Shown here piece by piece: positions 1-64,000 of a DNA stretch of 64,000 bases (positions within the stretch are counted from its first letter, which is position 1; each line of letters starts with the position of its first letter). Below the pieces are notes generated by a model that searched no databases, was not told the origin of the DNA, and saw only the letters and a program-made list of their open reading frames with translations. The DNA comes from an uncultured Chloroflexia bacterium (GTDB lineage Bacteria > Chloroflexota > Limnocylindria > Limnocylindrales > CSP1-4), in NCBI GenBank assembly GCA_963719145.1, contig CAVRAX010000001.1, forward strand, positions 71,544 through 135,543, written 5' to 3'. The translations under genes were made by a program, and so were the position numbers.

Positions 1-2579
1 TCCTCCTTCGCGTACGAGTTCATGTCGCCGATCAGCAGGACGTCGCGGTCGCCGCTGCCGGTGGGGTCCGTCGCGAGCCAGTCGACCAATGCCTCGGCCG
101 CCATCGTCCGGGTGACGTTGCAGTTGCCCTGGCCGTCACCGGTGTCGGGGTCGCCGACGGCGTTGCAATCGGAGCCCTTCGACTTCAGGTGGTTCACGAC
201 GACCGTGAGTCGCCCGCCGCCCCCGGCGGCCTCGAACGTCTGGGCCAGCGACGGCCGGTTGAAGTCGTCGCGGAACCGGGCATCAACGTTGTGGTCGATG
301 ATGGCCGGCGAGCCGACCGGCGCGACCGCCGCCGGTCGGTAAACCAGGCCGACCTTGATCGCGTCGGTCCCGATCGTGCCGGTGTCGACGTAGGCATACG
401 TGCCGGCGCCGAGGTCGGCGTTGAGCCCGGCGACGATGTCCGCCAGCGACGCGGTGGCGTTGTTCTCGAGCTCCGTGAGCCCGACGATGTCGGCGTTCAG
501 GCCCTCGAGCGCCGCGAGGATCTTGGTCCGCTGGCGCTCGAGCTCGAAGGCGCTGTTCGCACCCCGGCAGTCGAGCCCGCCGCTCGGCCCGCAGATCGGG
601 GACCCGGTGTCGAGCGTCGTGAAGTAGTTCAGGACGTTCAGGCTCGCCACGCGAAGGTCGCCGCCGACCGTCGGCGGTGCCGCCGGGCGCGGGTTCGTGT
701 GGTCGAACTCGATCGGGCTGGCGTCGAAGACCGGCTGGACACGGTAGACGCCGAACCGGAAGTCCATCACGCCCGTGAGGCCGTCGAGGCTGTCGCCGAC
801 GCGGAGGGTGTTCGTGGCGCTCAGGCCGCCCTGGGGGTAGAGGGTCGGGTCGATGTTCTGCTGGTTGTCGCCGTCATCGAGCAGGATCCGGCTGCGGTCG
901 TTGAGGTCCTGGAGGGCGATCGCCGGCGCTCCGGGCGCGACGACGTTGGTCGGGTTGGCGAGCCGCCCCGCGGCTGACAGGGCGACCTCACCGAAGCGGG
1001 CCAGGGTGAAGACCTCGGTCACGGTGAGCTCCTGGTCGATCGAGATCCGCATGCCCTCGAAGGCTTCGAGGTCGTCGATCGAGGCGACCGGGAAGTCGAC
1101 ATCGGTGGCCGTCGGGAGCGGGTTGCCGGACGAGTCGATCGTGACGCCGGCGACCGAGCTGAGCTCGGTCAGGCCGCTGAACTCGGCGGCTGTTCCGCAG
1201 ACGGTCACGGCATCGCCGACGGCCACGTCCGGAGCAGTCGGGGCAAAGACGAAGATGCCCTCACTCGTTGCCGGATCCGCGTCAGCGTCGGAGTCCTCCT
1301 CCTGGACGTAGAAGCCGCCGAAGCCGCCGGGCTGCTGGTAGTCGCCGACGACGATGCCCTCGACGACCACGACGTCGCCGGCAAGCGGCGAGCTCGCGCC
1401 GTCGCCCTGGATCGCGTGGATGGGCGTCGCGGCGCTCGTGCACTGCGGCGGCGTGGCGCAGTCGTTCGCGGCGCCGGGAGTGGCCAGGTGGAACGACAGG
1501 TCGACGTTGTTCTGGTTCGTGTCAGCGCCGTCCGGGCAACGGGAGATCCCGGCACCGGTGAATGCCGAGTCATCCTCGAGGCCCGTCCCTGAGCCCTCGG
1601 TGTACGGCGCCGCCGTGTCGCCCTCGTAGCTCACGGCATCCACGAGCTCGGTGCCGTTCAGGAGGCCGACGGCATCGGGCGAGCCGTTCTGGATCAGGTT
1701 GGTGTCTGGGCTTACGTCGAGGTCACAGTTCGCGACCGTGGCGGCGTTGGCGCAGACGACGAAGTAGTCGCCGGCAGAGAGGGATTCGGCGGGCAGGGCG
1801 ATCGTGTCGTAGATTGCGCCGCCGTTGCCGTTGACAAGGACGACGCTCCAGCCGTCGAGATCGATGGTCGTGCTGCCGACGTTCTTGAGCTCGACGAACT
1901 CCGCTGTATCCGTGCTCGGCTGGTCGTAGTCGATCTCGTTGATGACGAGGCTGCCCGCGGTCGGGCAGTCGTTCGCCAGGCCGGGCGTCGCCGGCCGCAG
2001 GGTGAAGTCGGTAGCGTTCACGTCCGTGTCGGCGCCGTCCGGGCAACGCGACAGGCTGTCGGCGGCGTTCACCCCGTCGTCGACCAGGCCCGCGCCCGAC
2101 CCCTCCGTGTACGGCGCCCCGGTATCGCCCTCGTAGCTGAGGGCATCGACGACGGTCGCGCCGAAGCGCAGGCCGATGCCATCGGGCGCTCCGTTCTGGA
2201 TGAAGTTCGTGTCGGGACCGTCGTCGAGGTCACAGTTCGTGACCGTGACGGCGTTGGCACAGACAACGAAGTAGCCGCCGGCGGGCAGGGTCACCGACGG
2301 CAGCGCGATCGTGTCGTAGGCCACGGCCCCGCCGCCGTTGCCGTTGACCAGCTCGAGGGTGTAGCCGCTGAGGTCGAGAGCCGTCGGGCCGACATTCTTG
2401 AGCTCGACGAATTCGGCGGCGTCGGTTCCCGGCTGGTCGTAGTCGACCTCGTTGATGACCAGCGTCGTCGAGACGGCGGCGGCTGACGGGGCGAGGCCGA
2501 CGAGCCCGGCCACGAGCGCCGCGGCCGCGGCGGTCGCAAGGCGCGCGCGAACGGGCGAGCGCCGGATGGAGGTCTGGGA
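1..2579 (-). CDS. Secreted ExeM/NucH-family extracellular nuclease, partial (C-terminus runs off window start). It has a signal peptide, two lamin-tail domains (LTD) and an endonuclease/exonuclease/phosphatase (EEP) domain.
   Basis: Continuous minus-strand frame from a GTG at 2579 (RBS GGAGGG upstream) to position 1. It is absent from the ORF track only because it is incomplete. The N-terminus MSQTSIRRSPVRARLATAAAAALVAGLVGLAPSAAA is signal-like. There are two repeats of LVINE(V/I)DYDQPGTD.AEFVELKNVG...GNGG...YDTIALP...FVVCAN...NCDLD (LTD). Downstream, LRVASLNVLNYF...GLTELENN...VVVNHLKSKG matches the EEP nuclease fold of the ExeM/NucH family. Confidence 0.8.
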
Positions 2580-2736
2580 CACGATTGAACCCTCCACAGG
2601 TGGCTGTGGGAATGCCCACGGGTTTCGGCCCATCCTAGTCCCGGAAACTCCACCAGACCCCACCGAACCGTTGAGGACTGCACCGGAATCGTTGCGTCCG
2701 CGCAACACGAGTGGCGCCGCAGCCGTCCGGGTGTGG

Positions 2737-4422
2737 CTAGCCCTCGCCGAGCATCGGGACTCGGACGCCGCGCTCCCGAGCGACCTCGACCGCCCGGTCG
2801 TATCCGGCGTCGACGTGACGGAGGACGCCCATCGCCGGGTCCGTCGTCAGGACCCGCTCGAGCTTCTGCGCAGCGAGGTCTGTGCCATCCGCGACGACGA
2901 CCATGCCGGCGTGCTGCGAGTACCCGATCCCGACGCCGCCGCCGTGGTGGATGCTGACCCAGGTCGCGCCGGCAGCGGTGTTGACGAGGGCGTTGAGGAG
3001 CGGCCAGTCGGCGACCGCATCGGACCCGTCGAGCATCGCCTCGGTCTCGCGGTTGGGCGAGGCCACGGAGCCCGAGTCCAGGTGGTCCCGGCCGATGACG
3101 ATCGGGGCAGCGACCTCGCCCGTTCGGACCAGCTCGTTGAACGCCAGGCCGGCCTTCGACCGCTCGCCGTAGCCGAGCCAGCAGATCCGGGCCGGCAGGC
3201 CCTGGAACGGGACCCTGGCCTCGGCCATCTCGATCCAGCGCCGCAGGCCCGCATCCTCCGGGAAGAGCTCGAGGATCGCCCGGTCGGTCCGGAGGATGTC
3301 CTCGGGATCGCCGCTCAGGGCGGCCCAGCGGAACGGCCCGCGGCCCTCGCAGAACTGTGGCCGGATGAAGGCCGGCACGAAGCCCGGGTAGTCGAAGGCG
3401 TCCTCGACGCCGGCCTCGACCGCCATCGCCCGGAGGTTGTTGCCATAGTCGAAGACGACCGCGCCGGCCCGCAGGAACGACAGCATCGCCCGGACGTGGG
3501 CGCCCATCGCCCGGATCGACCGCCGGATGTACTCCTCGGGCTGGCTCGCGCGCAGGAGTAGCGCGTCGCCGAGCGCGATCTCGTCGGGCACGTAGCCGCC
3601 CAGTGGGTCATGGGCGGAGGTCTGGTCGGTGACGACGTCGAACTCCTCGCCGGCGGCGGCCCAGGCCGGCTCGATCTCGGCGGCGTTGCCGACGAGGGCG
3701 ATGCTCCGAGCCTCGCCGGCGGCCGCCCATGCCCGGGCCGTTGCCAGCGCCTCCGCCGGGTCCGCGGTGATGGCCTCCACGTAGCCGATGTCGAGGCGGC
3801 GCCGGGCCCGCTGCTCGTCGACCTCGATCGCCAGGCAAACGCCCTCGTTCATCGTCACCGCGAGGGGCTGCGCGCCGCCCATGCCGCCGAGCCCGGCCGT
3901 CAGCGTGACCCGGCCGCGCAGTGTTCCGCCGAAGTGCTGCCGGGCCAGCTCGGCGAACGTCTCGTAGGTGCCCTGGAGGATGCCCTGGGTGCCGATGTAG
4001 ATCCACGACCCGGCGGTCATCTGGCCGTACATCATGAGGCCCCGCCGTTCGAGGTCGCGGAAGTACTCCCAGGTGGCCCACTTCGCCACGAGGTTCGAGT
4101 TGGCGATGAGGACGCGAGGGGCCCACCCATGGGTCTGGAGCACGCCGACCGGCTTGCCGCTCTGAACGAGCAGTGTCTCGTCGTCGCCGAGGCGGCGGAG
4201 CTCGCGGACGATCGCGTCGAACGCGTCCCAGCTGCGGGCCGCCCGCCCTGTGCCGCCATAGACGACCAGGTTGTCGGGGTCCTCCGCAACCTCGGGATCG
4301 AGGTTGTTCATGAGCATCCGGAGGACGGCTTCCTGCTGCCAGCCGCGACACGAGATCTCGGTGCCGCGGGGGGCGCGGACCGGCCGGGCGCCTGGGAGAG
4401 GCTGACGAGCCTCGGTCACCAC
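2737..4422 (-). CDS. hutU: Urocanate hydratase (urocanase)
   Basis: 561 aa with full-length similarity to HutU, including conserved blocks [15 protein letters not shown] and [13 protein letters not shown]. Confidence 0.95.
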
Positions 4423-4522
4423 GCCATCCTAGCCGGCGCGCCTGCGCCGGTCGATGCGGCCGGGCCGTGGTGGAGCGGACCGGACGCCGGGGTCGGGCGG
4501 CAAGGCCGCGTCGAGGCCATCT

Positions 4523-5161
4523 TCAGCCATTCTCGGGTCGCAGGCCTTCGAGCAGCTGCTCGCCAAGCCGCCGCTCGCCGGCGGCCGTCGCCGAGATGAG
4601 GATGCCCCGTTCCTCGAGCCAGACGTGGTACGTATGCACGCCGCCCTTGCACGTCCCGATGTACGCGGTCCGACCGTCGATCTCGGTCTCGGCATGGCCG
4701 GAGACGCCACCGGCCTGGGAGCAGGCCCCCTCGTCGAACGAGTCGCGCCAGTCCCTGAAGACCGCGGCGTCCATGGCGCCCGGAAGCAGGCGCACGACCG
4801 TGGCGTAGACGAACTCGCCGGACACCGGATCAATGGCCAGGCCGGCGGCGATCGCCGACGCCACCCGTCCGAGGAGAGGGTCGCCGAGCGACGCCGCTTC
4901 CGCTTCCGTGCTCTCCACGAGTGCCAGCCCGTCGACCGCCTCCGGGAGCACCTGGAGGAGCGCCGGGTCGATGTCCACAGGAGACCCCGAGGCCGGCGTC
5001 GGGGTCGAGACGCCGGGAGAGGCGGTCGGCTGGTTCGCTTCGGTCGCGGACGCCGACTGCGCCCCCGTCGGGCTTGGCGGCGCCGTGACGACAGCCGGGC
5101 CACAGGCCGCCGCAAGCGCGCCGGGGACCAGGAGCCAGAGTGGATTCGGGCGGCGGCTCAC
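4523..5161 (-). CDS. Hypothetical lipoprotein
   Basis: 212 aa with a signal peptide and lipobox-like LAAAC. It lies between hutU and the GNAT gene and overlaps the upstream gene by 4 nt. Confidence 0.55.
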   Translation of the reverse strand: MSRRPNPLWLLVPGALAAACGPAVVTAPPSPTGAQSASATEANQPTASPGVSTPTPASGSPVDIDPALLQVLPEAVDGLALVESTEAEAASLGDPLLGRVASAIAAGLAIDPVSGEFVYATVVRLLPGAMDAAVFRDWRDSFDEGACSQAGGVSGHAETEIDGRTAYIGTCKGGVHTYHVWLEERGILISATAAGERRLGEQLLEGLRPENG

Positions 5162-5916
5162 AGCTCCCGCCGGAGGACCGGGAAGCGATCGTCGTCGACG
5201 GCGACGGCGAACCGGCAGGCTTGCCAGAACTCGGGCGTCGCGGCGCTCGTCGCCTCGGGCTTGGTCCGGCGTTCGGGGTACGCCTCGACCGCAGCGAAGC
5301 CACGGCCGGCCAGGTCGTCACAGACCTCCTCGACGAGACGGATCGCGTGACCCTGCCCGCGGGCCTCGGGTGTCGTGGCGATACAGGTGATGACCGCCGG
5401 GAGCGGGGCTGCCGGGAGCTGGCGATAGAGCTCACGGAGGCGCTGCGCGCGGGGGTACGCGGACAGCGGGCCGAACTGGACGTAGCCAGCGGAGCGGCCA
5501 TCGACCTCCAGGACCTTGGCGTAGGTCCCGAAGACGCCGAGCCCGCGGCCGAGCAGCTGAAGCTTGCGCGGCTGGCCGGCCCCGATCGTCGGGCGCGTCT
5601 CGCGCCGCGGCGCGAACGGATTGTCGACGGACTCGTCGGCATCGGGACCGAAGGGGTTGGGCCTGGATCCGGTGCCCGATGCTGCGAACGGATTGAAGCC
5701 GGGGCCCGAGGTCGGCGCGAACGGATTCGCCGGCGGTCGCGGCGCGGGCGCCGGGGACGCGGACGGATCCCACCACGAGAGTCTCGCCGCCTTCGAGCCT
5801 CGGTCGGCGTCCTCCCAGTAGTCGCAGCTCCGATGGTCGAACCCCGGATCCGCGCACGGCGGGAGGCGGGCGAACCCCTCGGCGTCCCGGATGTCGATGA
5901 TCCGAACGCTGGGCAT
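5158..5916 (-). CDS. GNAT-family N-acetyltransferase with an internal Pro-rich insert carrying four NPF motifs
   Basis: The C-terminal acetyl-CoA-binding GNAT core (ARGQGHAIRLVEEVCDDLAGRGF) is split by a low-complexity NPF-repeat segment. It starts 3 nt after the hutH stop. Confidence 0.6.
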   Translation of the reverse strand: MPSVRIIDIRDAEGFARLPPCADPGFDHRSCDYWEDADRGSKAARLSWWDPSASPAPAPRPPANPFAPTSGPGFNPFAASGTGSRPNPFGPDADESVDNPFAPRRETRPTIGAGQPRKLQLLGRGLGVFGTYAKVLEVDGRSAGYVQFGPLSAYPRAQRLRELYRQLPAAPLPAVITCIATTPEARGQGHAIRLVEEVCDDLAGRGFAAVEAYPERRTKPEATSAATPEFWQACRFAVAVDDDRFPVLRREL

Positions 5917-5919
5917 CGG

Positions 5920-7620
5920 TCAGGCCGGCGCCCGGACGCCCGCGACCTGCGAGCTCGAGCCGTGCGGGCCCGCACCGGCGATCGACGCGAGAGCGCCATC
6001 GTGGACGAGCGCGACGACCGCGCTCACGTCGGGGCCCAGCTCGCGGTCGACATCGACGAACCGTGCGGCGGCGCGCACCCGGGCGTGGCCCTCGCGAACG
6101 CCGACACCGGCCTCCACCCCGGCGAGCGTGGCAAGCCGGAGATCGAGGGCCTGGGCAGCGCAGATGGCCTCGATGGCGAGGATCCGTTCGACGTGCTCCA
6201 GGACCGTCCAGGCATGGCGACCCGCGATGGGGCCCATCGACACATGGTCCTCCTGGTTGGCGCTCGTAGGGATCGAATCCGCGCTCGCCGGATGGGCGAG
6301 GACCTTGTTCTCGGAGGCCAGCGCGGCGGCCGTGTACTGGAGGAGCATCAGGCCGGAGTCCAGCCCCGACGCCGGCGCGAGGAATGCCGGGAGACCGCCG
6401 TTCAGCGCCGGATCCAGGAGCAGGGCGGTCCGGCGTTCGCTGATCGAGCCCAGCTCGGCGATGGCGAGCTTCGCGAAGTCGAGGGCGAGGGCGATCGGCT
6501 CGCCGTGGAAGTTGCCGCCGGAGATCACCAGGCCGCCACCGGTCGCGATGGTGCCGGCGTCGGCGACCCCGCCACCCGGGAAGACGAGCGGGTTGTCGGT
6601 GGCCGAGTTGAGCTCGATGTCGAGGACGCGCCGGAGGTGGTCGAGGGCGTCGCGGACCGCGCCGTGAACCTGGGGAATGCAGCGGAGCGAGTACGGATCC
6701 TGGACCTTGTGATGCGACCCATGGTGGGACGCCTGCAGGCCGGAGTCGGCGAGCAGGGCTCGAAGCTCGGCTGCCACGGCGACCTGGCCGGGGTGCGGTC
6801 GCGCCAGCTGGTAGGCCGCGGCGAAGGCGACGTCGGTACCCAGGAGCGCCTCGACGCTCATCGCCGCGACGGTGCTCGCCGTCCGGACGAGGCGGTCGGC
6901 ATCGGCCAGGAGGAGCGCCCCGAGAGCGGACATCAGCTGGGTCCCGTTGAGGAGCGCGAGGCCCTCCTTGGGGCCCAGGGTCAGCGGCTCCAGCCCCACT
7001 TCGCGGAGGGCGACGAGGGCCGGCACGATCTGGCCGCCCAGCTCCACCGTCCCGCGGCCGATCAGCGGCAGGGCGAGATGGGCGAGAGGGGCGAGGTCCC
7101 CCGACGCGCCGACCGACCCCTGCGCCGGCACGACCGGATGGACACCGAGGCGCAGGAATTCGAGGAGACGATCCACCACCAGCGGACGAGCCCCGGAGTG
7201 GCCGAGGGCCAGGGTGTTCGCCCGGAGCAGGAGCATCGCCCGAACGACGTCCCGCGGCAGCGGCCCGCCGACGCCGACGGCGTGGCTCCTGAGGAGGTTC
7301 TCCTGGAGCCGCTCCACGTCCCCCATCGCGATCGAGCGATCGGCGAGGGCCCCGAACCCGGTCGTCACGCCGTACACGACGGCCCCCTCGGCGACCAGCC
7401 GATCGATGACCGCCCGCGCCTCCTCCATCCGCGCCCGCGCGTGGACGTCCAGGGCCGCGGCGGCCCCGCGTCGTGCGACCGCCTCGACATCGCCGATCGT
7501 CAGGTCGGCACCGGTGAGGACGATCGTGTCGCCGGCAGCCGGCGAGGGCGCGCGCTGCGGCACGAAGTGGGGGTCGGTCACGCGGGCAGGATAGTCGGCT
7601 ATGCTCCCCGGCGTCCCCAC
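5920..7620 (-). CDS. hutH: Histidine ammonia-lyase
   Basis: The catalytic-region motif GSVGASGDL is present, with overall HAL/PAL-family similarity. The track start at 7620 (GTG) overlaps the divergent DedA ORF. The true start may be an internal GTG near 7563. Confidence 0.9.
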   Translation of the reverse strand: MGTPGSIADYPARVTDPHFVPQRAPSPAAGDTIVLTGADLTIGDVEAVARRGAAAALDVHARARMEEARAVIDRLVAEGAVVYGVTTGFGALADRSIAMGDVERLQENLLRSHAVGVGGPLPRDVVRAMLLLRANTLALGHSGARPLVVDRLLEFLRLGVHPVVPAQGSVGASGDLAPLAHLALPLIGRGTVELGGQIVPALVALREVGLEPLTLGPKEGLALLNGTQLMSALGALLLADADRLVRTASTVAAMSVEALLGTDVAFAAAYQLARPHPGQVAVAAELRALLADSGLQASHHGSHHKVQDPYSLRCIPQVHGAVRDALDHLRRVLDIELNSATDNPLVFPGGGVADAGTIATGGGLVISGGNFHGEPIALALDFAKLAIAELGSISERRTALLLDPALNGGLPAFLAPASGLDSGLMLLQYTAAALASENKVLAHPASADSIPTSANQEDHVSMGPIAGRHAWTVLEHVERILAIEAICAAQALDLRLATLAGVEAGVGVREGHARVRAAARFVDVDRELGPDVSAVVALVHDGALASIAGAGPHGSSSQVAGVRAPA

Positions 7621-7687
7621 CCTGCCGGTCCCGCCGGCCGGTCAGACGAAAGCGCCGTCCGACACTCCGCCACGCCCGAGGAGGCCC

Positions 7688-8344
7688 GTGCTCGCGTTCA
7701 TCGACCAGATCGTCATCCCCTTCCTGAACACCCTCTACGGGGCCGCCGGCTACCTGGGCGTGGGGATTGCGATGACGATCGAATCGGCGATGATCCCGCT
7801 GCCCTCGGAGCTGATCCTTCCATACGCCGGGTTCCTCGTCTCGGACCCGGCCTCGGTCGAACCGTTGACCGGCGGCTCGTGGAGCTTCTGGGTCGTGGTC
7901 GTCGTCGCCACCATCGGCAACACCACCGGCTCGCTGCTCGCGTATGCGATCGGGGCCTGGGGCGGTCGCCCCTTCCTCGAGCGGTGGGGCCGATTCCTCC
8001 TGATCCGCCCCCACGAGATCGAGCTGGCCGAGCGCTACTTCGAGAAGTACGGCCCCGCGACGACGTTCTTCAGCCGGCTCCTGCCCGTGGTGCGCACGTT
8101 CATCTCGTTTCCCGCCGGGGTCGCCCGGATGCCGCTCGGCAAGTTCATCGCCTACTCGACGGCCGGGGCGATCCCGTGGTCGATCCTGCTGGTGTTCGCC
8201 GGGCGGCAGCTGGGTGCCAACTGGGTCGACATCCGCCACGCCCTCCAGCCGTTCGACCTGGCGATCGCCATCGGGGTCATCGCGCTCGTCATCCTCTTCA
8301 TCTGGTGGCGGCTGGGCATGCCCGGCCGGCCGCGGTCGACCTGA
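7688..8344 (+). CDS. DedA/SNARE-associated (TVP38/TMEM64) family membrane protein
   Basis: Contains the DedA signature (ESAMIPLPSE...GYLGV). I trimmed the start to the GTG at 7688, which is preceded by GAGGAGG. The track ORF began at 7601 and overlapped hutH. Confidence 0.8.
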   Translation: MLAFIDQIVIPFLNTLYGAAGYLGVGIAMTIESAMIPLPSELILPYAGFLVSDPASVEPLTGGSWSFWVVVVVATIGNTTGSLLAYAIGAWGGRPFLERWGRFLLIRPHEIELAERYFEKYGPATTFFSRLLPVVRTFISFPAGVARMPLGKFIAYSTAGAIPWSILLVFAGRQLGANWVDIRHALQPFDLAIAIGVIALVILFIWWRLGMPGRPRST

Positions 8345-8353
8345 CACCGGCCG

Positions 8354-9649
8354 CTATGGGGCGGCGCGACGGAGCGCCTCCTCGGGAGCCGGACGGGCCC
8401 GGAAGGCGACCCAGAGCGAGACGTCGTAGACGATCTTGAGCCCGCCGGCGATGAGGAAGGGCAGGCTGGCGAGGGCGGCGTTCGCAACGAGCGGCGCCGA
8501 GATGGCGGGCGATATCGCGGCGCCGGTCGTGCGGGCGATGCCGGTGACGCCCGCCGCCGCCGAGCGCTCGTCCGCATCGACCACGGCGATCACGTACGAC
8601 TGGCGGGTCGGGACGTCCATCTGGCTGAGGACGTAGCGGGCGAGGAGCACGCCGACGGCAAGCGGCAGCGTCGGCATGAGCGGCACGAGGATCAGAAGGA
8701 CGTTCGACGGCAGGTGGGTGAAGACCATCGTGTTCACGAGACCGATCCGGGCCGCGATCCGGGCCGCCGACAGCGACGAGACCGCCGCCAGCAGGTTGGC
8801 GCCGAAGAAGACCCCGCCGAGGACCGCCGGCTCGACCCCGAAGCGGAGGTGGAACCAGTAGGCCATGAGGCTCTGGGGGACGAAGCCGCCGGCGAACGCG
8901 TCGAGGGCGAACAGGGCCGAGAGCCGGGCCACGATCCCGCGCGAGCGGCCCAGACCGAGACGCCGGCCAGTCCCGGCCTCCGACTGGCTCGCCGGTGGCG
9001 CCTCGATCTCCGGCCCGACGCGGGCGAAGACCAGCGTCATCGCCGCGCCGACGACCACGTACCCGAGCACGATGACGCGGTAGGCGTCGACCGCATCAAC
9101 GCTGGCCCCGAGCAGCATCTGGCTCACCAGACCGGCGCCCAGCGCTCCGAAGGCAGTCGCGACGTAGCCGACGAGGTTGTACCAGGCGAAGGTCGGTGTC
9201 CGCCGGGCATCCGGCGTGATCTGGCTCAGGGCCGCCTGCTCGACGGCCAGGAACGGCCCCACCTCGTTGCCGGTCGGGCTGATCACGCCGATCGTCGCCG
9301 CGGCGACGAGGAGTGGCACCCAGCTGGTCGACGCGAACACCGTACCGGCGAGGACCATGAGCAGCGATCCGGCCACGAGGACGCGGCGCCGCCCGAGCCG
9401 ATCGGCGCTCGTCGTGAGCCACAGCGAGATCAGGGTGTCGCCGACCAGTGTCAGAGTCAGGATCGCGCCGATCATGACGGGGTCGATCCCCAGGCCGTCG
9501 AGGTACAGGACGAGGACGACCGCGAGAAAGCCGTAGCCGAACATCCGGAGAACCCGGGTTGCGAAGAGCAGCCGCCCGTCGGGGCCGAGCCCGCGCAGGC
9601 TGGCCACGAGCCCCGTGTCGATCGACGGCGCGGGCGCCGACAGGTGCAT
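8354..9649 (-). CDS. MFS transporter
   Basis: 431 aa with 12 predicted TM segments and an MFS motif-A-like region (TTSADRLGRRR). Confidence 0.85.
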   Translation of the reverse strand: MHLSAPAPSIDTGLVASLRGLGPDGRLLFATRVLRMFGYGFLAVVLVLYLDGLGIDPVMIGAILTLTLVGDTLISLWLTTSADRLGRRRVLVAGSLLMVLAGTVFASTSWVPLLVAAATIGVISPTGNEVGPFLAVEQAALSQITPDARRTPTFAWYNLVGYVATAFGALGAGLVSQMLLGASVDAVDAYRVIVLGYVVVGAAMTLVFARVGPEIEAPPASQSEAGTGRRLGLGRSRGIVARLSALFALDAFAGGFVPQSLMAYWFHLRFGVEPAVLGGVFFGANLLAAVSSLSAARIAARIGLVNTMVFTHLPSNVLLILVPLMPTLPLAVGVLLARYVLSQMDVPTRQSYVIAVVDADERSAAAGVTGIARTTGAAISPAISAPLVANAALASLPFLIAGGLKIVYDVSLWVAFRARPAPEEALRRAAP

Positions 9650-9704
9650 GAGGCGAGTCTACGTGGGAGACGTGTACGATCCTTTCGGAGGTGGCTTGGC
9701 CTCG

Positions 9705-9926
9705 ATGAGCACGACGACCCCCGGGACGCATGCCAGCGACGCACTGGCCGGCCCGCACGGCCAGGGCGATCACGGCGAGACGCACGGCCACGACGACCAC
9801 GCCCATGGCGACGGCGAGTCGCTCGGGCCGGTCGATGTCTTCGCCTGGGGCGCAGGTGCGCTGGGGATCGTCGCCGGGCTCGTTGTGGCCCTGGTGATGG
9901 CGGTGAGCGCGGGCTGGCTCGACTGA
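9705..9926 (+). CDS. Small His/Asp-rich membrane protein (possible metal-binding)
   Basis: A 73 aa ORF starting at an ATG preceded by GGAGG. It is His/Asp-rich (HGQGDHGETHGHDDHAHGDGE) with one C-terminal TM helix. It is divergent from the MFS gene. Confidence 0.4.
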   Translation: MSTTTPGTHASDALAGPHGQGDHGETHGHDDHAHGDGESLGPVDVFAWGAGALGIVAGLVVALVMAVSAGWLD

Positions 9927-10052
9927 TCACAGCCGGGGGCGAGCGCGCCGGGGGCGAGCTCAGCCGTGGGGGAGCTCAGCCGTGGGGCGAGCGCACCGGG
10001 GCGAGTGGCCGGGCGGCGCGACCGCAGGTGGGCGGGCCCGCGACCCGACGGC

Positions 10053-11759
10053 TCAGAAGAGCCCGACGATCTCCCCGGCGGCGTCGATATCGATGTTCTC
10101 GCCGCCCGGCCGTGACGGCAGGCCCGGCATCGTCCGCATCTCCCCCGCGAGCGGCGTGACGAACCCGGCGCCCGCCGACAGCCGAACCTCGCGGACGGGC
10201 ATCCGGAAGCCGGTCGGTCTGCCCTTCAGCGAGGCGTCATGGCTCAGCGAGTACTGGGTCTTGGCCATGCAGATCGGGAAGTTGCCGAATCCCAGGGCCT
10301 CGTACTGCTTGAGCGAGCGGGTTGCCGCGGGCAGGTAGTCGACGCCGTTGGCCCCGTAGACCTTCGTCGCGATGGCTTCGATCTTGTCGGCGAGCGGGGC
10401 GTCGTCACCGTAGAGGAACTGGAAGTCCGGGGCTCCCTCTTCGGCCGCGGCCCAGACCGCGGCGGCGAGCTCGGTCGCTCCGGCACCGCCCTCGGCCCAG
10501 TGGTTGGCGACGACGGCATCGCGGGCGCCGGCCTCGAGGGCGACCCGACGAACCGCCTCGACCTCCGCCGTCGAATCGGTCGGGAAGGCGTTGATCGCGA
10601 CCACGACCGGCACGTTGAAGAGGCTGACATTCTCGATCTGCTTCGCGAGGTTCTGGGCGCCGCGGGCGACGGCCTCCGGGTTCTCCTCCTGAAGGGCCGG
10701 GTCGAGCGGCTTGCCAGCCACGATTCGGCCGACCCCGCCGTGCATCTTGAGGGCCCGGATCGTGGCGACCACGACGGCGGCGTCAGGCCTGAGCCCCGAG
10801 GCTCGACACTTGATGTCGAAGAACTTCTCGGCGCCCATGTCCGCCCCGAAGCCGGCTTCCGTGCAGACGATGTCGTTCGTGACGAGGGCGATCCGGTCGG
10901 CGAGGACGGAGTTGTTGCCGTGGGCAATGTTGGCGAACGGTCCGCAGTGGACGAACGCCGGCCCACCCTCCAGCGTCTGGAGCAGGTTCGGCTTGATGGC
11001 GTCCGTGAGGAGGGCGGTCATCGCCCCGGCGACCTTGAGGTCGTCGGCCGTGATCGCCGCTCCGTCCCGCGTCGTGGCCAGGACCATCCGTCCCAGCCGA
11101 GCGCGGAGGTCGGCAAGATCGCGAGCGAGGGCGAGCACGGCCATCACTTCCGAGGCGACGGTGATCACGAACTCGGTCTCGCGGGGGTACCCGTTCCCGC
11201 GGCCGCCGAGGCCGACGACGACCTTCCGGAGGGCGCGATCGCTGATGTCGACAGCCCGCGGCCAGAGAACATTGAGGGCATCGATCGCCAGGGCGTTGCC
11301 GTGGTGGATGTGGTTGTCCACGAACGCCGCCCCGAGGTTATGGGCCGCCCCGATCGCGTGGACGTCGCCGGTCAGGTGGAGGTTGAAGTCCTCCATCGGG
11401 ATGACCTGGCTGCGCCCGCCGCCCGCCGCGCCGCCCTTGATCCCGAAGACCGGCCCGAGGCTGGGCTGACGGAGGCAGACGGCCGCCCGATGTCCGATCC
11501 GGTTCAAGCCCTGGGCGAGGCCCACGGTCGTCGTGCTCTTGCCCTCGCCCAGCGGTGTCGGGGTGATCGCGGTGACGACGACATACTTGCCACGCGGCCG
11601 TTCGGCCTCCAGGCGCTCGATCCCGGCGAGGCGGATCTTGGCCTTCGTGAAGCCGTAGGGCTCGACCTCGTCATCGTGGAGGCCGAGCTCGCGGGTGAGG
11701 TCGAGGATCGGGCGCGGCGCGACGGAACGGGCGATCTCGAGATCGGATTGCGGGCTCAT
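10053..11759 (-). CDS. fhs: Formate--tetrahydrofolate ligase
   Basis: 568 aa with full-length FTHFS similarity (PTPLGEGKSTTTVGL, FANIAHGNNS). Its ATG overlaps the folD stop (ATGA). Confidence 0.95.
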   Translation of the reverse strand: MSPQSDLEIARSVAPRPILDLTRELGLHDDEVEPYGFTKAKIRLAGIERLEAERPRGKYVVVTAITPTPLGEGKSTTTVGLAQGLNRIGHRAAVCLRQPSLGPVFGIKGGAAGGGRSQVIPMEDFNLHLTGDVHAIGAAHNLGAAFVDNHIHHGNALAIDALNVLWPRAVDISDRALRKVVVGLGGRGNGYPRETEFVITVASEVMAVLALARDLADLRARLGRMVLATTRDGAAITADDLKVAGAMTALLTDAIKPNLLQTLEGGPAFVHCGPFANIAHGNNSVLADRIALVTNDIVCTEAGFGADMGAEKFFDIKCRASGLRPDAAVVVATIRALKMHGGVGRIVAGKPLDPALQEENPEAVARGAQNLAKQIENVSLFNVPVVVAINAFPTDSTAEVEAVRRVALEAGARDAVVANHWAEGGAGATELAAAVWAAAEEGAPDFQFLYGDDAPLADKIEAIATKVYGANGVDYLPAATRSLKQYEALGFGNFPICMAKTQYSLSHDASLKGRPTGFRMPVREVRLSAGAGFVTPLAGEMRTMPGLPSRPGGENIDIDAAGEIVGLF

Positions 11760-12706
11760 GCGGTTCCTCGGAGCTTGGGCGGCGAAGCGACGCCGGGCGA
11801 CGGATCGGCCGGCGACGACGCAACCACGGAGGTGCCCGCGGCCTGCCGTTGGGCAGCGCGGACGAGATGGGCCAGGAGAAGGGCGTTCGTGAGCGGCCCG
11901 ACGCCCCCCGGCACCGGCGTGATCGCCGCCGCGACCTCGCGGGCGGAGGCGAAGTCGACGTCGCCGACGATCCGGCCGTCGACGACGTTGATGCCGACGT
12001 CGATGACGACCGCCCCGGGCTTCAGCATTGCGCCGGTCAGGAGTCCCGGCCGCCCCGCGGCCACCACGACGATGTCCGCGCGCCTCGTGTGGGCCGCGAG
12101 GTCGCGTGTCTTCGAATGGCAGACCGTCACCGTCGCCCCGCCCTTCACGAGCATGAACGCGACGGGCATGCCCACGACGGGCGAGCGACCGATCACGACC
12201 GCGTCGGCGCCCGAGATCGGCGCGCCCGACCGCTCGAGCATCTCGAGCGCGGCGTGGGCGGTCGCCGGCACGAATCCCTCGAAGCCGAGACGCAGGAGCC
12301 CGGCGTTGAGAGGATGGATGCCGTCGATGTCCTTGAGTGGATCGATGGCATCGACCACCGTCCGCAGCCGGATCCCGGGTGGCAGCGGCATCTGGACGAT
12401 GACCCCGGACACCGTGACGTCGTCGCCCAGCCGACGAAGAACGGCTTCGAGCTCGGCCTCCTGAGCAGCGGGGTCGTCACCCGCCACGTCGACGAACCGG
12501 GCCTCGATGCCGACGGCCGCACAGGCCTTCAGGATCCGTTCGAGGTAGACCATCGACGGCGCGCTGCGGCCGCAGACGACGACCGCCAGACCGGGTGGGC
12601 GGCCGTTGGCCGCCACGAAGCCGGCGACATCGGTGGCGACCTTCCCCCGGATCTCCTCGGCGATCGGAGCGCCTTCGAGAAGGCGCGCGCCGGCCTGCAA
12701 CGTCAT
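11756..12706 (-). CDS. folD: Bifunctional methylenetetrahydrofolate dehydrogenase / methenyl-THF cyclohydrolase
   Basis: The internal start MTLQAGARLLEGAPIAEEIRG... has FolD motifs (PGLAVV, VIGRSPVVGMP, PVPGGVGPLT). The 586-aa track ORF is an upstream over-extension. The ATGA overlap with the upstream gene's stop fixes the start. Confidence 0.9.
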   Translation of the reverse strand: MTLQAGARLLEGAPIAEEIRGKVATDVAGFVAANGRPPGLAVVVCGRSAPSMVYLERILKACAAVGIEARFVDVAGDDPAAQEAELEAVLRRLGDDVTVSGVIVQMPLPPGIRLRTVVDAIDPLKDIDGIHPLNAGLLRLGFEGFVPATAHAALEMLERSGAPISGADAVVIGRSPVVGMPVAFMLVKGGATVTVCHSKTRDLAAHTRRADIVVVAAGRPGLLTGAMLKPGAVVIDVGINVVDGRIVGDVDFASAREVAAAITPVPGGVGPLTNALLLAHLVRAAQRQAAGTSVVASSPADPSPGVASPPKLRGTA

Positions 12707-13425
12707 CCGATCGGAGCTACCGGGGGTCGCGCTTCGCCGCTGGCCACCACCTCGTGGGTGACTGAGCACAGCCCACCGATGCGTTCGAGCATGTCGGCGA
12801 GACGTTGCTCGGTCGCTTCTGCCCAGGCGGGATCGCCGATCGAGGGCAGGTTGACGCGGACGTTGGCCGCCGCGCCCTTGGCGGCCGCCTCGGTCAGGAG
12901 CGCGGCCACGTGGAGGTCGGACGACGCGTTGACGTTGCAGCGCGCGGCCAGCAGCTCGGCCGCGGTGACGACCTCGAGGCAGGCCTCGACGCAGCGGAGC
13001 GGGACTTCGGCAGCGACCCTGGCGGCGCCCCGGATGGCCTCGGCGCGGGTGATCTGCTGCTCCTCCGTGTCGCGGGCGAGCTTGAGGGCCGCCGAGAACG
13101 CGCCGTAGGCGGCGGCGTCCTCGTCGGCGATCCGGAGCAGCCTGTCCGCCAACTCCGTCCCGGCGGCCTTCGCCCGCGCATGCACCTCCGCGTGCATCGC
13201 GTACCTGGGCCGTCCCTCGGAAAGCGAGGCGACCATCACGACCAGGCCCGCGGCCAGGCTCGCCGCGATCGCGGCCGCGCTGCCGCCGCCGGGAACCGGC
13301 GCCGGTGAGGCGAGTCGGTCGATGAAGGTACCGAGGGTCAGGTCCCGGAACCGAGTGGGATCGTCCTGCACGCCGCCGATTGTAGGCGCGCCGGCGTGGC
13401 CGGCGGGGGCCGGATGACCCACCAT
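12703..13425 (-). CDS. Formimidoyl-THF cyclodeaminase / methenyl-THF cyclohydrolase (FtcD cyclodeaminase-domain family)
   Basis: Contains the conserved TLGTFIDRLASPAPVPGGGSAAA N-terminal motif of cyclodeaminase/FchA proteins. The start is uncertain: ATG near 13425 or GTG near 13371. The track over-extends to 13530. Confidence 0.8.
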   Translation of the reverse strand: MVGHPAPAGHAGAPTIGGVQDDPTRFRDLTLGTFIDRLASPAPVPGGGSAAAIAASLAAGLVVMVASLSEGRPRYAMHAEVHARAKAAGTELADRLLRIADEDAAAYGAFSAALKLARDTEEQQITRAEAIRGAARVAAEVPLRCVEACLEVVTAAELLAARCNVNASSDLHVAALLTEAAAKGAAANVRVNLPSIGDPAWAEATEQRLADMLERIGGLCSVTHEVVASGEARPPVAPIG

Positions 13426-13674
13426 GTGGGCGCAATCCGGCTCTCTGTCGGGCACGGGGCGGGCGCGGTACCGGCCGCGCCCGCCCCGTCTCGACGCCCG
13501 GCGAGGGAGGAGCCATCGCCGGATGGGCACTGCCCAGGCCTCGTGGGAGATGAGCCCGAGCGGGGAATTCAGCTACCGCGCCGGCCCGCGGGGTTCCTGG
13601 CGCCGGCGTGATTCAGATGTGGCGAAGATGCATGGTTTCGCGCCGGGATCGCATCGCCAAGGCGGCGGCGAAAT

Positions 13675-13941
13675 TCAGGCCGCGCGGTGCTCGTCCATCC
13701 CCTCGATCGCCCAGCGCCGCGCGCGATGGCGATAGGAGAGCGTCAGTCGGGCGACCGGCGTGTCGACCTCGAAGATCGTCCTGGGGCCGACGACGACCGG
13801 ATAGGCCGAGGTCTCCTCGCGCACCGCGAGGACCTGGGTGACAGGCACGCGCTGGGCATGCCAGGTGATCTCTCGGGGACGGCCGTCGAACCAATCGGCC
13901 CTGACCCTGACCTGGACCGGCTCGACTCGGATCATGGCCAC
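13675..13941 (-). CDS. Small hypothetical protein under SOS (LexA) control
   Basis: About 88 aa (VAMIRVEPVQVRVRADWFDGRPREITWHAQRVPV...). The GTG start is preceded by AAGGAG. Its promoter lies 70-115 nt upstream and carries two LexA boxes. The track ORF is extended to 14097 and would run through those boxes. Confidence 0.45.
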   Translation of the reverse strand: MAMIRVEPVQVRVRADWFDGRPREITWHAQRVPVTQVLAVREETSAYPVVVGPRTIFEVDTPVARLTLSYRHRARRWAIEGMDEHRAA

Positions 13942-14007
13942 GGATGGCTCCTTTCCCGGGGGCGGAAGGTGCATCTGGTCGCTCCGTCGGCCGGGCACTG
14001 GTCGTAC

Positions 14008-14061
14008 AGAACGGGTGTTCGATATGCTCGGAGCGTAGACCGAACACCTGTTCGATGTCAA
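14008..14061 (-). promoter_or_regulatory. SOS promoter: -35 TTGACA, a LexA box in the spacer, -10 TACGCT, and a second LexA box just downstream
   Basis: The minus strand reads cgcTTGACAtCGAACaggtGTTCGgtcTACGCTccgagcatATCGAACacccGTTCTgt. The first box matches the CGAAC-N4-GTTCG operator exactly. The second box is one mismatch off (GTTCT, 11/12 core positions). Confidence 0.6.
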
Positions 14062-14115
14062 GCGTCCGGGTTCCGACGCACCGGACGATCGAGCCACCGC
14101 GTGCCAGCTAGCCTG

Positions 14116-15498
14116 TCACGCCCGATTGGACGGCTCGACGACTTCGTCAACATCCGGCTGGCCCGCCCCGACGTCGATGTCGACGTCGGGATCCGGTGCC
14201 ACCGGCGGTGGGGCCTTCGGCCGCTTGCGGCCGGACCGCTCGACATCGGCCGCGAGCTCCCCGCGGCGTTCGGTCGCCGTCCCGAAGTCGCGCTCGAACG
14301 GCGCGGGTAGGCCGGCCCGGAGAAGCCGGGCCCGGGTGACGGCCCGAGGGCCGAAGCGGCGACGCAGCTCGTCGGCGGCCTCGACCGCTCGTCGGCGGCG
14401 CGGGTCGAGCGTCTCGAACAGCCCGAGCTGCTCGCGGTCGCCGAAGCCCGAGGCGGTGACGCCGAGGAGCCTGATCTTCCTGCCCCGGATCTCCGGCCGA
14501 GCGAGCTCGAGCGCCGCGCGCCAGATGGGCTCGGTCAGGTCGGTCGGCTCGGCCAGTGCCCGCTGGCGGGTGACCGTCCGGAACGTCGTGTCCCGGACCT
14601 TGACCGTCACCGTCCCAGCCTTCACTCCGGCCGAGCGGAGCCGACCCGACACCCCCTCGGACAGGGCGAGCAGGGTGCGCTCGAGGACATCCGGGTTGGA
14701 CGTGTCCCGGTCGAAGGTCGTCTCGTGGCCGATCGTCTTCGCCGCGTCCGGGTCGTCGACGGGGTCGGGATCCAGCCCATGGGCGCGATCAACGAGGCTG
14801 GCGCCATGCTGGCCAAACCGACGGACGAGGGCGACCCGATCCATCGCCGCGAGGTCGCCGATGGTGACAACGCTGAAGTCGCGCAGCGCGGCGGCCGTCT
14901 GCGGCCCGACACCCCAGAGGCGGGAGATCGGCAGTGGCGCGAGAAACGCCGCCTCCTCGCCCGCGGGGACGACGACGAGGCCGTCCGGCTTGCGGAGATC
15001 CGAGGCGATCTTCGCCACCAGCTTGGTCGCGGCGACGCCGACCGACGCCGTCAGCTCGAGCTCACCCCGGATCGTGGCCTTGATCCGCCGGGCGATGGTC
15101 GGGCCGTCGCCGAACAGGGCCCGTGACGCGGTCACGTCGAGGAAGGCCTCGTCGATGGAGATCGGCTCGACGAGCGGGGTGAAGCGTCGCAGGATCGCCA
15201 TGACCTCGCGGCTCACCCGCTGGTAGGTCCGGCCGTCGACCGGGACGAAGATGCAATCGGGGCACAGCCGGCGGGCGGTCCGGATCGGCATCGCCGAGTG
15301 GACGCCGAACTTGCGCGCTTCATAGGAAGCGGCGCTCACGACACCTCGATCGTTCGTCCCGCCCATGCCCACGGCGACCGGCTTGCCCCGGAGCTCCGGG
15401 TGGTCGCGCTGCTCTACCGAGGCGAAGAAGGCATCGAGGTCGACGTGCAGGATCGTCCGCGGGGACAAAGCGGCGGGCTCGGCGCGAGTCGCGGCCAC
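14116..15498 (-). CDS. dinB: DNA polymerase IV (Y-family translesion polymerase)
   Basis: 460 aa containing the Y-family motifs ILHVDLDAFFASVE and SIDEAFLD. Confidence 0.9.
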   Translation of the reverse strand: MAATRAEPAALSPRTILHVDLDAFFASVEQRDHPELRGKPVAVGMGGTNDRGVVSAASYEARKFGVHSAMPIRTARRLCPDCIFVPVDGRTYQRVSREVMAILRRFTPLVEPISIDEAFLDVTASRALFGDGPTIARRIKATIRGELELTASVGVAATKLVAKIASDLRKPDGLVVVPAGEEAAFLAPLPISRLWGVGPQTAAALRDFSVVTIGDLAAMDRVALVRRFGQHGASLVDRAHGLDPDPVDDPDAAKTIGHETTFDRDTSNPDVLERTLLALSEGVSGRLRSAGVKAGTVTVKVRDTTFRTVTRQRALAEPTDLTEPIWRAALELARPEIRGRKIRLLGVTASGFGDREQLGLFETLDPRRRRAVEAADELRRRFGPRAVTRARLLRAGLPAPFERDFGTATERRGELAADVERSGRKRPKAPPPVAPDPDVDIDVGAGQPDVDEVVEPSNRA

Positions 15499-15634
15499 GG
15501 GCGCATCTTCGCGCCGGCCGTCAACTGCCGTTCGGTCGGCTGACGCGGCCGGCAGGCCTGTCTTGCCCCCGCCTCGGGTCGATCTGCCCGTTCGTGAACG
15601 ATGCCCGGCGGCGGAACTGGGGCGCCGACGCTCT

Positions 15635-16081
15635 CTAGCCCTTCGGCTCGACGACCACGGTGACCTCGGGCGTCATGCCCGAGAGGACCTTGACGGCGAC
15701 CTTGTAGGTGCCGAGCGACTTGAGCGGCTCCTCGAGCTCGATCTTGTGCCGGTCGACCTCGATGCCCCGCCGGCCGAGCGCGTCGGCGATGTCCTTGGCC
15801 GTGATGGAGCCGTAAAGCTTGCCGCCGTCGCCGACCTTGACGCCCATCGTGAGCGTCGTGGATGCGATCCGGGTCGCCGCGATCTCGGCGTCCTCGCGCT
15901 CGCGCTTCCGCTTCTCCTCGCGCGACGCGATGTCGTGCTGCCAGGCTCGATAGGCGCCGCCGGCCGCGGGCACGGCGAGCCGCTGGGGGATGAGGTAGTT
16001 GGTGGCGAAACCGTCGGCCACCGACTTCATCTCGCCCGACCTGCCGAGCTTGGCGATGTCCTGGGTCAGGATGACCTTCAC
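15635..16081 (-). CDS. rplI: 50S ribosomal protein L9
   Basis: 148 aa with the L9 N-terminal signature (MKVILTQDIAKLGRSGEMKSVADGFATNYLIPQRLAV). Its GTG start overlaps the upstream gene's stop (GTGA). Confidence 0.9.
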   Translation of the reverse strand: MKVILTQDIAKLGRSGEMKSVADGFATNYLIPQRLAVPAAGGAYRAWQHDIASREEKRKREREDAEIAATRIASTTLTMGVKVGDGGKLYGSITAKDIADALGRRGIEVDRHKIELEEPLKSLGTYKVAVKVLSGMTPEVTVVVEPKG

Positions 16082-16614
16082 GCGATCGAACCCTCCTTCG
16101 TGATCCAGGCTCGAAGTCTGGGGCCGACGCCTGAACGTTGCAACGCCTCGCCGGCCGCGGCGACGACGCCGGGAAGCCGCCGCACCGCCCGCCGGACGGG
16201 GCCCGGGAGGAGACGCCGAATTCGGGCGATATCCTCGTCGAACGCCGCCCGCTCGATGCTCAGCTCGTCGAGCTTCTCATCGAGGACCGCCGGATCGATA
16301 CCATCGAGAAAGAGCTCGATGGCGATGGCCACGACCACGAGGTCGTCGAGCCCCCCGACGATCGGAATGTCGTCGGGAATGATGTCCCGCCCGAGGACGA
16401 CGTAGCCGAGGCTCCCGGCGAGCAGCGCCTTGCGCGAGGTGGGGGTCCTGGCATCGACCGCGAGTGACCAGACGAGCCGGGTATACAGGGGCGCCCGGCT
16501 GGCGACGGGCAGCAGGGCCAGCAGGCCGAGCGCGCGGCGGAGGCTCCCGCCGGTGCTGCCGCCGCGCCTCCGGCGGCCCCGATCGTTGCCTGCCTTTCCA
16601 TCCTGCCGAGCCAT
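16078..16614 (-). CDS. DUF1232 (YkvA-like) membrane protein
   Basis: The internal start MARQDGKAG... carries the DUF1232 motif (GRDIIPDDIPIVGGLDDLVVVAIAIE). The track's N-terminal extension is low-complexity and was discarded. Confidence 0.7.
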   Translation of the reverse strand: MARQDGKAGNDRGRRRRGGSTGGSLRRALGLLALLPVASRAPLYTRLVWSLAVDARTPTSRKALLAGSLGYVVLGRDIIPDDIPIVGGLDDLVVVAIAIELFLDGIDPAVLDEKLDELSIERAAFDEDIARIRRLLPGPVRRAVRRLPGVVAAAGEALQRSGVGPRLRAWITKEGSIA

Positions 16615-16699
16615 TCGCGGAACGGGCCTCCGAAGCCGACGCCGCGGCCACGGCGTCGACGGCGCCGATCCTCCGCGGGGAGGGGAGTCTAGCAGGCCC

Positions 16700-16790
16700 G
16701 GCGCTGTGGGCCGGGGTGGGCCGGGGTGGTTGTCCGGGGTGGTGGGCCGGGGTGGCTGTCGTTGCCGGGGTGGCCCGATCCCGGGATGGT
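16700..16790. repeat. GC-rich imperfect tandem repeats with core CCGGGGTGG (about 6 copies)
   Basis: gggccggggtgggccggggtggttgtccggggtggtgggccggggtggctgtcgttgccggggtggcccgatcccggg. It lies between the divergent DUF1232-rplI-dinB unit and lexA. Confidence 0.6.
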
Positions 16791-16817
16791 TGACATCGAA
16801 CGTTCGTTCGGTATCAT
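16790..16817 (+). promoter_or_regulatory. lexA promoter with an SOS box in the spacer
   Basis: gTTGACAtCGAACgttcGTTCGgTATCATg. The LexA box (CGAAC-N4-GTTCG) sits between -35 and -10, about 30 nt upstream of the lexA GTG. Confidence 0.7.
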
Positions 16818-16843
16818 GTTCACAGTCGCCCCAGGAGGTGCCC

Positions 16844-17494
16844 GTGACCAGGCACGATGCCGATCGCAAGCTGAAGATCCTGCACCACATCGCGGGGACC
16901 CTGCGGGCGCGTGGGTATCCACCGTCGGTCCGCGAGATCGCGCGCGCAGTCGGCCTCAGCTCAACGTCGGCCGTCCACCATCACCTCCAGATCCTCGAGA
17001 AGGACGGGTACCTCGAGCGTGGCGCCGCCCAATCGCGGGCGATCCGCCTCACGCCGACCGCTGCGCTGTCACTCGGGCTCTCGAGCGAGCTCGTGCCCCA
17101 GTCGGGTGCGGCGGACGCTCACGTCGTCCCGATCGTCGGCGAGATCGCTGCAGGCGGCCCGATCGAGGCGTACCAGGACGCCTCCGAGACGATGGCGGTC
17201 CCCGAGATCCTCGCCCCCAGCGGCGATGCCTACGTGCTCCGGGTCCGAGGCGACTCGATGATCGACGCCCACATCGCTGATGGGGACTTCGTCCTCATCC
17301 GGCCCCAGAACACCGCCCATGACGGGGACATCGTCGTCGCCCAGGTCGAAGAGAACGCGGTGACCCTCAAGACATTCTTCCGCGAGAAGGATCGAGTCCG
17401 CCTGCAGCCGGCGAACGCCAACTACCCGGCCCAGTTCTACCCGGACGTGCGGATCCAGGGAAAGCTCATCGGCGTGATCCGGCGGCTCGACTGA
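16844..17494 (+). CDS. lexA: LexA repressor
   Basis: GTG start behind AGGAGG. Contains the winged-helix motif (SVREIARAVGLSSTSAVHHHLQILEKDGYL) and the S24 peptidase domain (GDSM..., KTF). Confidence 0.95.
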   Translation: MTRHDADRKLKILHHIAGTLRARGYPPSVREIARAVGLSSTSAVHHHLQILEKDGYLERGAAQSRAIRLTPTAALSLGLSSELVPQSGAADAHVVPIVGEIAAGGPIEAYQDASETMAVPEILAPSGDAYVLRVRGDSMIDAHIADGDFVLIRPQNTAHDGDIVVAQVEENAVTLKTFFREKDRVRLQPANANYPAQFYPDVRIQGKLIGVIRRLD

Positions 17495-17500
17495 TCCATC

Positions 17501-17800
17501 GTGGTCGTGTCGCGGCGGGTCGCCGACCGCGTGACCCGCGACTTCGACGAGCGGGTCCAGGCGGACGTCCTCGACCTGCTCGAGAGCACGACTCGGACCG
17601 ACTGGCGTGAGCACGGAACCGAAGCGGGCCGGGAGCGCCTCCACGCCGCGATCCTGAAGCTTGCTTCGGGCGATATCGACGCCCTCATCGTCGCGGCCGA
17701 CACGGCCGAGCGCGACTGGCGAGACGTCCTCGTTGCTGCGGGGCTGGCCGAAGGGGATTGGCAGGATCGCGTTGCCGAGATCCTGGGCGAGACGCGCTAG
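17501..17800 (+). CDS. Small acidic hypothetical protein immediately downstream of lexA
   Basis: 99 aa with a GTG start 6 nt after the lexA stop. It is helical and acidic, and I find no recognisable family. Confidence 0.4.
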   Translation: MVVSRRVADRVTRDFDERVQADVLDLLESTTRTDWREHGTEAGRERLHAAILKLASGDIDALIVAADTAERDWRDVLVAAGLAEGDWQDRVAEILGETR

Positions 17801-17954
17801 CCTCCCTTGGCCTCTCCACAGCTCGTCCACAGCCTCCGACGTTCCGTCCACCCGCTTGGATGATGTTCAGCGAGCCGATGCGGATAAGCGCCTTCCTGTC
17901 CCGGGACGGGTCGGTGACACTCGAGCTGGCACGTCCCGGACGCAACGTGAGGCC

Positions 17955-19301
17955 ATGATCGATCGACTGCCGCCCCAGAGCCTCGAGGCCGAGCAATCGG
18001 TTCTCGGCGCAATCCTGATCGACCGCGAGACGATCATCGAGGTCGCCGAGTTCCTGCGGCCGGAGGATTTCTACCGGCAGGCCAACGGGACCATCTATCG
18101 GGCGATGCTGGACCTCTTCGAGCGTCGAGAGCCGGTCGACATCGTCACGACCTCGGAGACGCTCGAGCGCAAGGACGAGCTCGAGGCGGTCGGTGGGCGG
18201 AGCTACCTGTCCACGCTCTCGAACCAGACGCCCACCGCGGTCCACGCGACCCAGTACGCGCGGATCGTCGAGCGCAAGGCGGTCCTCCGCAACCTGATCG
18301 GGGCCGCCGGCAAGATCGCCGGCATCGGGTATGAGGATCCGGCCGAGATCCAGGAGGCGATCGACCGCGCGGAGTCGGAGCTCTTCCAGGTCTCGAATCG
18401 CCGGATCACCGCCGGGTTCGCCCAGCTCCGGGACCTCCTCCACGCGGCCTACGATCGCCTCGACTACCTCCATGCCCATCGAGGCGAGCTCAGCGGCGTC
18501 ACCTCGGGATTCCCGGACCTGGATGCCCTCACGACCGGCTTTCAGAAGAGCGACCTGATCGTCGTCGCCGCCAGGCCGTCGGTCGGCAAGACGAGCTTCG
18601 CCCTGAACGTCGCCGAGTTCGCGGCGGTCCGGGAGCGACGGAGCGTCGGCCTCTTCAGCCTCGAGATGAGCAAGGAGCAGCTGGTCCTGCGCCTCCTCTC
18701 GAGCGTCGCCAACATCGACTCCAAGCGCCTCCGGACCGGGTTCCTCGAGGAGATGGACTTCGCCCGGATCGCGCCGGCGATGAACGACCTCTCCGAGGCA
18801 CCCGTCTACATCGATGACACGCCGAACATCACCTCGATGGAGCTCCGGACCAAGGCTCGTCGGCTCCAGGCGGAGTCGGGCCTGGACCTCGTCATCGTCG
18901 ACTACCTCCAGCTGATGCAGGCGACCACCCAGAACCGCGACAACAACCGCGTCCAGGAGGTCAGCGAGATCTCGCGTGGCCTCAAGGCACTCGCCCGCGA
19001 GCTCTCCGTTCCGGTCATCGCCCTCTCGCAGCTGTCCCGCCAGCCGGAGATGCGGGAATCCAAAGAACCGCGCCTGTCAGACCTGCGCGAGTCGGGCGCG
19101 ATCGAGCAGGATGCCGACCTCGTGATCTTCCTGTGGCGGGAAAAGGACAAGGGCGGAGAGGACGCGGAGACGGACGGCGAGGTCGTCAACATCAAGCTGG
19201 CGAAGCATCGGAACGGCCCCACGGGCGAGATCCAGCTCTGGTTCAAGAAGAGCCAGACCCGCTTCCAGAGCTATGCCGGCCAACGCTACGCCGAGACCTG
19301 A
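17955..19301 (+). CDS. dnaB: Replicative DNA helicase DnaB
   Basis: The internal ATG gives MIDRLPPQSLEAEQSVLGAIL (the DnaB N-terminus). It contains the Walker A motif (ARPSVGKTSFAL) and the H4 motif. 448 aa, no intein. Confidence 0.95.
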   Translation: MIDRLPPQSLEAEQSVLGAILIDRETIIEVAEFLRPEDFYRQANGTIYRAMLDLFERREPVDIVTTSETLERKDELEAVGGRSYLSTLSNQTPTAVHATQYARIVERKAVLRNLIGAAGKIAGIGYEDPAEIQEAIDRAESELFQVSNRRITAGFAQLRDLLHAAYDRLDYLHAHRGELSGVTSGFPDLDALTTGFQKSDLIVVAARPSVGKTSFALNVAEFAAVRERRSVGLFSLEMSKEQLVLRLLSSVANIDSKRLRTGFLEEMDFARIAPAMNDLSEAPVYIDDTPNITSMELRTKARRLQAESGLDLVIVDYLQLMQATTQNRDNNRVQEVSEISRGLKALARELSVPVIALSQLSRQPEMRESKEPRLSDLRESGAIEQDADLVIFLWREKDKGGEDAETDGEVVNIKLAKHRNGPTGEIQLWFKKSQTRFQSYAGQRYAET

Positions 19302-19351
19302 CCGCCCCCAAGTTCGGGTCTCTGCGGACGGTGGTCCTGAGCGGCTGAGGG

Positions 19352-20260
19352 TCAGTACGGCTCGTCCGGGAGGAGCGGCCGCAGGGCGAAGAAGTAGACG
19401 TTGCCGTCGGGACCGGAGAGGTCCAGACCGCTGAACCCTCCTTCGATCCCATCGAGTCCGAGCTTGTCGACCTCCGCCGCGGTCAGCGTCCGGACCGGGA
19501 GCGATGGTGCGCCAGGCTCCGAGTGCTGGACGAAGTCAGCGGGCGCAATCGAGGGCCAGGGCCAGTCCCTGGGCGGACCCTGCCAGTCCGGCGCCAGGAC
19601 GCCGCGCCAGCGATCCGGAGTCCAGAGCACCTCGCCGTCCACGACCGCGCCGTAGGCCCGGACCCTGTCGCCAAGCTCCGCCAGGGCCCCAAGGATCGGC
19701 GTGTCCGGGCCGTCCTCGCGATCCATGCCGAGGGCCATGACGCTCACCGTCCTGGTCTGCCTGGCGGCATTGATGGTGAAGATCGCGGTGGGCAGATCGG
19801 CCCCTGGCGCCGGGTAGGAGTCGCGGGCGACGCCGAGGCCGGCGTCGGCGATCGCGTAATGGAGGAAGACCTGGATCGCCACCTCGTCGAGGTGAGTCGT
19901 CTGGAACGGGACCATTCGCACGATGCCGTCCGCCGCCGGTGGTGGTGCCGCCGTGCCGTCTCGGAAGATGACCGTGCCGTCGCCGTAGAGGGTGAAGGTC
20001 GGCGCCTCGGTGGCGAAGAAGCCCATCGGCACGAATCCACCGCCTTCCTCGAAGCGAAACACGACGTCGGTGGATCCCATGGCATGGTCGATGTCGCCGT
20101 CCGTCCCCGTCGCGGGGCTGGGGCTCGGGCCGGACGTACCGCCGGGCAGCGGGCTGGTCGGGCCCGAGGCGTTGCAGGCGACGGTTGCGACCGTGGCGGC
20201 CAGCAACAGGAGGCCTCGTAGCCGGTCGGGCGCATCGAGGCGGGCGAGGAGGGTCTTCAT
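19352..20260 (-). CDS. Hypothetical lipoprotein
   Basis: 302 aa with a signal peptide and lipobox (TVACN). It has Pro/Gly-rich linkers. Confidence 0.6.
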   Translation of the reverse strand: MKTLLARLDAPDRLRGLLLLAATVATVACNASGPTSPLPGGTSGPSPSPATGTDGDIDHAMGSTDVVFRFEEGGGFVPMGFFATEAPTFTLYGDGTVIFRDGTAAPPPAADGIVRMVPFQTTHLDEVAIQVFLHYAIADAGLGVARDSYPAPGADLPTAIFTINAARQTRTVSVMALGMDREDGPDTPILGALAELGDRVRAYGAVVDGEVLWTPDRWRGVLAPDWQGPPRDWPWPSIAPADFVQHSEPGAPSLPVRTLTAAEVDKLGLDGIEGGFSGLDLSGPDGNVYFFALRPLLPDEPY

Positions 20261-20563
20261 GGGGCATCCGACGTCCGGCGCCGTCCGCCGGTTCCTCGGC
20301 CGCCGGCGTCAGTAGCAGGCGCACGGCCTGGCCGAGCTGCTCGTCGGGGTCCGGCAGGAGACGCGCCACCATCGAGTGCCAGAACGCGCCACGATCGATC
20401 GGCCGGACGGGTATCCTCGCGGAGAGGATTTTCCCGGGCCTACATGCCCGGGCGGAACCGAGCGCGTGCGAGCAGCCCCGCCGGCGACACCGTCTGGTCG
20501 CGGCTCGTCCCGCGTTTGCGGTCCCGATCTCGGTCGCGCGTCCGAGATGGAGGGAACGAGAGC

Positions 20564-20878
20564 GTGTACGAGGACCGCACGCTGTCCTGCCGCGACTGCG
20601 GCGAGGCATTCATCTTCTCGGCCGGCGAACAACGCTTCTTCGCGGAGAAGGGCCTCACCAATGACCCGCAGCGCTGCCTCGACTGCCGGGCGGCAGCGAA
20701 ACAGGCTCGCTCGGGCGCCGGTCCCCGGCAATACCATGCTGCCGTCTGCGGTGCCTGCGGGAATCAGGCCATGGTCCCATTTGCGCCGCGGACCGACCGC
20801 CCGGTCTATTGCAGCACCTGCTACGACAAGGTCCGGGCCGGCCTCATCGAACCGCCCGTTGCGCCCGCAGACGCCTGA
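20564..20878 (+). CDS. Zinc-ribbon domain protein (two CxxC pairs plus a second C-rich cluster)
   Basis: GTG start behind GGAGGG. Contains CRDCGEAFIFSAGEQRFFAEKGLTNDPQRCLDCR, then CGACGNQ...CSTC. Confidence 0.6.
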   Translation: MYEDRTLSCRDCGEAFIFSAGEQRFFAEKGLTNDPQRCLDCRAAAKQARSGAGPRQYHAAVCGACGNQAMVPFAPRTDRPVYCSTCYDKVRAGLIEPPVAPADA

Positions 20879-21079
20879 CCAGCATCTCGCGGACCGGGGC
20901 ACGGCCACGACGCGACCCGGCCCGGCGCCGCCGGCCGGCCCGCTTTGTTGGCGCCGTGGGCGACCGGCTTCGCCGGCGCCCGCCGCGGGCGACCGGCTTC
21001 GCCGGCGCCGTCCGGTCGCGTCCCCTGCGCGCCGTAGACTGTCCGGACCGCAGCAGGGCCGTCGCCCGAGGAGGATCGC

Positions 21080-21283
21080 GTGGGCGTCATCATCATCCGG
21101 GAGATGGTCGGCACGAGCCCGAGCTCGTGGAGCGATGCCGCTCGGCAGGCCGTCGCCACCGCGTCGCGGACGGTGCGCAACATCAGGACGGTCGAGGTCG
21201 TGCAGTCGACGGCCAGGGTCGAGGACGGCGAGATTGTCGAGTATCGCGTCGAGATCAAGATCGGTTTCGAGTACGAGGGCTGA
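21080..21283 (+). CDS. Dodecin (small flavin-binding protein)
   Basis: 67 aa (MVGTSPSSWSDAARQAVATASRTVRNIRTVEVVQSTARVEDGEIVEYRVEIKIGFEYEG) with full dodecin-family similarity. GTG start behind AGGAGG. Confidence 0.85.
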   Translation: MGVIIIREMVGTSPSSWSDAARQAVATASRTVRNIRTVEVVQSTARVEDGEIVEYRVEIKIGFEYEG

Positions 21284-21640
21284 CCGGGCCGACGGCCGAA
21301 ACCGGCGACCATTGGTCGACTCGTTGACCGCCGGACGAGCCCGGGGCCGGTCGCAGCTAATCGCCGGGTGAGCGTTTGCCGCCACCATGGCGGCATGCCC
21401 AGCCCTCGACCGGCCGCGGTCGCGCGCCAAGCCTCGACTCCCGACTCGAACCGGAGGGCGGAGCTTGAGGCTCGCGTTGACACGGCCCGCGCGCCGTCCG
21501 TAGAGTTCGCGCCGCCTGGGCCCCCCATTCGCGAGTCGGACCCGAACGTCGAACCCGACCGGCAGGCGCGGATGCCGGTTGGACCGGGCCGACCGGCGGA
21601 GCCCGCGCCCAACCACGCTCCTGGAGGCCCGCTCGGCTCG

Positions 21641-24600
21641 ATGCCCGAGTACCCGGTTCAGATCAGCAAGGTCCAGGCGCCACCCCTCCGCGACGAGACG
21701 CTCGAGCGGGTCCGCCTCCTCGAGTGGTTGCACGTCAAGGTCCATCGGCGGGTGGTCCTGGTGACCGCCGAGGCCGGCTACGGCAAGACGACCCTGCTGG
21801 CGGACTTCAGCCGGCGCAGCCGGGTTCGCGCGCTCTGGTTCCGCCTCGACCGCGGCGATCGAGACTGGGTCGGCTTCCTCGCCTATCTCGTGGCTGCGTT
21901 GAGGATCCACCTGCCGACGTTTGCGCCGGTCACCCAGTCCCTGCTTCGAGAGACCGGGGCGACGGCTCCACCGCGGAGCACGGTGCTCGACACCTTCATC
22001 CGAGAGCTGGGCGAGCTCCCTCCCGACCCAACGGCCCTCATACTCGACGACCTTCACGCGGTCGACGACTCGGTGGACGTCAAGATCATCCTGCGCGAGC
22101 TGCTCGCGCGAGCCCCGGAGCGCCTGACGTTCGTCTTCATCAGCCGAAGACCACCGCCCGTCCCGCTGGCCCGCTTGCGCGCCCTCGGCGAGGTCGCCGA
22201 GCTGCGCACGGCCGAGCTCCGGTTCGATCCGGGCGAGACTGAGCAGCTCTTCCGGGAGACCTATTCGCTTGCCCTGGAGCCATCGGTTGCGGCCGAGCTT
22301 TCACGGCGAACCGAGGGCTGGGCCGCGTCCCTGCAGCTCGTTCGGACCGCCATCCGCGACAGGAGCCAGAGTGAGATCCGCGCATTCGTGAGCTCCTTGA
22401 GCGGCGCCGAGGGCGACCTCTACGACTACCTGGCTGAAGAGGTCGTAGGCGAACTTGCGTCGGATCTCCAGCAATTCCTGATGAAGACGTCGCTTCTCGA
22501 CACCGTCGAGCCGGTGCTCGGAAGCGTCGCGGCAGGAACCTCGCCCGAAGCCACGCGCGCCGCGATCACCGAGGGGGAGCTCATCGGCCTGTTCAGCCGG
22601 ACAGGCCCGCACACTCGCGACCAGGTCCGCGCCCATCCTCTCGTCCGGGACTTCCTGCAGGCCCGCCTCCTTCGTTCGGTTGGCCGGGAGGCGGTCGTCG
22701 CGATCCACCACGCCGTCGCGGTGGCTGCCGAACCGATCGACTGGCGGATCTCCGGCCACCACTACGTCGCCGCCGGCAGCACGGACGACGCTCGACGCGT
22801 CCTTGCCGACGCCATCGAATCAATCCTCGCAACTGGCGAATACGCGGCGGCTGAGGAGCTCGCGACCACGCTACCCGAAGCGGCAACACCAGATCCAAAC
22901 GTCCTCGTCGTCTTGTCGCGGACCGCGCAGCAGCGGGGCGAATCGGAGGTGGGCCGTGCATTCGCAGAGGCGGCATTCGGGGTCGAACCCGCGAAGCCTG
23001 CCGTGGTGCTGACCCTCGTGACAGCCCGACTGTGGGCCGGAGACATCTCTGGGGCGCTGACCGCGCTTGAGGGTCTCGAAGGCGCTCCCGGCAGCGCAAG
23101 CATTGCCTTGATGGCGCGCTCAATCCGACTGATGATCGCGTGCTCGGTCGATGGAAACCTCTCTACCGCAGCAGGCGCGCTCGAGAGCCTGGGCGCCATG
23201 CTCCGTGACCAATCGCAGCTTCACTTCTTGGGCGTTGCTCTGACGAACCTCGCGTACATCAGGAAGGCACAAGGGCGGGCGCCTGAGGCTCTGTCAATCG
23301 CAACCGAGGCGATAGGCGATCTTGAGTCCACGTCCGGAGGCATCGAGCTTGTCTCAGCGCGACTCGTGCGCGGCTGGGCCCTCGCGCACCTCGGTGACCT
23401 CGATTCCGCGCGTGACGAGATCGCGATTGCGTCGATCGCTGCAACGCCAGCTCAGGCGATCGAAGTTGCCTGGGAGGCTTGTGAGGTCGAGTTGCTCTAT
23501 GGAGACCCGAATCGAGCGAGCGATTGGGTAGAACCATTTGATGCGGTCCCTGCCGGGAGCGATCACGGTGAGCAGATCGCCCTCGTCGCCATCCATACGG
23601 ACCTACTGCTGGGCCGCCACGAGAAGGCCGCCACGAGGATTCTGGAACTTGTGCCTGGAGCTCCGAGAACCACGGTCGCATTCGAAGTCCGCCGCCTCCT
23701 TGTTGGAGCGCTCGCCTATGTCCTCGGCGCAGTCGCGGAAGGCTCGACGAAGGCCACAGCGGCCGTGGAGCTGGCGACCCGACAAGGCGCCGACCTTTGG
23801 TCCAGAGTCGCATCGATCCTCGCTGCGGCCTCGGAGGGCCGCGCCATTTCGCCGTTGATCCTGAGATCCGCTGGCCGGGATCCGGCAATCATGTCGATTT
23901 GTGCCGACACGGTTGCGCTGAGGCTAGGGGCGCTTGAGCAACCCGCGCTCGAGGCTGTTCAGCAGGAGGCCTCAAAGCGCAAGGAGCGATGGCGGCCAGC
24001 GCTCAGGCGCGCTTTGGAAGATGAGAATGACCGCACCCAGTACGCTGCTGCCATATTGCTCGATCGCGTCGGTTCAGCCGAAGACGTGTCTCGGCTGCGG
24101 CGAGCCGCACGAAACCTTCGATCACACCCCGACTCCTCGACTCTTGGCCGAGGCCTCGCGCGCCGGCTAGCTCCGCGCGTCGAGATCGAGGACCTGGGGA
24201 GGGTTCAACTTCGGATAGGCGACCGCGTAGTGGATGGCTCGACCATGCGACGCAAGGTACTTGCGCTCCTCTGCTACCTGATCACACGTCCAGGACAGAG
24301 TTCAACCCGAGAGGAGGTGCTCGAGGCGCTTTGGCCATCGCTCGCCCCGTCAACAGCGCTGAATTCCCTGAACCAGACTGTCTACTTCCTGCGCCGGGTG
24401 TTCGAGCCCACGTTCTCCGAAGATATTACGGCCGGATACCTCGGCCAAGACGGCGAGACCGTTTGGCTGGACCAAGAGCTGTTGAGTGCCAAGAGTCAGC
24501 GCTGCCGAGACATGATCCGGACCATGCCCGGAACACCTCGCCCCGAGGACGTCCTGACCTTGGCTGAGCTCTATAGGGGGCGATTTGCGCTCGACTTCAT

Positions 24601-24886
24601 GTACGAAGAGTGGGCAGGCGGCTACCGAGACTCGCTGCACGCTTCATATCTGCGGGTCGTAGAGGCCTCGTTGCGCCTAGACACAGACACAGGGCACTAT
24701 GCCCGTGGAATCGCCGTGGCCGAACTTGCGGCGGAGGTCGAACCGGACTCCGAGGAACTCCAGGTCGCGCTCTTGCGCCTCTATCGGCTTGCTGGGTCCT
24801 TCGCGGCTGCAGCCGAGCAGTACGGACACTATTCGCAGACGCTTCGCGAGATCGGAGTCGAGCCACAGCCGTTCGGCTCGCTCTAG
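21641..24886 (+). CDS. Large transcriptional regulator: MalT-like STAND ATPase N-terminus, helical/TPR-like middle region, C-terminal SARP module (OmpR-type wHTH + BTAD)
   Basis: The N-terminus (MPEYPVQISKVQAPPLRDETLERVRLLEWL...VLVTAEAGYGKTTLLADF...WFRLDRGD) resembles the MalT N-terminus with a Walker A motif. The C-terminus has a winged helix (RVQLRIGDRVVDGS...RRKVLALLCYLITRPGQSSTREEVLEALWP...LNQTVYFLRRVFE) followed by a BTAD. The start was trimmed to the ATG at 21641. The track start at 21368 is an alternative. Confidence 0.8.
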   Translation: MPEYPVQISKVQAPPLRDETLERVRLLEWLHVKVHRRVVLVTAEAGYGKTTLLADFSRRSRVRALWFRLDRGDRDWVGFLAYLVAALRIHLPTFAPVTQSLLRETGATAPPRSTVLDTFIRELGELPPDPTALILDDLHAVDDSVDVKIILRELLARAPERLTFVFISRRPPPVPLARLRALGEVAELRTAELRFDPGETEQLFRETYSLALEPSVAAELSRRTEGWAASLQLVRTAIRDRSQSEIRAFVSSLSGAEGDLYDYLAEEVVGELASDLQQFLMKTSLLDTVEPVLGSVAAGTSPEATRAAITEGELIGLFSRTGPHTRDQVRAHPLVRDFLQARLLRSVGREAVVAIHHAVAVAAEPIDWRISGHHYVAAGSTDDARRVLADAIESILATGEYAAAEELATTLPEAATPDPNVLVVLSRTAQQRGESEVGRAFAEAAFGVEPAKPAVVLTLVTARLWAGDISGALTALEGLEGAPGSASIALMARSIRLMIACSVDGNLSTAAGALESLGAMLRDQSQLHFLGVALTNLAYIRKAQGRAPEALSIATEAIGDLESTSGGIELVSARLVRGWALAHLGDLDSARDEIAIASIAATPAQAIEVAWEACEVELLYGDPNRASDWVEPFDAVPAGSDHGEQIALVAIHTDLLLGRHEKAATRILELVPGAPRTTVAFEVRRLLVGALAYVLGAVAEGSTKATAAVELATRQGADLWSRVASILAAASEGRAISPLILRSAGRDPAIMSICADTVALRLGALEQPALEAVQQEASKRKERWRPALRRALEDENDRTQYAAAILLDRVGSAEDVSRLRRAARNLRSHPDSSTLGRGLARRLAPRVEIEDLGRVQLRIGDRVVDGSTMRRKVLALLCYLITRPGQSSTREEVLEALWPSLAPSTALNSLNQTVYFLRRVFEPTFSEDITAGYLGQDGETVWLDQELLSAKSQRCRDMIRTMPGTPRPEDVLTLAELYRGRFALDFMYEEWAGGYRDSLHASYLRVVEASLRLDTDTGHYARGIAVAELAAEVEPDSEELQVALLRLYRLAGSFAAAAEQYGHYSQTLREIGVEPQPFGSL

Positions 24887-24887
24887 A

Positions 24888-25921
24888 TGTGATTCATGAG
24901 GACGTTGTTGACAGGTGAGAGCCCTGTCCGTGGGATTTGGGGTGTCTGGCTCCAAACCACGGGAGGGCTCTCACGATGCATCGTACGGCGAAGCTGACGG
25001 TGTTCGGCAGGCGGCTGCTGGTCGAACGGATCGAGCTTGAGGCTTGGCCGATCGCCCATGCCGCGGCGATGACCGGCGTGAGCCGCCAGACGGCCACCAA
25101 GTGGGTCCGGCGGTACCGGGCCGAGGGCCTGACCGGTCTCGAGGATCGCAGCTCCCGGCCGCATCGCTCGCCCCGCAGGCTCACGCCGGAGCGGGTCGCG
25201 GCGATCCTCGCCGCCCGCCACGAGCTGGGGTACGGCCCGCATCGCCTGGCGCCGGTCGTCGGCAGCCCGCGCTCGACGATCGGTGACGTCCTGCGCCGTC
25301 ATGGCCTGTCCCGGCTACGTGACCGCGACCGGCCGTCGGGTGTCCCGATCCGCTATGTCCGAGAGCGACCGGGCGAGCTCCTCCACATCGACGTCAAGAA
25401 GCTGGGGCGGATCCCCGACGGTGGCGGCCATCGGTTCCGCGGCCGGGGCAACGGCACACCCAAGGCGCGGTCCGGCTACGACTACGTCCATCAGGCCATC
25501 GATGACATGAGCCGGGTGGCCTATGTCGACGTCTTCGCCGACGAGCGTGGTCCGACCTGCGCCGCGTTCCTGCGCGATGCCGCGGCGTGGTTTGCTCGGC
25601 AGGGTGTCCGGATCGAGCGGGTCATGACCGACAACGCCCGCAACTACACCGTTTCGCGTGACTTCCAGGCGGCCCTCAGCGACCTCGGAGCCCGCCACAA
25701 GCGGACCCGCTTCCACCGGCCGCAGACCAACGGCAAGAGCGAGCGCTTCAACCGGACCCTGCTCGACGAGTGGGCCTACACCCGCCCGTACACGTCCAAC
25801 AACGAGCGGTTGCTCGCCCTGCCAGACTTCGTCGATCACTACAACAACCACCGACCCCACACCGCGCTGAACGGGCTCACGCCGATGGCGGTCCTCGTCA
25901 ACAACGTGTCCGGGAATCACA
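24888..25921 (+). mobile_element. IS481-family insertion sequence (~1034 bp) with imperfect terminal IRs and 6-bp TCTAGA target-site duplications
   Basis: The left IR is TGTGATTCATGAGGACGTTGTTGACAGG. The reverse complement of the right IR is TGTGATTCCCGGACACGTTGTTGACGAGG. TCTAGA flanks both ends (24882-24887 and 25922-25927). The NCTAGN target preference and TGTG termini are typical of IS481. Confidence 0.85.
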
Positions 25922-25926
25922 TCTAG
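24976..25926 (+). CDS. IS481-family transposase (DDE, rve integrase core)
   Basis: Starts MHRTAKLTVFGRRLLVERIELEAWPIAHAAAMTGVSRQTATKWVRRYR (HTH), followed by the rve core (LHIDVKKLG...DNARNY...TNGKSERFNRTL). Preceded by GGGAGGG. Confidence 0.9.
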   Translation: MHRTAKLTVFGRRLLVERIELEAWPIAHAAAMTGVSRQTATKWVRRYRAEGLTGLEDRSSRPHRSPRRLTPERVAAILAARHELGYGPHRLAPVVGSPRSTIGDVLRRHGLSRLRDRDRPSGVPIRYVRERPGELLHIDVKKLGRIPDGGGHRFRGRGNGTPKARSGYDYVHQAIDDMSRVAYVDVFADERGPTCAAFLRDAAAWFARQGVRIERVMTDNARNYTVSRDFQAALSDLGARHKRTRFHRPQTNGKSERFNRTLLDEWAYTRPYTSNNERLLALPDFVDHYNNHRPHTALNGLTPMAVLVNNVSGNHI

Positions 25927-26092
25927 ATCTAGAGCCCGATAGGTACAGATGCGTATTGACCGGTTTAGTTTGGGATCCCTATAGTCCTGACACTTCGTAG
26001 TACTCACGTACTAGGGAGCTCAGCCTAAAACGCTCGGACGCGCTGAAGCCGCACCTGAAATGGGCACTTAGGGTGGGGCGGAGCGAGTAGTG

Positions 26093-26125
26093 CAACCGAC
26101 CGACCACGTGTCTGGTCGGTTTTCG
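26093..26125 (+). terminator. Intrinsic terminator-like hairpin with a T-run
   Basis: gaCCGACCAcgtgtcTGGTCGGttttcgcgtcttt. This is probably the original terminator of the regulator gene, displaced about 1.2 kb by the IS insertion. Confidence 0.5.
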
Positions 26126-26210
26126 CGTCTTTACGATGCGGAGGCCGCAAGGAGGAACGAGCGTGCAGCCGGAAAGCACCCTTAAGGGCTTCTAGGTCGA
26201 GGAGATCGGC

Positions 26211-26300
26211 ATGAAAGCCCGAATCGTCCGATTGGCGATCACCTTGAGCGCCATTGCCGCCACAGCACTCGCCGGAGGGGCCACCCTCAAGGGCTTCTAG
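26211..26300 (+). CDS. Tiny hydrophobic ORF (29 aa, MKARIVRLAITLSAIAATALAGGATLKGF), speculative
   Basis: ATG behind GAGGAG. A 10-aa ORF 15 nt upstream (GTG behind AAGGAGG) ends with the same TLKGF-stop, encoded by a repeated CACCCTYAAGGGCTTCTAG element. Coding status is unproven. Confidence 0.25.
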   Translation: MKARIVRLAITLSAIAATALAGGATLKGF

Positions 26301-26377
26301 TACGTCTTGGCCATTCGGTCGCCCCAGCAAATGGGCGTAGAGTTTCGGACCGAAGGTCGAGGTCGTACGAAGAGCAA

Positions 26378-27787
26378 GTGACCAGGTCGCTCAAGGCGTA
26401 TATCACCGGGCTCGTGGGAGCCGCAGCAATTGTGCTGTTGGCCACGAGCCTTGTGATTCCTGTTGACGCACGCATTGCGCTCCAGTTCGATGCTGACCCC
26501 GCGAACGCCTCGCGCCTAGAGCTTCTTGCGGGCGTCGCATTCTGGACGGTCGTCACCCTATTTGCGTCCGCACTACCTGTGCGCTTGACGGACGGCGTCC
26601 AGGTGGCTGTTTCGATTGCTCCCCTTATGGCGGCAACCGCGCTTGGGGGTCCGACAGCCGGGGCTTGGGTAGCCTTGCTTGGCACGACAGACATGCGCGA
26701 GGTCCGTGGCAAGGTAATTTGGTACGGCACGCTCACGAACCATGCGGCGATCGTGCTTCCGGTCATTCTCGGCGGCTGGGTGATGTCGAGCCTTCGCGGG
26801 CCATCCGGCAACCTCCTCCAGGAACTTGCGGCAATCCTTGCCGGGTCACTGGTCTACTTCGCCCTCAACCTGATCTTTGTGTCGGCCATCGTGGTGCTGC
26901 GCGGCGGTCGCACGATCCGAGAGTTCCTAACCAAGGCGGAAACCGCGAACATCTGGGTGAACCTCGTAACGCTTGCCCCGCTCGGTTGGCTCATGGCCAG
27001 GATGTACGAGACCGAGGGGGCCGGATGGTGGACCACGCTCCTCTTCGCCCTGCCCCTGTACACGACCCGGGTTGCGTACCACCGGTTCGTCGAGATGCGC
27101 GACATGTTCACGCAGACGATCGGAGCACTCGCGCGGGCCGTCGACAAGCGCGATCCGTTCACCGCGGAGCACAGCCAGAACGTCCGGATGATCAGCGTCG
27201 ACATCGGCCGCGAGATGCGGGTCAGCGCGGCCGAGCTGGAGGCCCTGGAGTGGGGCGGGCTCCTTCATGACGTCGGCAAGATCGGCGTTCCCGACAAGAT
27301 CCTCCTGAAGCAGGAGCGCCTGACGCGCGAGGAGCGGATGGTGATGAACGCCCACCCTGTACTGGGCGCCGAGATCATTCAACCGGTCAACCGCCTCGCC
27401 GCCGAGTTGCCGATCATTCGCCACCATCACGAGTGGTTCAACGGCTCCGGCTACCCGGACCGGCTGATGGGCGACGAGATCCCGAGGCTGGCCAGGATCC
27501 TGCATGTCGCCGATGCGTTCGAGGCGATGACGGCCGCTCGTCCGTATCGCATGACGCCGCTCACCAATGAGCAAGCCCTGTCCGAGCTCCGCAAGTTCGC
27601 CGGCATTCAGTTCGACCCTGTCGTGGTCGATGCGTTCGTTCGAACGCGTTGGGCAGACGACGTCCGCGATCCGGGCCGCACGAACGAGCTTCGACCGATC
27701 CCGCTTCTCGGCCAGCACGCGGCGCGGGCGACGCAGCCAGCCTACGACGGTCCGGCGCCCGGTTCCCCCGCCTCCGACCTAGCCTGA
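26378..27787 (+). CDS. HD-GYP domain c-di-GMP phosphodiesterase with an N-terminal multi-TM sensor domain
   Basis: About 7 TM helices, then HD (GLLHDVGKIGVPD), HHEWFNGSGYP (the GYP motif) and the remaining HD-GYP core. GTG start behind GAAGAG. Confidence 0.85.
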   Translation: MTRSLKAYITGLVGAAAIVLLATSLVIPVDARIALQFDADPANASRLELLAGVAFWTVVTLFASALPVRLTDGVQVAVSIAPLMAATALGGPTAGAWVALLGTTDMREVRGKVIWYGTLTNHAAIVLPVILGGWVMSSLRGPSGNLLQELAAILAGSLVYFALNLIFVSAIVVLRGGRTIREFLTKAETANIWVNLVTLAPLGWLMARMYETEGAGWWTTLLFALPLYTTRVAYHRFVEMRDMFTQTIGALARAVDKRDPFTAEHSQNVRMISVDIGREMRVSAAELEALEWGGLLHDVGKIGVPDKILLKQERLTREERMVMNAHPVLGAEIIQPVNRLAAELPIIRHHHEWFNGSGYPDRLMGDEIPRLARILHVADAFEAMTAARPYRMTPLTNEQALSELRKFAGIQFDPVVVDAFVRTRWADDVRDPGRTNELRPIPLLGQHAARATQPAYDGPAPGSPASDLA

Positions 27788-27925
27788 TCACGGATCGCGT
27801 CCGCGGCAGGGTCACCCGGGACGCGTCCCAGCTCGGCCGCACGCCGTCATTGTCGAGCCCGCAGAATGCGCGCGTGGAGCCCGCAGGACGCACCGAGCCG
27901 GGGAGATGATCCTCGCGACTGACCC

Positions 27926-29995
27926 GTGCTGATCGGGGGTCTCGCGCTCGGCCTGATCCTGGGCCTCCTCGGCGGCGGGCGAATCGAACACCTCGCATCG
28001 ATTCGTTTCCGGCTGCTCCAGGCCACGTTCCTGGGACTCGTGATCCGGATCGCGACGCAGATCGCGATCGAGCAGGGCAATGCTCCGGCCGATGCCCTGC
28101 GGCTCCCGCTCTTCACGATCGCCTTCGTCCTCATCCTCGTCGGGTTGTGGGCCAACCGCGAGCAACCCGGCCTCAGCCTCGCGTTCGTCGGGGTTCTGCT
28201 GAACACGATCGTCATCACGATCAACAGCGGCTACATGCCGGTCTGGCAACCGGCCTACGAGGTCGCCGGGTTCGGGCCCGGGAACGACCTGGGCCCGCTC
28301 CACGTGATCGTCCCCGGCGTGGTCAGTGGTGACTTTCTTGTTCGTGCGGGACCGCTCGGGGACATCCTGCCGATCCCGCTTCCGCTCGTTCGAAACGTCG
28401 CGAGCCTGGGCGACGTCTTCCTCGGAATCGGCCTGGCGTTCTTCCTCTTCGCAACGACGATCAGGACGCCGGAGGAGCTCGATGAGGCAAGCCGCGAGGC
28501 GATCCGGCGCCGCCTCACCTCGATCGCCCCCGTGCGCGGCGCCGGCGTCGTGTCGACGACGGCGCTCGTGGCCCGTGGACTCGGGGCGACCACCACGCTC
28601 GAGAGGCCCGCGCTGTTGGGCGGGACTGCGGTTGGGGCGGAGACTGCGCTCGGGGGCGATTCGGCGCGTCGTGCCGTCGCGCTCGGTGCTCCAACGGCGC
28701 CGACGCCGCCATTGGCCTATTTCCCGGTCCCGGCGGTTCCGGCGGTACCGCCTCTCATCGAACGCGTCCGCCGCCACGCCTATGTGCGGCTCGCCCTCGA
28801 CGGCTCGTTCTCGGCCCTCTGGACCGGGCAGCTCGTGAGCCTGGTCGGCGACCGGCTTCACCAGGTCGCGCTGGCATTCGTCGTCCTGGATGCGACCGCT
28901 TCCCCGCTCGCGGTTGGTGCGGTCTTCTTCGTGGCTACGCTGCCGAACCTCATGTTCGGCCCGATCGCCGGCACGCTCGTCGACCGCTGGGATCACCGCG
29001 AGGTGATGATCGTGTCGGATCTGCTCAGAGCCGGCGTCGTTCTCCTGATCCCGGTCGCGGCCGTGACGAACCTGGCCCTCGTCTATCCGCTCGTCTTCCT
29101 CGTGACCACGATCTCGATCTTCTTCCGGCCGGCGAAGGTGGCGATTCTGCCGCGCCTCATCTCCAGCGACGATCTCGTCGCCGGTAACTCGGCGATGTGG
29201 GTGGCCGACACGTTCGCGGACATCGGCGGGTACGTCCTGGCCGGCCTGTTCGTCGCCGTCCTGGGCAGCCAGCTGCCGCTCGCCTTCTGGGCCGACGCGG
29301 TGACCTATATCGCGTCGGCGATCCTCATCGCCACGATCTCGGTCGCTCCGATGAAGCGAGTGGCGACCATGGCCGGCCGAGGTGAGGGCTTCCTCGCCGA
29401 GCTCGTCGAGGGCTGGCAATTCCTCCGGGGCGAGGCCGTCCTCCTCGCTAACACGATCCAGGCAACGGTCGGGCAATTCATGCTCGGCGTGTTCCTCGCC
29501 CTGACCCCGGTGTATGCCAAGGACGTCATCGATGCCGGCGCGCTCGACGCGAGCACGGCCTACTCCTTCCTCGAAGGCGCGATCGGTGCCGGGAACCTCA
29601 TTGGCGGCTTCGCGATCGGGCTCCTCGGCTCGAGGATGGCCCTCGGCAGGATGGTCATCTTCGGCTACGTCTGGACGGGGGCGTGCGTCGCGGCCCTCGC
29701 CTTCACCAGCAACCTCGGGCTCGCGATCGGGCTCTCGTTCGGCGCCGGCGTCGGGAACCTCGCCTTCGTCATTCCGAGCCAGACGCTCGTCCAGCGCCGG
29801 ACGCCCGAGGCGCTCATGGGTCGCCTGCTCGGACTCCGCTTCTCGTTGGTCTACGGCTCGATGACCGTGGCGATGGGCGTCGCCGGCGTCCTCGGTGAGA
29901 TCTTCGGCGCGGCGCCGGTCCTGGGTGCCTTCGGGCTGGTCACGGTCGCCGCGGGCCTGGCCGGGCTGTTGTTCCCGGCCGTCCGAGATGCGTGA
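27926..29995 (+). CDS. Fusion (or two unresolved in-frame genes): N-terminal DUF5317-like membrane domain plus C-terminal MFS transporter
   Basis: Residues 1-200 are a small polytopic domain. A ~90 aa linker is followed by an MFS region beginning LALDGSFSALWTGQLVSLVGDRLHQVALAFVVLD, with 12 TM segments. No stop codon lies between the two parts. Confidence 0.7.
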   Translation: MLIGGLALGLILGLLGGGRIEHLASIRFRLLQATFLGLVIRIATQIAIEQGNAPADALRLPLFTIAFVLILVGLWANREQPGLSLAFVGVLLNTIVITINSGYMPVWQPAYEVAGFGPGNDLGPLHVIVPGVVSGDFLVRAGPLGDILPIPLPLVRNVASLGDVFLGIGLAFFLFATTIRTPEELDEASREAIRRRLTSIAPVRGAGVVSTTALVARGLGATTTLERPALLGGTAVGAETALGGDSARRAVALGAPTAPTPPLAYFPVPAVPAVPPLIERVRRHAYVRLALDGSFSALWTGQLVSLVGDRLHQVALAFVVLDATASPLAVGAVFFVATLPNLMFGPIAGTLVDRWDHREVMIVSDLLRAGVVLLIPVAAVTNLALVYPLVFLVTTISIFFRPAKVAILPRLISSDDLVAGNSAMWVADTFADIGGYVLAGLFVAVLGSQLPLAFWADAVTYIASAILIATISVAPMKRVATMAGRGEGFLAELVEGWQFLRGEAVLLANTIQATVGQFMLGVFLALTPVYAKDVIDAGALDASTAYSFLEGAIGAGNLIGGFAIGLLGSRMALGRMVIFGYVWTGACVAALAFTSNLGLAIGLSFGAGVGNLAFVIPSQTLVQRRTPEALMGRLLGLRFSLVYGSMTVAMGVAGVLGEIFGAAPVLGAFGLVTVAAGLAGLLFPAVRDA

Positions 29996-30113
29996 CGGCC
30001 TGCTGTTCCCGGCCATCCGAGAAGCGACGACGGCCTGGGGATGAGGCGTTCGCGTACACTGGCGCGCGCGACGGTCGGGCTCGGCCGTCCGGACTGGAGA
30101 CCCACCACCCGCA

Positions 30114-30728
30114 ATGAGCGAGCGACCGAGCGACGCCTCCGAAGGGCCGATCGAGGGCCACGGCGAAGGGCCGGCCACCGACGATGATGGCCGCGGCGAA
30201 GAGGACTTCCCTCTCGAGGATGACGGCAGCATCGAAGCAGACGCGCCCGAGGAGACGGGCGACGCCGGTTGGGGCGGAAACGCAGACGATGAGTCGGCAG
30301 GCGAGGAGCAGGAACGCGACGAGGCCGCGGCGGTGGCGGCCGAAGCCGACATCGAACGGCATCGGGGCATGCGCCCAAGCGAGCGACGGGCCGCGCGGTC
30401 CCATGCCGAGCGCTCCCAGATCCAGGTCGATCCGTCCCTCCGGATCCGGGACCGAGCATCGTCCCTGTTCGTGCTGGTGACGGTCCTCGTCTTCGGCCTG
30501 ATCTTCCTCAACGGGTTGGTCCTCGGCAAGGGCGGCCTCCTGACCCCATTCCAGACGCCCACGCCGGTCCCGGTCCTGACGCCCTCACCGTCACCGAGCG
30601 AGACTCCGAGCTCCTCGCCGGCACCGACGAGCACGTCGGTTCCGCTACCGACTGCGACGCCAGTGGCGACATCAGAAGTGACGGCGGCACCGAGCGCCGC
30701 CCCCACTGCGACACCCGGCGCCTCCTGA
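30114..30728 (+). CDS. Hypothetical single-pass membrane protein with an acidic N-terminus and a Pro/Thr/Ser-rich C-terminal tail
   Basis: 204 aa. The cytoplasmic part is D/E-rich, followed by one TM helix (LFVLVTVLVFGLIFLNGLVLG), then PT-repeats. Confidence 0.5.
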   Translation: MSERPSDASEGPIEGHGEGPATDDDGRGEEDFPLEDDGSIEADAPEETGDAGWGGNADDESAGEEQERDEAAAVAAEADIERHRGMRPSERRAARSHAERSQIQVDPSLRIRDRASSLFVLVTVLVFGLIFLNGLVLGKGGLLTPFQTPTPVPVLTPSPSPSETPSSSPAPTSTSVPLPTATPVATSEVTAAPSAAPTATPGAS

Positions 30729-30819
30729 CCTCACGGCGCCCGCCGCGCCGGCCCAGCGTGCCAGCCGCGCGGCGAGCCGAGCCGGTCGCCGGGTCCGCGC
30801 CGGGGCGTATTCTCGCGAC

Positions 30820-31527
30820 GTGCCACGCCGTCAGGAGCGACCCGAGGAGCGGTCGCGGCGCGAGATGGTCGCGGGCCAGCTCCGCCGGAGGGGGATCGCC
30901 GACGAGCGCATCCTCGCGGTGATGGGCGAGCTCCCCCGCGAGCGATTCGTCCCCGCTCGCTACCAAGCCGCTGCCTATGCTGACGCTGCGGCTCCCATCG
31001 ACGAGGGCCAGACGATCAGCCAGCCCTACATCGTCGCCCGGATGACCGAGCTGCTGCGGGTCGCGCCGGGCGATCGGATCCTGGAGATCGGCACCGGGTC
31101 CGGCTACCAGACGGCCGTCCTCGCCGGCCTCGGGGCTCGGGTCACCTCGATCGAGCGGTTCGCCGCGTTGGCCGAGGCGGCGCAACGCCGTCTCTCCGAC
31201 ATCGGAGTCGAGGGGGTCGAGATCCGGGTGGCGGATGGCAGCGCCGGAGAGCCGGCGGGGGCGCCGTGGGACGGGATCATCGTCACCGCGGCGGCGCCGG
31301 CGGTGCCCGAGGTCCTCCGCGAGCAGCTGGGGGTCGGCGCCAGGCTCGTGATCCCCGTCGGCGGCCGCGTGGAGCAGCAGCTCCTCGTCGTCGAGCGGCG
31401 GGGGCCGGCCGACTGGTCGGAGACGTCGGACGGAGCGGTCGTCTTCGTGCCACTCGTCGGCGAGCAGGGCTTCCCCGACCGATCACAGCGACGGCAGGAC
31501 GAGCCCGGCCCCGACGAGTGGCTCTGA
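30820..31527 (+). CDS. pcm: Protein-L-isoaspartate O-methyltransferase
   Basis: Contains the PIMT motifs (TISQPYIVARMTELL, VLEIGTGSGYQTAVLA). Confidence 0.9.
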   Translation: MPRRQERPEERSRREMVAGQLRRRGIADERILAVMGELPRERFVPARYQAAAYADAAAPIDEGQTISQPYIVARMTELLRVAPGDRILEIGTGSGYQTAVLAGLGARVTSIERFAALAEAAQRRLSDIGVEGVEIRVADGSAGEPAGAPWDGIIVTAAAPAVPEVLREQLGVGARLVIPVGGRVEQQLLVVERRGPADWSETSDGAVVFVPLVGEQGFPDRSQRRQDEPGPDEWL

Positions 31528-31549
31528 GCGCTCGGTATACTCGGCCCGC

Positions 31550-32632
31550 ATGTCGCACGTCTTCATCGCCCCCCACCCGGACGACGTCGCCCTGTCCTGC
31601 GGCGGCCTCATCGCGAGCCTTCGCGAGCTCGGCCAGAACGTCACGATCCTGACCGTCTTCTCGGGTGGCGGAGAAGACCCGGCCCTGTCCACGTATCGAC
31701 GCGAGGCGCTGGGCTTCGGCTCGAAGGCGCTCTGGCCGAACACCGAGGCGTTCAATCGAGCGGCGATCCGGGCCGACTACCCGATCGACGCCGATGCGGA
31801 CGTCGCGCCGGCATGGGCCGCGGTCGCGGAGCGGCTCGACGCGACCCAGGAGGACGCCGACGCGGCCGCAAAGCGGTTCTGGCAGCGCTCCTCCTGGTAC
31901 CGCCGGGCGAGCATCCGAAATCAGCCCCTGGCCGGCCAGGGGCTGGTCGACGAGCTTCCGACGCAGGGGGCGGTGATGACGGACGAGGTCGTCGTCGCGG
32001 CGGCGTCGGGCGATGTCATGGCCCAGCGGCGCGTCGAGGACGAACGCTTTGCCTACTTCGCGGAGGCCGCCGTCGTCTTCCTCGACATGCCCGACGCCGT
32101 CTTCCGCGGCTACGCGGGCGACGCGGAGCTGCTCGGCTCGCCACGCGTTGACGACGAACCGCCCGTTGCCCGGATCAGGAGCGAGCTCGCCCGGCTTGAG
32201 CCACAGACGGTCTATGTCCCCCTCGGCGTGGGCAATCACGTCGACCACCAGCTCTGTCGGGAGGTCGGCAGCGCCCTCGTCGGCGCGCCGCGCTCGTGGC
32301 TGATGCCCGGGCCGGAGTGGGCCGGCAGCGTCGTCTTCTACGAGGACTTCCCGTACGCCTGGTGGAGCGGCTTCGATCGCCTCGAACAGCTCCCCGAAGG
32401 TTCGCTCGACGGCCTTCCGTCAGACGTCCTGCTGACGCCTGAATTCGCGGACATCACCGACCAGCTCGAGCGCAAGGTCCGTGGCGTCGCCATCTACGAG
32501 AGCCAGCTCGACCGGCTGTTCGGCGGCGAGGCCGCCATGGCCGCCGCGGTCCGAGCCCACGGGGCCAAGACCGCCGAGCTCGGCGGCCACGGTGGCGCCG
32601 CGGAGCGGTACTGGCACACGCTCCGGGCCTGA
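31550..32632 (+). CDS. PIG-L/LmbE-family N-acetylglucosaminyl deacetylase
   Basis: Starts MSHVFIAPHPDDVALSCGG, which carries the LmbE signature. A His-rich metal site is present (HVDHQ). Confidence 0.85.
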   Translation: MSHVFIAPHPDDVALSCGGLIASLRELGQNVTILTVFSGGGEDPALSTYRREALGFGSKALWPNTEAFNRAAIRADYPIDADADVAPAWAAVAERLDATQEDADAAAKRFWQRSSWYRRASIRNQPLAGQGLVDELPTQGAVMTDEVVVAAASGDVMAQRRVEDERFAYFAEAAVVFLDMPDAVFRGYAGDAELLGSPRVDDEPPVARIRSELARLEPQTVYVPLGVGNHVDHQLCREVGSALVGAPRSWLMPGPEWAGSVVFYEDFPYAWWSGFDRLEQLPEGSLDGLPSDVLLTPEFADITDQLERKVRGVAIYESQLDRLFGGEAAMAAAVRAHGAKTAELGGHGGAAERYWHTLRA

Positions 32633-32645
32633 GCCCCGACCGGTA

Positions 32646-33890
32646 ATGGAACGGGTCGGGCAGGGAGGCCGGCTGGCGCTAGTCCTCGGGCTAGCGGCCG
32701 CCATCTCGATCCGGGTCCTCCTCCTGCCCCGGCCGGGTCTCGCCGGCGACGTCGACGACTTCCTGGCCTGGGCCCGGGCGATCGGCGCCGACGGGCTGGG
32801 GCGGGCGTATGACCAGACCGTCTCGTTCCCGCCGGTCCTGCCCTGGATCTGGTGGCTCCTGGGATCTGTCGCCCCCGGGCTGCTGAACCCGGCCGCCGAC
32901 GACCCCGTGGCGTTGACCTTGATCAAGCTGCCGGCGACGGTCGCCGACTTCGCGATCGCCGTCCTCGTCGGCCTGGCCCTGCGGGCCCGCCCGGGCTGGG
33001 TGATCGCCGGCGCCCTGGCCGTCCTCCTCGTCCCTGCCGCCTGGTACGTGTCGGCCTGGTGGGCCCAGTTCGAGTCGCTCTACGTCCTGCCGATGCTGGC
33101 CGGCTGGTGGCTCGTCACGCGCGGCCGGCCTGGCTGGGCCGCCGTGGCGATCGCGATCGGGCTGATGACCAAGCCCCAGGCGCTGCCACTTGCTGTCCCG
33201 TTCGCCGCGGTCTATCTCCGGCAGTTCGGTCTGAACGGGTCCCTCCGGACCGTGGGGATCGCCATCGTCACCGCGGCGGTGCTGTGGTTGCCCTTCCTGT
33301 CCGCCGGTGGGCTCGGCAACTATCTCCGCAACCTCGGCGACTACTCGTCCCTCTTCGCCGTCGTGTCGCTCCGGGCCTGGAACCCCTGGTGGGTCCTGAC
33401 CGACCTCGCCGGCGGCGGTCAGCTGATCGCCGACGGCGTCTCGATCGCGGGACCGGTCACCTTCCGCTGGATCGGCGTCGCCATCGCCGGGCTCCTCGAG
33501 GCGATGGTCTTCCTGTGGGTCTGGCGTCGACCGACCGCGACCGGCCTCGCCTGGGGCCTGGCCGCGGCCGCGCTGGCGGGATTCGTGGGCCTGACCGAGA
33601 TGCACGAGCGCTACGCCTTTCCGGCGATCGTGTTCCTCGTCCTCGCCTGGCCGGATCGGTTGGCCGTCGGGACCTGGCTCCTGCTCGCAGTGACGGTCTC
33701 GCTCAATGTCGTCGCGGCCGTCCCGCCGTCGGGCGCCCCCGGGTCGGTCGTTCCCGTCGGCGGCGCCATCGGGATCGCCGGCTCGCTGGCCATGACGGTC
33801 GGCCTCGGGGCGTGCCTCTGGGGTCTGCGGCGCGGAGCGCCGGAGCCGGAAGACGTCGGGCCGGTCAGTCCCCTCGGGGCGCCCGCCTGA
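32646..33890 (+). CDS. GT-C fold integral membrane glycosyltransferase (DUF2029/GT87-like)
   Basis: Internal start MERVGQGGRLALVLGL. The first extracytoplasmic loop carries GDVDDFLAWARA (an Asp-rich GT-C loop). 10+ TM segments. The track's N-terminal extension is low-complexity. Confidence 0.65.
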   Translation: MERVGQGGRLALVLGLAAAISIRVLLLPRPGLAGDVDDFLAWARAIGADGLGRAYDQTVSFPPVLPWIWWLLGSVAPGLLNPAADDPVALTLIKLPATVADFAIAVLVGLALRARPGWVIAGALAVLLVPAAWYVSAWWAQFESLYVLPMLAGWWLVTRGRPGWAAVAIAIGLMTKPQALPLAVPFAAVYLRQFGLNGSLRTVGIAIVTAAVLWLPFLSAGGLGNYLRNLGDYSSLFAVVSLRAWNPWWVLTDLAGGGQLIADGVSIAGPVTFRWIGVAIAGLLEAMVFLWVWRRPTATGLAWGLAAAALAGFVGLTEMHERYAFPAIVFLVLAWPDRLAVGTWLLLAVTVSLNVVAAVPPSGAPGSVVPVGGAIGIAGSLAMTVGLGACLWGLRRGAPEPEDVGPVSPLGAPA

Positions 33891-34629
33891 GCCGGCCCCG
33901 CAGGGCCATGAGATACCAGCGGAGGTAGTGCGGCAGCCACTGGCGAAGACGGAAGCGGCTTTCGCCGCCAGTCCGGTCTCGCCAGGTCGTGGGGACCTCG
34001 GCCACTCGGCGGCCGGCGAGGGTGGCCTTCACGGTGAGCTCGAGGGCCAGCTCGAAGCCGGCCTCGCTCTCGATCGAGACCGACTCGAGGAAGTCGCGAC
34101 GATAGAGCTTGAAGTTGTTCGTCGGGTCGTGGGTCGCGACGCCGCCGAACCAGTGGAGGGTCAGCCCGGCGGCCCGGCTCAGCAACCGCTTCAGGGGCGG
34201 CCCGCCGATCTGCCGGCCGCCGGGCATGTAGCGCGACGCCGACACGACCGCTGCCCCGTCCCGGGCGAGCGCGACCATCGGGTCCACGACGCGCGGCTCG
34301 TCGGAGCCGTCTGCCATCGAGATGAGGACGAACGACCCGCGAGCGGCGCCGATCCCCGCCCGCATCGCGTTGAGGACGCCCCGCCCGATGTCGTTCCGAT
34401 GGCCGCGGAGGCCCGGCAGCTCCGCCGCGAGCCGCTCCACGACCGGCCGCGTCGTGTCGGCGTCGAAGTCCCAGACGACGATGAGCTCGTTCGGCGTCGC
34501 GACGCCGGCGTGGAGCGCCCGGAGGACGGGCTCGACCCGCTCCCCCTCGTTGTAGACCGGGATGACGATCGACAGCTCGGGATCGAGTGCCGGCACGGCC
34601 GGGGTTCCGGCGGGCACGGCCTCGGTCAC
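33865..34629 (-). CDS. GT2 glycosyltransferase, Dpm1/Ppm1-like polyprenol-phosphate sugar synthase
   Basis: Contains LSIVIPVYNE, a DxD (VWDFDAD) and a GtrB/Dpm1-like C-terminus. The start was trimmed to the GTG near 34629. Confidence 0.8.
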   Translation of the reverse strand: MTEAVPAGTPAVPALDPELSIVIPVYNEGERVEPVLRALHAGVATPNELIVVWDFDADTTRPVVERLAAELPGLRGHRNDIGRGVLNAMRAGIGAARGSFVLISMADGSDEPRVVDPMVALARDGAAVVSASRYMPGGRQIGGPPLKRLLSRAAGLTLHWFGGVATHDPTNNFKLYRRDFLESVSIESEAGFELALELTVKATLAGRRVAEVPTTWRDRTGGESRFRLRQWLPHYLRWYLMALRGRLRRAPRGD

Positions 34630-34639
34630 GGGCGCTCGG

Positions 34640-35662
34640 TCACAGGTGCCCGGCCTCGACCTCGGCTCGGATCCAGGGCACGACCTCCTCGAGCATCGTC
34701 TCGAGCGGGGTTGTCGCTTCGAAGCCGAGGACCTCGCGAGCCTTCGTGACATCCGGCACCCGGCGCTGGACGTCGTGCTCGAATGGCGGATCGGAGACGA
34801 CGCGGAAGGGCCGCTTCGGGCCGTACACGGCGCGCCAGACGAGCTCGGCCAGCTCGAGGACCGTCGTGGAGGTGGCGGTCGAGAGATTGAAGTCCTCGTT
34901 CACGGCTTTCGGCGATTCCATGACCATCCGGATCCCGCGGGCCAGGTCGCCGCCGTAGGTGTAGTGCCGGACCTGCGAGCCCTTGCCCAGGATGTGGAGC
35001 GGGTCCTGACCCTTGAGGGCCTTGAGGACGAGGTCCGGGACGACGTGGCTGAGGGCGAGCTTGACGTTGCCCGAGTAGGCATCGGAATCACGACTGGCCC
35101 GGCGCTCGCCGATGCCGACGCAGTTGAACGGCCGGACGATCGAGTACGGCAGCCCGTACTGCTGCTGGGCACCCCTCGCGAAGTACTCCGAGGCGAGCTT
35201 CTGGAAGCCGTACGTCGAGACCGGCGGCGGCGACGTCTCCTGGGCGCCTTCGGGGGTCGGGAAGACGGTGGCCGACTCGTAGACCATCGACGAGCTCACG
35301 ACGATGATCCGCTCGACGGAGCCGGCGAGGTAGGCGTCGATGGCGGCGTCGAACGTCGACGCCAGGATTCGCTCGTTCTCGGCGAGGAGCTCGTAGGCGA
35401 AGCGGTGGAAGTACGAGATCCCGCCGATCATCGCCGCGGCGGCCACGACCTGCTGGCAGTCCCGGGCCAGCTCCTGGAGGAGGCGCACGTCCTTCGCGTC
35501 CCCCTGGACGAAACGGTACATGGGGTCGTCGTCGTAGGAGCGCTTGACGGGCCCGTACTTCGAGTAGTCGTCGATGCCGACGACCTCGTGACCCGCGGCG
35601 AGGAGCTCCGGGATCAGGTAGCCATTGATGAACCCGGCGGCGCCGGTGACGAGGACCTTCAC
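34640..35662 (-). CDS. NAD-dependent epimerase/dehydratase (SDR family)
   Basis: Starts VKVLVTGAAGFINGYL, a Rossmann motif, and carries a YxxxK catalytic motif. Its GTG start overlaps the udg stop (GTGA). Confidence 0.85.
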   Translation of the reverse strand: MKVLVTGAAGFINGYLIPELLAAGHEVVGIDDYSKYGPVKRSYDDDPMYRFVQGDAKDVRLLQELARDCQQVVAAAAMIGGISYFHRFAYELLAENERILASTFDAAIDAYLAGSVERIIVVSSSMVYESATVFPTPEGAQETSPPPVSTYGFQKLASEYFARGAQQQYGLPYSIVRPFNCVGIGERRASRDSDAYSGNVKLALSHVVPDLVLKALKGQDPLHILGKGSQVRHYTYGGDLARGIRMVMESPKAVNEDFNLSTATSTTVLELAELVWRAVYGPKRPFRVVSDPPFEHDVQRRVPDVTKAREVLGFEATTPLETMLEEVVPWIRAEVEAGHL

Positions 35663-36909
35663 AGCTGGATGCCTCCGCCCATTGCGCCCCACACGTCAAC
35701 GACGTCACGGCCGCGGACCTCGAGCGAACGATACGCGGCATGCGGCGCGCCGAGCACGAGGATCTCGCTCCCGGTCAGGACGCTGTCCAGCGACACGAGC
35801 CGGTCGTCGGCGACGTACGGATCCGTGGCCAGGACGGTCGCGCCGGCCCAGATGAGGAGCTTCCGGAGCTTGTACGAGAGCGACGCCCGAGGGTCATCCG
35901 AATCGGCCTTGAAGGCCATCCCGAGGATCCCGATCCGGCGACCGGCGAGGTCGCCGTAGCGCAGCCGCATCCGATCGACGATGAAGCCTGGCAGGCCCTC
36001 GTTGACCTGGACCGCGGCCTGGCCCAGAGGAAAGTGGTCGGTCGTGAACGCGGCGAGCTGCATCGTGTCCTTGAACAGGCAGGGACCGGCGGCGAAGCCG
36101 GGGCCTGGCAGGTCGGCCGCCCGCGGGTAGCCGTCGCGGACCGCGTGGAGGACGTTGGCGTAGTCGACGCCGGCCTGCTGGGCGATCATGAGGAACTGGT
36201 TGGCGATGGCGAACTTCATGTAGCGCCAGGTGTTCGTCATCAGCTTCGCCAGCTCGGCCTCGCGGGTCGAGGTCCGGATGAACCGGGTGGCGAAGCGGGC
36301 GAAGACGGCCTCCGCCCGGTCGCCGGACGCAGGCTCGTCGGCGCCGATGATCTGGGGCAGGCTCCGGAGCTCGTCGAGGGCCTTGCCCTCGGCGATCCGC
36401 TCCGGGCAGAACGCGACCTCCACGTCCGCGCCGTGCTCCCGGAAGCGCTCCTTCACGTACGCCGTCGTCCCCGGGAAGACCGTGCTCCGGAGGATGATGA
36501 GGGTTCCCGGCCGGAGGTGGGGCACGATCTCGTCGACGCTCTCCTCGAACGGCGCCATCGACGGGCCCAGGAACTCGTCGACAGGCGTCCCGACGACGAC
36601 GAGGACGACATCCGCCCGGGCGCACATCGCCGCCTCGGTCGCGAACTCAAGGCGGTCGGTCTCGAGGACCCGGGCGAGGAGCTCGTCGGCGCCGGTCTCG
36701 AGGAACGGCATCGCGCCGGCGGCGAGTCGCTCGAGCTTGGCCGCGTCGCGATCGAAGATGCCAACCCGGGCGCCACTGTCGGCCAGCGTCAGCGACAGCG
36801 GCAGGCCGACGTGGCCCGCGCCGCCGAGGACGACGACATCGAGGTCTGGTGCGGCCGTCGAGGCCGGCTCGGCCCGGGTGGCGGGATCGGTCGTCGCTGC
36901 GAGGTCGGT
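35659..36909 (-). CDS. UDP-glucose/GDP-mannose 6-dehydrogenase family nucleotide-sugar dehydrogenase
   Basis: Contains VVVLGGAGHVGLPL, the catalytic Cys region (GPGFAAGPCLFKD) and a UDPG_MGDP_dh C-terminus. The start is probably the GTG near 36909. The track extends to 37092. Confidence 0.85.
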   Translation of the reverse strand, partial: TDLAATTDPATRAEPASTAAPDLDVVVLGGAGHVGLPLSLTLADSGARVGIFDRDAAKLERLAAGAMPFLETGADELLARVLETDRLEFATEAAMCARADVVLVVVGTPVDEFLGPSMAPFEESVDEIVPHLRPGTLIILRSTVFPGTTAYVKERFREHGADVEVAFCPERIAEGKALDELRSLPQIIGADEPASGDRAEAVFARFATRFIRTSTREAELAKLMTNTWRYMKFAIANQFLMIAQQAGVDYANVLHAVRDGYPRAADLPGPGFAAGPCLFKDTMQLAAFTTDHFPLGQAAVQVNEGLPGFIVDRMRLRYGDLAGRRIGILGMAFKADSDDPRASLSYKLRKLLIWAGATVLATDPYVADDRLVSLDSVLTGSEILVLGAPHAAYRSLEVRGRDVVDVWGAMGGGIQL

Positions 36910-36943
36910 CACGATCGAGAGGATAGCCCGGCGGCGGTACCGG

Positions 36944-38428
36944 TCATCGGTCGGACCGCACCCAGACTGATCCGTCGTCGTCGCCGTGGACGAGGCGCCA
37001 CGTTGGGGAACCGGCGAGGGCCGCGGCGAGCGGGGTTGCCGGCGGACCGTTCGCGACCACGATCGTGGCCCTCCGAGCGTCGAGGACGTCATCCCAGCCG
37101 GGACCGGCGCTCGCGATGAGGTCGCCGTCGGCCCAGGCGTCCGAAGGGATCACGTCGAATCGAGTATCGAGGGCGTAGGCGGGTGCCGGGACCGCGAGCT
37201 CGAACCAGGAGCCCCAGGCCTGCGGGTTCCAGACGCGGTCCGCCGGGCCGGCAAGGTCGCGGAGGGCGGCCGTGACGCCGGACGGAGCTTGCGCCAGCAG
37301 GCCGCGCGGGGCGTCGAGGCCGGAGTCGACCGATCGCCAGGGGGGCAAGACGGCGACGCCGGCAACCACCAGGGCGGCTCCGACGAGCGCGTTGAGCCGG
37401 CTGCCGCGGCCGGGCCGGCCCGAGACCCGGGTCCACATCGGCGCGGCGATCCCGGCGAGCGTGACCGCCGCGACCCCCGGCCACCAGGCGGTCCCGCGGG
37501 CGGCGACGGCACCCAGCGCGGCGAACGCCACCAGCGAGGCGATGGCTGGCCACGCGATACGGCCGCGGCGCCGGGCCATCGCCGCGACCGCCACGGCCAC
37601 GAGCACGACGCTGGCCCAGAACAGGATCCCCGGCACGTCTGTCGGGGTTGGCGGCTGCCACTCACTGATCCGCGCCGTGACCTCGCGGTTCACGGCGATG
37701 CCGGCCGCGTAGCGCCAGGCGTCGAGCCCGAACGGGGTGGCCAGCGTCGCGACACCGGTCGCGAGCCCGACCGCGAAGGTGTGGCGGGCGCGGGCCGAGC
37801 CCTCCCCCACGTCTTCGAGCCAGGCCAGCCCTACGAGGGCCGGGGCGAGGATGAAGCTGCCATGCACGTTCGCCCAGGCGATTGCGACCACGGGCACGAG
37901 CCAGGCCTCGCGCGGCCGCTGGCGACGCCCGGCGAGGAGGGCGAGGGTGAGCGCGAAGCAGGCCATTCCGAAGAGCTGCGGGCGAAGGGCGAGGGCGGGC
38001 GCCGTGACGATGAACGCGGCGAGGGCCAGCCAGGCGGCGACGCGCGGATTGATCCCCGGCACTCGGCGCCGGATCGCGACCAGGATGAGCCCGAAGGCCA
38101 GGGCGACGACCGCGGCCCGCAGAATCGCCAGGCCGGTCCAGCCGGCGGCGCCGTAGACGGCCGCGAGGATCGCCTGGGCGCCCCACTGCTGGTCGAGCCA
38201 GGGCTGGCCGGCAGCGGTGAACGTCCAGGTGTCGACACTGGGTATCCCCGCGCCGGAGAGGATCTCAGCGCCGGCACGCAGCTGGTAGGCGAGATCGACG
38301 GTCGGGAGGGTCGCAACGAGCGCCGCGAGCCCCGGCAGGGCGATCGCCAGAAAGGTCCATAGCTCGGGGAGCGTCGGGCGAATGAGCTGCTCGCGCAGGC
38401 TCCTCGCGGAGGCCTGAGGCGAAGGCAT
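36944..38428 (-). CDS. Polytopic membrane protein with a periplasmic C-terminal domain (possible GT-C glycosyltransferase)
   Basis: Internal start MPSPQASARSLREQLIRPTLPELWTFLAIAL, 9 nt after the upstream gene's stop. 10+ TM segments and a ~160 aa soluble C-terminus. The upstream 215 codons of the track ORF are low-complexity. Confidence 0.55.
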   Translation of the reverse strand: MPSPQASARSLREQLIRPTLPELWTFLAIALPGLAALVATLPTVDLAYQLRAGAEILSGAGIPSVDTWTFTAAGQPWLDQQWGAQAILAAVYGAAGWTGLAILRAAVVALAFGLILVAIRRRVPGINPRVAAWLALAAFIVTAPALALRPQLFGMACFALTLALLAGRRQRPREAWLVPVVAIAWANVHGSFILAPALVGLAWLEDVGEGSARARHTFAVGLATGVATLATPFGLDAWRYAAGIAVNREVTARISEWQPPTPTDVPGILFWASVVLVAVAVAAMARRRGRIAWPAIASLVAFAALGAVAARGTAWWPGVAAVTLAGIAAPMWTRVSGRPGRGSRLNALVGAALVVAGVAVLPPWRSVDSGLDAPRGLLAQAPSGVTAALRDLAGPADRVWNPQAWGSWFELAVPAPAYALDTRFDVIPSDAWADGDLIASAGPGWDDVLDARRATIVVANGPPATPLAAALAGSPTWRLVHGDDDGSVWVRSDR

Positions 38429-38439
38429 TTCCGTGGGTG

Positions 38440-39318
38440 TCACGCTGGCGGCGTCTCTGCCACCCTCGCCGCCGGACGGGCTCCTCTGCCAAGCCAGCGC
38501 GAAGCCGGGGTCTCGCCGACGAGCCGGGGCACGAAGGGGACGATCGCCACGAGCATCGCCAGGCTGTTCACCCACAGGATCGGCAGCGCGAGCATCGAGG
38601 CCACCGGCACCGTCCAGCGTCGATCGGTCAGCGCACCCCAGATCACGATGGCGAGGGCCGCGATCGCGCGGAGCCAGAACGGGATGGCGATGAAGACCGC
38701 CGGGTCGGGGGCCTTCGTTGCGGCCCCGAGGACGCGGATCCAGTCGAACCAGGGACCTGGCGCGACCACGAACGACACCGTCGAGATCGCGGCGGTCGCG
38801 CCCAGCGCGATTGCCAGGTTGCGCCACTCGCGCCGAATCGCGAACCACAGGAGGCCGATCCCCGGGGTCACCTTGGTCAGGAGCGGGAGCGACCACAACC
38901 AGGGCCAGCGGAAGCCGGCGACGATCGCCAGGCCGAGGAGGAGGTGGACGTTGCCGAGCGTGACCTCGGCGAAGACCGGCTCGAGCAGGAGGATGAACCC
39001 GGTCCACAGGCCGGCCTGCCAGACGAGCGCAGCGGTCAGGGCGAGCGTCCACAGTGCGACGAACCACGGCCATGGCAGGAGGTGGAGCGGCCCGAGCAGC
39101 TGGGTGAACGCGGGCGCATAGAAGTAGGCGTCCTGCTCGGCGGGGCGGGTGACGCCGTACGGATCGAACGGGTCGGCTGCCCAGTAGGCGTGGGCGTCTA
39201 CGCCGGTCGGCAGGAGACCGAGGGCGTACGCGACGACCAGGACGAGGCAGGCCACGATCGCACCGTCCCGCATGGGGCGGAGCCTGGAGAGACGGATGGG
39301 CAGCACCCCGGCGGTCAC
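38440..39318 (-). CDS. DUF2029/GT87-like GT-C membrane glycosyltransferase (paralog group A)
   Basis: Contains DAHAYWAADPFDPY and GNVHLLLGLAIVAGFRWP...LLTKVTPGIGLLWFAIRREWR. These motifs are shared with the 39431, 43007 and 47453 genes. Confidence 0.7.
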   Translation of the reverse strand: MTAGVLPIRLSRLRPMRDGAIVACLVLVVAYALGLLPTGVDAHAYWAADPFDPYGVTRPAEQDAYFYAPAFTQLLGPLHLLPWPWFVALWTLALTAALVWQAGLWTGFILLLEPVFAEVTLGNVHLLLGLAIVAGFRWPWLWSLPLLTKVTPGIGLLWFAIRREWRNLAIALGATAAISTVSFVVAPGPWFDWIRVLGAATKAPDPAVFIAIPFWLRAIAALAIVIWGALTDRRWTVPVASMLALPILWVNSLAMLVAIVPFVPRLVGETPASRWLGRGARPAARVAETPPA

Positions 39319-39430
39319 CCGGTCATCCTATGGCGGGCGCCAAGCGCCCCGCAGGGGCCCGAAGGTCCTGGGCGGGCAGCGTGGGCGCACAGGGGATGCC
39401 GTCGTATGCTCCCCGCCATGTCTGACCCGG

Positions 39431-40309
39431 ATGTCTGACCCGCCGGTCATGGTTGCCGGCCGGCCCACCTCGTTGCTGAACCGCCTGCTCCCGGCTCGCG
39501 GTCACCAGCTCGGTTGGACGCGGATCGCGCGCGACGGTCTCTCGATCGCCGGCGTCATCATGCTTGTCTTCTTCTGGCGAGAGGGTTGGCCGCCCGCGCT
39601 CGGCGCGGACACGTACGCGTACTGGGTGGCGGATCCGGTCGCGCCCTATCACCCGAACGGCGACCCGCTCGAGCTCGGCGCGTTCCGCTACAGCCCCGCC
39701 GTGGCCCAGCTGCTCAGCCTGGTCAACTGGCTGCCCTGGGACGTGTTCTTCTGGCTGTGGATGGGCCTGCTGTTCGCGGCCGTCGTGTACATCGGCCGCT
39801 GGTGGAGCGTCGCCATCCTCGGCTTCCCCCCGGTCCTCATCTCGCTCTGGTACGGCAACATCGACGTCCTCCTGGCCGCGGCCGTAGTAGCCGGCTTCCG
39901 CTGGCCGGCAACCTGGGCGTTCATCCTCCTGACGAAGGTCACGCCGGGACTCGGCCTCCTGTGGTTCGCGATTCGCCGCGAGTGGCGGAGCCTGGCGATC
40001 GCACTCGCAGCGACGGCGGTCATCGCCACGATCTCGTTCGTCATCGCGCCGTCGCCATGGTTCGAGTGGCCGAAGGCGCTCATGGCGGTTTCCGGGTTCC
40101 CCGGCCAGGATTCGCTCCCGCTGCGACTCGCGGCCGCCGCTCTGCTCGTCGGCTGGGGTGCCCTGACAGATCGGCGCTGGACGGTGGCCGCCGCGGCAGC
40201 GCTCGCGAATCCGACGATCGCCGGCCGGGCTTTCGCGATGGTGATCGGCGTCGTGCCGCTGCTCAGGTGGCAGCGGGACCGGTCGCGAGCCGCCGAGTCG
40301 CGGAGCTGA
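39431..40309 (+). CDS. DUF2029/GT87-like GT-C membrane glycosyltransferase (paralog group A)
   Basis: Contains DTYAYWVADPVAPY and GNIDVLLAAAVVAGFRWP...LLTKVTPGLGLLWFAIRREWR. The start ATG is the second copy of a 12-bp tandem duplication. Confidence 0.7.
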   Translation: MSDPPVMVAGRPTSLLNRLLPARGHQLGWTRIARDGLSIAGVIMLVFFWREGWPPALGADTYAYWVADPVAPYHPNGDPLELGAFRYSPAVAQLLSLVNWLPWDVFFWLWMGLLFAAVVYIGRWWSVAILGFPPVLISLWYGNIDVLLAAAVVAGFRWPATWAFILLTKVTPGLGLLWFAIRREWRSLAIALAATAVIATISFVIAPSPWFEWPKALMAVSGFPGQDSLPLRLAAAALLVGWGALTDRRWTVAAAAALANPTIAGRAFAMVIGVVPLLRWQRDRSRAAESRS

Positions 40310-40439
40310 CGTTTCCTGGCCGAGGGTTCGTCGCTGTCAACCTCCTCGCGCCGAGGGCACCGAACGCCGGAGGGATGACGGCGCGGCGGGCGAGTGCGGC
40401 GCGCGAGTGCGACGCGAGAGCCGTGACCCAGTCCCGGCG

Positions 40440-40514
40440 CTAACCGGCGAGGAGCTAACCGGCGAGGCGTTGATCGGCGAGGCGCTAACCGGCGAGGCGT
40501 TGACCGGCGAGCAC
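40440..40514. repeat. 15-bp tandem repeat (CTAACCGGCGAGGCG-like, 5 copies) spanning the 3' end of the GT4 gene
   Basis: ctaaccggcgaggag ctaaccggcgaggcg ttgatcggcgaggcg ctaaccggcgaggcg ttgaccggcgagcac. On the coding (minus) strand each unit reads ...RLAG-stop, except the unit at 40470-40484 (CGCCTCGCCGATCAA, no TAG). Three of the five units carry a TAG. Confidence 0.7.
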
Positions 40515-41681
40515 CGCCTCGTCGTAGATCGTCTCGACGGCGCGGGCCATGAGCTGGACGCAGAACCGCTCGTGGACGAGGTCGTGGCCGGCCCGGCCGA
40601 GCGTGTCGGCCAGCGGATGGTCGCGGAGGAGCCGGAGGACCGCGCCGGCCAGCGCCGCGGGATCGTGGGGCGGGACCAGCAGCCCGGTGACCCCGTCCTC
40701 GATCATCTCCGGGATGCCGCCGACGTTCGAGGCCACGACCGGGCGCGACAGGGCCATCGCCTCGAGGATCGTCAGACCCTGGGCCTCGCGGTACGACGGC
40801 AGGACCGCGACGTCGAGCGCCTTCGTCACCGCCGGGACGTCGTCGCGGCGGCCGGTGAAGACCACGGAACCGCCGATCCCGAGCCCTTCGACCTGGGCCT
40901 CGAGCGCCTCCCGGCGCGAGCCCTCGCCGATGATGAGCAGCGTCGCACTCGGGAACTCGGCGAGGACGCCGGGCCAGGCATCGAGCAGGGTCGGGTGGCC
41001 CTTCTCCGGCTCGAGGCGGGCCACGACCCCGACCATCGGCCCCTCGGGCGGGAGGCCGTACTCCTCGCGGAGCGTGCAGCACGGCAACTGCTGGTCGTAG
41101 CGCTCGAGGTCGATGCCGTTGTAGATCAGGGTGACCGGCGCCCCGACCCGCTCCTCGACCTCGATCTTGTGGGCCATCGACGTCGAGACCGCAATCAGGT
41201 GGTCCATCCGCGGCGTGAGCCGCCGGATGAGCGCCCGATCCTCGTCGGAGCGGATCCGTGAGGAGTGGACCGTGCTGACGATGTACGGCCGGGGCAGGCC
41301 GGCCTCGGCCACCCGCCAGGCGGCCTGGGTCCCCACGATCTCGGCCCGGTACATGTGGTTATGAATGACGTCGGCCCGGGTCGCGACGAGGTGGGCGGCG
41401 ACCGCCTCGACCGCCGCGGCGTTGTCCAGGGCATCGATGGCGCAGACCTCGATGCCCTCTCGCTCGAGACGCCGGACCGCGCTGCCGGATGAGAGCGCGC
41501 AGACCGACAGGTCATAGCGGTCGCGGTCGATCCTCGTGACGAGGTTGAGGACGTGCTCCTGGGCGCCGCCGTTCGTGCCGGTCGCGAGCAGCTCGACGAC
41601 ACGGATGCGCTCGTGGCCGGCGGGCAGCGGCAGCCGGACGACCGGGCGGAAGCAGGGATCGTCGCCGAAGGGCGTGGTCAT
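40485..41681 (-). CDS. GT4 (GT-B fold) glycosyltransferase
   Basis: Contains the GT4 motifs (EGFGLPxLEAMA-like: EAQGLTILEAMALSRPVVASNVGGIPEMIED). The track start may be over-extended by about 25 codons. Confidence 0.85.
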   Translation of the reverse strand: MTTPFGDDPCFRPVVRLPLPAGHERIRVVELLATGTNGGAQEHVLNLVTRIDRDRYDLSVCALSSGSAVRRLEREGIEVCAIDALDNAAAVEAVAAHLVATRADVIHNHMYRAEIVGTQAAWRVAEAGLPRPYIVSTVHSSRIRSDEDRALIRRLTPRMDHLIAVSTSMAHKIEVEERVGAPVTLIYNGIDLERYDQQLPCCTLREEYGLPPEGPMVGVVARLEPEKGHPTLLDAWPGVLAEFPSATLLIIGEGSRREALEAQVEGLGIGGSVVFTGRRDDVPAVTKALDVAVLPSYREAQGLTILEAMALSRPVVASNVGGIPEMIEDGVTGLLVPPHDPAALAGAVLRLLRDHPLADTLGRAGHDLVHERFCVQLMARAVETIYDEAVLAGQRLAG

Positions 41682-42808
41682 CCGACGACCCTACGTCGAA
41701 CCAGGAGCCGCTGGATCGGCTCGTCCACCGCACCCCACTCGTACTTGTACGGCTCGTTGCCTCGGAGGAAGTCGAGGCGGCGCCGGCCACGCTCGATGGC
41801 CCGCCGGGCGAGGCGCTCCACGAAGAGCACGCCCGGCGAGAGGTCGCGAGCGTCGGGATCCACGCCGGCGTTGTAGTAGAGGATCGCGTCGGGGGTCTCG
41901 AAGTGGACGCCGCAGGCGATCCGCCGGCCGCCGACCGAGAGGACGCTGAGCCGGAGCTCCCCGTCCGGCCCGAACAGCTCGAACAGCCGCCGGAAGAGGA
42001 CCCGGCTCTGGTCCCCACCGGGGGTCGGCGGGAAGAGGCCGTCCGCGCCCCAGCGGCGCTGGTGGAGCTCGATGAACGCATCGAGGTCGGCGAGCGGCTC
42101 CGCGGATTCCGCGAGGACCACCTCGCCCACGGCCTCGGCCCGGCGGACCTTGCGCCGGATCTCGTGGCGTTCCTTCTTGCCGAGGGCCGCGAGGTAGTCG
42201 TCCATGCTCCCGCCGGCCGGGAGGGTGGCCACCGGACAGGCGTCCTCGCGCTCGAGATCGACCGACCAGGACTCGGCCGCGGCCCGGCGGCGGAAGGCCG
42301 CGGCCAGGGCCTCGCCCGCGGGGTCGTCGCAGCGCAGCCGGCGGAGGTCGATCACGTCCCAGGGCCGGTCGGGGCTGCCCGGCCGGTTCGCCTCGGCGAG
42401 GTGATCGACGAGGGCGTCGGCGACCGCCGGGAGGTCGGCCGGATCGGCCAGGACCGTGGCGTAGTCGGCGTGATAGGAGGCCCCGAAGAAGATCGCCTTG
42501 GCTGTCGGCGGGACCGGCGTCAGCGCCTCGCCGCCCTCGTGCCGGAGGGTCGTGTGGAGCTCGGCGTCACCCGGCTCGACCTCGTGGCGGTGCATGAGCG
42601 GGACGATCGCGACCGGATCCGCGCCGGGCTCGGCGCCGGGAGCCACGGCGACGAGCGTCTGCTCGTGGGCGTTGTCCCCGTAGGCGTCCCACCAGGCGCG
42701 ATGGAAGGCCCAGGCGGCGAACGGGGTGGCCCAGGGATTCGCCTCGGCCAGCCGATCCCAGGTCGCACGCGGGATCGCGACGATGTCACGGGGTTCAATG
42801 CGAAGCAT
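41678..42808 (-). CDS. GNAT-fold acyltransferase of the FemAB/CelD-like family (Acetyltransf_6)
   Basis: Internal start MLRIEPRDIVAIPRATWDRLA. The C-terminus (LLYYNAGVDPDARDLSPGVLFVERLARRAIERG) resembles BioF2/CelD-like GNATs. It overlaps the GT4 gene by 4 nt. Confidence 0.7.
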   Translation of the reverse strand: MLRIEPRDIVAIPRATWDRLAEANPWATPFAAWAFHRAWWDAYGDNAHEQTLVAVAPGAEPGADPVAIVPLMHRHEVEPGDAELHTTLRHEGGEALTPVPPTAKAIFFGASYHADYATVLADPADLPAVADALVDHLAEANRPGSPDRPWDVIDLRRLRCDDPAGEALAAAFRRRAAAESWSVDLEREDACPVATLPAGGSMDDYLAALGKKERHEIRRKVRRAEAVGEVVLAESAEPLADLDAFIELHQRRWGADGLFPPTPGGDQSRVLFRRLFELFGPDGELRLSVLSVGGRRIACGVHFETPDAILYYNAGVDPDARDLSPGVLFVERLARRAIERGRRRLDFLRGNEPYKYEWGAVDEPIQRLLVRRRVVG

Positions 42809-43006
42809 TCGCGTCGCCCTGGGCGGAGCGGGCTCCGGCGTGGCCGACGCCGAGCGCCCCGGCGCGAGCCGGGTGAGGGGCCGATGCTCGACGTCCTGAC
42901 CGCCCGGACAGGCAGGCTCCGTTTCGAGGGCAGGGGAGGTCACGCGGCGAGGATAGCACCGGTCTCCGGAAGTGGTTGCTCAGGCAACGGCTCGAGCGCC
43001 GTGCGC

Positions 43007-43936
43007 TCAGAGCGCTCCCGGCGCGCGCGACGGCGCCGCGCCGGGCGCCGAGAGTCCCCCGGTCTCCCCGGGCGGCCGGAGCCACCGACCGACCGCGGAA
43101 CGGAGGAAGGGCAGGACGCCGACGAGCATGGACGGGCTGATCGACCAGTAGATCGGGAGCGCGAGGGCGGAGCCGGCGGCGACCGTCCAGCGCCAGTTCC
43201 GCCATGCGCCGATGGCAAGGATCGCCACCGCGAACGGGAGCCGGGCGAAGAACGGCAGGTACCAGGGGTCGGGCGTCGGCGGAGCGTAGGCAGTCAAGAG
43301 GTGGATGTAGCCGACCCATCGATCCGGCCAGATGACCGCGGTGACGACCGCGATGAGCCCGCTCACCCCGAGGGCGATCGCGACGTGGCGCCACTCGCGG
43401 CGGAGCACGAACCACAGGAGGCCCAGGGCGGGTGTGAGCTTCGTCAGGATCACGAAGGCCCAGGTCGCGGGCCAACGGAAGCTCTTCACCACCGCGAGGG
43501 CCAGGAGGAGCTGGATGTTGCCGGCGTTGATCTCCGAGGCGACCGGGAACGTGAGGAGCGCCGCCAGGGTCAGCGGCCCGGCGAGGTAGACGAGCACGCC
43601 CAGCAACATGGCGCGATAGATCGCCACGAACGTCTCGAACGGGATCAGCCGGCTGATCCCGGCGACGAGCTCGAAGGCCGGGCTGTACACGTAGCCAGTT
43701 ACTCGCCAGTCCTCGCCGGTCGGGTACAGGGCATCCGGGTTGGCCGACCAATACGCGCGGACGTCGCCCGGGTCGCCGCCACCGGTCGTGAGCAGCCACC
43801 AGTAGTAGATCGCCAGGGCGATCCCGAGCCCCGTCGCGATGCGACTCGCGAACGGCGCCGCGCGCGCCGCCCGTTCACGTGCGGCGGCAAGCCGGCCGGC
43901 TTCGGAGGACGAGGCTGCGCCCACGGGCCAGCTCAT
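43007..43936 (-). CDS. DUF2029/GT87-like GT-C membrane glycosyltransferase (paralog group A)
   Basis: Internal ATG MSWPVGAASS... overlaps the upstream gene's stop (ATGA). Contains DVRAYWSANPDALY and GNIQLLLALAVVKSFRWP...ILTKLTPALGLLWFVLRREWR. Confidence 0.7.
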   Translation of the reverse strand: MSWPVGAASSSEAGRLAAARERAARAAPFASRIATGLGIALAIYYWWLLTTGGGDPGDVRAYWSANPDALYPTGEDWRVTGYVYSPAFELVAGISRLIPFETFVAIYRAMLLGVLVYLAGPLTLAALLTFPVASEINAGNIQLLLALAVVKSFRWPATWAFVILTKLTPALGLLWFVLRREWRHVAIALGVSGLIAVVTAVIWPDRWVGYIHLLTAYAPPTPDPWYLPFFARLPFAVAILAIGAWRNWRWTVAAGSALALPIYWSISPSMLVGVLPFLRSAVGRWLRPPGETGGLSAPGAAPSRAPGAL

Positions 43937-45041
43937 CGCGCCACCCGGCCTTCCCGGGCGACCGCGATCAGCGTGGTCCAGTACGCGGCGACGTAGGTGA
44001 CCGGCGGGATGAGCTGGACGAAGGGCACGGCCGTCGCGATCGGGACGATGGCTGCCCAGCGATGCCCGCGCGAGATCAGCCATGCGACGGGCAGGAGGAG
44101 CATCAGCGCGTAGTGATCCCACAGGATCGGCGAGATCAGCTGGGAGGCGATCACGACCGCCAGGTATGAGGCGACCGGCGTGCAGCGCAGAGTCGCCCAC
44201 AACAGCACAACCGCGACCGAGGCCCAGTTGGCGATCTGGACGACCCAGGCGAGGGCCTGCCCGGCACCGGCCTCGAATGCGACTCGACCGGGGGTGAAGT
44301 TGTGGGGCGTGTCGATCGGCTTGCTGACCCGGGCGAGGAGCGTCGCCTGGTCGATCCACGAGGACGGGCCGGCGACGAGCGTGGCGGCCAGGGCCAGGAC
44401 AGCCAGGACGGCGATGCCCACGACGACCGCACGGCGGCGACCGGTAAGCACCGCCCAGCCGAACAGGAGGAAGGGCTGGATCTTGATCGCGGTCCCGACC
44501 GCGGTTGCGGTGCCGAAGCGCCACGGGCGGTCCATCCAGCGCCAGCCGATCGCAAACGTGAGCAGCAGGATCGGACCGACCTGGCCGAGCTTGATCGCGT
44601 AGACCAGGGGCCAGGACAGGCCGCCGAGCATGAGGATCGCCCAGCGGATCGTCCGGCTGACCGGCAGGATGGCCACCGCCACGACGAACGTCGCGCCGAG
44701 GATCGCGGTGAAGATCCAGGCGGCGACCGGGGGATCCACGATTGACAGCGGGGCCGCGAGAAGCACGAACGGCGGCGGGTAGTAGAAGAGCCCGAACGCG
44801 CCCGTGTACTCGAACGACTGGTCGTACAGGATCCCACCGTCGAAGAAGCGCCGGACGGCTGAGTCGTAGGACAGGAAGTCGAAGCCGAGCGTGCCGGCCT
44901 GAGCGGCCGCGATCACGGCGGACCCGGTGACCAGCGCGAGTGTCGCGATCGCAACGATCGGCAGGGCGGCGGCGGCAAGGCGACCAGGGTCAAGGGCGGT
45001 CGCTCCGCCGCGATCCGCGGGCGCCGCCGGTAGGCCCACGC
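43933..45041 (-). CDS. DUF2029/GT87-like GT-C membrane glycosyltransferase (paralog group B)
   Basis: Contains FDFLSYDSAVRRFF...ILY and ...AIKIQPFLLFGWAVLTGRRR. The start is a TTG/GTG overlapping the upstream GT2 stop. The track's N-terminal extension was discarded. Confidence 0.65.
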
Positions 45042-45869
45042 TCAACCCTGGACGCGCCGGTGGAGGAGCGGGATCCGAAAGAGGTCCCACGCGACTCGCA
45101 CGGCCAGGCGCAGGCCCGGGTGCATCCGGGAGCCGTGGACGTCGGACCAGCGGACCGGCACGATGGCCAGCCGGCAGCCGAGCCGCCGGGCCAGGTGGAT
45201 CAACTCGACGTCGAAGACGATCGAGGTGACCAGCTGACGCGAGAAGATCTCGCGTGCCGCATCCCGGCGGAAGCCCTTGAAGCCGCACTGCGTGTCCTGG
45301 ACCGGACCGACCACCCAGATGGAGGCGAGCGTATGGAACAGCCGGCCGAGGAGGCGGCGGTAGCCGGGCTGCGAGGCGCGCATGTCCGAGCCGTCCGGCT
45401 GGATCCGGCTGCCGAGGGCGACGTCCGCGCCGGGCTCATCGGCGTTCCCGGCGAGGGCGGCGAGGAGCTTCGGCAGCTCATCGGGCGGGGTGGCCATGTC
45501 GGCATCGGCGAATACGACCACATCGCCACCGGCGGCCAGCATTCCCGCCCTGACGGCCGCGCCCTTGCCGCCGTGTGGCACCCGCAGGAGCTCAAGGCGG
45601 AGGGGCGCGTCCTCGGGAACGGCCGCCTCGGGCCGGTCGAGGACGAGGTGAGCGGTCCAATCGGTGCTGCCGTCGTCGACGACGAGGACCTGGACACTGG
45701 GCGGGAGCGGCGGGTCGACGCTCGCGGCCGGGCCCCGAAGCCAGCCGAAGAGCTCGTCCAGCGCGGGCCCGATCCGGGCGGCCTCGTTGTAGGCCGGCAG
45801 GACGAGGGTCAGCCGCTCGAACGAGAAGGGCGTGGCGGATTGCACGCTCGAGCTCGATGTCAACGCCAT
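45042..45869 (-). CDS. GT2 glycosyltransferase, Dpm1/GtrB-like polyprenol-phosphate sugar synthase
   Basis: Contains LTLVLPAYNE and a DxD (VVDDGSTD, FADADM). Confidence 0.85.
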   Translation of the reverse strand: MALTSSSSVQSATPFSFERLTLVLPAYNEAARIGPALDELFGWLRGPAASVDPPLPPSVQVLVVDDGSTDWTAHLVLDRPEAAVPEDAPLRLELLRVPHGGKGAAVRAGMLAAGGDVVVFADADMATPPDELPKLLAALAGNADEPGADVALGSRIQPDGSDMRASQPGYRRLLGRLFHTLASIWVVGPVQDTQCGFKGFRRDAAREIFSRQLVTSIVFDVELIHLARRLGCRLAIVPVRWSDVHGSRMHPGLRLAVRVAWDLFRIPLLHRRVQG

Positions 45870-45970
45870 TGAGCGGCCAGTCTAGCCGCGCCGCCACCCC
45901 CGGCGACCACCCGATCGTCCGGTCCCGGCCTGCCTCGTCGGTCGCGCGGGGCGCGTGGATTGTGCCTCTG

Positions 45971-46215
45971 GTCAGGCGGAGCGGGTCGGATCCGCGCCCG
46001 TCAGGCGGGGCGGGTCGAATCCGCCCTCGTCAGGTATGCACCTCGGCGGAATGGTCTCCAAGTGGCGGACGGCGGCGTCGGATCTGCCCTCGTCAGGTAT
46101 GCACCTCGCCGGAATGGTCTCCAAGTGGCGGACGGCGGCGGGTCGGATCCGCCCTCGTCAGGTATGCACCTCGCCGGAATGGTCTCCAAGTGGCGGACGG
46201 CGGCGGATCGCGGGC
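45971..46215. repeat. Intergenic tandem repeat: two ~26-bp units followed by three 63-65-bp units
   Basis: Unit: ccctcgtcaggtatgcacctcgccggaatggtctccaagtggcggacggcggcgggtcggatccg. The short units (cgggtcgRatccgcccNcgtcagg) resemble a tRNA T-arm plus 3' acceptor (GGCGG-GTCGAAT-CCGCC-CTCGTCA). Confidence 0.75.
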
Positions 46216-46229
46216 ATCCTGACTCGTCG

Positions 46230-47426
46230 TCAGCCAGTCGTGGCCGGCGCCAGGGCAGGGCTCGGAGGCGCGCCGCGCCGCAAGGACAGCCAGAGGAGCA
46301 GCAGCGCGCCGGCGGTGGGCAGGCCGCGGTTCACGATCCAGCTGAGATCGCCGAGGGCCGTCTGCTGGCCGCCGGACATGAGGAGGTACGCGAGGCCGAG
46401 CCAGGCGATGGGGCGACCCTCGGCAAGGAGCAGGAGGAAGGGCAGGACCAGGATCGCGAGGTAGTGATGGTAGAGGCCCGGGGCGACGAGGATCGAGACG
46501 AGGACGGCGACCGTGAAGCTCATCCGGGCGGTCAGGCGCAGGGCGGCCCAGGCGAGGAGGACGAGGCCGACACCGGTGATGATGAGCCGGGCCGCGGTGA
46601 AGTCGAGATATGACGCCAGCCAGACCGTGGGGGCGAGGGTGTCGGTGGTGTCCTTGGGGGCCGACAGGTTCGCCAGGACGGTCGGGTAGTCCAGCCACGG
46701 CTGGACGCCGGTGAACGGCAGAGCCAGGAGCGTCGTCGCGATGACCCCCACGAAGACGAACGCCGCGCCCTGCCATCGGCGGGTTACGAGGAACCACAGG
46801 AGCAGGAGGCCCGGGAACACCTTGACGACCGCGGCGACCCCGACGGCGATGCCGGCAAGTCGCTCGCCGCGAGGGCTCGCGTCGCGGAGCCCGAGCCAGG
46901 CCAGGCCCAGCAGCCCGAGCAGGAGCAGGTGCACGTTGCCGAGGACAAGCTCGCCGATGACCGGCGGGAACCCGATCGCGGCCGCGACGAGCACCCATGA
47001 GCCGAGGCCGGTCGCGCGGCGGACCCGGTCCGTCAGCCCCTCTGCCCGGGCGATGGCGAGGACCGTGGTGACGAGGATCGCGAACCCGAGGGCGGTCCAG
47101 CCCCAGGCCGCGAGGCGGTAGTCAGCAGGGCCGATGGCGGCCCAGCGCGACACGAACCCGGCAAGGGGTGGCGGGTAGAGGAAGCCGTTCTGGCCCTGCG
47201 GCGCGTATGGCCCGGCCAGCTGCTCAGCCGAGTAGATCGGCTCACCCCGCAGCAGCGCCGCGCCGGCCCGCCAGTAATACGAGAAGTCGTAGCCCCACTG
47301 GGCCTGGCCGGTGAAGACGACGAACTGGACGAGCCGGAAGCCGACGAGGATCGCAGCGGCCACGATGAGCACCTGGCGTCGCACGCGCGGCTGGCCGAGC
47401 AGGCGGACCCCATACAGGTTCGACAT
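46230..47426 (-). CDS. DUF2029/GT87-like GT-C membrane glycosyltransferase (paralog group B)
   Basis: Contains the DUF2029 hallmark YDFSYYWRAGAALLRGEPIYS and ...GNVHLLLLGLLGLAWL...VVKVFPGLLLLWFLVTRRW. Confidence 0.7.
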   Translation of the reverse strand: MSNLYGVRLLGQPRVRRQVLIVAAAILVGFRLVQFVVFTGQAQWGYDFSYYWRAGAALLRGEPIYSAEQLAGPYAPQGQNGFLYPPPLAGFVSRWAAIGPADYRLAAWGWTALGFAILVTTVLAIARAEGLTDRVRRATGLGSWVLVAAAIGFPPVIGELVLGNVHLLLLGLLGLAWLGLRDASPRGERLAGIAVGVAAVVKVFPGLLLLWFLVTRRWQGAAFVFVGVIATTLLALPFTGVQPWLDYPTVLANLSAPKDTTDTLAPTVWLASYLDFTAARLIITGVGLVLLAWAALRLTARMSFTVAVLVSILVAPGLYHHYLAILVLPFLLLLAEGRPIAWLGLAYLLMSGGQQTALGDLSWIVNRGLPTAGALLLLWLSLRRGAPPSPALAPATTG

Positions 47427-47452
47427 CGCGGATCCAACCCTAGCAGCGGGCG

Positions 47453-48320
47453 GTGCCCGGGATGCGCGTGCCGCGGGTCGGGAACTCCTATCCTCGGCGC
47501 ATGATGGCGGCTGCGCTGTGGCTTCAATTCCGCCGCCCGGTACGCCACGCGCTCAGCGTCGTCGGGCTCGTGGGCCTGATCGTCCTGCTGCTGAACCCCG
47601 ACGCTCACGGCCAGGACGCCCACGCCTACTGGTCGTTCGATCCGGCCGATCCGTATGCCCTTTCCCACGGCACGGTCACGGCGCAGGATGCGTTCCTGTA
47701 CTCCCCGGCCGTGGCCCTCCTCTTCGTTCCCTTCCACGCGCTGCCCTGGACCGTGTTCATCACCGGCTGGACCCTGCTCCTCGCCGGCGCGGCGATCTGG
47801 CTTGGACGGTCGTGGGGGCTCGCGCTGCTCGCCCTCTACCCCGTCCTGCTCGAGGTCGGCTACGGCAACATCAGCCTCCTCCTGGCCGTGGCCATCGTGG
47901 TCGGGTTCAGGCGACCGGGCGCCTGGGCCGTGGTGCTCCTGACGAAGGTGACCCCGGGGATCGGGCTGTTCTGGTTCGTCCTCCGCCGAGAGTGGGCCGC
48001 GCTGGCGGAGGTCCTGGTTGTCGTCGCGGCGGCTGTCGTCATCTCGGCGCTGATCGTTCCGGACCTGTGGCCGCAGTGGTTCCGCCTCCTCGCGGAATCG
48101 TCGACTCTCCCCGACCCCGGGGCATTCGGGATGGTGCCGCGGTGGGCTCCGCTACGGACTCGCCTTCGTGTTGGTGGCCTGGGGCGCCCGGACGGACCGG
48201 CGCTGGCTCGTGCCGATCGCCGCCGGCATCGCGACGCCGGTCTCGTGGCTCTTCGCGCCGATCATGCTCGGGGCGATCCCACTGTGGCGGGAGCGCAGCG
48301 ACGAGGAGGGGCCAAGGTAG
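47453..48320 (+). pseudogene. DUF2029/GT87-like GT-C glycosyltransferase (group A) with a frameshift near 48140
   Basis: The N-terminal ~230 aa match the paralogs (DAHAYWSFDPADPY, GNISLLLAVAIVVGFRRP...LLTKVTPGIGLFWFVLRREW). After ...PDPGAFG the conserved C-terminus (LRYGLAFVLVAWGARTDRRWLVPIAAGIATPVSWLFAPIMLGAIPLWRER...) continues in a different frame and ends at 48320. Confidence 0.55.
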
Positions 48321-48329
48321 GATCCGCGG

Positions 48330-50630
48330 ATGCGGCGAAACGGGGTCCGCGTCGCTGTCCTCCTCCTGACCTGCTACCTCGTCCTCGTGGGCGGAAGCTG
48401 GTTCGGGCTGTATCTGAGCTCGCTTCGGACGGCTCGGTGGCGCTCGCCGCGATGACCTGCGGTATGGGGCGATCGTTGCCTGGCGGTTCGCCGGAATGGC
48501 GCCCCAGGAGCGCGCTGCTGCCGGCGATCGGCGTCGCCCTCGCCTCGCTCGCGGCCTCGACCGCCTTGTCGCGCTTCCCCCGGCAGTCCGTCGAGTACCT
48601 CGGCTACGCCGTCATCCTCGCCGCCCTCTACCTCCTGCTCGTCAGGATCCTGGCCGAACCCTTTCCTCCGCGGTCGGATGGGCGCCGCGGCCGTCGTCCT
48701 GTGCGCGGCCTGTCATCGCGTTCGTCTGGCTCACCGTCTCGCACTGGGTGGGATGTGGGCCCTCGTCGGCCGAGTGACCGTGCCGCCGCTTCGACCCGCC
48801 TTCGAGAGCCTCAGCTTTGGCAACCCGGCAGCCGCGCTGGCGATCACTGGTCCTGCTGCTGGCCTCCGTGCTCGGCATCGCGGATATGGGATCCCGCCTC
48901 CGATGCGTCGCCGGGCGTCCTGGCCTGCTCTGGTGCTGGCGTTCGTGATCATCGCGAGCGGCTCGCGTGCAGGCTGGCTGGCGGTCAGGATCGCGGTTCG
49001 TCGTGATCCCGGCCCTCGCGATGCGAAGGCCCGGGCGTCGGCGGCAGGTCCGCGCGACGGCCCATCGATCCTGGCGGAGCACCTCGGCGCCGGCTTGTGC
49101 TGGCGGGCCTGGCGGTCCGGGCTGGTCGGGAGCTGGCCATGCTGGCCCGGGGATCCTCGAGCGCCGGTGACCGGCGGCGAGAGCGATGCGGACCGCCTAT
49201 CTCAGCGCGGCCCTGCGGATGTTCGCAGAGTCGCCGATCCTGGGCACGGGACCGGGGACGTGGGTGATCCAGCGCGTCCGCTACACGGAGTCGTCCGAGG
49301 ACGGACTACTACATCCCGCACGCCCACAACATCTACCTCCAGACGCTGTCCGAGCTCGGGATCGCGGGCGCGCTTGCCGGGGTCGTCTCGTCGTCGGCCT
49401 GGCCGTGCTCGCGCGGGGGGCGATCAAGGATCCGGACCCAGCTCGACGCACTGGGGCTGGTTGGCGGCGATCGTGCTCATCTACCTCGCCGTCCATCAGC
49501 TGTTCGACTTCTACGCCAACATGCCGGCCATCCTGTTCGCCGCGGCGCTCCCCGTGGCCTGGCTGGACGCGACGCGCCGGGATGATCGGAGCGGCGTCCG
49601 ACGGCCCGGCCCCCGGAGGATCCGGATCGCGGCGATCGGCGCGGTCGGGGCGATCGGCGCGGTCGGGGCGATCGCGGTGGCCTGCGGGGGCCTCCTGCTC
49701 TCGGAGAGCGCAGCCATGACCCACGAGACGGCCGTCGCCGCGTACGAGGCAGGCAATTGGGCCCGCGCCGATGACCTGGCCCAGCAGGCCGATGTCGCGG
49801 ATCCAGCGTGGCCCCCGTATCAGCTGACCGAAGGTCTGACCGCCGCGGCTGTCGGCGACCACGCGCGGGCGGCGGCCAGGCTCCGTCGCGCCGCCGAGGC
49901 GGACGATCTCCCTGAAGCCTGGCTCGACCTGGCCGCCGAGGAGAGGCTCATCGGCCATGAAGCGGCGGCCCGGGACGCTCTTGGCCGCTCCGCTCGCCTG
50001 GGGCTCCAACGCCCGGCGCTGGCAATGGCGATCGGGGACCTCGCGATGCGCCTCGGCGACGATCAGCTGACGCTGACCGCGTTCGCTGCCGCTCTGGCGA
50101 GGATCCCGAGCCTCGCCGGCGATCCGTGGTGGCGCGGCGAGCCAGATCGAGCAGCCTTGTTCCCGGCCATCCTCGACGCGGGCATCGCCCGGGCCGGCGC
50201 GGGCGCGAGATGGCAGATCGCCCTGGCCGCGGGTGACATCGAAAAGGCTCGGTCCCTTGCCGGTGTCTCACGTGTCGGCGGCTCCGTCACGGCCGCCGAC
50301 GTGATCGACGCCTGGGACGGCGACGCGACGGCGATGGAGCGCGTGATCGCCGGCTGCGAGCAATTCCCGACGATGGCGGCCGTGATCGACTGGTGCGCCC
50401 GCCTTTCCGCCCGTGACGGAAACTCCGCGGAGGCAGACAGGTACCGCGCGTGGTCGTTCCCGTTGCTCGGCGAATCGACCGGCCCGTTCGAGGTTCGCGT
50501 CAGCGAGGGTCCCGTCCTGGGCAGCGCCATCCAGGGTGATGTCGCCGCCTTCTACGGCACCTACACCTATCGCCGGACGACGCCCTGGAATCTCCTGGTC
50601 CCGAGCCTTGTCCAGCTCAAGCTGACGTAG
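48330..50630 (+). pseudogene. O-antigen ligase/polymerase-like (Wzy_C) membrane protein with a C-terminal TPR-like domain, disrupted by at least 5 frameshifts
   Basis: ATG at 48330 gives MRRNGVRVAVLLLTCYLVLVGGSWFGLYL, then a stop. Wzy_C signatures are spread over three frames. These include ...RRRASWPALVLAFVIIASGSRAGWLAV, ...AESPILGTGPGTW and ...HAHNIYLQTLSELGIAG. The 49600-50630 portion (TPR-like, AAYEAGNWARAD...) is in a single frame. Confidence 0.55.
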
Positions 50631-50682
50631 GCCACCGGTACCATTGCGCCGACGCACCACCCGCGCCTAGGCTGGCCCGCGA

Positions 50683-52074
50683 ATGATCCGACGTCACGCC
50701 ATCGGGTTCCGGACGCTGCTCATGCTCGTCGACGGCACGCTCGCGGCCGTCGTCCTGGGCGCGGTTTCGTTCGCCCGATTCGGGCCCGACTGGTACGGCC
50801 GGTGGCTGCCGTATGTCAAGGAACCATGGGGATTCGGGGTCATCTTTGCCGCGGGCTGGGTGTCGGTCCTGTGGCTGCACGGCCTGTATCGGCCACGTGC
50901 CCGATGGACGATTCGGAGCGAGGCGCTGGCTCTCGCTCGGGCGACGTTCGTGACGGCCCTCGTCACACTCAGTGTGCTCTTCGTCATGCGGCTCCCGGAC
51001 ATCAGCCGGTCCTATCTCGTCCTGCTCTTCCCCGTCCAGTGGGGCGTTGGCCTCGCGACTCGCATCGTTCTGCGATACGCGTTCATGCGATTGCGTGAGC
51101 GCGGTTACAACCTCCGATACGTCCTCGTCATCGGCGCAGGCCCCAAGGCGCAGGCGTTCGCCGCAAAGCTCGAGGATCACAAGGAGCTGGGCCTGCGAAT
51201 TCACGGCTTCCTCGACGACGACGATTGGGATCTCGCCCGCGGCTGGAAGCTGCTCGGACGTATCGACACGCTCCAAAGCGTTCTCCACGACCGCGTGATC
51301 GATGAGGTCGTGATCTGCCTTCCGTTCGACCAGTGGGATCGGGTGAACGCGATCGCCCACCTCTGCGAGGAAGAGGGCAAGATCGTCCGCGTCCCCGTGG
51401 ATGTCCTCGACCGCGCGTTTGCAGCCGGCCGCGTCGAGGAGCTCGACGGGACGCCGGTCTACTCGATGATCTCGGGACCCGATCGGGTCGCCGCCCTCGT
51501 CGTCAAGCGCGTCTTCGATGTCGTCGTGACGGTTCTCGCGATGGTCGCCGGCGCACCGATCTTCTTCTCCGTCGCGCTGCTGGTCCGGCTGCGCGCCGGG
51601 TCTCCGATCTTCTTCCGCCAGGAGCGGGTGGGCCTCCATGGCCGGCGCTTCCAGGTCGTCAAGTTCCGAACCATGACGGTCGACGCCGAAGAGCAGTACG
51701 CGGACCTCGTGGCGAAGTCCGACCCCCGCGCCTTCAAGCTGGCCGACGACCCCAGGATCACGCCGACCGGCCGGTTCCTCCGCCGGACGTCGCTCGACGA
51801 GCTGCCCCAGCTGTGGAACGTCCTGAAGGGCGAGATGTCCCTCGTCGGGCCGCGACCGGCACCGCCCAGAGAGGTGGAGGGGTACGACCTCTGGCACCGC
51901 CGCCGGCTCTCGATGAAGCCCGGGATCACCGGTCTCTGGCAGGTCACCGACCGCCGGTCGGAGGTCTTCGACGACCGGGCCTTGCTCGACCTCTCGTACA
52001 TCGACCGCTGGTCGCTCTGGCTCGACGTCAAGATCCTGGCCCGGACCATTCCCGCCGCCTTCGATGGCCGCTAG
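50683..52074 (+). CDS. Polyprenyl-phosphate sugar phosphotransferase (WbaP/WcaJ-like initiating transferase)
   Basis: N-terminal TM segments, a CoA_binding_3-like domain and a Bac_transf C-terminus (FRQERVGLHGRRFQVVKFRTM...DELPQLWNVLKGEMSLVGPRP). Confidence 0.9.
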   Translation: MIRRHAIGFRTLLMLVDGTLAAVVLGAVSFARFGPDWYGRWLPYVKEPWGFGVIFAAGWVSVLWLHGLYRPRARWTIRSEALALARATFVTALVTLSVLFVMRLPDISRSYLVLLFPVQWGVGLATRIVLRYAFMRLRERGYNLRYVLVIGAGPKAQAFAAKLEDHKELGLRIHGFLDDDDWDLARGWKLLGRIDTLQSVLHDRVIDEVVICLPFDQWDRVNAIAHLCEEEGKIVRVPVDVLDRAFAAGRVEELDGTPVYSMISGPDRVAALVVKRVFDVVVTVLAMVAGAPIFFSVALLVRLRAGSPIFFRQERVGLHGRRFQVVKFRTMTVDAEEQYADLVAKSDPRAFKLADDPRITPTGRFLRRTSLDELPQLWNVLKGEMSLVGPRPAPPREVEGYDLWHRRRLSMKPGITGLWQVTDRRSEVFDDRALLDLSYIDRWSLWLDVKILARTIPAAFDGR

Positions 52075-52103
52075 GGCGTAAGGAGGGCCGGCGGCTGAAG
52101 CAG

Positions 52104-54242
52104 GTGCTGTTGCGTCGGGGATCGATCGCGGTGTCGGAGGTCCCGGCGCCGCTCGTGGAGGCCGGAACGGTCCTCGTCCGGGTCGCGTACTCGGCGATCT
52201 CCGCGGGTACCGAGATGAGCGGCATCCGCCACAGCGGAGCGCCGCTCTGGCAGCGTGCCCTCCGCCAACCGCAGAAGGTCGCCAAGGTCGTCGAGACCGT
52301 CGCGACGCGCGGCATTGGGGCGACTCGTCGGATCGTCGAGGCGCGGCTGGACTCGCCCGAGGCCGTCGGCTACTCCGCTGCCGGCGTCGTCGTCGAGGTC
52401 GGCGACGGCATCGACGACCTGCAGCCGGGCGATCGCGTCGCCTGTGCGGGCGCCGGCCACGCGCACCACGCCGAGGTGATCCGCGTGCCGCGAAACCTCG
52501 TCGTACCGGTGCCCGACGGCCTGGGCTTCGATGCGGCGAGCACCGTCACGCTCGGGGCGATCGCCCTCCAGGGCATCCGCCGGGCGCAGCCCACGATCGG
52601 CGAGACCTTCGTCGTGATCGGGCTCGGCATCCTCGGCCAGCTGACCGTCCAGCTGCTCCGGGCGAGCGGCTGCCGGGTCATCGGCGCGGACCTCGATACG
52701 AGCAGGGTGAAGCTGGCCCTCGACCTCGGCATGGACATGGCCCTCGGTGCCGACGCCCCGGACGGGCCCGAGACGGTCGCGCGCCTGACCGACCGGGTCG
52801 GGGCCGACGGCGTGATCGTGACCGCGGCGACCCGCTCCAGCGACGTCGTGGCAAGTGCCTTCCGGATGTGCCGGAAGAAGGGGCGCGTCGTGGTCGTCGG
52901 GGACGTGGGCATGGACCTGGACCGCGCCGACATCTACGCGAAGGAGCTGGACTTCCTCATCTCGACGTCCTACGGCCCCGGCCGCTATGACCGGCGCTAC
53001 GAGGAGGAGGGCCTGGACTATCCCGTCGGCTACGTCCGCTGGACCGAGAACCGCAACATGGCCGAGTACCTCCGGCTCGTCGCCGACGGCCGCGTGAACG
53101 TCGCCGACCTGATCTCCGCCCGCTACGACGTCGGCTCGGCGCCCGAGGCCTATGCCGCGCTCACGTCGGGTGACCAACGGCCGCTCATCACCCTGCTCCG
53201 CTACCCCGAAGCCGAGACCGGGGAGGCGGTAGTCCGGACCGTCCCGGCGTCCCGCCCGGCGCCGCTCAGGGACGGCGTCGTGGGCGTCGCGATCGTGGGC
53301 GCCGGAGCCTTCGCGAGCGCTGTTCACCTGCCCAACCTCGAGGCCATGCCCGACCGCTTCCAGGTCCGCGCCGTCGTGGGGCGGGCCGGTCACCGGGTCA
53401 CGGCGCTGGCGGATCGGCTCGGCGCCGCCTACGGCACGACCGACTACCCCCGCGTCCTCGACGATCCGGCGATCGACCTGGTCCTGATCGCGACGCGCCA
53501 TGACAGCCACACGGCGCTGGCGCTCCAGGCGCTCGGTCGTGGCAAGCACGTGTTCGTCGAGAAACCGCTTGCGCTCACCCGCGAGGAGCTCGACCAGGTC
53601 TCAGGCTTCTACGCCTCCTACGCCGAGACGGCGCCGATCCTCACGACCGGCTTCAACCGCCGCTTCTCGCCGCACGCAAGCCGACTGCGTGAGCTCGTCG
53701 GCGGGCGCCACGGCCCGATGGTCCTCGACTACCGGATGAACGCCGGGCACATCCCTGCCGACAGCTGGGTCCAGGGCCGCGAGGGCGGCGGCCGCAACCT
53801 CGGCGAGGCCTGCCACATCTACGACCTCTTCACGTTCCTCGCGGACAGCCCGGTGGTCGACGTCCACGCGACGCCGATCCGGCCCAGGGGCCGAGCCGTG
53901 CTGCCGACGGACAACTTCGCGGCGACGATCCAGTTCGAGGACGGGTCCGTCGCGACACTGACCTACACGGCCCTCGGGTCGGCAGACCATCCCAAGGAGC
54001 AGCTCGAGGTCTTCGTGGACGGCCGGGTCCACGTCCTGAACGACTACCTCACCCTGGAGAACCCCGGCTCGCAGGAACCCGGGGTCCGCACCCGGGTCCA
54101 GGACAAGGGCCATCGCGCCGAGCTGGAGGCCGTCGGCACGGCCCTCCGGGCCAATGGCCCCTGGCCCATCCCGCTCTGGCAGCAGGTGCAGGCGACCGAC
54201 GTCGCCCTCCGCGTCGAGGCGTACCTCCGGGCCGACGCCTGA
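52104..54242 (+). CDS. Bi-domain oxidoreductase: Zn-dependent alcohol-dehydrogenase-like (MDR) N-terminus fused to a Gfo/Idh/MocA C-terminus
   Basis: Contains a GroES-like ADH_N domain (GDRVACAGAGHAHHAEV). Two Rossmann folds are present (VIGLGILGQ and VAIVGAGAFAS), plus the GFO_IDH_MocA motif (FVEKPLALT). The start is a GTG near 52104. The upstream 770 nt of the track ORF are an artefact overlapping the sugar transferase. Confidence 0.85.
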   Translation: MLLRRGSIAVSEVPAPLVEAGTVLVRVAYSAISAGTEMSGIRHSGAPLWQRALRQPQKVAKVVETVATRGIGATRRIVEARLDSPEAVGYSAAGVVVEVGDGIDDLQPGDRVACAGAGHAHHAEVIRVPRNLVVPVPDGLGFDAASTVTLGAIALQGIRRAQPTIGETFVVIGLGILGQLTVQLLRASGCRVIGADLDTSRVKLALDLGMDMALGADAPDGPETVARLTDRVGADGVIVTAATRSSDVVASAFRMCRKKGRVVVVGDVGMDLDRADIYAKELDFLISTSYGPGRYDRRYEEEGLDYPVGYVRWTENRNMAEYLRLVADGRVNVADLISARYDVGSAPEAYAALTSGDQRPLITLLRYPEAETGEAVVRTVPASRPAPLRDGVVGVAIVGAGAFASAVHLPNLEAMPDRFQVRAVVGRAGHRVTALADRLGAAYGTTDYPRVLDDPAIDLVLIATRHDSHTALALQALGRGKHVFVEKPLALTREELDQVSGFYASYAETAPILTTGFNRRFSPHASRLRELVGGRHGPMVLDYRMNAGHIPADSWVQGREGGGRNLGEACHIYDLFTFLADSPVVDVHATPIRPRGRAVLPTDNFAATIQFEDGSVATLTYTALGSADHPKEQLEVFVDGRVHVLNDYLTLENPGSQEPGVRTRVQDKGHRAELEAVGTALRANGPWPIPLWQQVQATDVALRVEAYLRADA

Positions 54243-54243
54243 G

Positions 54244-56118
54244 ATGTGCGGGATCGCGGGAATCATGCGGCTGGGCGAGGGCCCGCCGGTGGATCCGGGG
54301 CTGGTCACGAGGATGCGCGACACGATGGCCCACCGCGGGCCCGACGGCGCGGGGACCTGGGTCGCCCGGACGGCGGATCGGCCTCGGGTTCCGGCGCCTC
54401 GCGATCATCGACCTCTCGAGCGCGGCCGCCCAGCCGATGGCGAACGAGGACGGATCGCATCCATCTGGTCTTCAACGGCGAGATCTACAACCACGCCGAG
54501 ATCCGCCGCGAGCTCGAGGCGATCGGCGGACACACCTGGCGGACCGACCACTCCGACACCGAGATGATCCTGCACGCGTACGAACAGTGGGGCATCGACT
54601 GCCTGCAGCGGTTCCGCGGGATGTTCGCGTTCGCGCTCTGGGACGCGCGCGCCGAGCGCTGTGGCTCGTCCGGGACCGGATCGGCATCAAGCCGCTCTAC
54701 TACGCGTTCCACGACGGCCGGCTCGCCTTCGCCTCGGAGATCAAGGCGCTGCTCGGCGATCCGGACCAGCCGCGGGCCGTGGACGAGGAGGCCTTCTTCC
54801 ACTACCTGTCGTTTCTGACGACACCGGCCCGCTCACGCTCTTCGAGGGCATCCACAAGCTGCCGGCCGGCACCTGGCTGCGCATCCGAGCCGGGGCGATC
54901 GAGGAGCGCCGGTACTGGGACGTCTGGGACCACGCCGCCGCTCCGGGGTGTGTCACGAGGAGATCGCCGAGCGGGTCCTCGATGAGCTGCGCACGGCCGT
55001 GCAGCTCCGCAAGGTCAGCGACGTGCCGGTCGGCGTGTTCCTGTCCGGCGGGATCGACTCGAGCACCAACGCCGCGCTGTTCTCCGAGGGCGAGCGGCGC
55101 CCGTGAAGACCTTCTCGATCGGCTACGACGGCGATACCAGAGCTACAAGAACGAGCTCGACTACGCGCGCGCATGGCCGCCGAGGTCGGGGCCGAGCACC
55201 ACGAGCTGCGCCTGACCCAGGACGACCTGTCGAGTTCCTGCCGCAGATGGTGCAGCTCCAGGACGAGCCGATCGCCGATCCGGTCTGCGTCCCCGTCTAC
55301 TACGTCTCGAAGCTGGCGCGGGAGAACGGGGTCGTCGTCGCCCAGGTCGGCGAGGGGGCCGACGAGCTGTTCTGGGGCTACCCGACGTGGAAGCGTGCCC
55401 TCCGCCTGCAACGGCCGATGACCTCCCGGTGCCGCGATCGCTCAAGCGGCTCGGCCTGCCGGGTCTGCGACGGCCGGGCGGGACCGGGGGATGGCTTCGA
55501 GTGGCTGCGCCGCGGGGCCGCCGGCCAGCCGGTGTTCTGGGGCGGGGCGGAGGCGTTCACCAGCGCAGAAGGAGCTGCTCCTGTGGCCGCGCCTCCGAGC
55601 GCCGTTCGCCGGGCCCACGTCGTGGGACGCGCTCGAGCCGATCCGGCGGCGCTTCGAGGCCGGCGCGTGGGAGCGTCGGCCTTGCACTGGATGACCTACC
55701 TCGACCTCAATCTCCGTCTGCCCGAGCTGCTCCTGATGCGCGTCGACAAGATGAGCATGGGCGTCAGCCTCGAGGGCCGCGTGCCGTTCCTCGACCACAG
55801 GTTCGTCGAGCTCGCGATGGGCATCCCGGCCGCGGTGAAGACGCGGGGCGGGACGCTCAAGTACGTCCTCAAGAAGGCGGTGCGGGGCGTCATCCCCGAC
55901 GAGCTGATCGACCGTCCCAAGCAGGGCTTCGGCGTTCCCGTCCACGAGTGGTTCTTCGACCGGCTCGGCACTGAGGCCCGCAGGGAGCTGGACGCGTTCT
56001 GCGCCAGACCGACTTCCTCGACGCGGGAGGCGTGCGGGCGACGCTCGACGCGGGCCACGGACCCCAGGCGTGGTACCTGCACAACTTCGCGATGTGGTGG
56101 CAGGAGTACGTGGCGTGA
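54244..56118 (+). pseudogene. asnB: Asparagine synthase (glutamine-hydrolysing, AsnB/WbpS-like) disrupted by at least 7 frameshifts
   Basis: Starts MCGIAGIMRLG (a Ntn-hydrolase N-terminal Cys) 1 nt after the oxidoreductase stop. Conserved blocks lie in alternating frames. These include IHLVFNGEIYNH...RGMFAFALWD, RIGIKPLYYA, GTWLRIRAG and VPVGVFLSGGIDSS. Others are VQLQDEPIADP, MSMGVSLEGRVPFLD and KQGFGVPVHEWF. It ends WWQEYVA-stop at 56118. Confidence 0.6.
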
Positions 56119-57404
56119 TGGTGGGGCCGAACCAACGTGGCCTCCGGGCGATCCGCTCGTCCCTCTCCGGCGAAGCGGGCGTCTCGCTGGCCCGCGACGT
56201 CGGTGCGACGATGGGCAACCGTATCCTCCTCATCGGGATCGGCATTGTCACATCGGTCATCGTCGCCAGGACCCTGGGGCCAAGCGGTCGCGGGATCTAT
56301 GCGGTCGCCGTCGCCCTGACGGCGATCTGCGTCCAGTTCGGCAATCTCGGCCTGCATGCCTCGAACACCTGGGCGGTCGCACGGAGACCCGACCTCCTCG
56401 GGACGCTGATCGCCAACAGCCTGCTGGTCAGCGCCGCGCTGGGCGGCGGCATCGCGGTCCTCGTCCTGCTCCTCGTCGTGGCATTCCCGCACCTGATCGT
56501 GCTGCCCACCGCGGTACTTGTGCTGGCACTGCTCGCGATCCCCGCGAACCTGGCGTACCTGCTGCTCCAGAACCTCCTCCTTGGCACGCAACGTATCCGG
56601 TATTTCAACGGCGTGGAACTGTTGAACCGGGTCGTCGTCGTGGCTGCGTTCGCCGCGGCGATCTGGCTTGGGATCGTGTCGCCGGAGGTCGCAGTCGGAG
56701 CCGGACTGGTGGCCGCCGTGGTGACGACCACCTTGGCCGGCGCCGTCCTCGTGCGCTCGGCCGGCGGATCGATCGCGCCGAGGCTCGCGACCCTCGTCGA
56801 GAACAGCCGATACGGATTCCGCGCCTACTCCGCGGCGCTCTTCTCATTCCTCGTCCTTCGGGCGGACTTGCTGCTGGTCAACTACTTCCGGGGTGCGACG
56901 GACACCGGTTACTACTCGATCGCAGTCTCACTCGCAGATCTCGTGTACCTGCCGCCGGTCGTTATCGGCTCGATGCTCTTTCCGAGGCTCGCCGCGATGA
57001 AGGACTCGACCGAACGTCGGGCGCTTACGAACGCGAGCCTCGTCGTCACTTTCGGCGGAATGCTGCTCGCTGTCGTTGCAGCTTCCCTGCTCGGCGACTT
57101 TGGTGTCCGGCTCCTCTTCGGGGCCGAGTTCGAACCAGCTGTCCCAGCCTTCCTGTGGCTGCTGCCTGGGATCCTCGCGCTCTCTGCCTACACGGTGCTT
57201 TCGAGCTTCTTTGCGGCCATAGGATTTCCAGCGATTTCAATACTCGCTCCCCTGGCCGGGTTTTGCGTCGCCGTCGTACTCGATATCGCATTGATCCCCC
57301 GCCTCGGCGTGGTCGGCGCCTCAATCGCTTCATCCACCGCATATGGGCTGATGATCGTGACCGCTCTGCTTGCGTACCGAAATCTCAGGGAGCCAACGAT
57401 CTGA
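56118..57404 (+). CDS. Wzx-like oligosaccharide flippase (MOP superfamily polysaccharide biosynthesis protein)
   Basis: 12+ TM segments with Polysacc_synt-like organisation. Its ATG overlaps the asnB stop by 1 nt (TGATG). Confidence 0.8.
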   Translation: MVGPNQRGLRAIRSSLSGEAGVSLARDVGATMGNRILLIGIGIVTSVIVARTLGPSGRGIYAVAVALTAICVQFGNLGLHASNTWAVARRPDLLGTLIANSLLVSAALGGGIAVLVLLLVVAFPHLIVLPTAVLVLALLAIPANLAYLLLQNLLLGTQRIRYFNGVELLNRVVVVAAFAAAIWLGIVSPEVAVGAGLVAAVVTTTLAGAVLVRSAGGSIAPRLATLVENSRYGFRAYSAALFSFLVLRADLLLVNYFRGATDTGYYSIAVSLADLVYLPPVVIGSMLFPRLAAMKDSTERRALTNASLVVTFGGMLLAVVAASLLGDFGVRLLFGAEFEPAVPAFLWLLPGILALSAYTVLSSFFAAIGFPAISILAPLAGFCVAVVLDIALIPRLGVVGASIASSTAYGLMIVTALLAYRNLREPTI

Positions 57405-57483
57405 TGCGGCATCCGAAGGCGTCCGGGGGCACCAATTGTCCCAGTCGAGCCCAAGGTGCGTGCCTCGGCCCGTGGGGCGAGGC

Positions 57484-58377
57484 ATGAGGAGTGGTCGATC
57501 GCGGTGCCTTGCTCATGTCACCGCACGCCAGGGCAAGATTTATCGCCCTGCTGCGATCAAGGCGAATACCGTCAGCGTCTGGGGTGCGTCGCCTGCTGGC
57601 TCCGCGCATGTGAAAGGGGGCCTCGACGGTTCTCAAGACGCCTTCGATCTGGCGCGACAAGTTCGGAGCCAGCACGAGCTAACATGGATTGCCGAGCTGA
57701 TTCCATTTGAGAGCTTCCGGGGTCGTGATGTCCTCGAGGTCGGCTGCGGTGCCGGATTCGACGCGTATGAGTTCGTGCGCCACGGGGCTAGGTATGTCGG
57801 GATCGACATCGTTCCCGCCAACATCGACCTAGCTCACCGCCACTTGGCCCACCACGGGCTCAGCCCCAAGTTGTTGGTGGGCGATGCCGAGCACGTGCCA
57901 TTCGAAGATGAGTCGTTCGATTTCGTCTACTCGAACGGTGTTCTCCATCACACCCCCGACCTGCCACGCGCGATATCAGAGGCAAGGCGGGTGCTCAGAC
58001 CGGGCGGACGTCTTTGTGTAAGCCTCTACCACCGCAACTCCGCTTTCTATTGGCTGACGTTGTTCCTGGAGCAACACGTGATCCGGGGAGGATTCCGAAG
58101 GCGAAGTTTCCGGGACAGAGTCGCGATGATCGAGCACACGTCGAGTGGTGCTTTGCCGCTGGTAAATACGTACTCGAAGTCTGACGTCCGGCACCTCCTG
58201 GAAGCAAGCGACTTCGAGATCCGGCGGGTGGTCGTCAGGAAGTTACGACCGGAAGACCTCCCCACATTGCCGGTTCTGGAATTATTGTGGCACCTCATTC
58301 CCCAGGGGACCCTTGACACGCTCGGGCGTCGATTCGGCTGGTATGTCATCGCCTCGGCGAGGAGACCTGTGAAATGA
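57484..58377 (+). CDS. Class I SAM-dependent methyltransferase
   Basis: Contains motif I (VLEVGCGAGFDA) and motif II (LRPGGRL). The start is uncertain. The track start at 57370 overlaps the flippase gene. Confidence 0.75.
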   Translation: MRSGRSRCLAHVTARQGKIYRPAAIKANTVSVWGASPAGSAHVKGGLDGSQDAFDLARQVRSQHELTWIAELIPFESFRGRDVLEVGCGAGFDAYEFVRHGARYVGIDIVPANIDLAHRHLAHHGLSPKLLVGDAEHVPFEDESFDFVYSNGVLHHTPDLPRAISEARRVLRPGGRLCVSLYHRNSAFYWLTLFLEQHVIRGGFRRRSFRDRVAMIEHTSSGALPLVNTYSKSDVRHLLEASDFEIRRVVVRKLRPEDLPTLPVLELLWHLIPQGTLDTLGRRFGWYVIASARRPVK

Positions 58378-59969
58378 GACGAACCCTGACGATCGTGCGG
58401 GGTTCCACTCGCGAGCGACCGACTAGCGACACAACTGTCATCGAATTCGAGCAGCTGCGTACCTGGATCGGGCTCCGTACGATCTGGAGTCATCTATTTC
58501 GCTATACCGATGTCACGCTCAGAGTCGCGTGTGCGGAGATGCTGACGCGTCCCCTCTTCACCCTCTTGCTGATCCGAGTCCTCTCTCGTGGTCAGTGCGA
58601 GATTGTCGACGACCATGGGGCGAAGTCCGCCGTCAGCGTCCGCACGCTCGGGCACGCGTGTGCTCAGTACCTGCGCGATGCGCTCTCGATCCAGCGTGCC
58701 CGTGAAACGTCTAAGAGGCAACTCGAGCAGGTAGTCAGAGATTTAGGCCGCGCGCCAGCGATGGCTTCAGGTGCTCGACGTTCCCGGCCGGTGTACGTGC
58801 ACGCAAATCCGCTCAGAGGTCTGGTGTCTGGTGGCTCGGTAGGGCACATCGCGGGGGTGCTCAACAGCCTTGACACGCTCATCGGGTCACCCATCGTCCT
58901 AACGACCGACCGCACGCCAACGGTTCGAGAGGGTATCGAGACGCACGTTATTCGACCGAACCGATTCAGAGACTTCCCCGAAATTCTCAGAGTCGCCTTC
59001 AATTCGGAGCTCTTGCCACAAGCGATATCTCTTGTTGATGAGCGCGATCCTGCCTTCGTTTACGAGCGCTACAGCGAGTTCAGCTACACGGGCGCGATGC
59101 TCGCCCGGGAGTGGTGCGTCCCGTTTGTGCTCGAGTACAACGGCTCGGAGGTCTGGATTGCTCGCCATTGGGGACGGCCTTTGGCGAACGAAAGCCTTGC
59201 CGCTGAGATCGAGATGGCGAACCTGCGCGCCGCGGACCTCATCGTCGCGGTGAGCGAGGTCATGAAAGACGGACTTGTCGATCGGGGCGTCGATCCCGGG
59301 AAGATCCTGGTAAACCCAAACGGCGTAGATCCCAAGCGTTATGCACCCGATGTTGACGGGTCGGCGATCCGGGCTCGGCTCGGTCTCGACGGCAAGGTCG
59401 TCATCGGGTTCATCGGGACGTTCGGGCCCTGGCATGGCGCCGAGGCACTCGCCAAGGCATTCGGGCTTCTCCTGGCCAAACGGCCAGACTTCCGGGAGCA
59501 CGTCCGGCTGCTGATGATCGGCGACGGAGCGCGCTTCGAGGCGACGCGGCGGGAGATCGCCGCTCGAGGCGTCGAGTCGGAGACGATCCTCGTGGGTCGA
59601 ACCCCCCAGGAAGACGGCCCTGCGTACCTCGCCGCCTGCGACATCCTGGCTTCACCCCACGTGCCGAACGCTGACGGCTCTCGCTTCTTCGGGTCGCCGA
59701 CCAAGCTCTTCGAATACATGGCGATGGGCAAGGCGATCGTCGCCTCTCGCCTCGAGCAGATCGGCGAGGTCCTTGAGGACGATCGGACGGCCGTCCTCGT
59801 GGAGCCCGGCGACGCGGCGGAGCTAGCGAGCGCGCTCGAGGCGCTCATCGACGACCCGGAGCGTCGCGCGCGCCTCGGGGTCGCGGCGCGGGAGGAGGCG
59901 GTTGCCAACCACACCTGGCTTGATCACACTCGCCGGATCCTGGATCGCGTGGCCGCGCTCGGCGCCTGA
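58374..59969 (+). CDS. GT4 (GT-B) glycosyltransferase with a ~130 aa N-terminal extension
   Basis: Contains the GT4 C-terminal motifs (SPTKLFEYMAMGKAIVAS, EPGD). ATGA overlap with the methyltransferase stop. Confidence 0.85.
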   Translation: MRRTLTIVRGSTRERPTSDTTVIEFEQLRTWIGLRTIWSHLFRYTDVTLRVACAEMLTRPLFTLLLIRVLSRGQCEIVDDHGAKSAVSVRTLGHACAQYLRDALSIQRARETSKRQLEQVVRDLGRAPAMASGARRSRPVYVHANPLRGLVSGGSVGHIAGVLNSLDTLIGSPIVLTTDRTPTVREGIETHVIRPNRFRDFPEILRVAFNSELLPQAISLVDERDPAFVYERYSEFSYTGAMLAREWCVPFVLEYNGSEVWIARHWGRPLANESLAAEIEMANLRAADLIVAVSEVMKDGLVDRGVDPGKILVNPNGVDPKRYAPDVDGSAIRARLGLDGKVVIGFIGTFGPWHGAEALAKAFGLLLAKRPDFREHVRLLMIGDGARFEATRREIAARGVESETILVGRTPQEDGPAYLAACDILASPHVPNADGSRFFGSPTKLFEYMAMGKAIVASRLEQIGEVLEDDRTAVLVEPGDAAELASALEALIDDPERRARLGVAAREEAVANHTWLDHTRRILDRVAALGA

Positions 59970-59970
59970 C

Positions 59971-62037
59971 GTGTCCGTGAAGGCGGCCGCCGTCCGACGC
60001 GCTCTAGGGACGCCGCCCGGCATTCTCGTGCGAAAGGTCCTCCGCCGGACGACGTCCGCAGCCACCTCCACCATGGCGCGCCGGCGCGATTCGCCGAGTC
60101 TGACGTACGTGCCCGACCTGAACGCCCCTAACCTCCGCGCCCCGATTGCCGCGGGCGCGGTCCGACCTGGGCGGGATCTCGGGGCCGTGTTGGGTCCGCT
60201 GACCGCCCGATACCTCGGTCACGAGTTCGACCTGCTCGGCTCGGGCTGGGTCTCGCCGGGCTACGGCACCGAAGCCGCCGGCGTGGAAGGCCACCACTAC
60301 CCAGCAGCGCCCGCCGTGCGGCCGGATCCTGAGGGCAGGTGGCTCGCCGATCGGATTGCCGGCCCGAACGCCCGCGAGTCGGCCCGGATCTGGAGCCTCG
60401 TGGACGCTGGGTACGGCCCGATCGACTGGCAGCTGGACTTCAAGTCCGGCTGGCGCTGGGCCGAGCGGACCTGGTACCGCGAAATTCGGTACGGCGATCA
60501 GCCGGGCGCGGACGTCAAGGTCCCCTGGGAGCTGGGCCGCATGGAGCATCTGCCCCAGCTGGCGCTGGCGGCGATCCTCGCGCGAAGCGGGTCGCACGGC
60601 TTCCGTCCACCCGCGGAGTACGAACGGGAGTTTCGGAACCAGGTTCTCGACTTCATCGCGACGAACCCGCCGCGGTTCGGGGTCAACTGGGTCACCGCGA
60701 TGGACGTGGCGATCCGGGTCTCAAACTGGCTGCTCGCCCGCGACCTCTTCGTTGCCGGGGGAGCCGAGTTCGATGCCGCGTTCGAGGCCGTCCTCGCTCG
60801 CAGCGTCGTCGAACACGGGCGCCATATCGCTGGGAACCTGGAGTGGGCAGAGCAGCGCGGCAACCACTACCTGGCCGACGTCGTGGGCCTGGTCCTCGTC
60901 GCGGTTCACCTCCCACGGGGGCGCGAAGTCGACGGCTGGCTTGCGACCGGCCAGCGCGAGCTCCTCGCCGAGGTCGACCGGCAGTTCCTGCCCGACGGCT
61001 CGAACTTCGAGTCCTCGACCGCGTACCACGGGCTGGCGGCCGAGCTCGTGGTCTTCGGCCTGGCCGCCCTCATTGGTCTCGACGACGATCGCCGACCGCC
61101 GCTTCCCGAGCACCTCGGCGGGACGCTCCACCGGATGGCCGACTTCGTCGCGGGCATCACGAAGCTGGACGGACGGGTGCCGCAGATCGGGGACAACGAC
61201 AGCGGGCGACTCTTCACCTTTGGCAACGAGCGAGACCTCGATCTCGGTCACGTCATCGCCGCGGTGGATGCGCTGGCCCCCACCCAGGACGGCCAACCCA
61301 CACCGGGGAACGAGACGAGGGCTGACGTCGTTCGGGCGCTTGCGAATGGCCGGACGCTTGGAGCGCCGCGGGCGATGGCTCGCGCGCGCTCATCGCGGGA
61401 CGATCCGGCTGCATTCGGAGAGCTCGACCGATGGATCGCGGCGCGCCAGGCCACGCAGCGGCGTGCGATCGACATCCCGCTGCCTTCTGGCACGCTCGAT
61501 GCGGTCACCCTCAGCGCGTTCCCCGACTTCGGCGTCCACGTCGCTCGCTCCCCCAGGCTGTACCTCGCGGTCCGGTGCGGCACGCCCGTCTCGCGGGCGC
61601 CGTCCGGACACGTCCACAACGACCAGCTTTCGGTCGAGCTGGCGGTGGATGGCGAGGACCTCATCCGAGATCCCGGCTCGTACCTGTACACGCCGCTGCC
61701 GGAGCGACGGAACGCGTATCGGTCGGCGGCGGCGCACTTCGGCCCGCGACCAGCTGACGGCGAGCCCGCCCGGCTCGACCAGGGACTCTTCCAGGTCCCG
61801 GACGTGCCGACCACGACCTGCCTGTCATGGGGCCCGGAGGGGTTCGCCGGACGATCGATCCTCGCCGGGGGCCGCACCCTCGCGGCGACGGTCCGGTGGA
61901 GCGACGGGCTGCTGGCGGTTCGCTGGGGTTCCGAAGGCTGCGACCTGGCTGGACCACGAGACGGCGCCGACTGGCGGGCCTGGCTTCCGGGCCTGCCCTT
62001 CTCACCCGGCTACGGACGCGTGGAGACGGTCCCCTGA
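59971..62037 (+). CDS. Heparinase II/III-like (alginate-lyase superfamily) protein
   Basis: The toroid region (NWVTAMDVAIRVSNW...EQRGNHY) is followed by a Hepar_II_III beta-sandwich domain (HVHNDQLSVEL). GTG start 2 nt after the GT4 stop. Confidence 0.8.
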   Translation: MSVKAAAVRRALGTPPGILVRKVLRRTTSAATSTMARRRDSPSLTYVPDLNAPNLRAPIAAGAVRPGRDLGAVLGPLTARYLGHEFDLLGSGWVSPGYGTEAAGVEGHHYPAAPAVRPDPEGRWLADRIAGPNARESARIWSLVDAGYGPIDWQLDFKSGWRWAERTWYREIRYGDQPGADVKVPWELGRMEHLPQLALAAILARSGSHGFRPPAEYEREFRNQVLDFIATNPPRFGVNWVTAMDVAIRVSNWLLARDLFVAGGAEFDAAFEAVLARSVVEHGRHIAGNLEWAEQRGNHYLADVVGLVLVAVHLPRGREVDGWLATGQRELLAEVDRQFLPDGSNFESSTAYHGLAAELVVFGLAALIGLDDDRRPPLPEHLGGTLHRMADFVAGITKLDGRVPQIGDNDSGRLFTFGNERDLDLGHVIAAVDALAPTQDGQPTPGNETRADVVRALANGRTLGAPRAMARARSSRDDPAAFGELDRWIAARQATQRRAIDIPLPSGTLDAVTLSAFPDFGVHVARSPRLYLAVRCGTPVSRAPSGHVHNDQLSVELAVDGEDLIRDPGSYLYTPLPERRNAYRSAAAHFGPRPADGEPARLDQGLFQVPDVPTTTCLSWGPEGFAGRSILAGGRTLAATVRWSDGLLAVRWGSEGCDLAGPRDGADWRAWLPGLPFSPGYGRVETVP

Positions 62038-63203
62038 ACGCGTCGCGGCCGAAGGCCCTCGTCGCGAGCCCATACGCCTGGACGTCGTCGTTCCAGCTCG
62101 GCGGCCACCACCTCGCCCGCGCGCTCGTGGGTCTCGGCTGGGACGTCGCGTACATCTCGAACCCGATCTCGCCACTTCATCTCGCCCGCGGTCTGTCGAT
62201 CGAGCTCCGCAATCGCATCGCCCTCTATCGCGCCGGTGGGAAGTCCGACCTGGACGGCCATTTGTGGACCTACGTGCCCGGCGCCCTGGCGACCCCGAAC
62301 CGGGGGCCGATCCTGGGCAGCCGCTGGCTCCTCCGTTCCTGGGACCGCCTGACGTTGCCGAGGGCCGCCCACGTGCTCCGCAGTCACGGCTTCGGCGAGG
62401 TCGACCTGCTCTTGATCGATACGGTCGTCCAGGGCCTGTGGCTGGATCGGATCGGCCACGAGGCCTCCGTGCTTCGCATCGGTGACCGGATGGCCGGGTT
62501 TCGGGCGTTCTCGACCGCCATGCAGGCCCGCCAGCGAGAGCTGGCCGGGGCAGTCGACCTCGTGGCCTACACGGCGACGGGCCTGGAGCCGGAGATCGCG
62601 GCCATGGGTCCGCGCCGGATGCTCCACCTTCCCAACGGCGTCGACGTCGCCCATTTCGCCGAGGGTGACCGCTCGATGCCGGCCGACCTCGCGGGCATTC
62701 CCAGGCCGATCGCGATCTACGTCGGCGCGATGGATGAGTGGTTCGACTTCAAGGCCGTCGACGCGATGGTTGCCGCCTTGCCCGACGTCTCCTTCGTGCT
62801 GATCGGTCCGCCCGAGCTCGCGAGTCGCAGCCTCACGACCTGGCCAAATCTGTACCTGCTCGGCCGTCGACCATACGAACAGCTCCCGCGCTACCTCCAG
62901 AATGCGGACGTCGGCCTGATCCCCTTCGACGTCGACGGGCATCCGCTGGTCGTGAACACAGTCGATCCGCTCAAGCTCTACGAGTACCTCGCCTGCGGCC
63001 TGCCGGTCGTCGCTTCGTCGTGGCCGGAGCTCGCCCAGCTGCACAGCCCAGCGATCCTGGCTAGTTCACGAGAGGAGCTGATCACAGGAGTTCGGCGAGC
63101 GTTGGACGGCGACGTCGACAGGGGCCTCGGCGAGGGATTCGCGCACGCGGCAGACTGGAACGGTAGAGCGCGAAACCTGGTTGCGGCGATCGAGCTCCGA
63201 TGA
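62034..63203 (+). CDS. GT4-like (GT-B) glycosyltransferase; start uncertain
   Basis: The N-terminus reads KALVASPYAWTSSFQLGGHHLARAL. The C-terminus has a glycos_transf_1-like motif (DVGLIPFDVDGHPLVVNTVDPLKLYEYLACGLPVV). Just upstream of KALV there is no in-frame ATG/GTG/TTG, only a CTG overlapping the heparinase stop. The alternative GTG is about 120 nt inside the heparinase gene. Confidence 0.7.
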   Translation: MNASRPKALVASPYAWTSSFQLGGHHLARALVGLGWDVAYISNPISPLHLARGLSIELRNRIALYRAGGKSDLDGHLWTYVPGALATPNRGPILGSRWLLRSWDRLTLPRAAHVLRSHGFGEVDLLLIDTVVQGLWLDRIGHEASVLRIGDRMAGFRAFSTAMQARQRELAGAVDLVAYTATGLEPEIAAMGPRRMLHLPNGVDVAHFAEGDRSMPADLAGIPRPIAIYVGAMDEWFDFKAVDAMVAALPDVSFVLIGPPELASRSLTTWPNLYLLGRRPYEQLPRYLQNADVGLIPFDVDGHPLVVNTVDPLKLYEYLACGLPVVASSWPELAQLHSPAILASSREELITGVRRALDGDVDRGLGEGFAHAADWNGRARNLVAAIELR

Positions 63204-63243
63204 AGCGCGCTCAGACGGTCAGGCTGTGAACACCGGCCGCCTC

Positions 63244-64000
63244 ATGGCTGTCACGGGCGCGATCACATATGCGCTCGTGAGCCTGCTCACCCTGGACCGC
63301 GTCCCATTGGTCTGGATGGATGAGCCCTGGTACACCCAGCCCGCGTGGTCGTTCGCGACGAATGGGACCTTCGCAGAACCCATGTTCCCGGGACTCCACG
63401 GGCTTGACATCAGCAACGTGGCATACGGCCGGATCTATCTCGTCGCTGTGGCGGCGGTCTTCAAGATCCTGGCAGTCGGTCCATTTCAGGCTCGCTTGAT
63501 CTCCCTCATAGCCGGCCTGGCTGTGATCGGGTTCACCTACCTCATCGGGCGGCGCCTTTGGAATGCGACGGCGGGGGCAATCGCGGCAGTCGTTCTGGCG
63601 GTGTCGCCTGTCTTCGTGTTCCAGACGCATGACGCGCGACCCGAGATGCTACAGCTCGCGTTCACGATCGCCGGGCTGTGGGCCGTGCTCAGATCAGAGG
63701 ATGGCCATCGGGCGCGGTGGTTGTTCGGGGCGGGACTCCTCTCCGCCCTCGCAGCCGACATTCACGTCAATGGCGTGATCGCGCCGTTGGTCCTCGGAGC
63801 GTTCCTTCTGATCCGCGTCGGCCGCCCGCTCCTTGGGCGGCCCCTGGCGGCCTGCGTTGCAGGACTCTCGGCGGGCGCGATGTGGTGGTTGGCGGTCCAC
63901 GTCCTCCCGAACCCAGGGCTCTTCGGCGACCAGTGGAGCAACTACTGGGCGCCCAAGCCGCCATTGCTCGGGGTCGCCGGCGCACCGTTCGCCCCGTTTC
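63244..64000 (+). CDS. GT-C membrane glycosyltransferase of the PMT/ArnT-like (GT39/GT83) type, partial (runs off window end)
   Basis: MAVTGAITYALVSLLTLDRVPLVWMDEPWY... contains a DE motif in the first loop and multiple TM segments. It is missing from the ORF track because it is incomplete. Confidence 0.6.
   Translation, partial: MAVTGAITYALVSLLTLDRVPLVWMDEPWYTQPAWSFATNGTFAEPMFPGLHGLDISNVAYGRIYLVAVAAVFKILAVGPFQARLISLIAGLAVIGFTYLIGRRLWNATAGAIAAVVLAVSPVFVFQTHDARPEMLQLAFTIAGLWAVLRSEDGHRARWLFGAGLLSALAADIHVNGVIAPLVLGAFLLIRVGRPLLGRPLAACVAGLSAGAMWWLAVHVLPNPGLFGDQWSNYWAPKPPLLGVAGAPFAPF

Follow-up and report, generated by a model that had tools for sequence, protein, structure and literature searches.

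The 64-kb stretch of DNA analysed here (the window) contains a surface-glycan locus in which three genes on the + strand change frame and others are uninterrupted. A GT87-like (DUF2029) glycosyltransferase gene, recognized by Pfam GT87 on its stitched translation, lies at 47453 (or 47501) to 48320; it is the fourth GT87 paralog in the window, and its intact orthologs are 276–294 aa long, with identity up to 84%. Next is a gene combining a Wzy_C (O-antigen ligase/polymerase-like) domain with TPRs (48330–50630, ~766 aa if intact). The third, at 54244–56118, encodes an AsnB-type glutamine amidotransferase with an MCGIAG N-terminus. Between and beside these genes the frames are whole: a WbaP-like initiating sugar transferase (CoA_binding_3 + Bac_transf; 50683–52074, + strand; 463 aa, equal in length to the version in the comparator L082), a bi-domain oxidoreductase (ADH_zinc_N + GFO_IDH_MocA; 52095–54242, + strand; 715 aa, full-length against its relatives), a Wzx flippase (Polysacc_synt; 56115–57404, + strand; 429 aa, with an identical protein in the contigs L081 and L089), and the methyltransferase and GT4 genes of the locus. 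The first-pass annotation had described the neighbours of the disrupted genes as uninterrupted, and the WbaP-like, oxidoreductase, Wzx and GT4 genes are indeed all intact. L081, used below, is an independent ENA metagenome contig whose alignment covers window positions 49575–64000; its own WbaP gene has a one-base homopolymer error.

Both a GC3 frame plot and a six-frame Viterbi segmentation place frame changes on the + strand in all three of the genes that the first-pass annotation had named. Plain tblastn was unable to track these shifts, and we counted them with our own frameshift-aware dynamic-programming alignment of protein to DNA, against intact orthologs. Alignment of the GT87-like gene with its ortholog P0241 establishes a single +1 shift, at 48146, where an additional G appears in TGG[G]CTC; the insertion is also visible against L082, and the variable C-terminal tail may hold a second shift, at 48294. 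Relative to P0121 (760 aa, Wzy_C; 89% identity to the corrected Wzy over 752 codons), the frame of the Wzy_C+TPR gene shifts at least 16 times, always within 48432–49450. In asnB there are 16 net frame changes against the protein P0001 and, at the nucleotide level against L081, 19 deletion events (22 nt) and one 1-nt insertion, for 20 indel events between 54364 and 56006. The earlier estimates, a single GT87 frame switch near 48140 and lower bounds of five shifts in the Wzy gene and seven in asnB, were correct as lower bounds but undercounted the shifts. Elsewhere in the 64 kb we found no further frameshift clusters, and the coding segments defined by GC3 reach their stop codons. A candidate extra region at 30.1–30.8 kb was rejected; it is a low-complexity acidic/proline-rich ORF with no shift.

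The lesions form two blocks rather than striking three genes separately. Block A (48146–49452, + strand), with at least 17 frame changes, starts in the 3′ end of the GT87-like gene, crosses the intergenic spacer and extends into the Wzy_C membrane domain, disregarding gene boundaries and covering no more than the first half of Wzy. The Wzy shifts are confined to the initial 1121 of 2298 nt (p ~1e-5). The TPR-containing C-terminal half (49453–50630, + strand) has one mismatch to L081 and no frameshifts (0 shifts over 49451–50627 in the ortholog alignment). Among Pfam families, none for TPRs reached the threshold in the window Wzy protein; TPR families are recorded for some of its homologs. The confinement of the Wzy shifts to the first 49% of the gene is not what a loss of constraint along its whole length would produce. 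Block B (54339–56062, + strand) lies wholly inside asnB. The two blocks have a GC content of 71–73%, the same as their flanks, which gives no support to a local GC extreme as the cause of a coverage drop-out.

The indels themselves have a distinctive character. All asnB events are 1–2 nt long, and 14, 5 and 1 of them fall in base runs of 1, 2 and at least 3, respectively (background 57, 31 and 12%). Homopolymer association is the classical nanopore signature, and spontaneous frameshift mutations likewise gather in base runs; the first-pass annotation had proposed such a link, and we see no enrichment over the run-length background. The deleted bases in asnB are biased to A/T (14 of 22 nt, p = 0.002), and apart from this bias no recurring motif at the deleted bases was found by eye. 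Block B consists almost entirely of deletions (19 versus 1), whereas in block A insertions and deletions are about equal; these differing profiles are awkward to square with a single error process. There are no tandem repeats at the shift sites, and the sole array in these genes, at 49625–49674 (period 9/18), is in frame. Phase-variable glycan genes resemble this locus in having frameshifts in surface-glycan genes, but in phase variation each gene is switched by a single long homopolymer or short-repeat tract, and here each of the heavily disrupted genes has many shifts and no such tract. We therefore reject phase variation by slipped-strand mispairing, as no long homopolymer or short tandem repeat lies at the shift sites.

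Comparison with L081 places block B in a revealing context. Outside asnB the two sequences differ by 12 mismatches and one indel in ~12.7 kb, and identity is 99.9% on either side of the block; inside 54339–56062 there are 192 mismatches (11.1%) and 23 indel columns. At its two ends asnB matches L081 perfectly (the first 95 nt and the last 56 nt), and the indel range falls exactly within the substitution range. Divergence is even along the block, where the longest stretch of identity is 40 nt, and the substitutions fall at codon positions 3, 1 and 2 in the numbers 119, 45 and 28 (62% at position 3), giving a dN/dS of 0.22. On this alignment, block B has the marks of a sharply bounded, recombinant-type allele segment under purifying selection in a near-identical background. 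Such a bounded divergent allele is established for block B alone, as the only comparator for block A is L082, which is 4–16% divergent throughout. Mosaic polysaccharide loci show the same pattern as the bounded 11% divergent block in its 99.9% background, and WbaP against L082 is a similar mosaic. Ordinary allele replacement keeps reading frames, as WbaP does, and the indel overlay of block B is something extra. WbaP thus serves as a natural-allele control: because it differs by 15.6% between the window and L082 with zero net frameshift, natural allele replacement alone does not bring frameshifts here.

These observations bear directly on the possibility, raised in the first-pass annotation, that the three genes have decayed in place after selection was lost on part of the glycan pathway. 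Inactivated O-antigen genes occur in host-adapted lineages, and as in known surface-glycan pseudogenes, wzy-like, glycosyltransferase and amidotransferase genes are frameshifted here while their neighbours are intact; that three functionally related genes of one locus are struck and others spared is what such decay would look like. However, asnB flanks 99.9% identical to L081 around an interior that is 11% divergent and biased to position 3 indicate allele replacement rather than decay since the split from L081, the lesion blocks cross or split genes, and conserved residues are unharmed. We regard decay in place as barely conceivable; for asnB it is refuted by the bounded 11% block, the 62% of substitutions at position 3 and a corrected protein that keeps every conserved residue scored and has no stop.

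When the indels are corrected, the proteins appear to be those of working genes. The corrected AsnB keeps 244 of the 244 columns with conservation of 97% or more across 120 homologs, and has 0 in-frame stops; real AsnB homologs deviate at 1.6 of these columns on average. It differs from P0001 at 74 amino acids, and at 68 of these its residue also occurs in other homologs. Pfam matches cover Asn_synthase 2–352 of 354 (E = 1e-88) and GATase_7 2–122 of 123, and the AsnB-type assignment holds only after indel correction, when both domains are full-length and accompanied by the N-terminal Cys (MCGIAG at 54244). The corrected Wzy keeps 84 of 85 conserved columns and has one stop, in a stretch where the alignment is locally ambiguous; it matches Wzy_C 1–146 of 149 (E = 8e-19) and is colinear with orthologs of ~760 aa. 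The conserved blocks of asnB and Wzy are thus colinear with intact orthologs, as the first-pass annotation had reconstructed them, and the corrected translations give full-length Pfam matches. The allele in block B is complete, evenly divergent and of functional type, and the indels superimposed on it come with no sign of relaxed selection.

This preservation also weighs on the idea that the lesions are genuine but came from elsewhere: that dead or dying asnB and GT87/Wzy alleles were imported from a related lineage, or that imported alleles were hit by a very recent burst of indels. The exact match between the asnB indel cluster and the divergent tract, as if both had arrived together, is consistent with import, as are the clear mosaic allele exchange in the glycan locus and a 19:1 deletion bias like the deletional bias of bacterial pseudogenes; if it were true, the strain would be without the polymerase/ligase-like and amidotransferase steps. 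The frames are disrupted as pseudogenes require (1, at least 16 and 16 net changes in the three genes), but selection is not relaxed (dN/dS of 0.22, conserved columns 244/244 and 84/85, no stops in AsnB) and the lesions do not extend over whole genes, with Wzy affected in its first half only, its TPR half free of lesions, and the ends of asnB clean. Real pseudogenes usually have a single lesion or a handful, frequently located in base runs or produced by IS elements or larger deletions, and gain nonsynonymous changes and stops with age; here there are 16–20 lesions per gene in Wzy and asnB, with no loss of conserved residues. The asnB indels are all 1–2 nt, larger deletions are absent and the events lie outside base runs, and block A has no deletion bias. 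As substitutions arise spontaneously several times more often than indels, twenty real indel events should be accompanied by many tens to hundreds of neutral substitutions, with dozens of the conserved residues hit; none is. If the 28 position-2 changes are taken as a guide to how many substitutions may be neutral, indels would stand to these in a ratio of at least ~1:2, far above spontaneous spectra. Import of pseudogenes is thus unlikely.

A different way to couple divergence and indels would be a chimeric consensus of two co-assembled alleles, in which alternation by the polisher between them made indels at polymorphic sites. Other assemblies break at these spots, which suggests co-existing variants: L081 stops at window position 49575, 123 nt from the right edge of block A, and L089 begins at 55352, within asnB. 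That both contigs break at the same places as the blocks suggests strain-level branching there. Against a chimera, the allele diverges from that of L081 evenly along its length, without an identical patch longer than 40 nt, and the corrected protein is a coherent natural-type allele. The median distance from indel to substitution is 4 nt, compared with 3.1 nt at random, and 90% of random sets do as well. On the distance and uniform-divergence tests we reject mixed-allele consensus as the source of the indels in asnB, and we consider the chimeric explanation in general very unlikely.

The explanation that best accommodates these data, to which we assign a probability of roughly 0.7 on sequence comparison, is that the frameshifts are residual long-read consensus indels lying on strain-specific divergent alleles that polishing missed. 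The alleles of the assembled strain in blocks A and B would be ~10% divergent from those of more abundant, near-identical relatives. Reads from these relatives would fail to map on the divergent blocks, leaving single-base indels there unpolished, while the rest of the contig would be corrected to ~99.9% agreement with the population. We infer the long-read source, the poor coverage or polishing in the blocks, and the absence of the indels from the organism's DNA. The Wzx protein is identical also on a contig of >1 Mb, the presumed source of the window; a contig of this length suggests a long-read assembly, with an isolate genome as another possibility. Frameshift-causing indels are a known residual error of nanopore consensus that upsets gene calling, and the usual cure is short-read polishing (PMC9262707).

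The likeness to such assemblies is considerable, if incomplete. As in long-read (nanopore or PacBio CLR) assemblies and MAGs, single-base indels fragment conserved genes here and the presumably polished flanks are clean. Indels of 1–2 nt with few substitutions, the form expected of long-read errors, are what we find, as the substitutions in the block behave as real selected differences; the expected homopolymer enrichment is absent. Published long-read residual errors are mainly in homopolymers and genome-wide, whereas those described here show no preference for base runs and occur in just two blocks (1.3–1.7 kb), at least one of which coincides with a strain-specific allele. The first-pass annotation had offered localised assembly error as its other reading; this was the better one, although not in its homopolymer form, as the asnB indels fall without regard to base runs and coincide exactly with a divergent allele block. 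In a further reading the indels would be real, with fresh imports of asnB and GT87/Wzy alleles that acquired 1–3% single-base indels and essentially no substitutions. This would imply an indel-specific mutagenic process linked to the recombined segment, such as highly error-prone repair synthesis on uptake of 10%-divergent DNA, and would mean that ligation of the polymer and amidation in the glycan pathway are silenced. We consider this extremely unlikely.

Searches for closer relatives returned little. A scan of genome contigs with the intact oxidoreductase gave only matches of at most 63% identity, from many phyla, and the best match to the intact TPR half in a scan of metagenome contigs was 72% over 54 residues. 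None of the proteins encoded by five intact window genes (WbaP-like, GT4, GT87, GT2 and a second GT4) had an exact match on record, and a literature search on two sample accessions was likewise empty. In a collection of 5.8 billion protein clusters the window asnB allele was not found in intact form; the top match there is the L081 allele, and this counts against the residual-error reading.

These results have implications for how the locus is read. Taken at face value, the sequence describes an uncultured high-GC bacterium lacking a Wzy-like ligase/polymerase, one GT87 and an AsnB-like amidotransferase, which would alter any prediction of its surface glycan. The first-pass annotation had cautioned that functional annotation of the three genes from the present sequence is unsafe, and this caution is borne out; annotating them as lost functions would be just as unwarranted. 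Most likely they are intact strain-specific alleles with uncorrected indels, to be flagged as probable sequencing frameshifts and not as pseudogenes. The case also provides a diagnostic that needs no reads: comparison with a near-identical contig, followed by examination of codon-position bias and of family-invariant residues in the indel-corrected translation. If residual consensus error is the correct explanation, the organism would have working GT87, Wzy-like and AsnB-like enzymes and its glycan locus would be complete. The main value of the case is as a caution, and the biology left over is that of a mosaic locus: the glycan locus is a recombination mosaic among close strains, as is expected for such loci.

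At a GC content of ~71%, with third codon positions at ~90%, the reading frame in the window can be followed well by GC3. Both a GC3 frame plot and a stop-codon-penalised Viterbi segmentation of all six frames show orderly genes across most of the 64 kb, with two exceptions on the + strand, at 47.4-49.5 kb and at 54.24-56.11 kb; the latter requires 13 frame segments in 1.9 kb in the Viterbi segmentation. Outside both, each GC3-defined coding segment in the window is closed by its own stop codon. A further candidate site at 30.1-30.8 kb was rejected: the low-complexity ORF there (30114-30728, + strand; 204 aa, acidic towards the N-terminus, with a single hydrophobic segment and a tail rich in Pro, Thr and Ser) has an ambiguous GC3 signal that mimics frame changes in the segmentation.

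GC drops to 60-65% (vs 71%) in two stretches: 57000-59000, which spans a methyltransferase gene and the start of a GT4 gene, and 22800-27000, which holds a very long ORF (21284-24886). A c-di-GMP-II riboswitch (26027-26110, + strand; Rfam RF01786, 65 bits, E = 2e-12), in a stretch of lower GC (62-68%), lies ~75 nt upstream of an ORF (26186-27787, + strand) with MASE9 and HD_5/HD domains that looks like an HD-GYP-type c-di-GMP phosphodiesterase; this arrangement suggests feedback control of c-di-GMP breakdown.

Pfam matches gave the identities and order of the glycan genes. On the - strand, 43.0-47.4 kb holds three intact GT87 (DUF2029) paralogs (43007-43954, 43933-45046 and 46230-47426) with one GT2 gene (45042-45869) among them; with the next gene they form a cluster of four GT87 paralogs (43007-48320) in which only the last copy is frameshifted. 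That copy (47453-48320, +) and the Wzy_C+TPR gene (48330-50630, +), also frameshifted, are followed by a WbaP-like transferase (50683-52074) and a bi-domain oxidoreductase (52095-54242), intact as first described, then by the frameshifted asnB (54244-56118, +), Wzx (56115-57404), and a methyltransferase, a GT4 and a heparinase II/III-like protein.

We placed the shifts using a custom frameshift-aware protein-to-DNA alignment against intact orthologs. The single frame switch claimed for GT87 corresponds to a +1 shift from a surplus G at 48146 (TGG[G]CTC), relative to a 276-aa ortholog (P0241, 84% identity). A weak alternative-frame match to the ortholog's tail makes a second shift possible in the variable C-terminal tail; over 48294-48329, which takes in this tail and the GT87-Wzy spacer, the window lacks 57 nt of the comparator contig L082, in gaps of 16, 5, 4 and 32 nt. 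For Wzy, at least five shifts had been claimed and at least 16 are placed against the ortholog P0121 (760 aa), all within 48432-49450, with none in the 1.18-kb TPR half. For asnB, at least seven grew to 16 net shifts (54364-56006). After correction, identity is 89% for Wzy and 88% for AsnB, AsnB has no in-frame stops, and Pfam matches are full-length; stitched AsnB has thousands of full-length asparagine-synthase-type matches (68-80% identity, 100% of length). Three-frame translations likewise spread the conserved GT87, Wzy_C and AsnB motifs over all three frames. Frame plot, segmentation and ortholog alignment thus uphold the first-pass annotation: the frameshifts are real, local features of the window sequence. 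They form two blocks that ignore gene boundaries, block A (48146-49452, including the GT87 shift) and block B (54339-56062).

The AsnB ortholog P0001 is encoded on an ENA metagenome contig, L081, with the same gene order. L081 aligns in a single piece to 49575-64000, so that block B lies inside this near-identical comparison and block A outside it. Outside asnB, 12 mismatches and one indel in ~12.7 kb give 99.9% identity; the indel, a T added to a TTT run at L081 position 1340 (window 50914), truncates the L081 WbaP call to 374 aa (463 aa in the window and L082) and resembles a classical homopolymer error of the L081 assembly. Within 54339-56062 the alignment shows 192 mismatches (11.1%) and 23 indel columns; relative to L081 the window lacks 22 nt, in 19 deletions of 1-2 nt, and has one additional nucleotide from a single insertion. 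From window 55352 onward, the L081 asnB allele recurs without indels in L089 (Logan ERR11718635), a second and independent assembly.

These substitutions fall 119/45/28 at codon positions 3/1/2, more than half are G/C transversions, and dN/dS is 0.22. Corrected AsnB differs from P0001 at 74 amino acids, 68 of them with a residue that occurs in other homologs. Among 120 homologs, 244 columns reach at least 97% conservation; corrected AsnB matches every one of these, where real homologs lose 1.6 on average. Divergence is uniform, the longest identical run being 40 nt. The window asnB is therefore a complete and distinct allele of functional type, embedded in sequence that is otherwise identical to that of L081, which rules out a copy decayed in place. 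The same uniformity, together with indels that lie no nearer to substitutions than random positions do, fails to support a chimeric consensus of mixed alleles.

The locus is strongly mosaic in general, an indication of frequent allele exchange: against L082 (47964-52279), there is no divergence in the first 102 nt of Wzy, while the TPR half diverges by 3.7% and WbaP by 15.6%, the last with a codon-position-3 bias and no net frameshift. Between the Wzy_C and TPR parts, an in-frame tandem repeat (49625-49674; period 9/18 nt, coding (A/I)GAVGAIG units) is one 18-nt unit longer than in L082, a natural length polymorphism without frameshift.

Substitutions outnumber spontaneous frameshift mutations several-fold, and the latter cluster in mononucleotide runs. 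Were the 20 events within 1.7 kb real, they should therefore be accompanied by neutral substitutions numbering from many tens to hundreds, and the 244 conserved codons should have taken about 40% of those; they show none. In Wzy, no shift lies beyond the first 49% of the gene (p ~1e-5) and 84 of 85 conserved columns are kept, which points in the same direction. Genuine decay, one of the two origins first proposed, is thus unlikely. The main rival, that recombination imported truly dead alleles, accounts for the exact coincidence of the indels with the divergent asnB tract and for the deletion bias of block B, but cannot account for a total lack of relaxed selection.

Most economically, the indels are read as residual long-read consensus errors on alleles specific to the strain. 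Polishing would leave clean sequence wherever the assembled strain matches its more abundant relatives; on a 10%-divergent allele their reads would be of no use, and 1-3% indels would persist in a consensus of low depth. Nanopore consensus frameshift errors are well documented (PMC9262707). As further indirect support for an artefact we count the one-base error in L081 itself, the breaks of other assemblies at 49575 and 55352, and the occurrence of the exact Wzx protein on a contig of >1 Mb. This contig is presumably the source of the window, and its length suggests long reads, though it may also be an isolate genome. L081 stops 123 nt past the final Wzy shift and L089 begins mid-asnB, and these ends of independent contigs from the same population suggest strain-level branching of assembly graphs. 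The weak points are indels without a homopolymer link, a search of the protein collection that found no intact form of the window asnB allele, a block A beyond the reach of the near-identical comparison, and unequal profiles, with insertions equal to deletions in number in block A and almost all deletions in block B. Of the localised assembly error first proposed, the error is likely but its homopolymer kind is not: asnB indels, all of 1-2 nt, fall in runs of 1/2/≥3 bases 14/5/1 times, like the background (57/31/12%); deleted bases are A/T-biased (14/22, p = 0.002). The finding is likely an ordinary artefact, and GT87, Wzy and asnB are best annotated as carrying probable sequencing frameshifts, and not as pseudogenes or lost functions.
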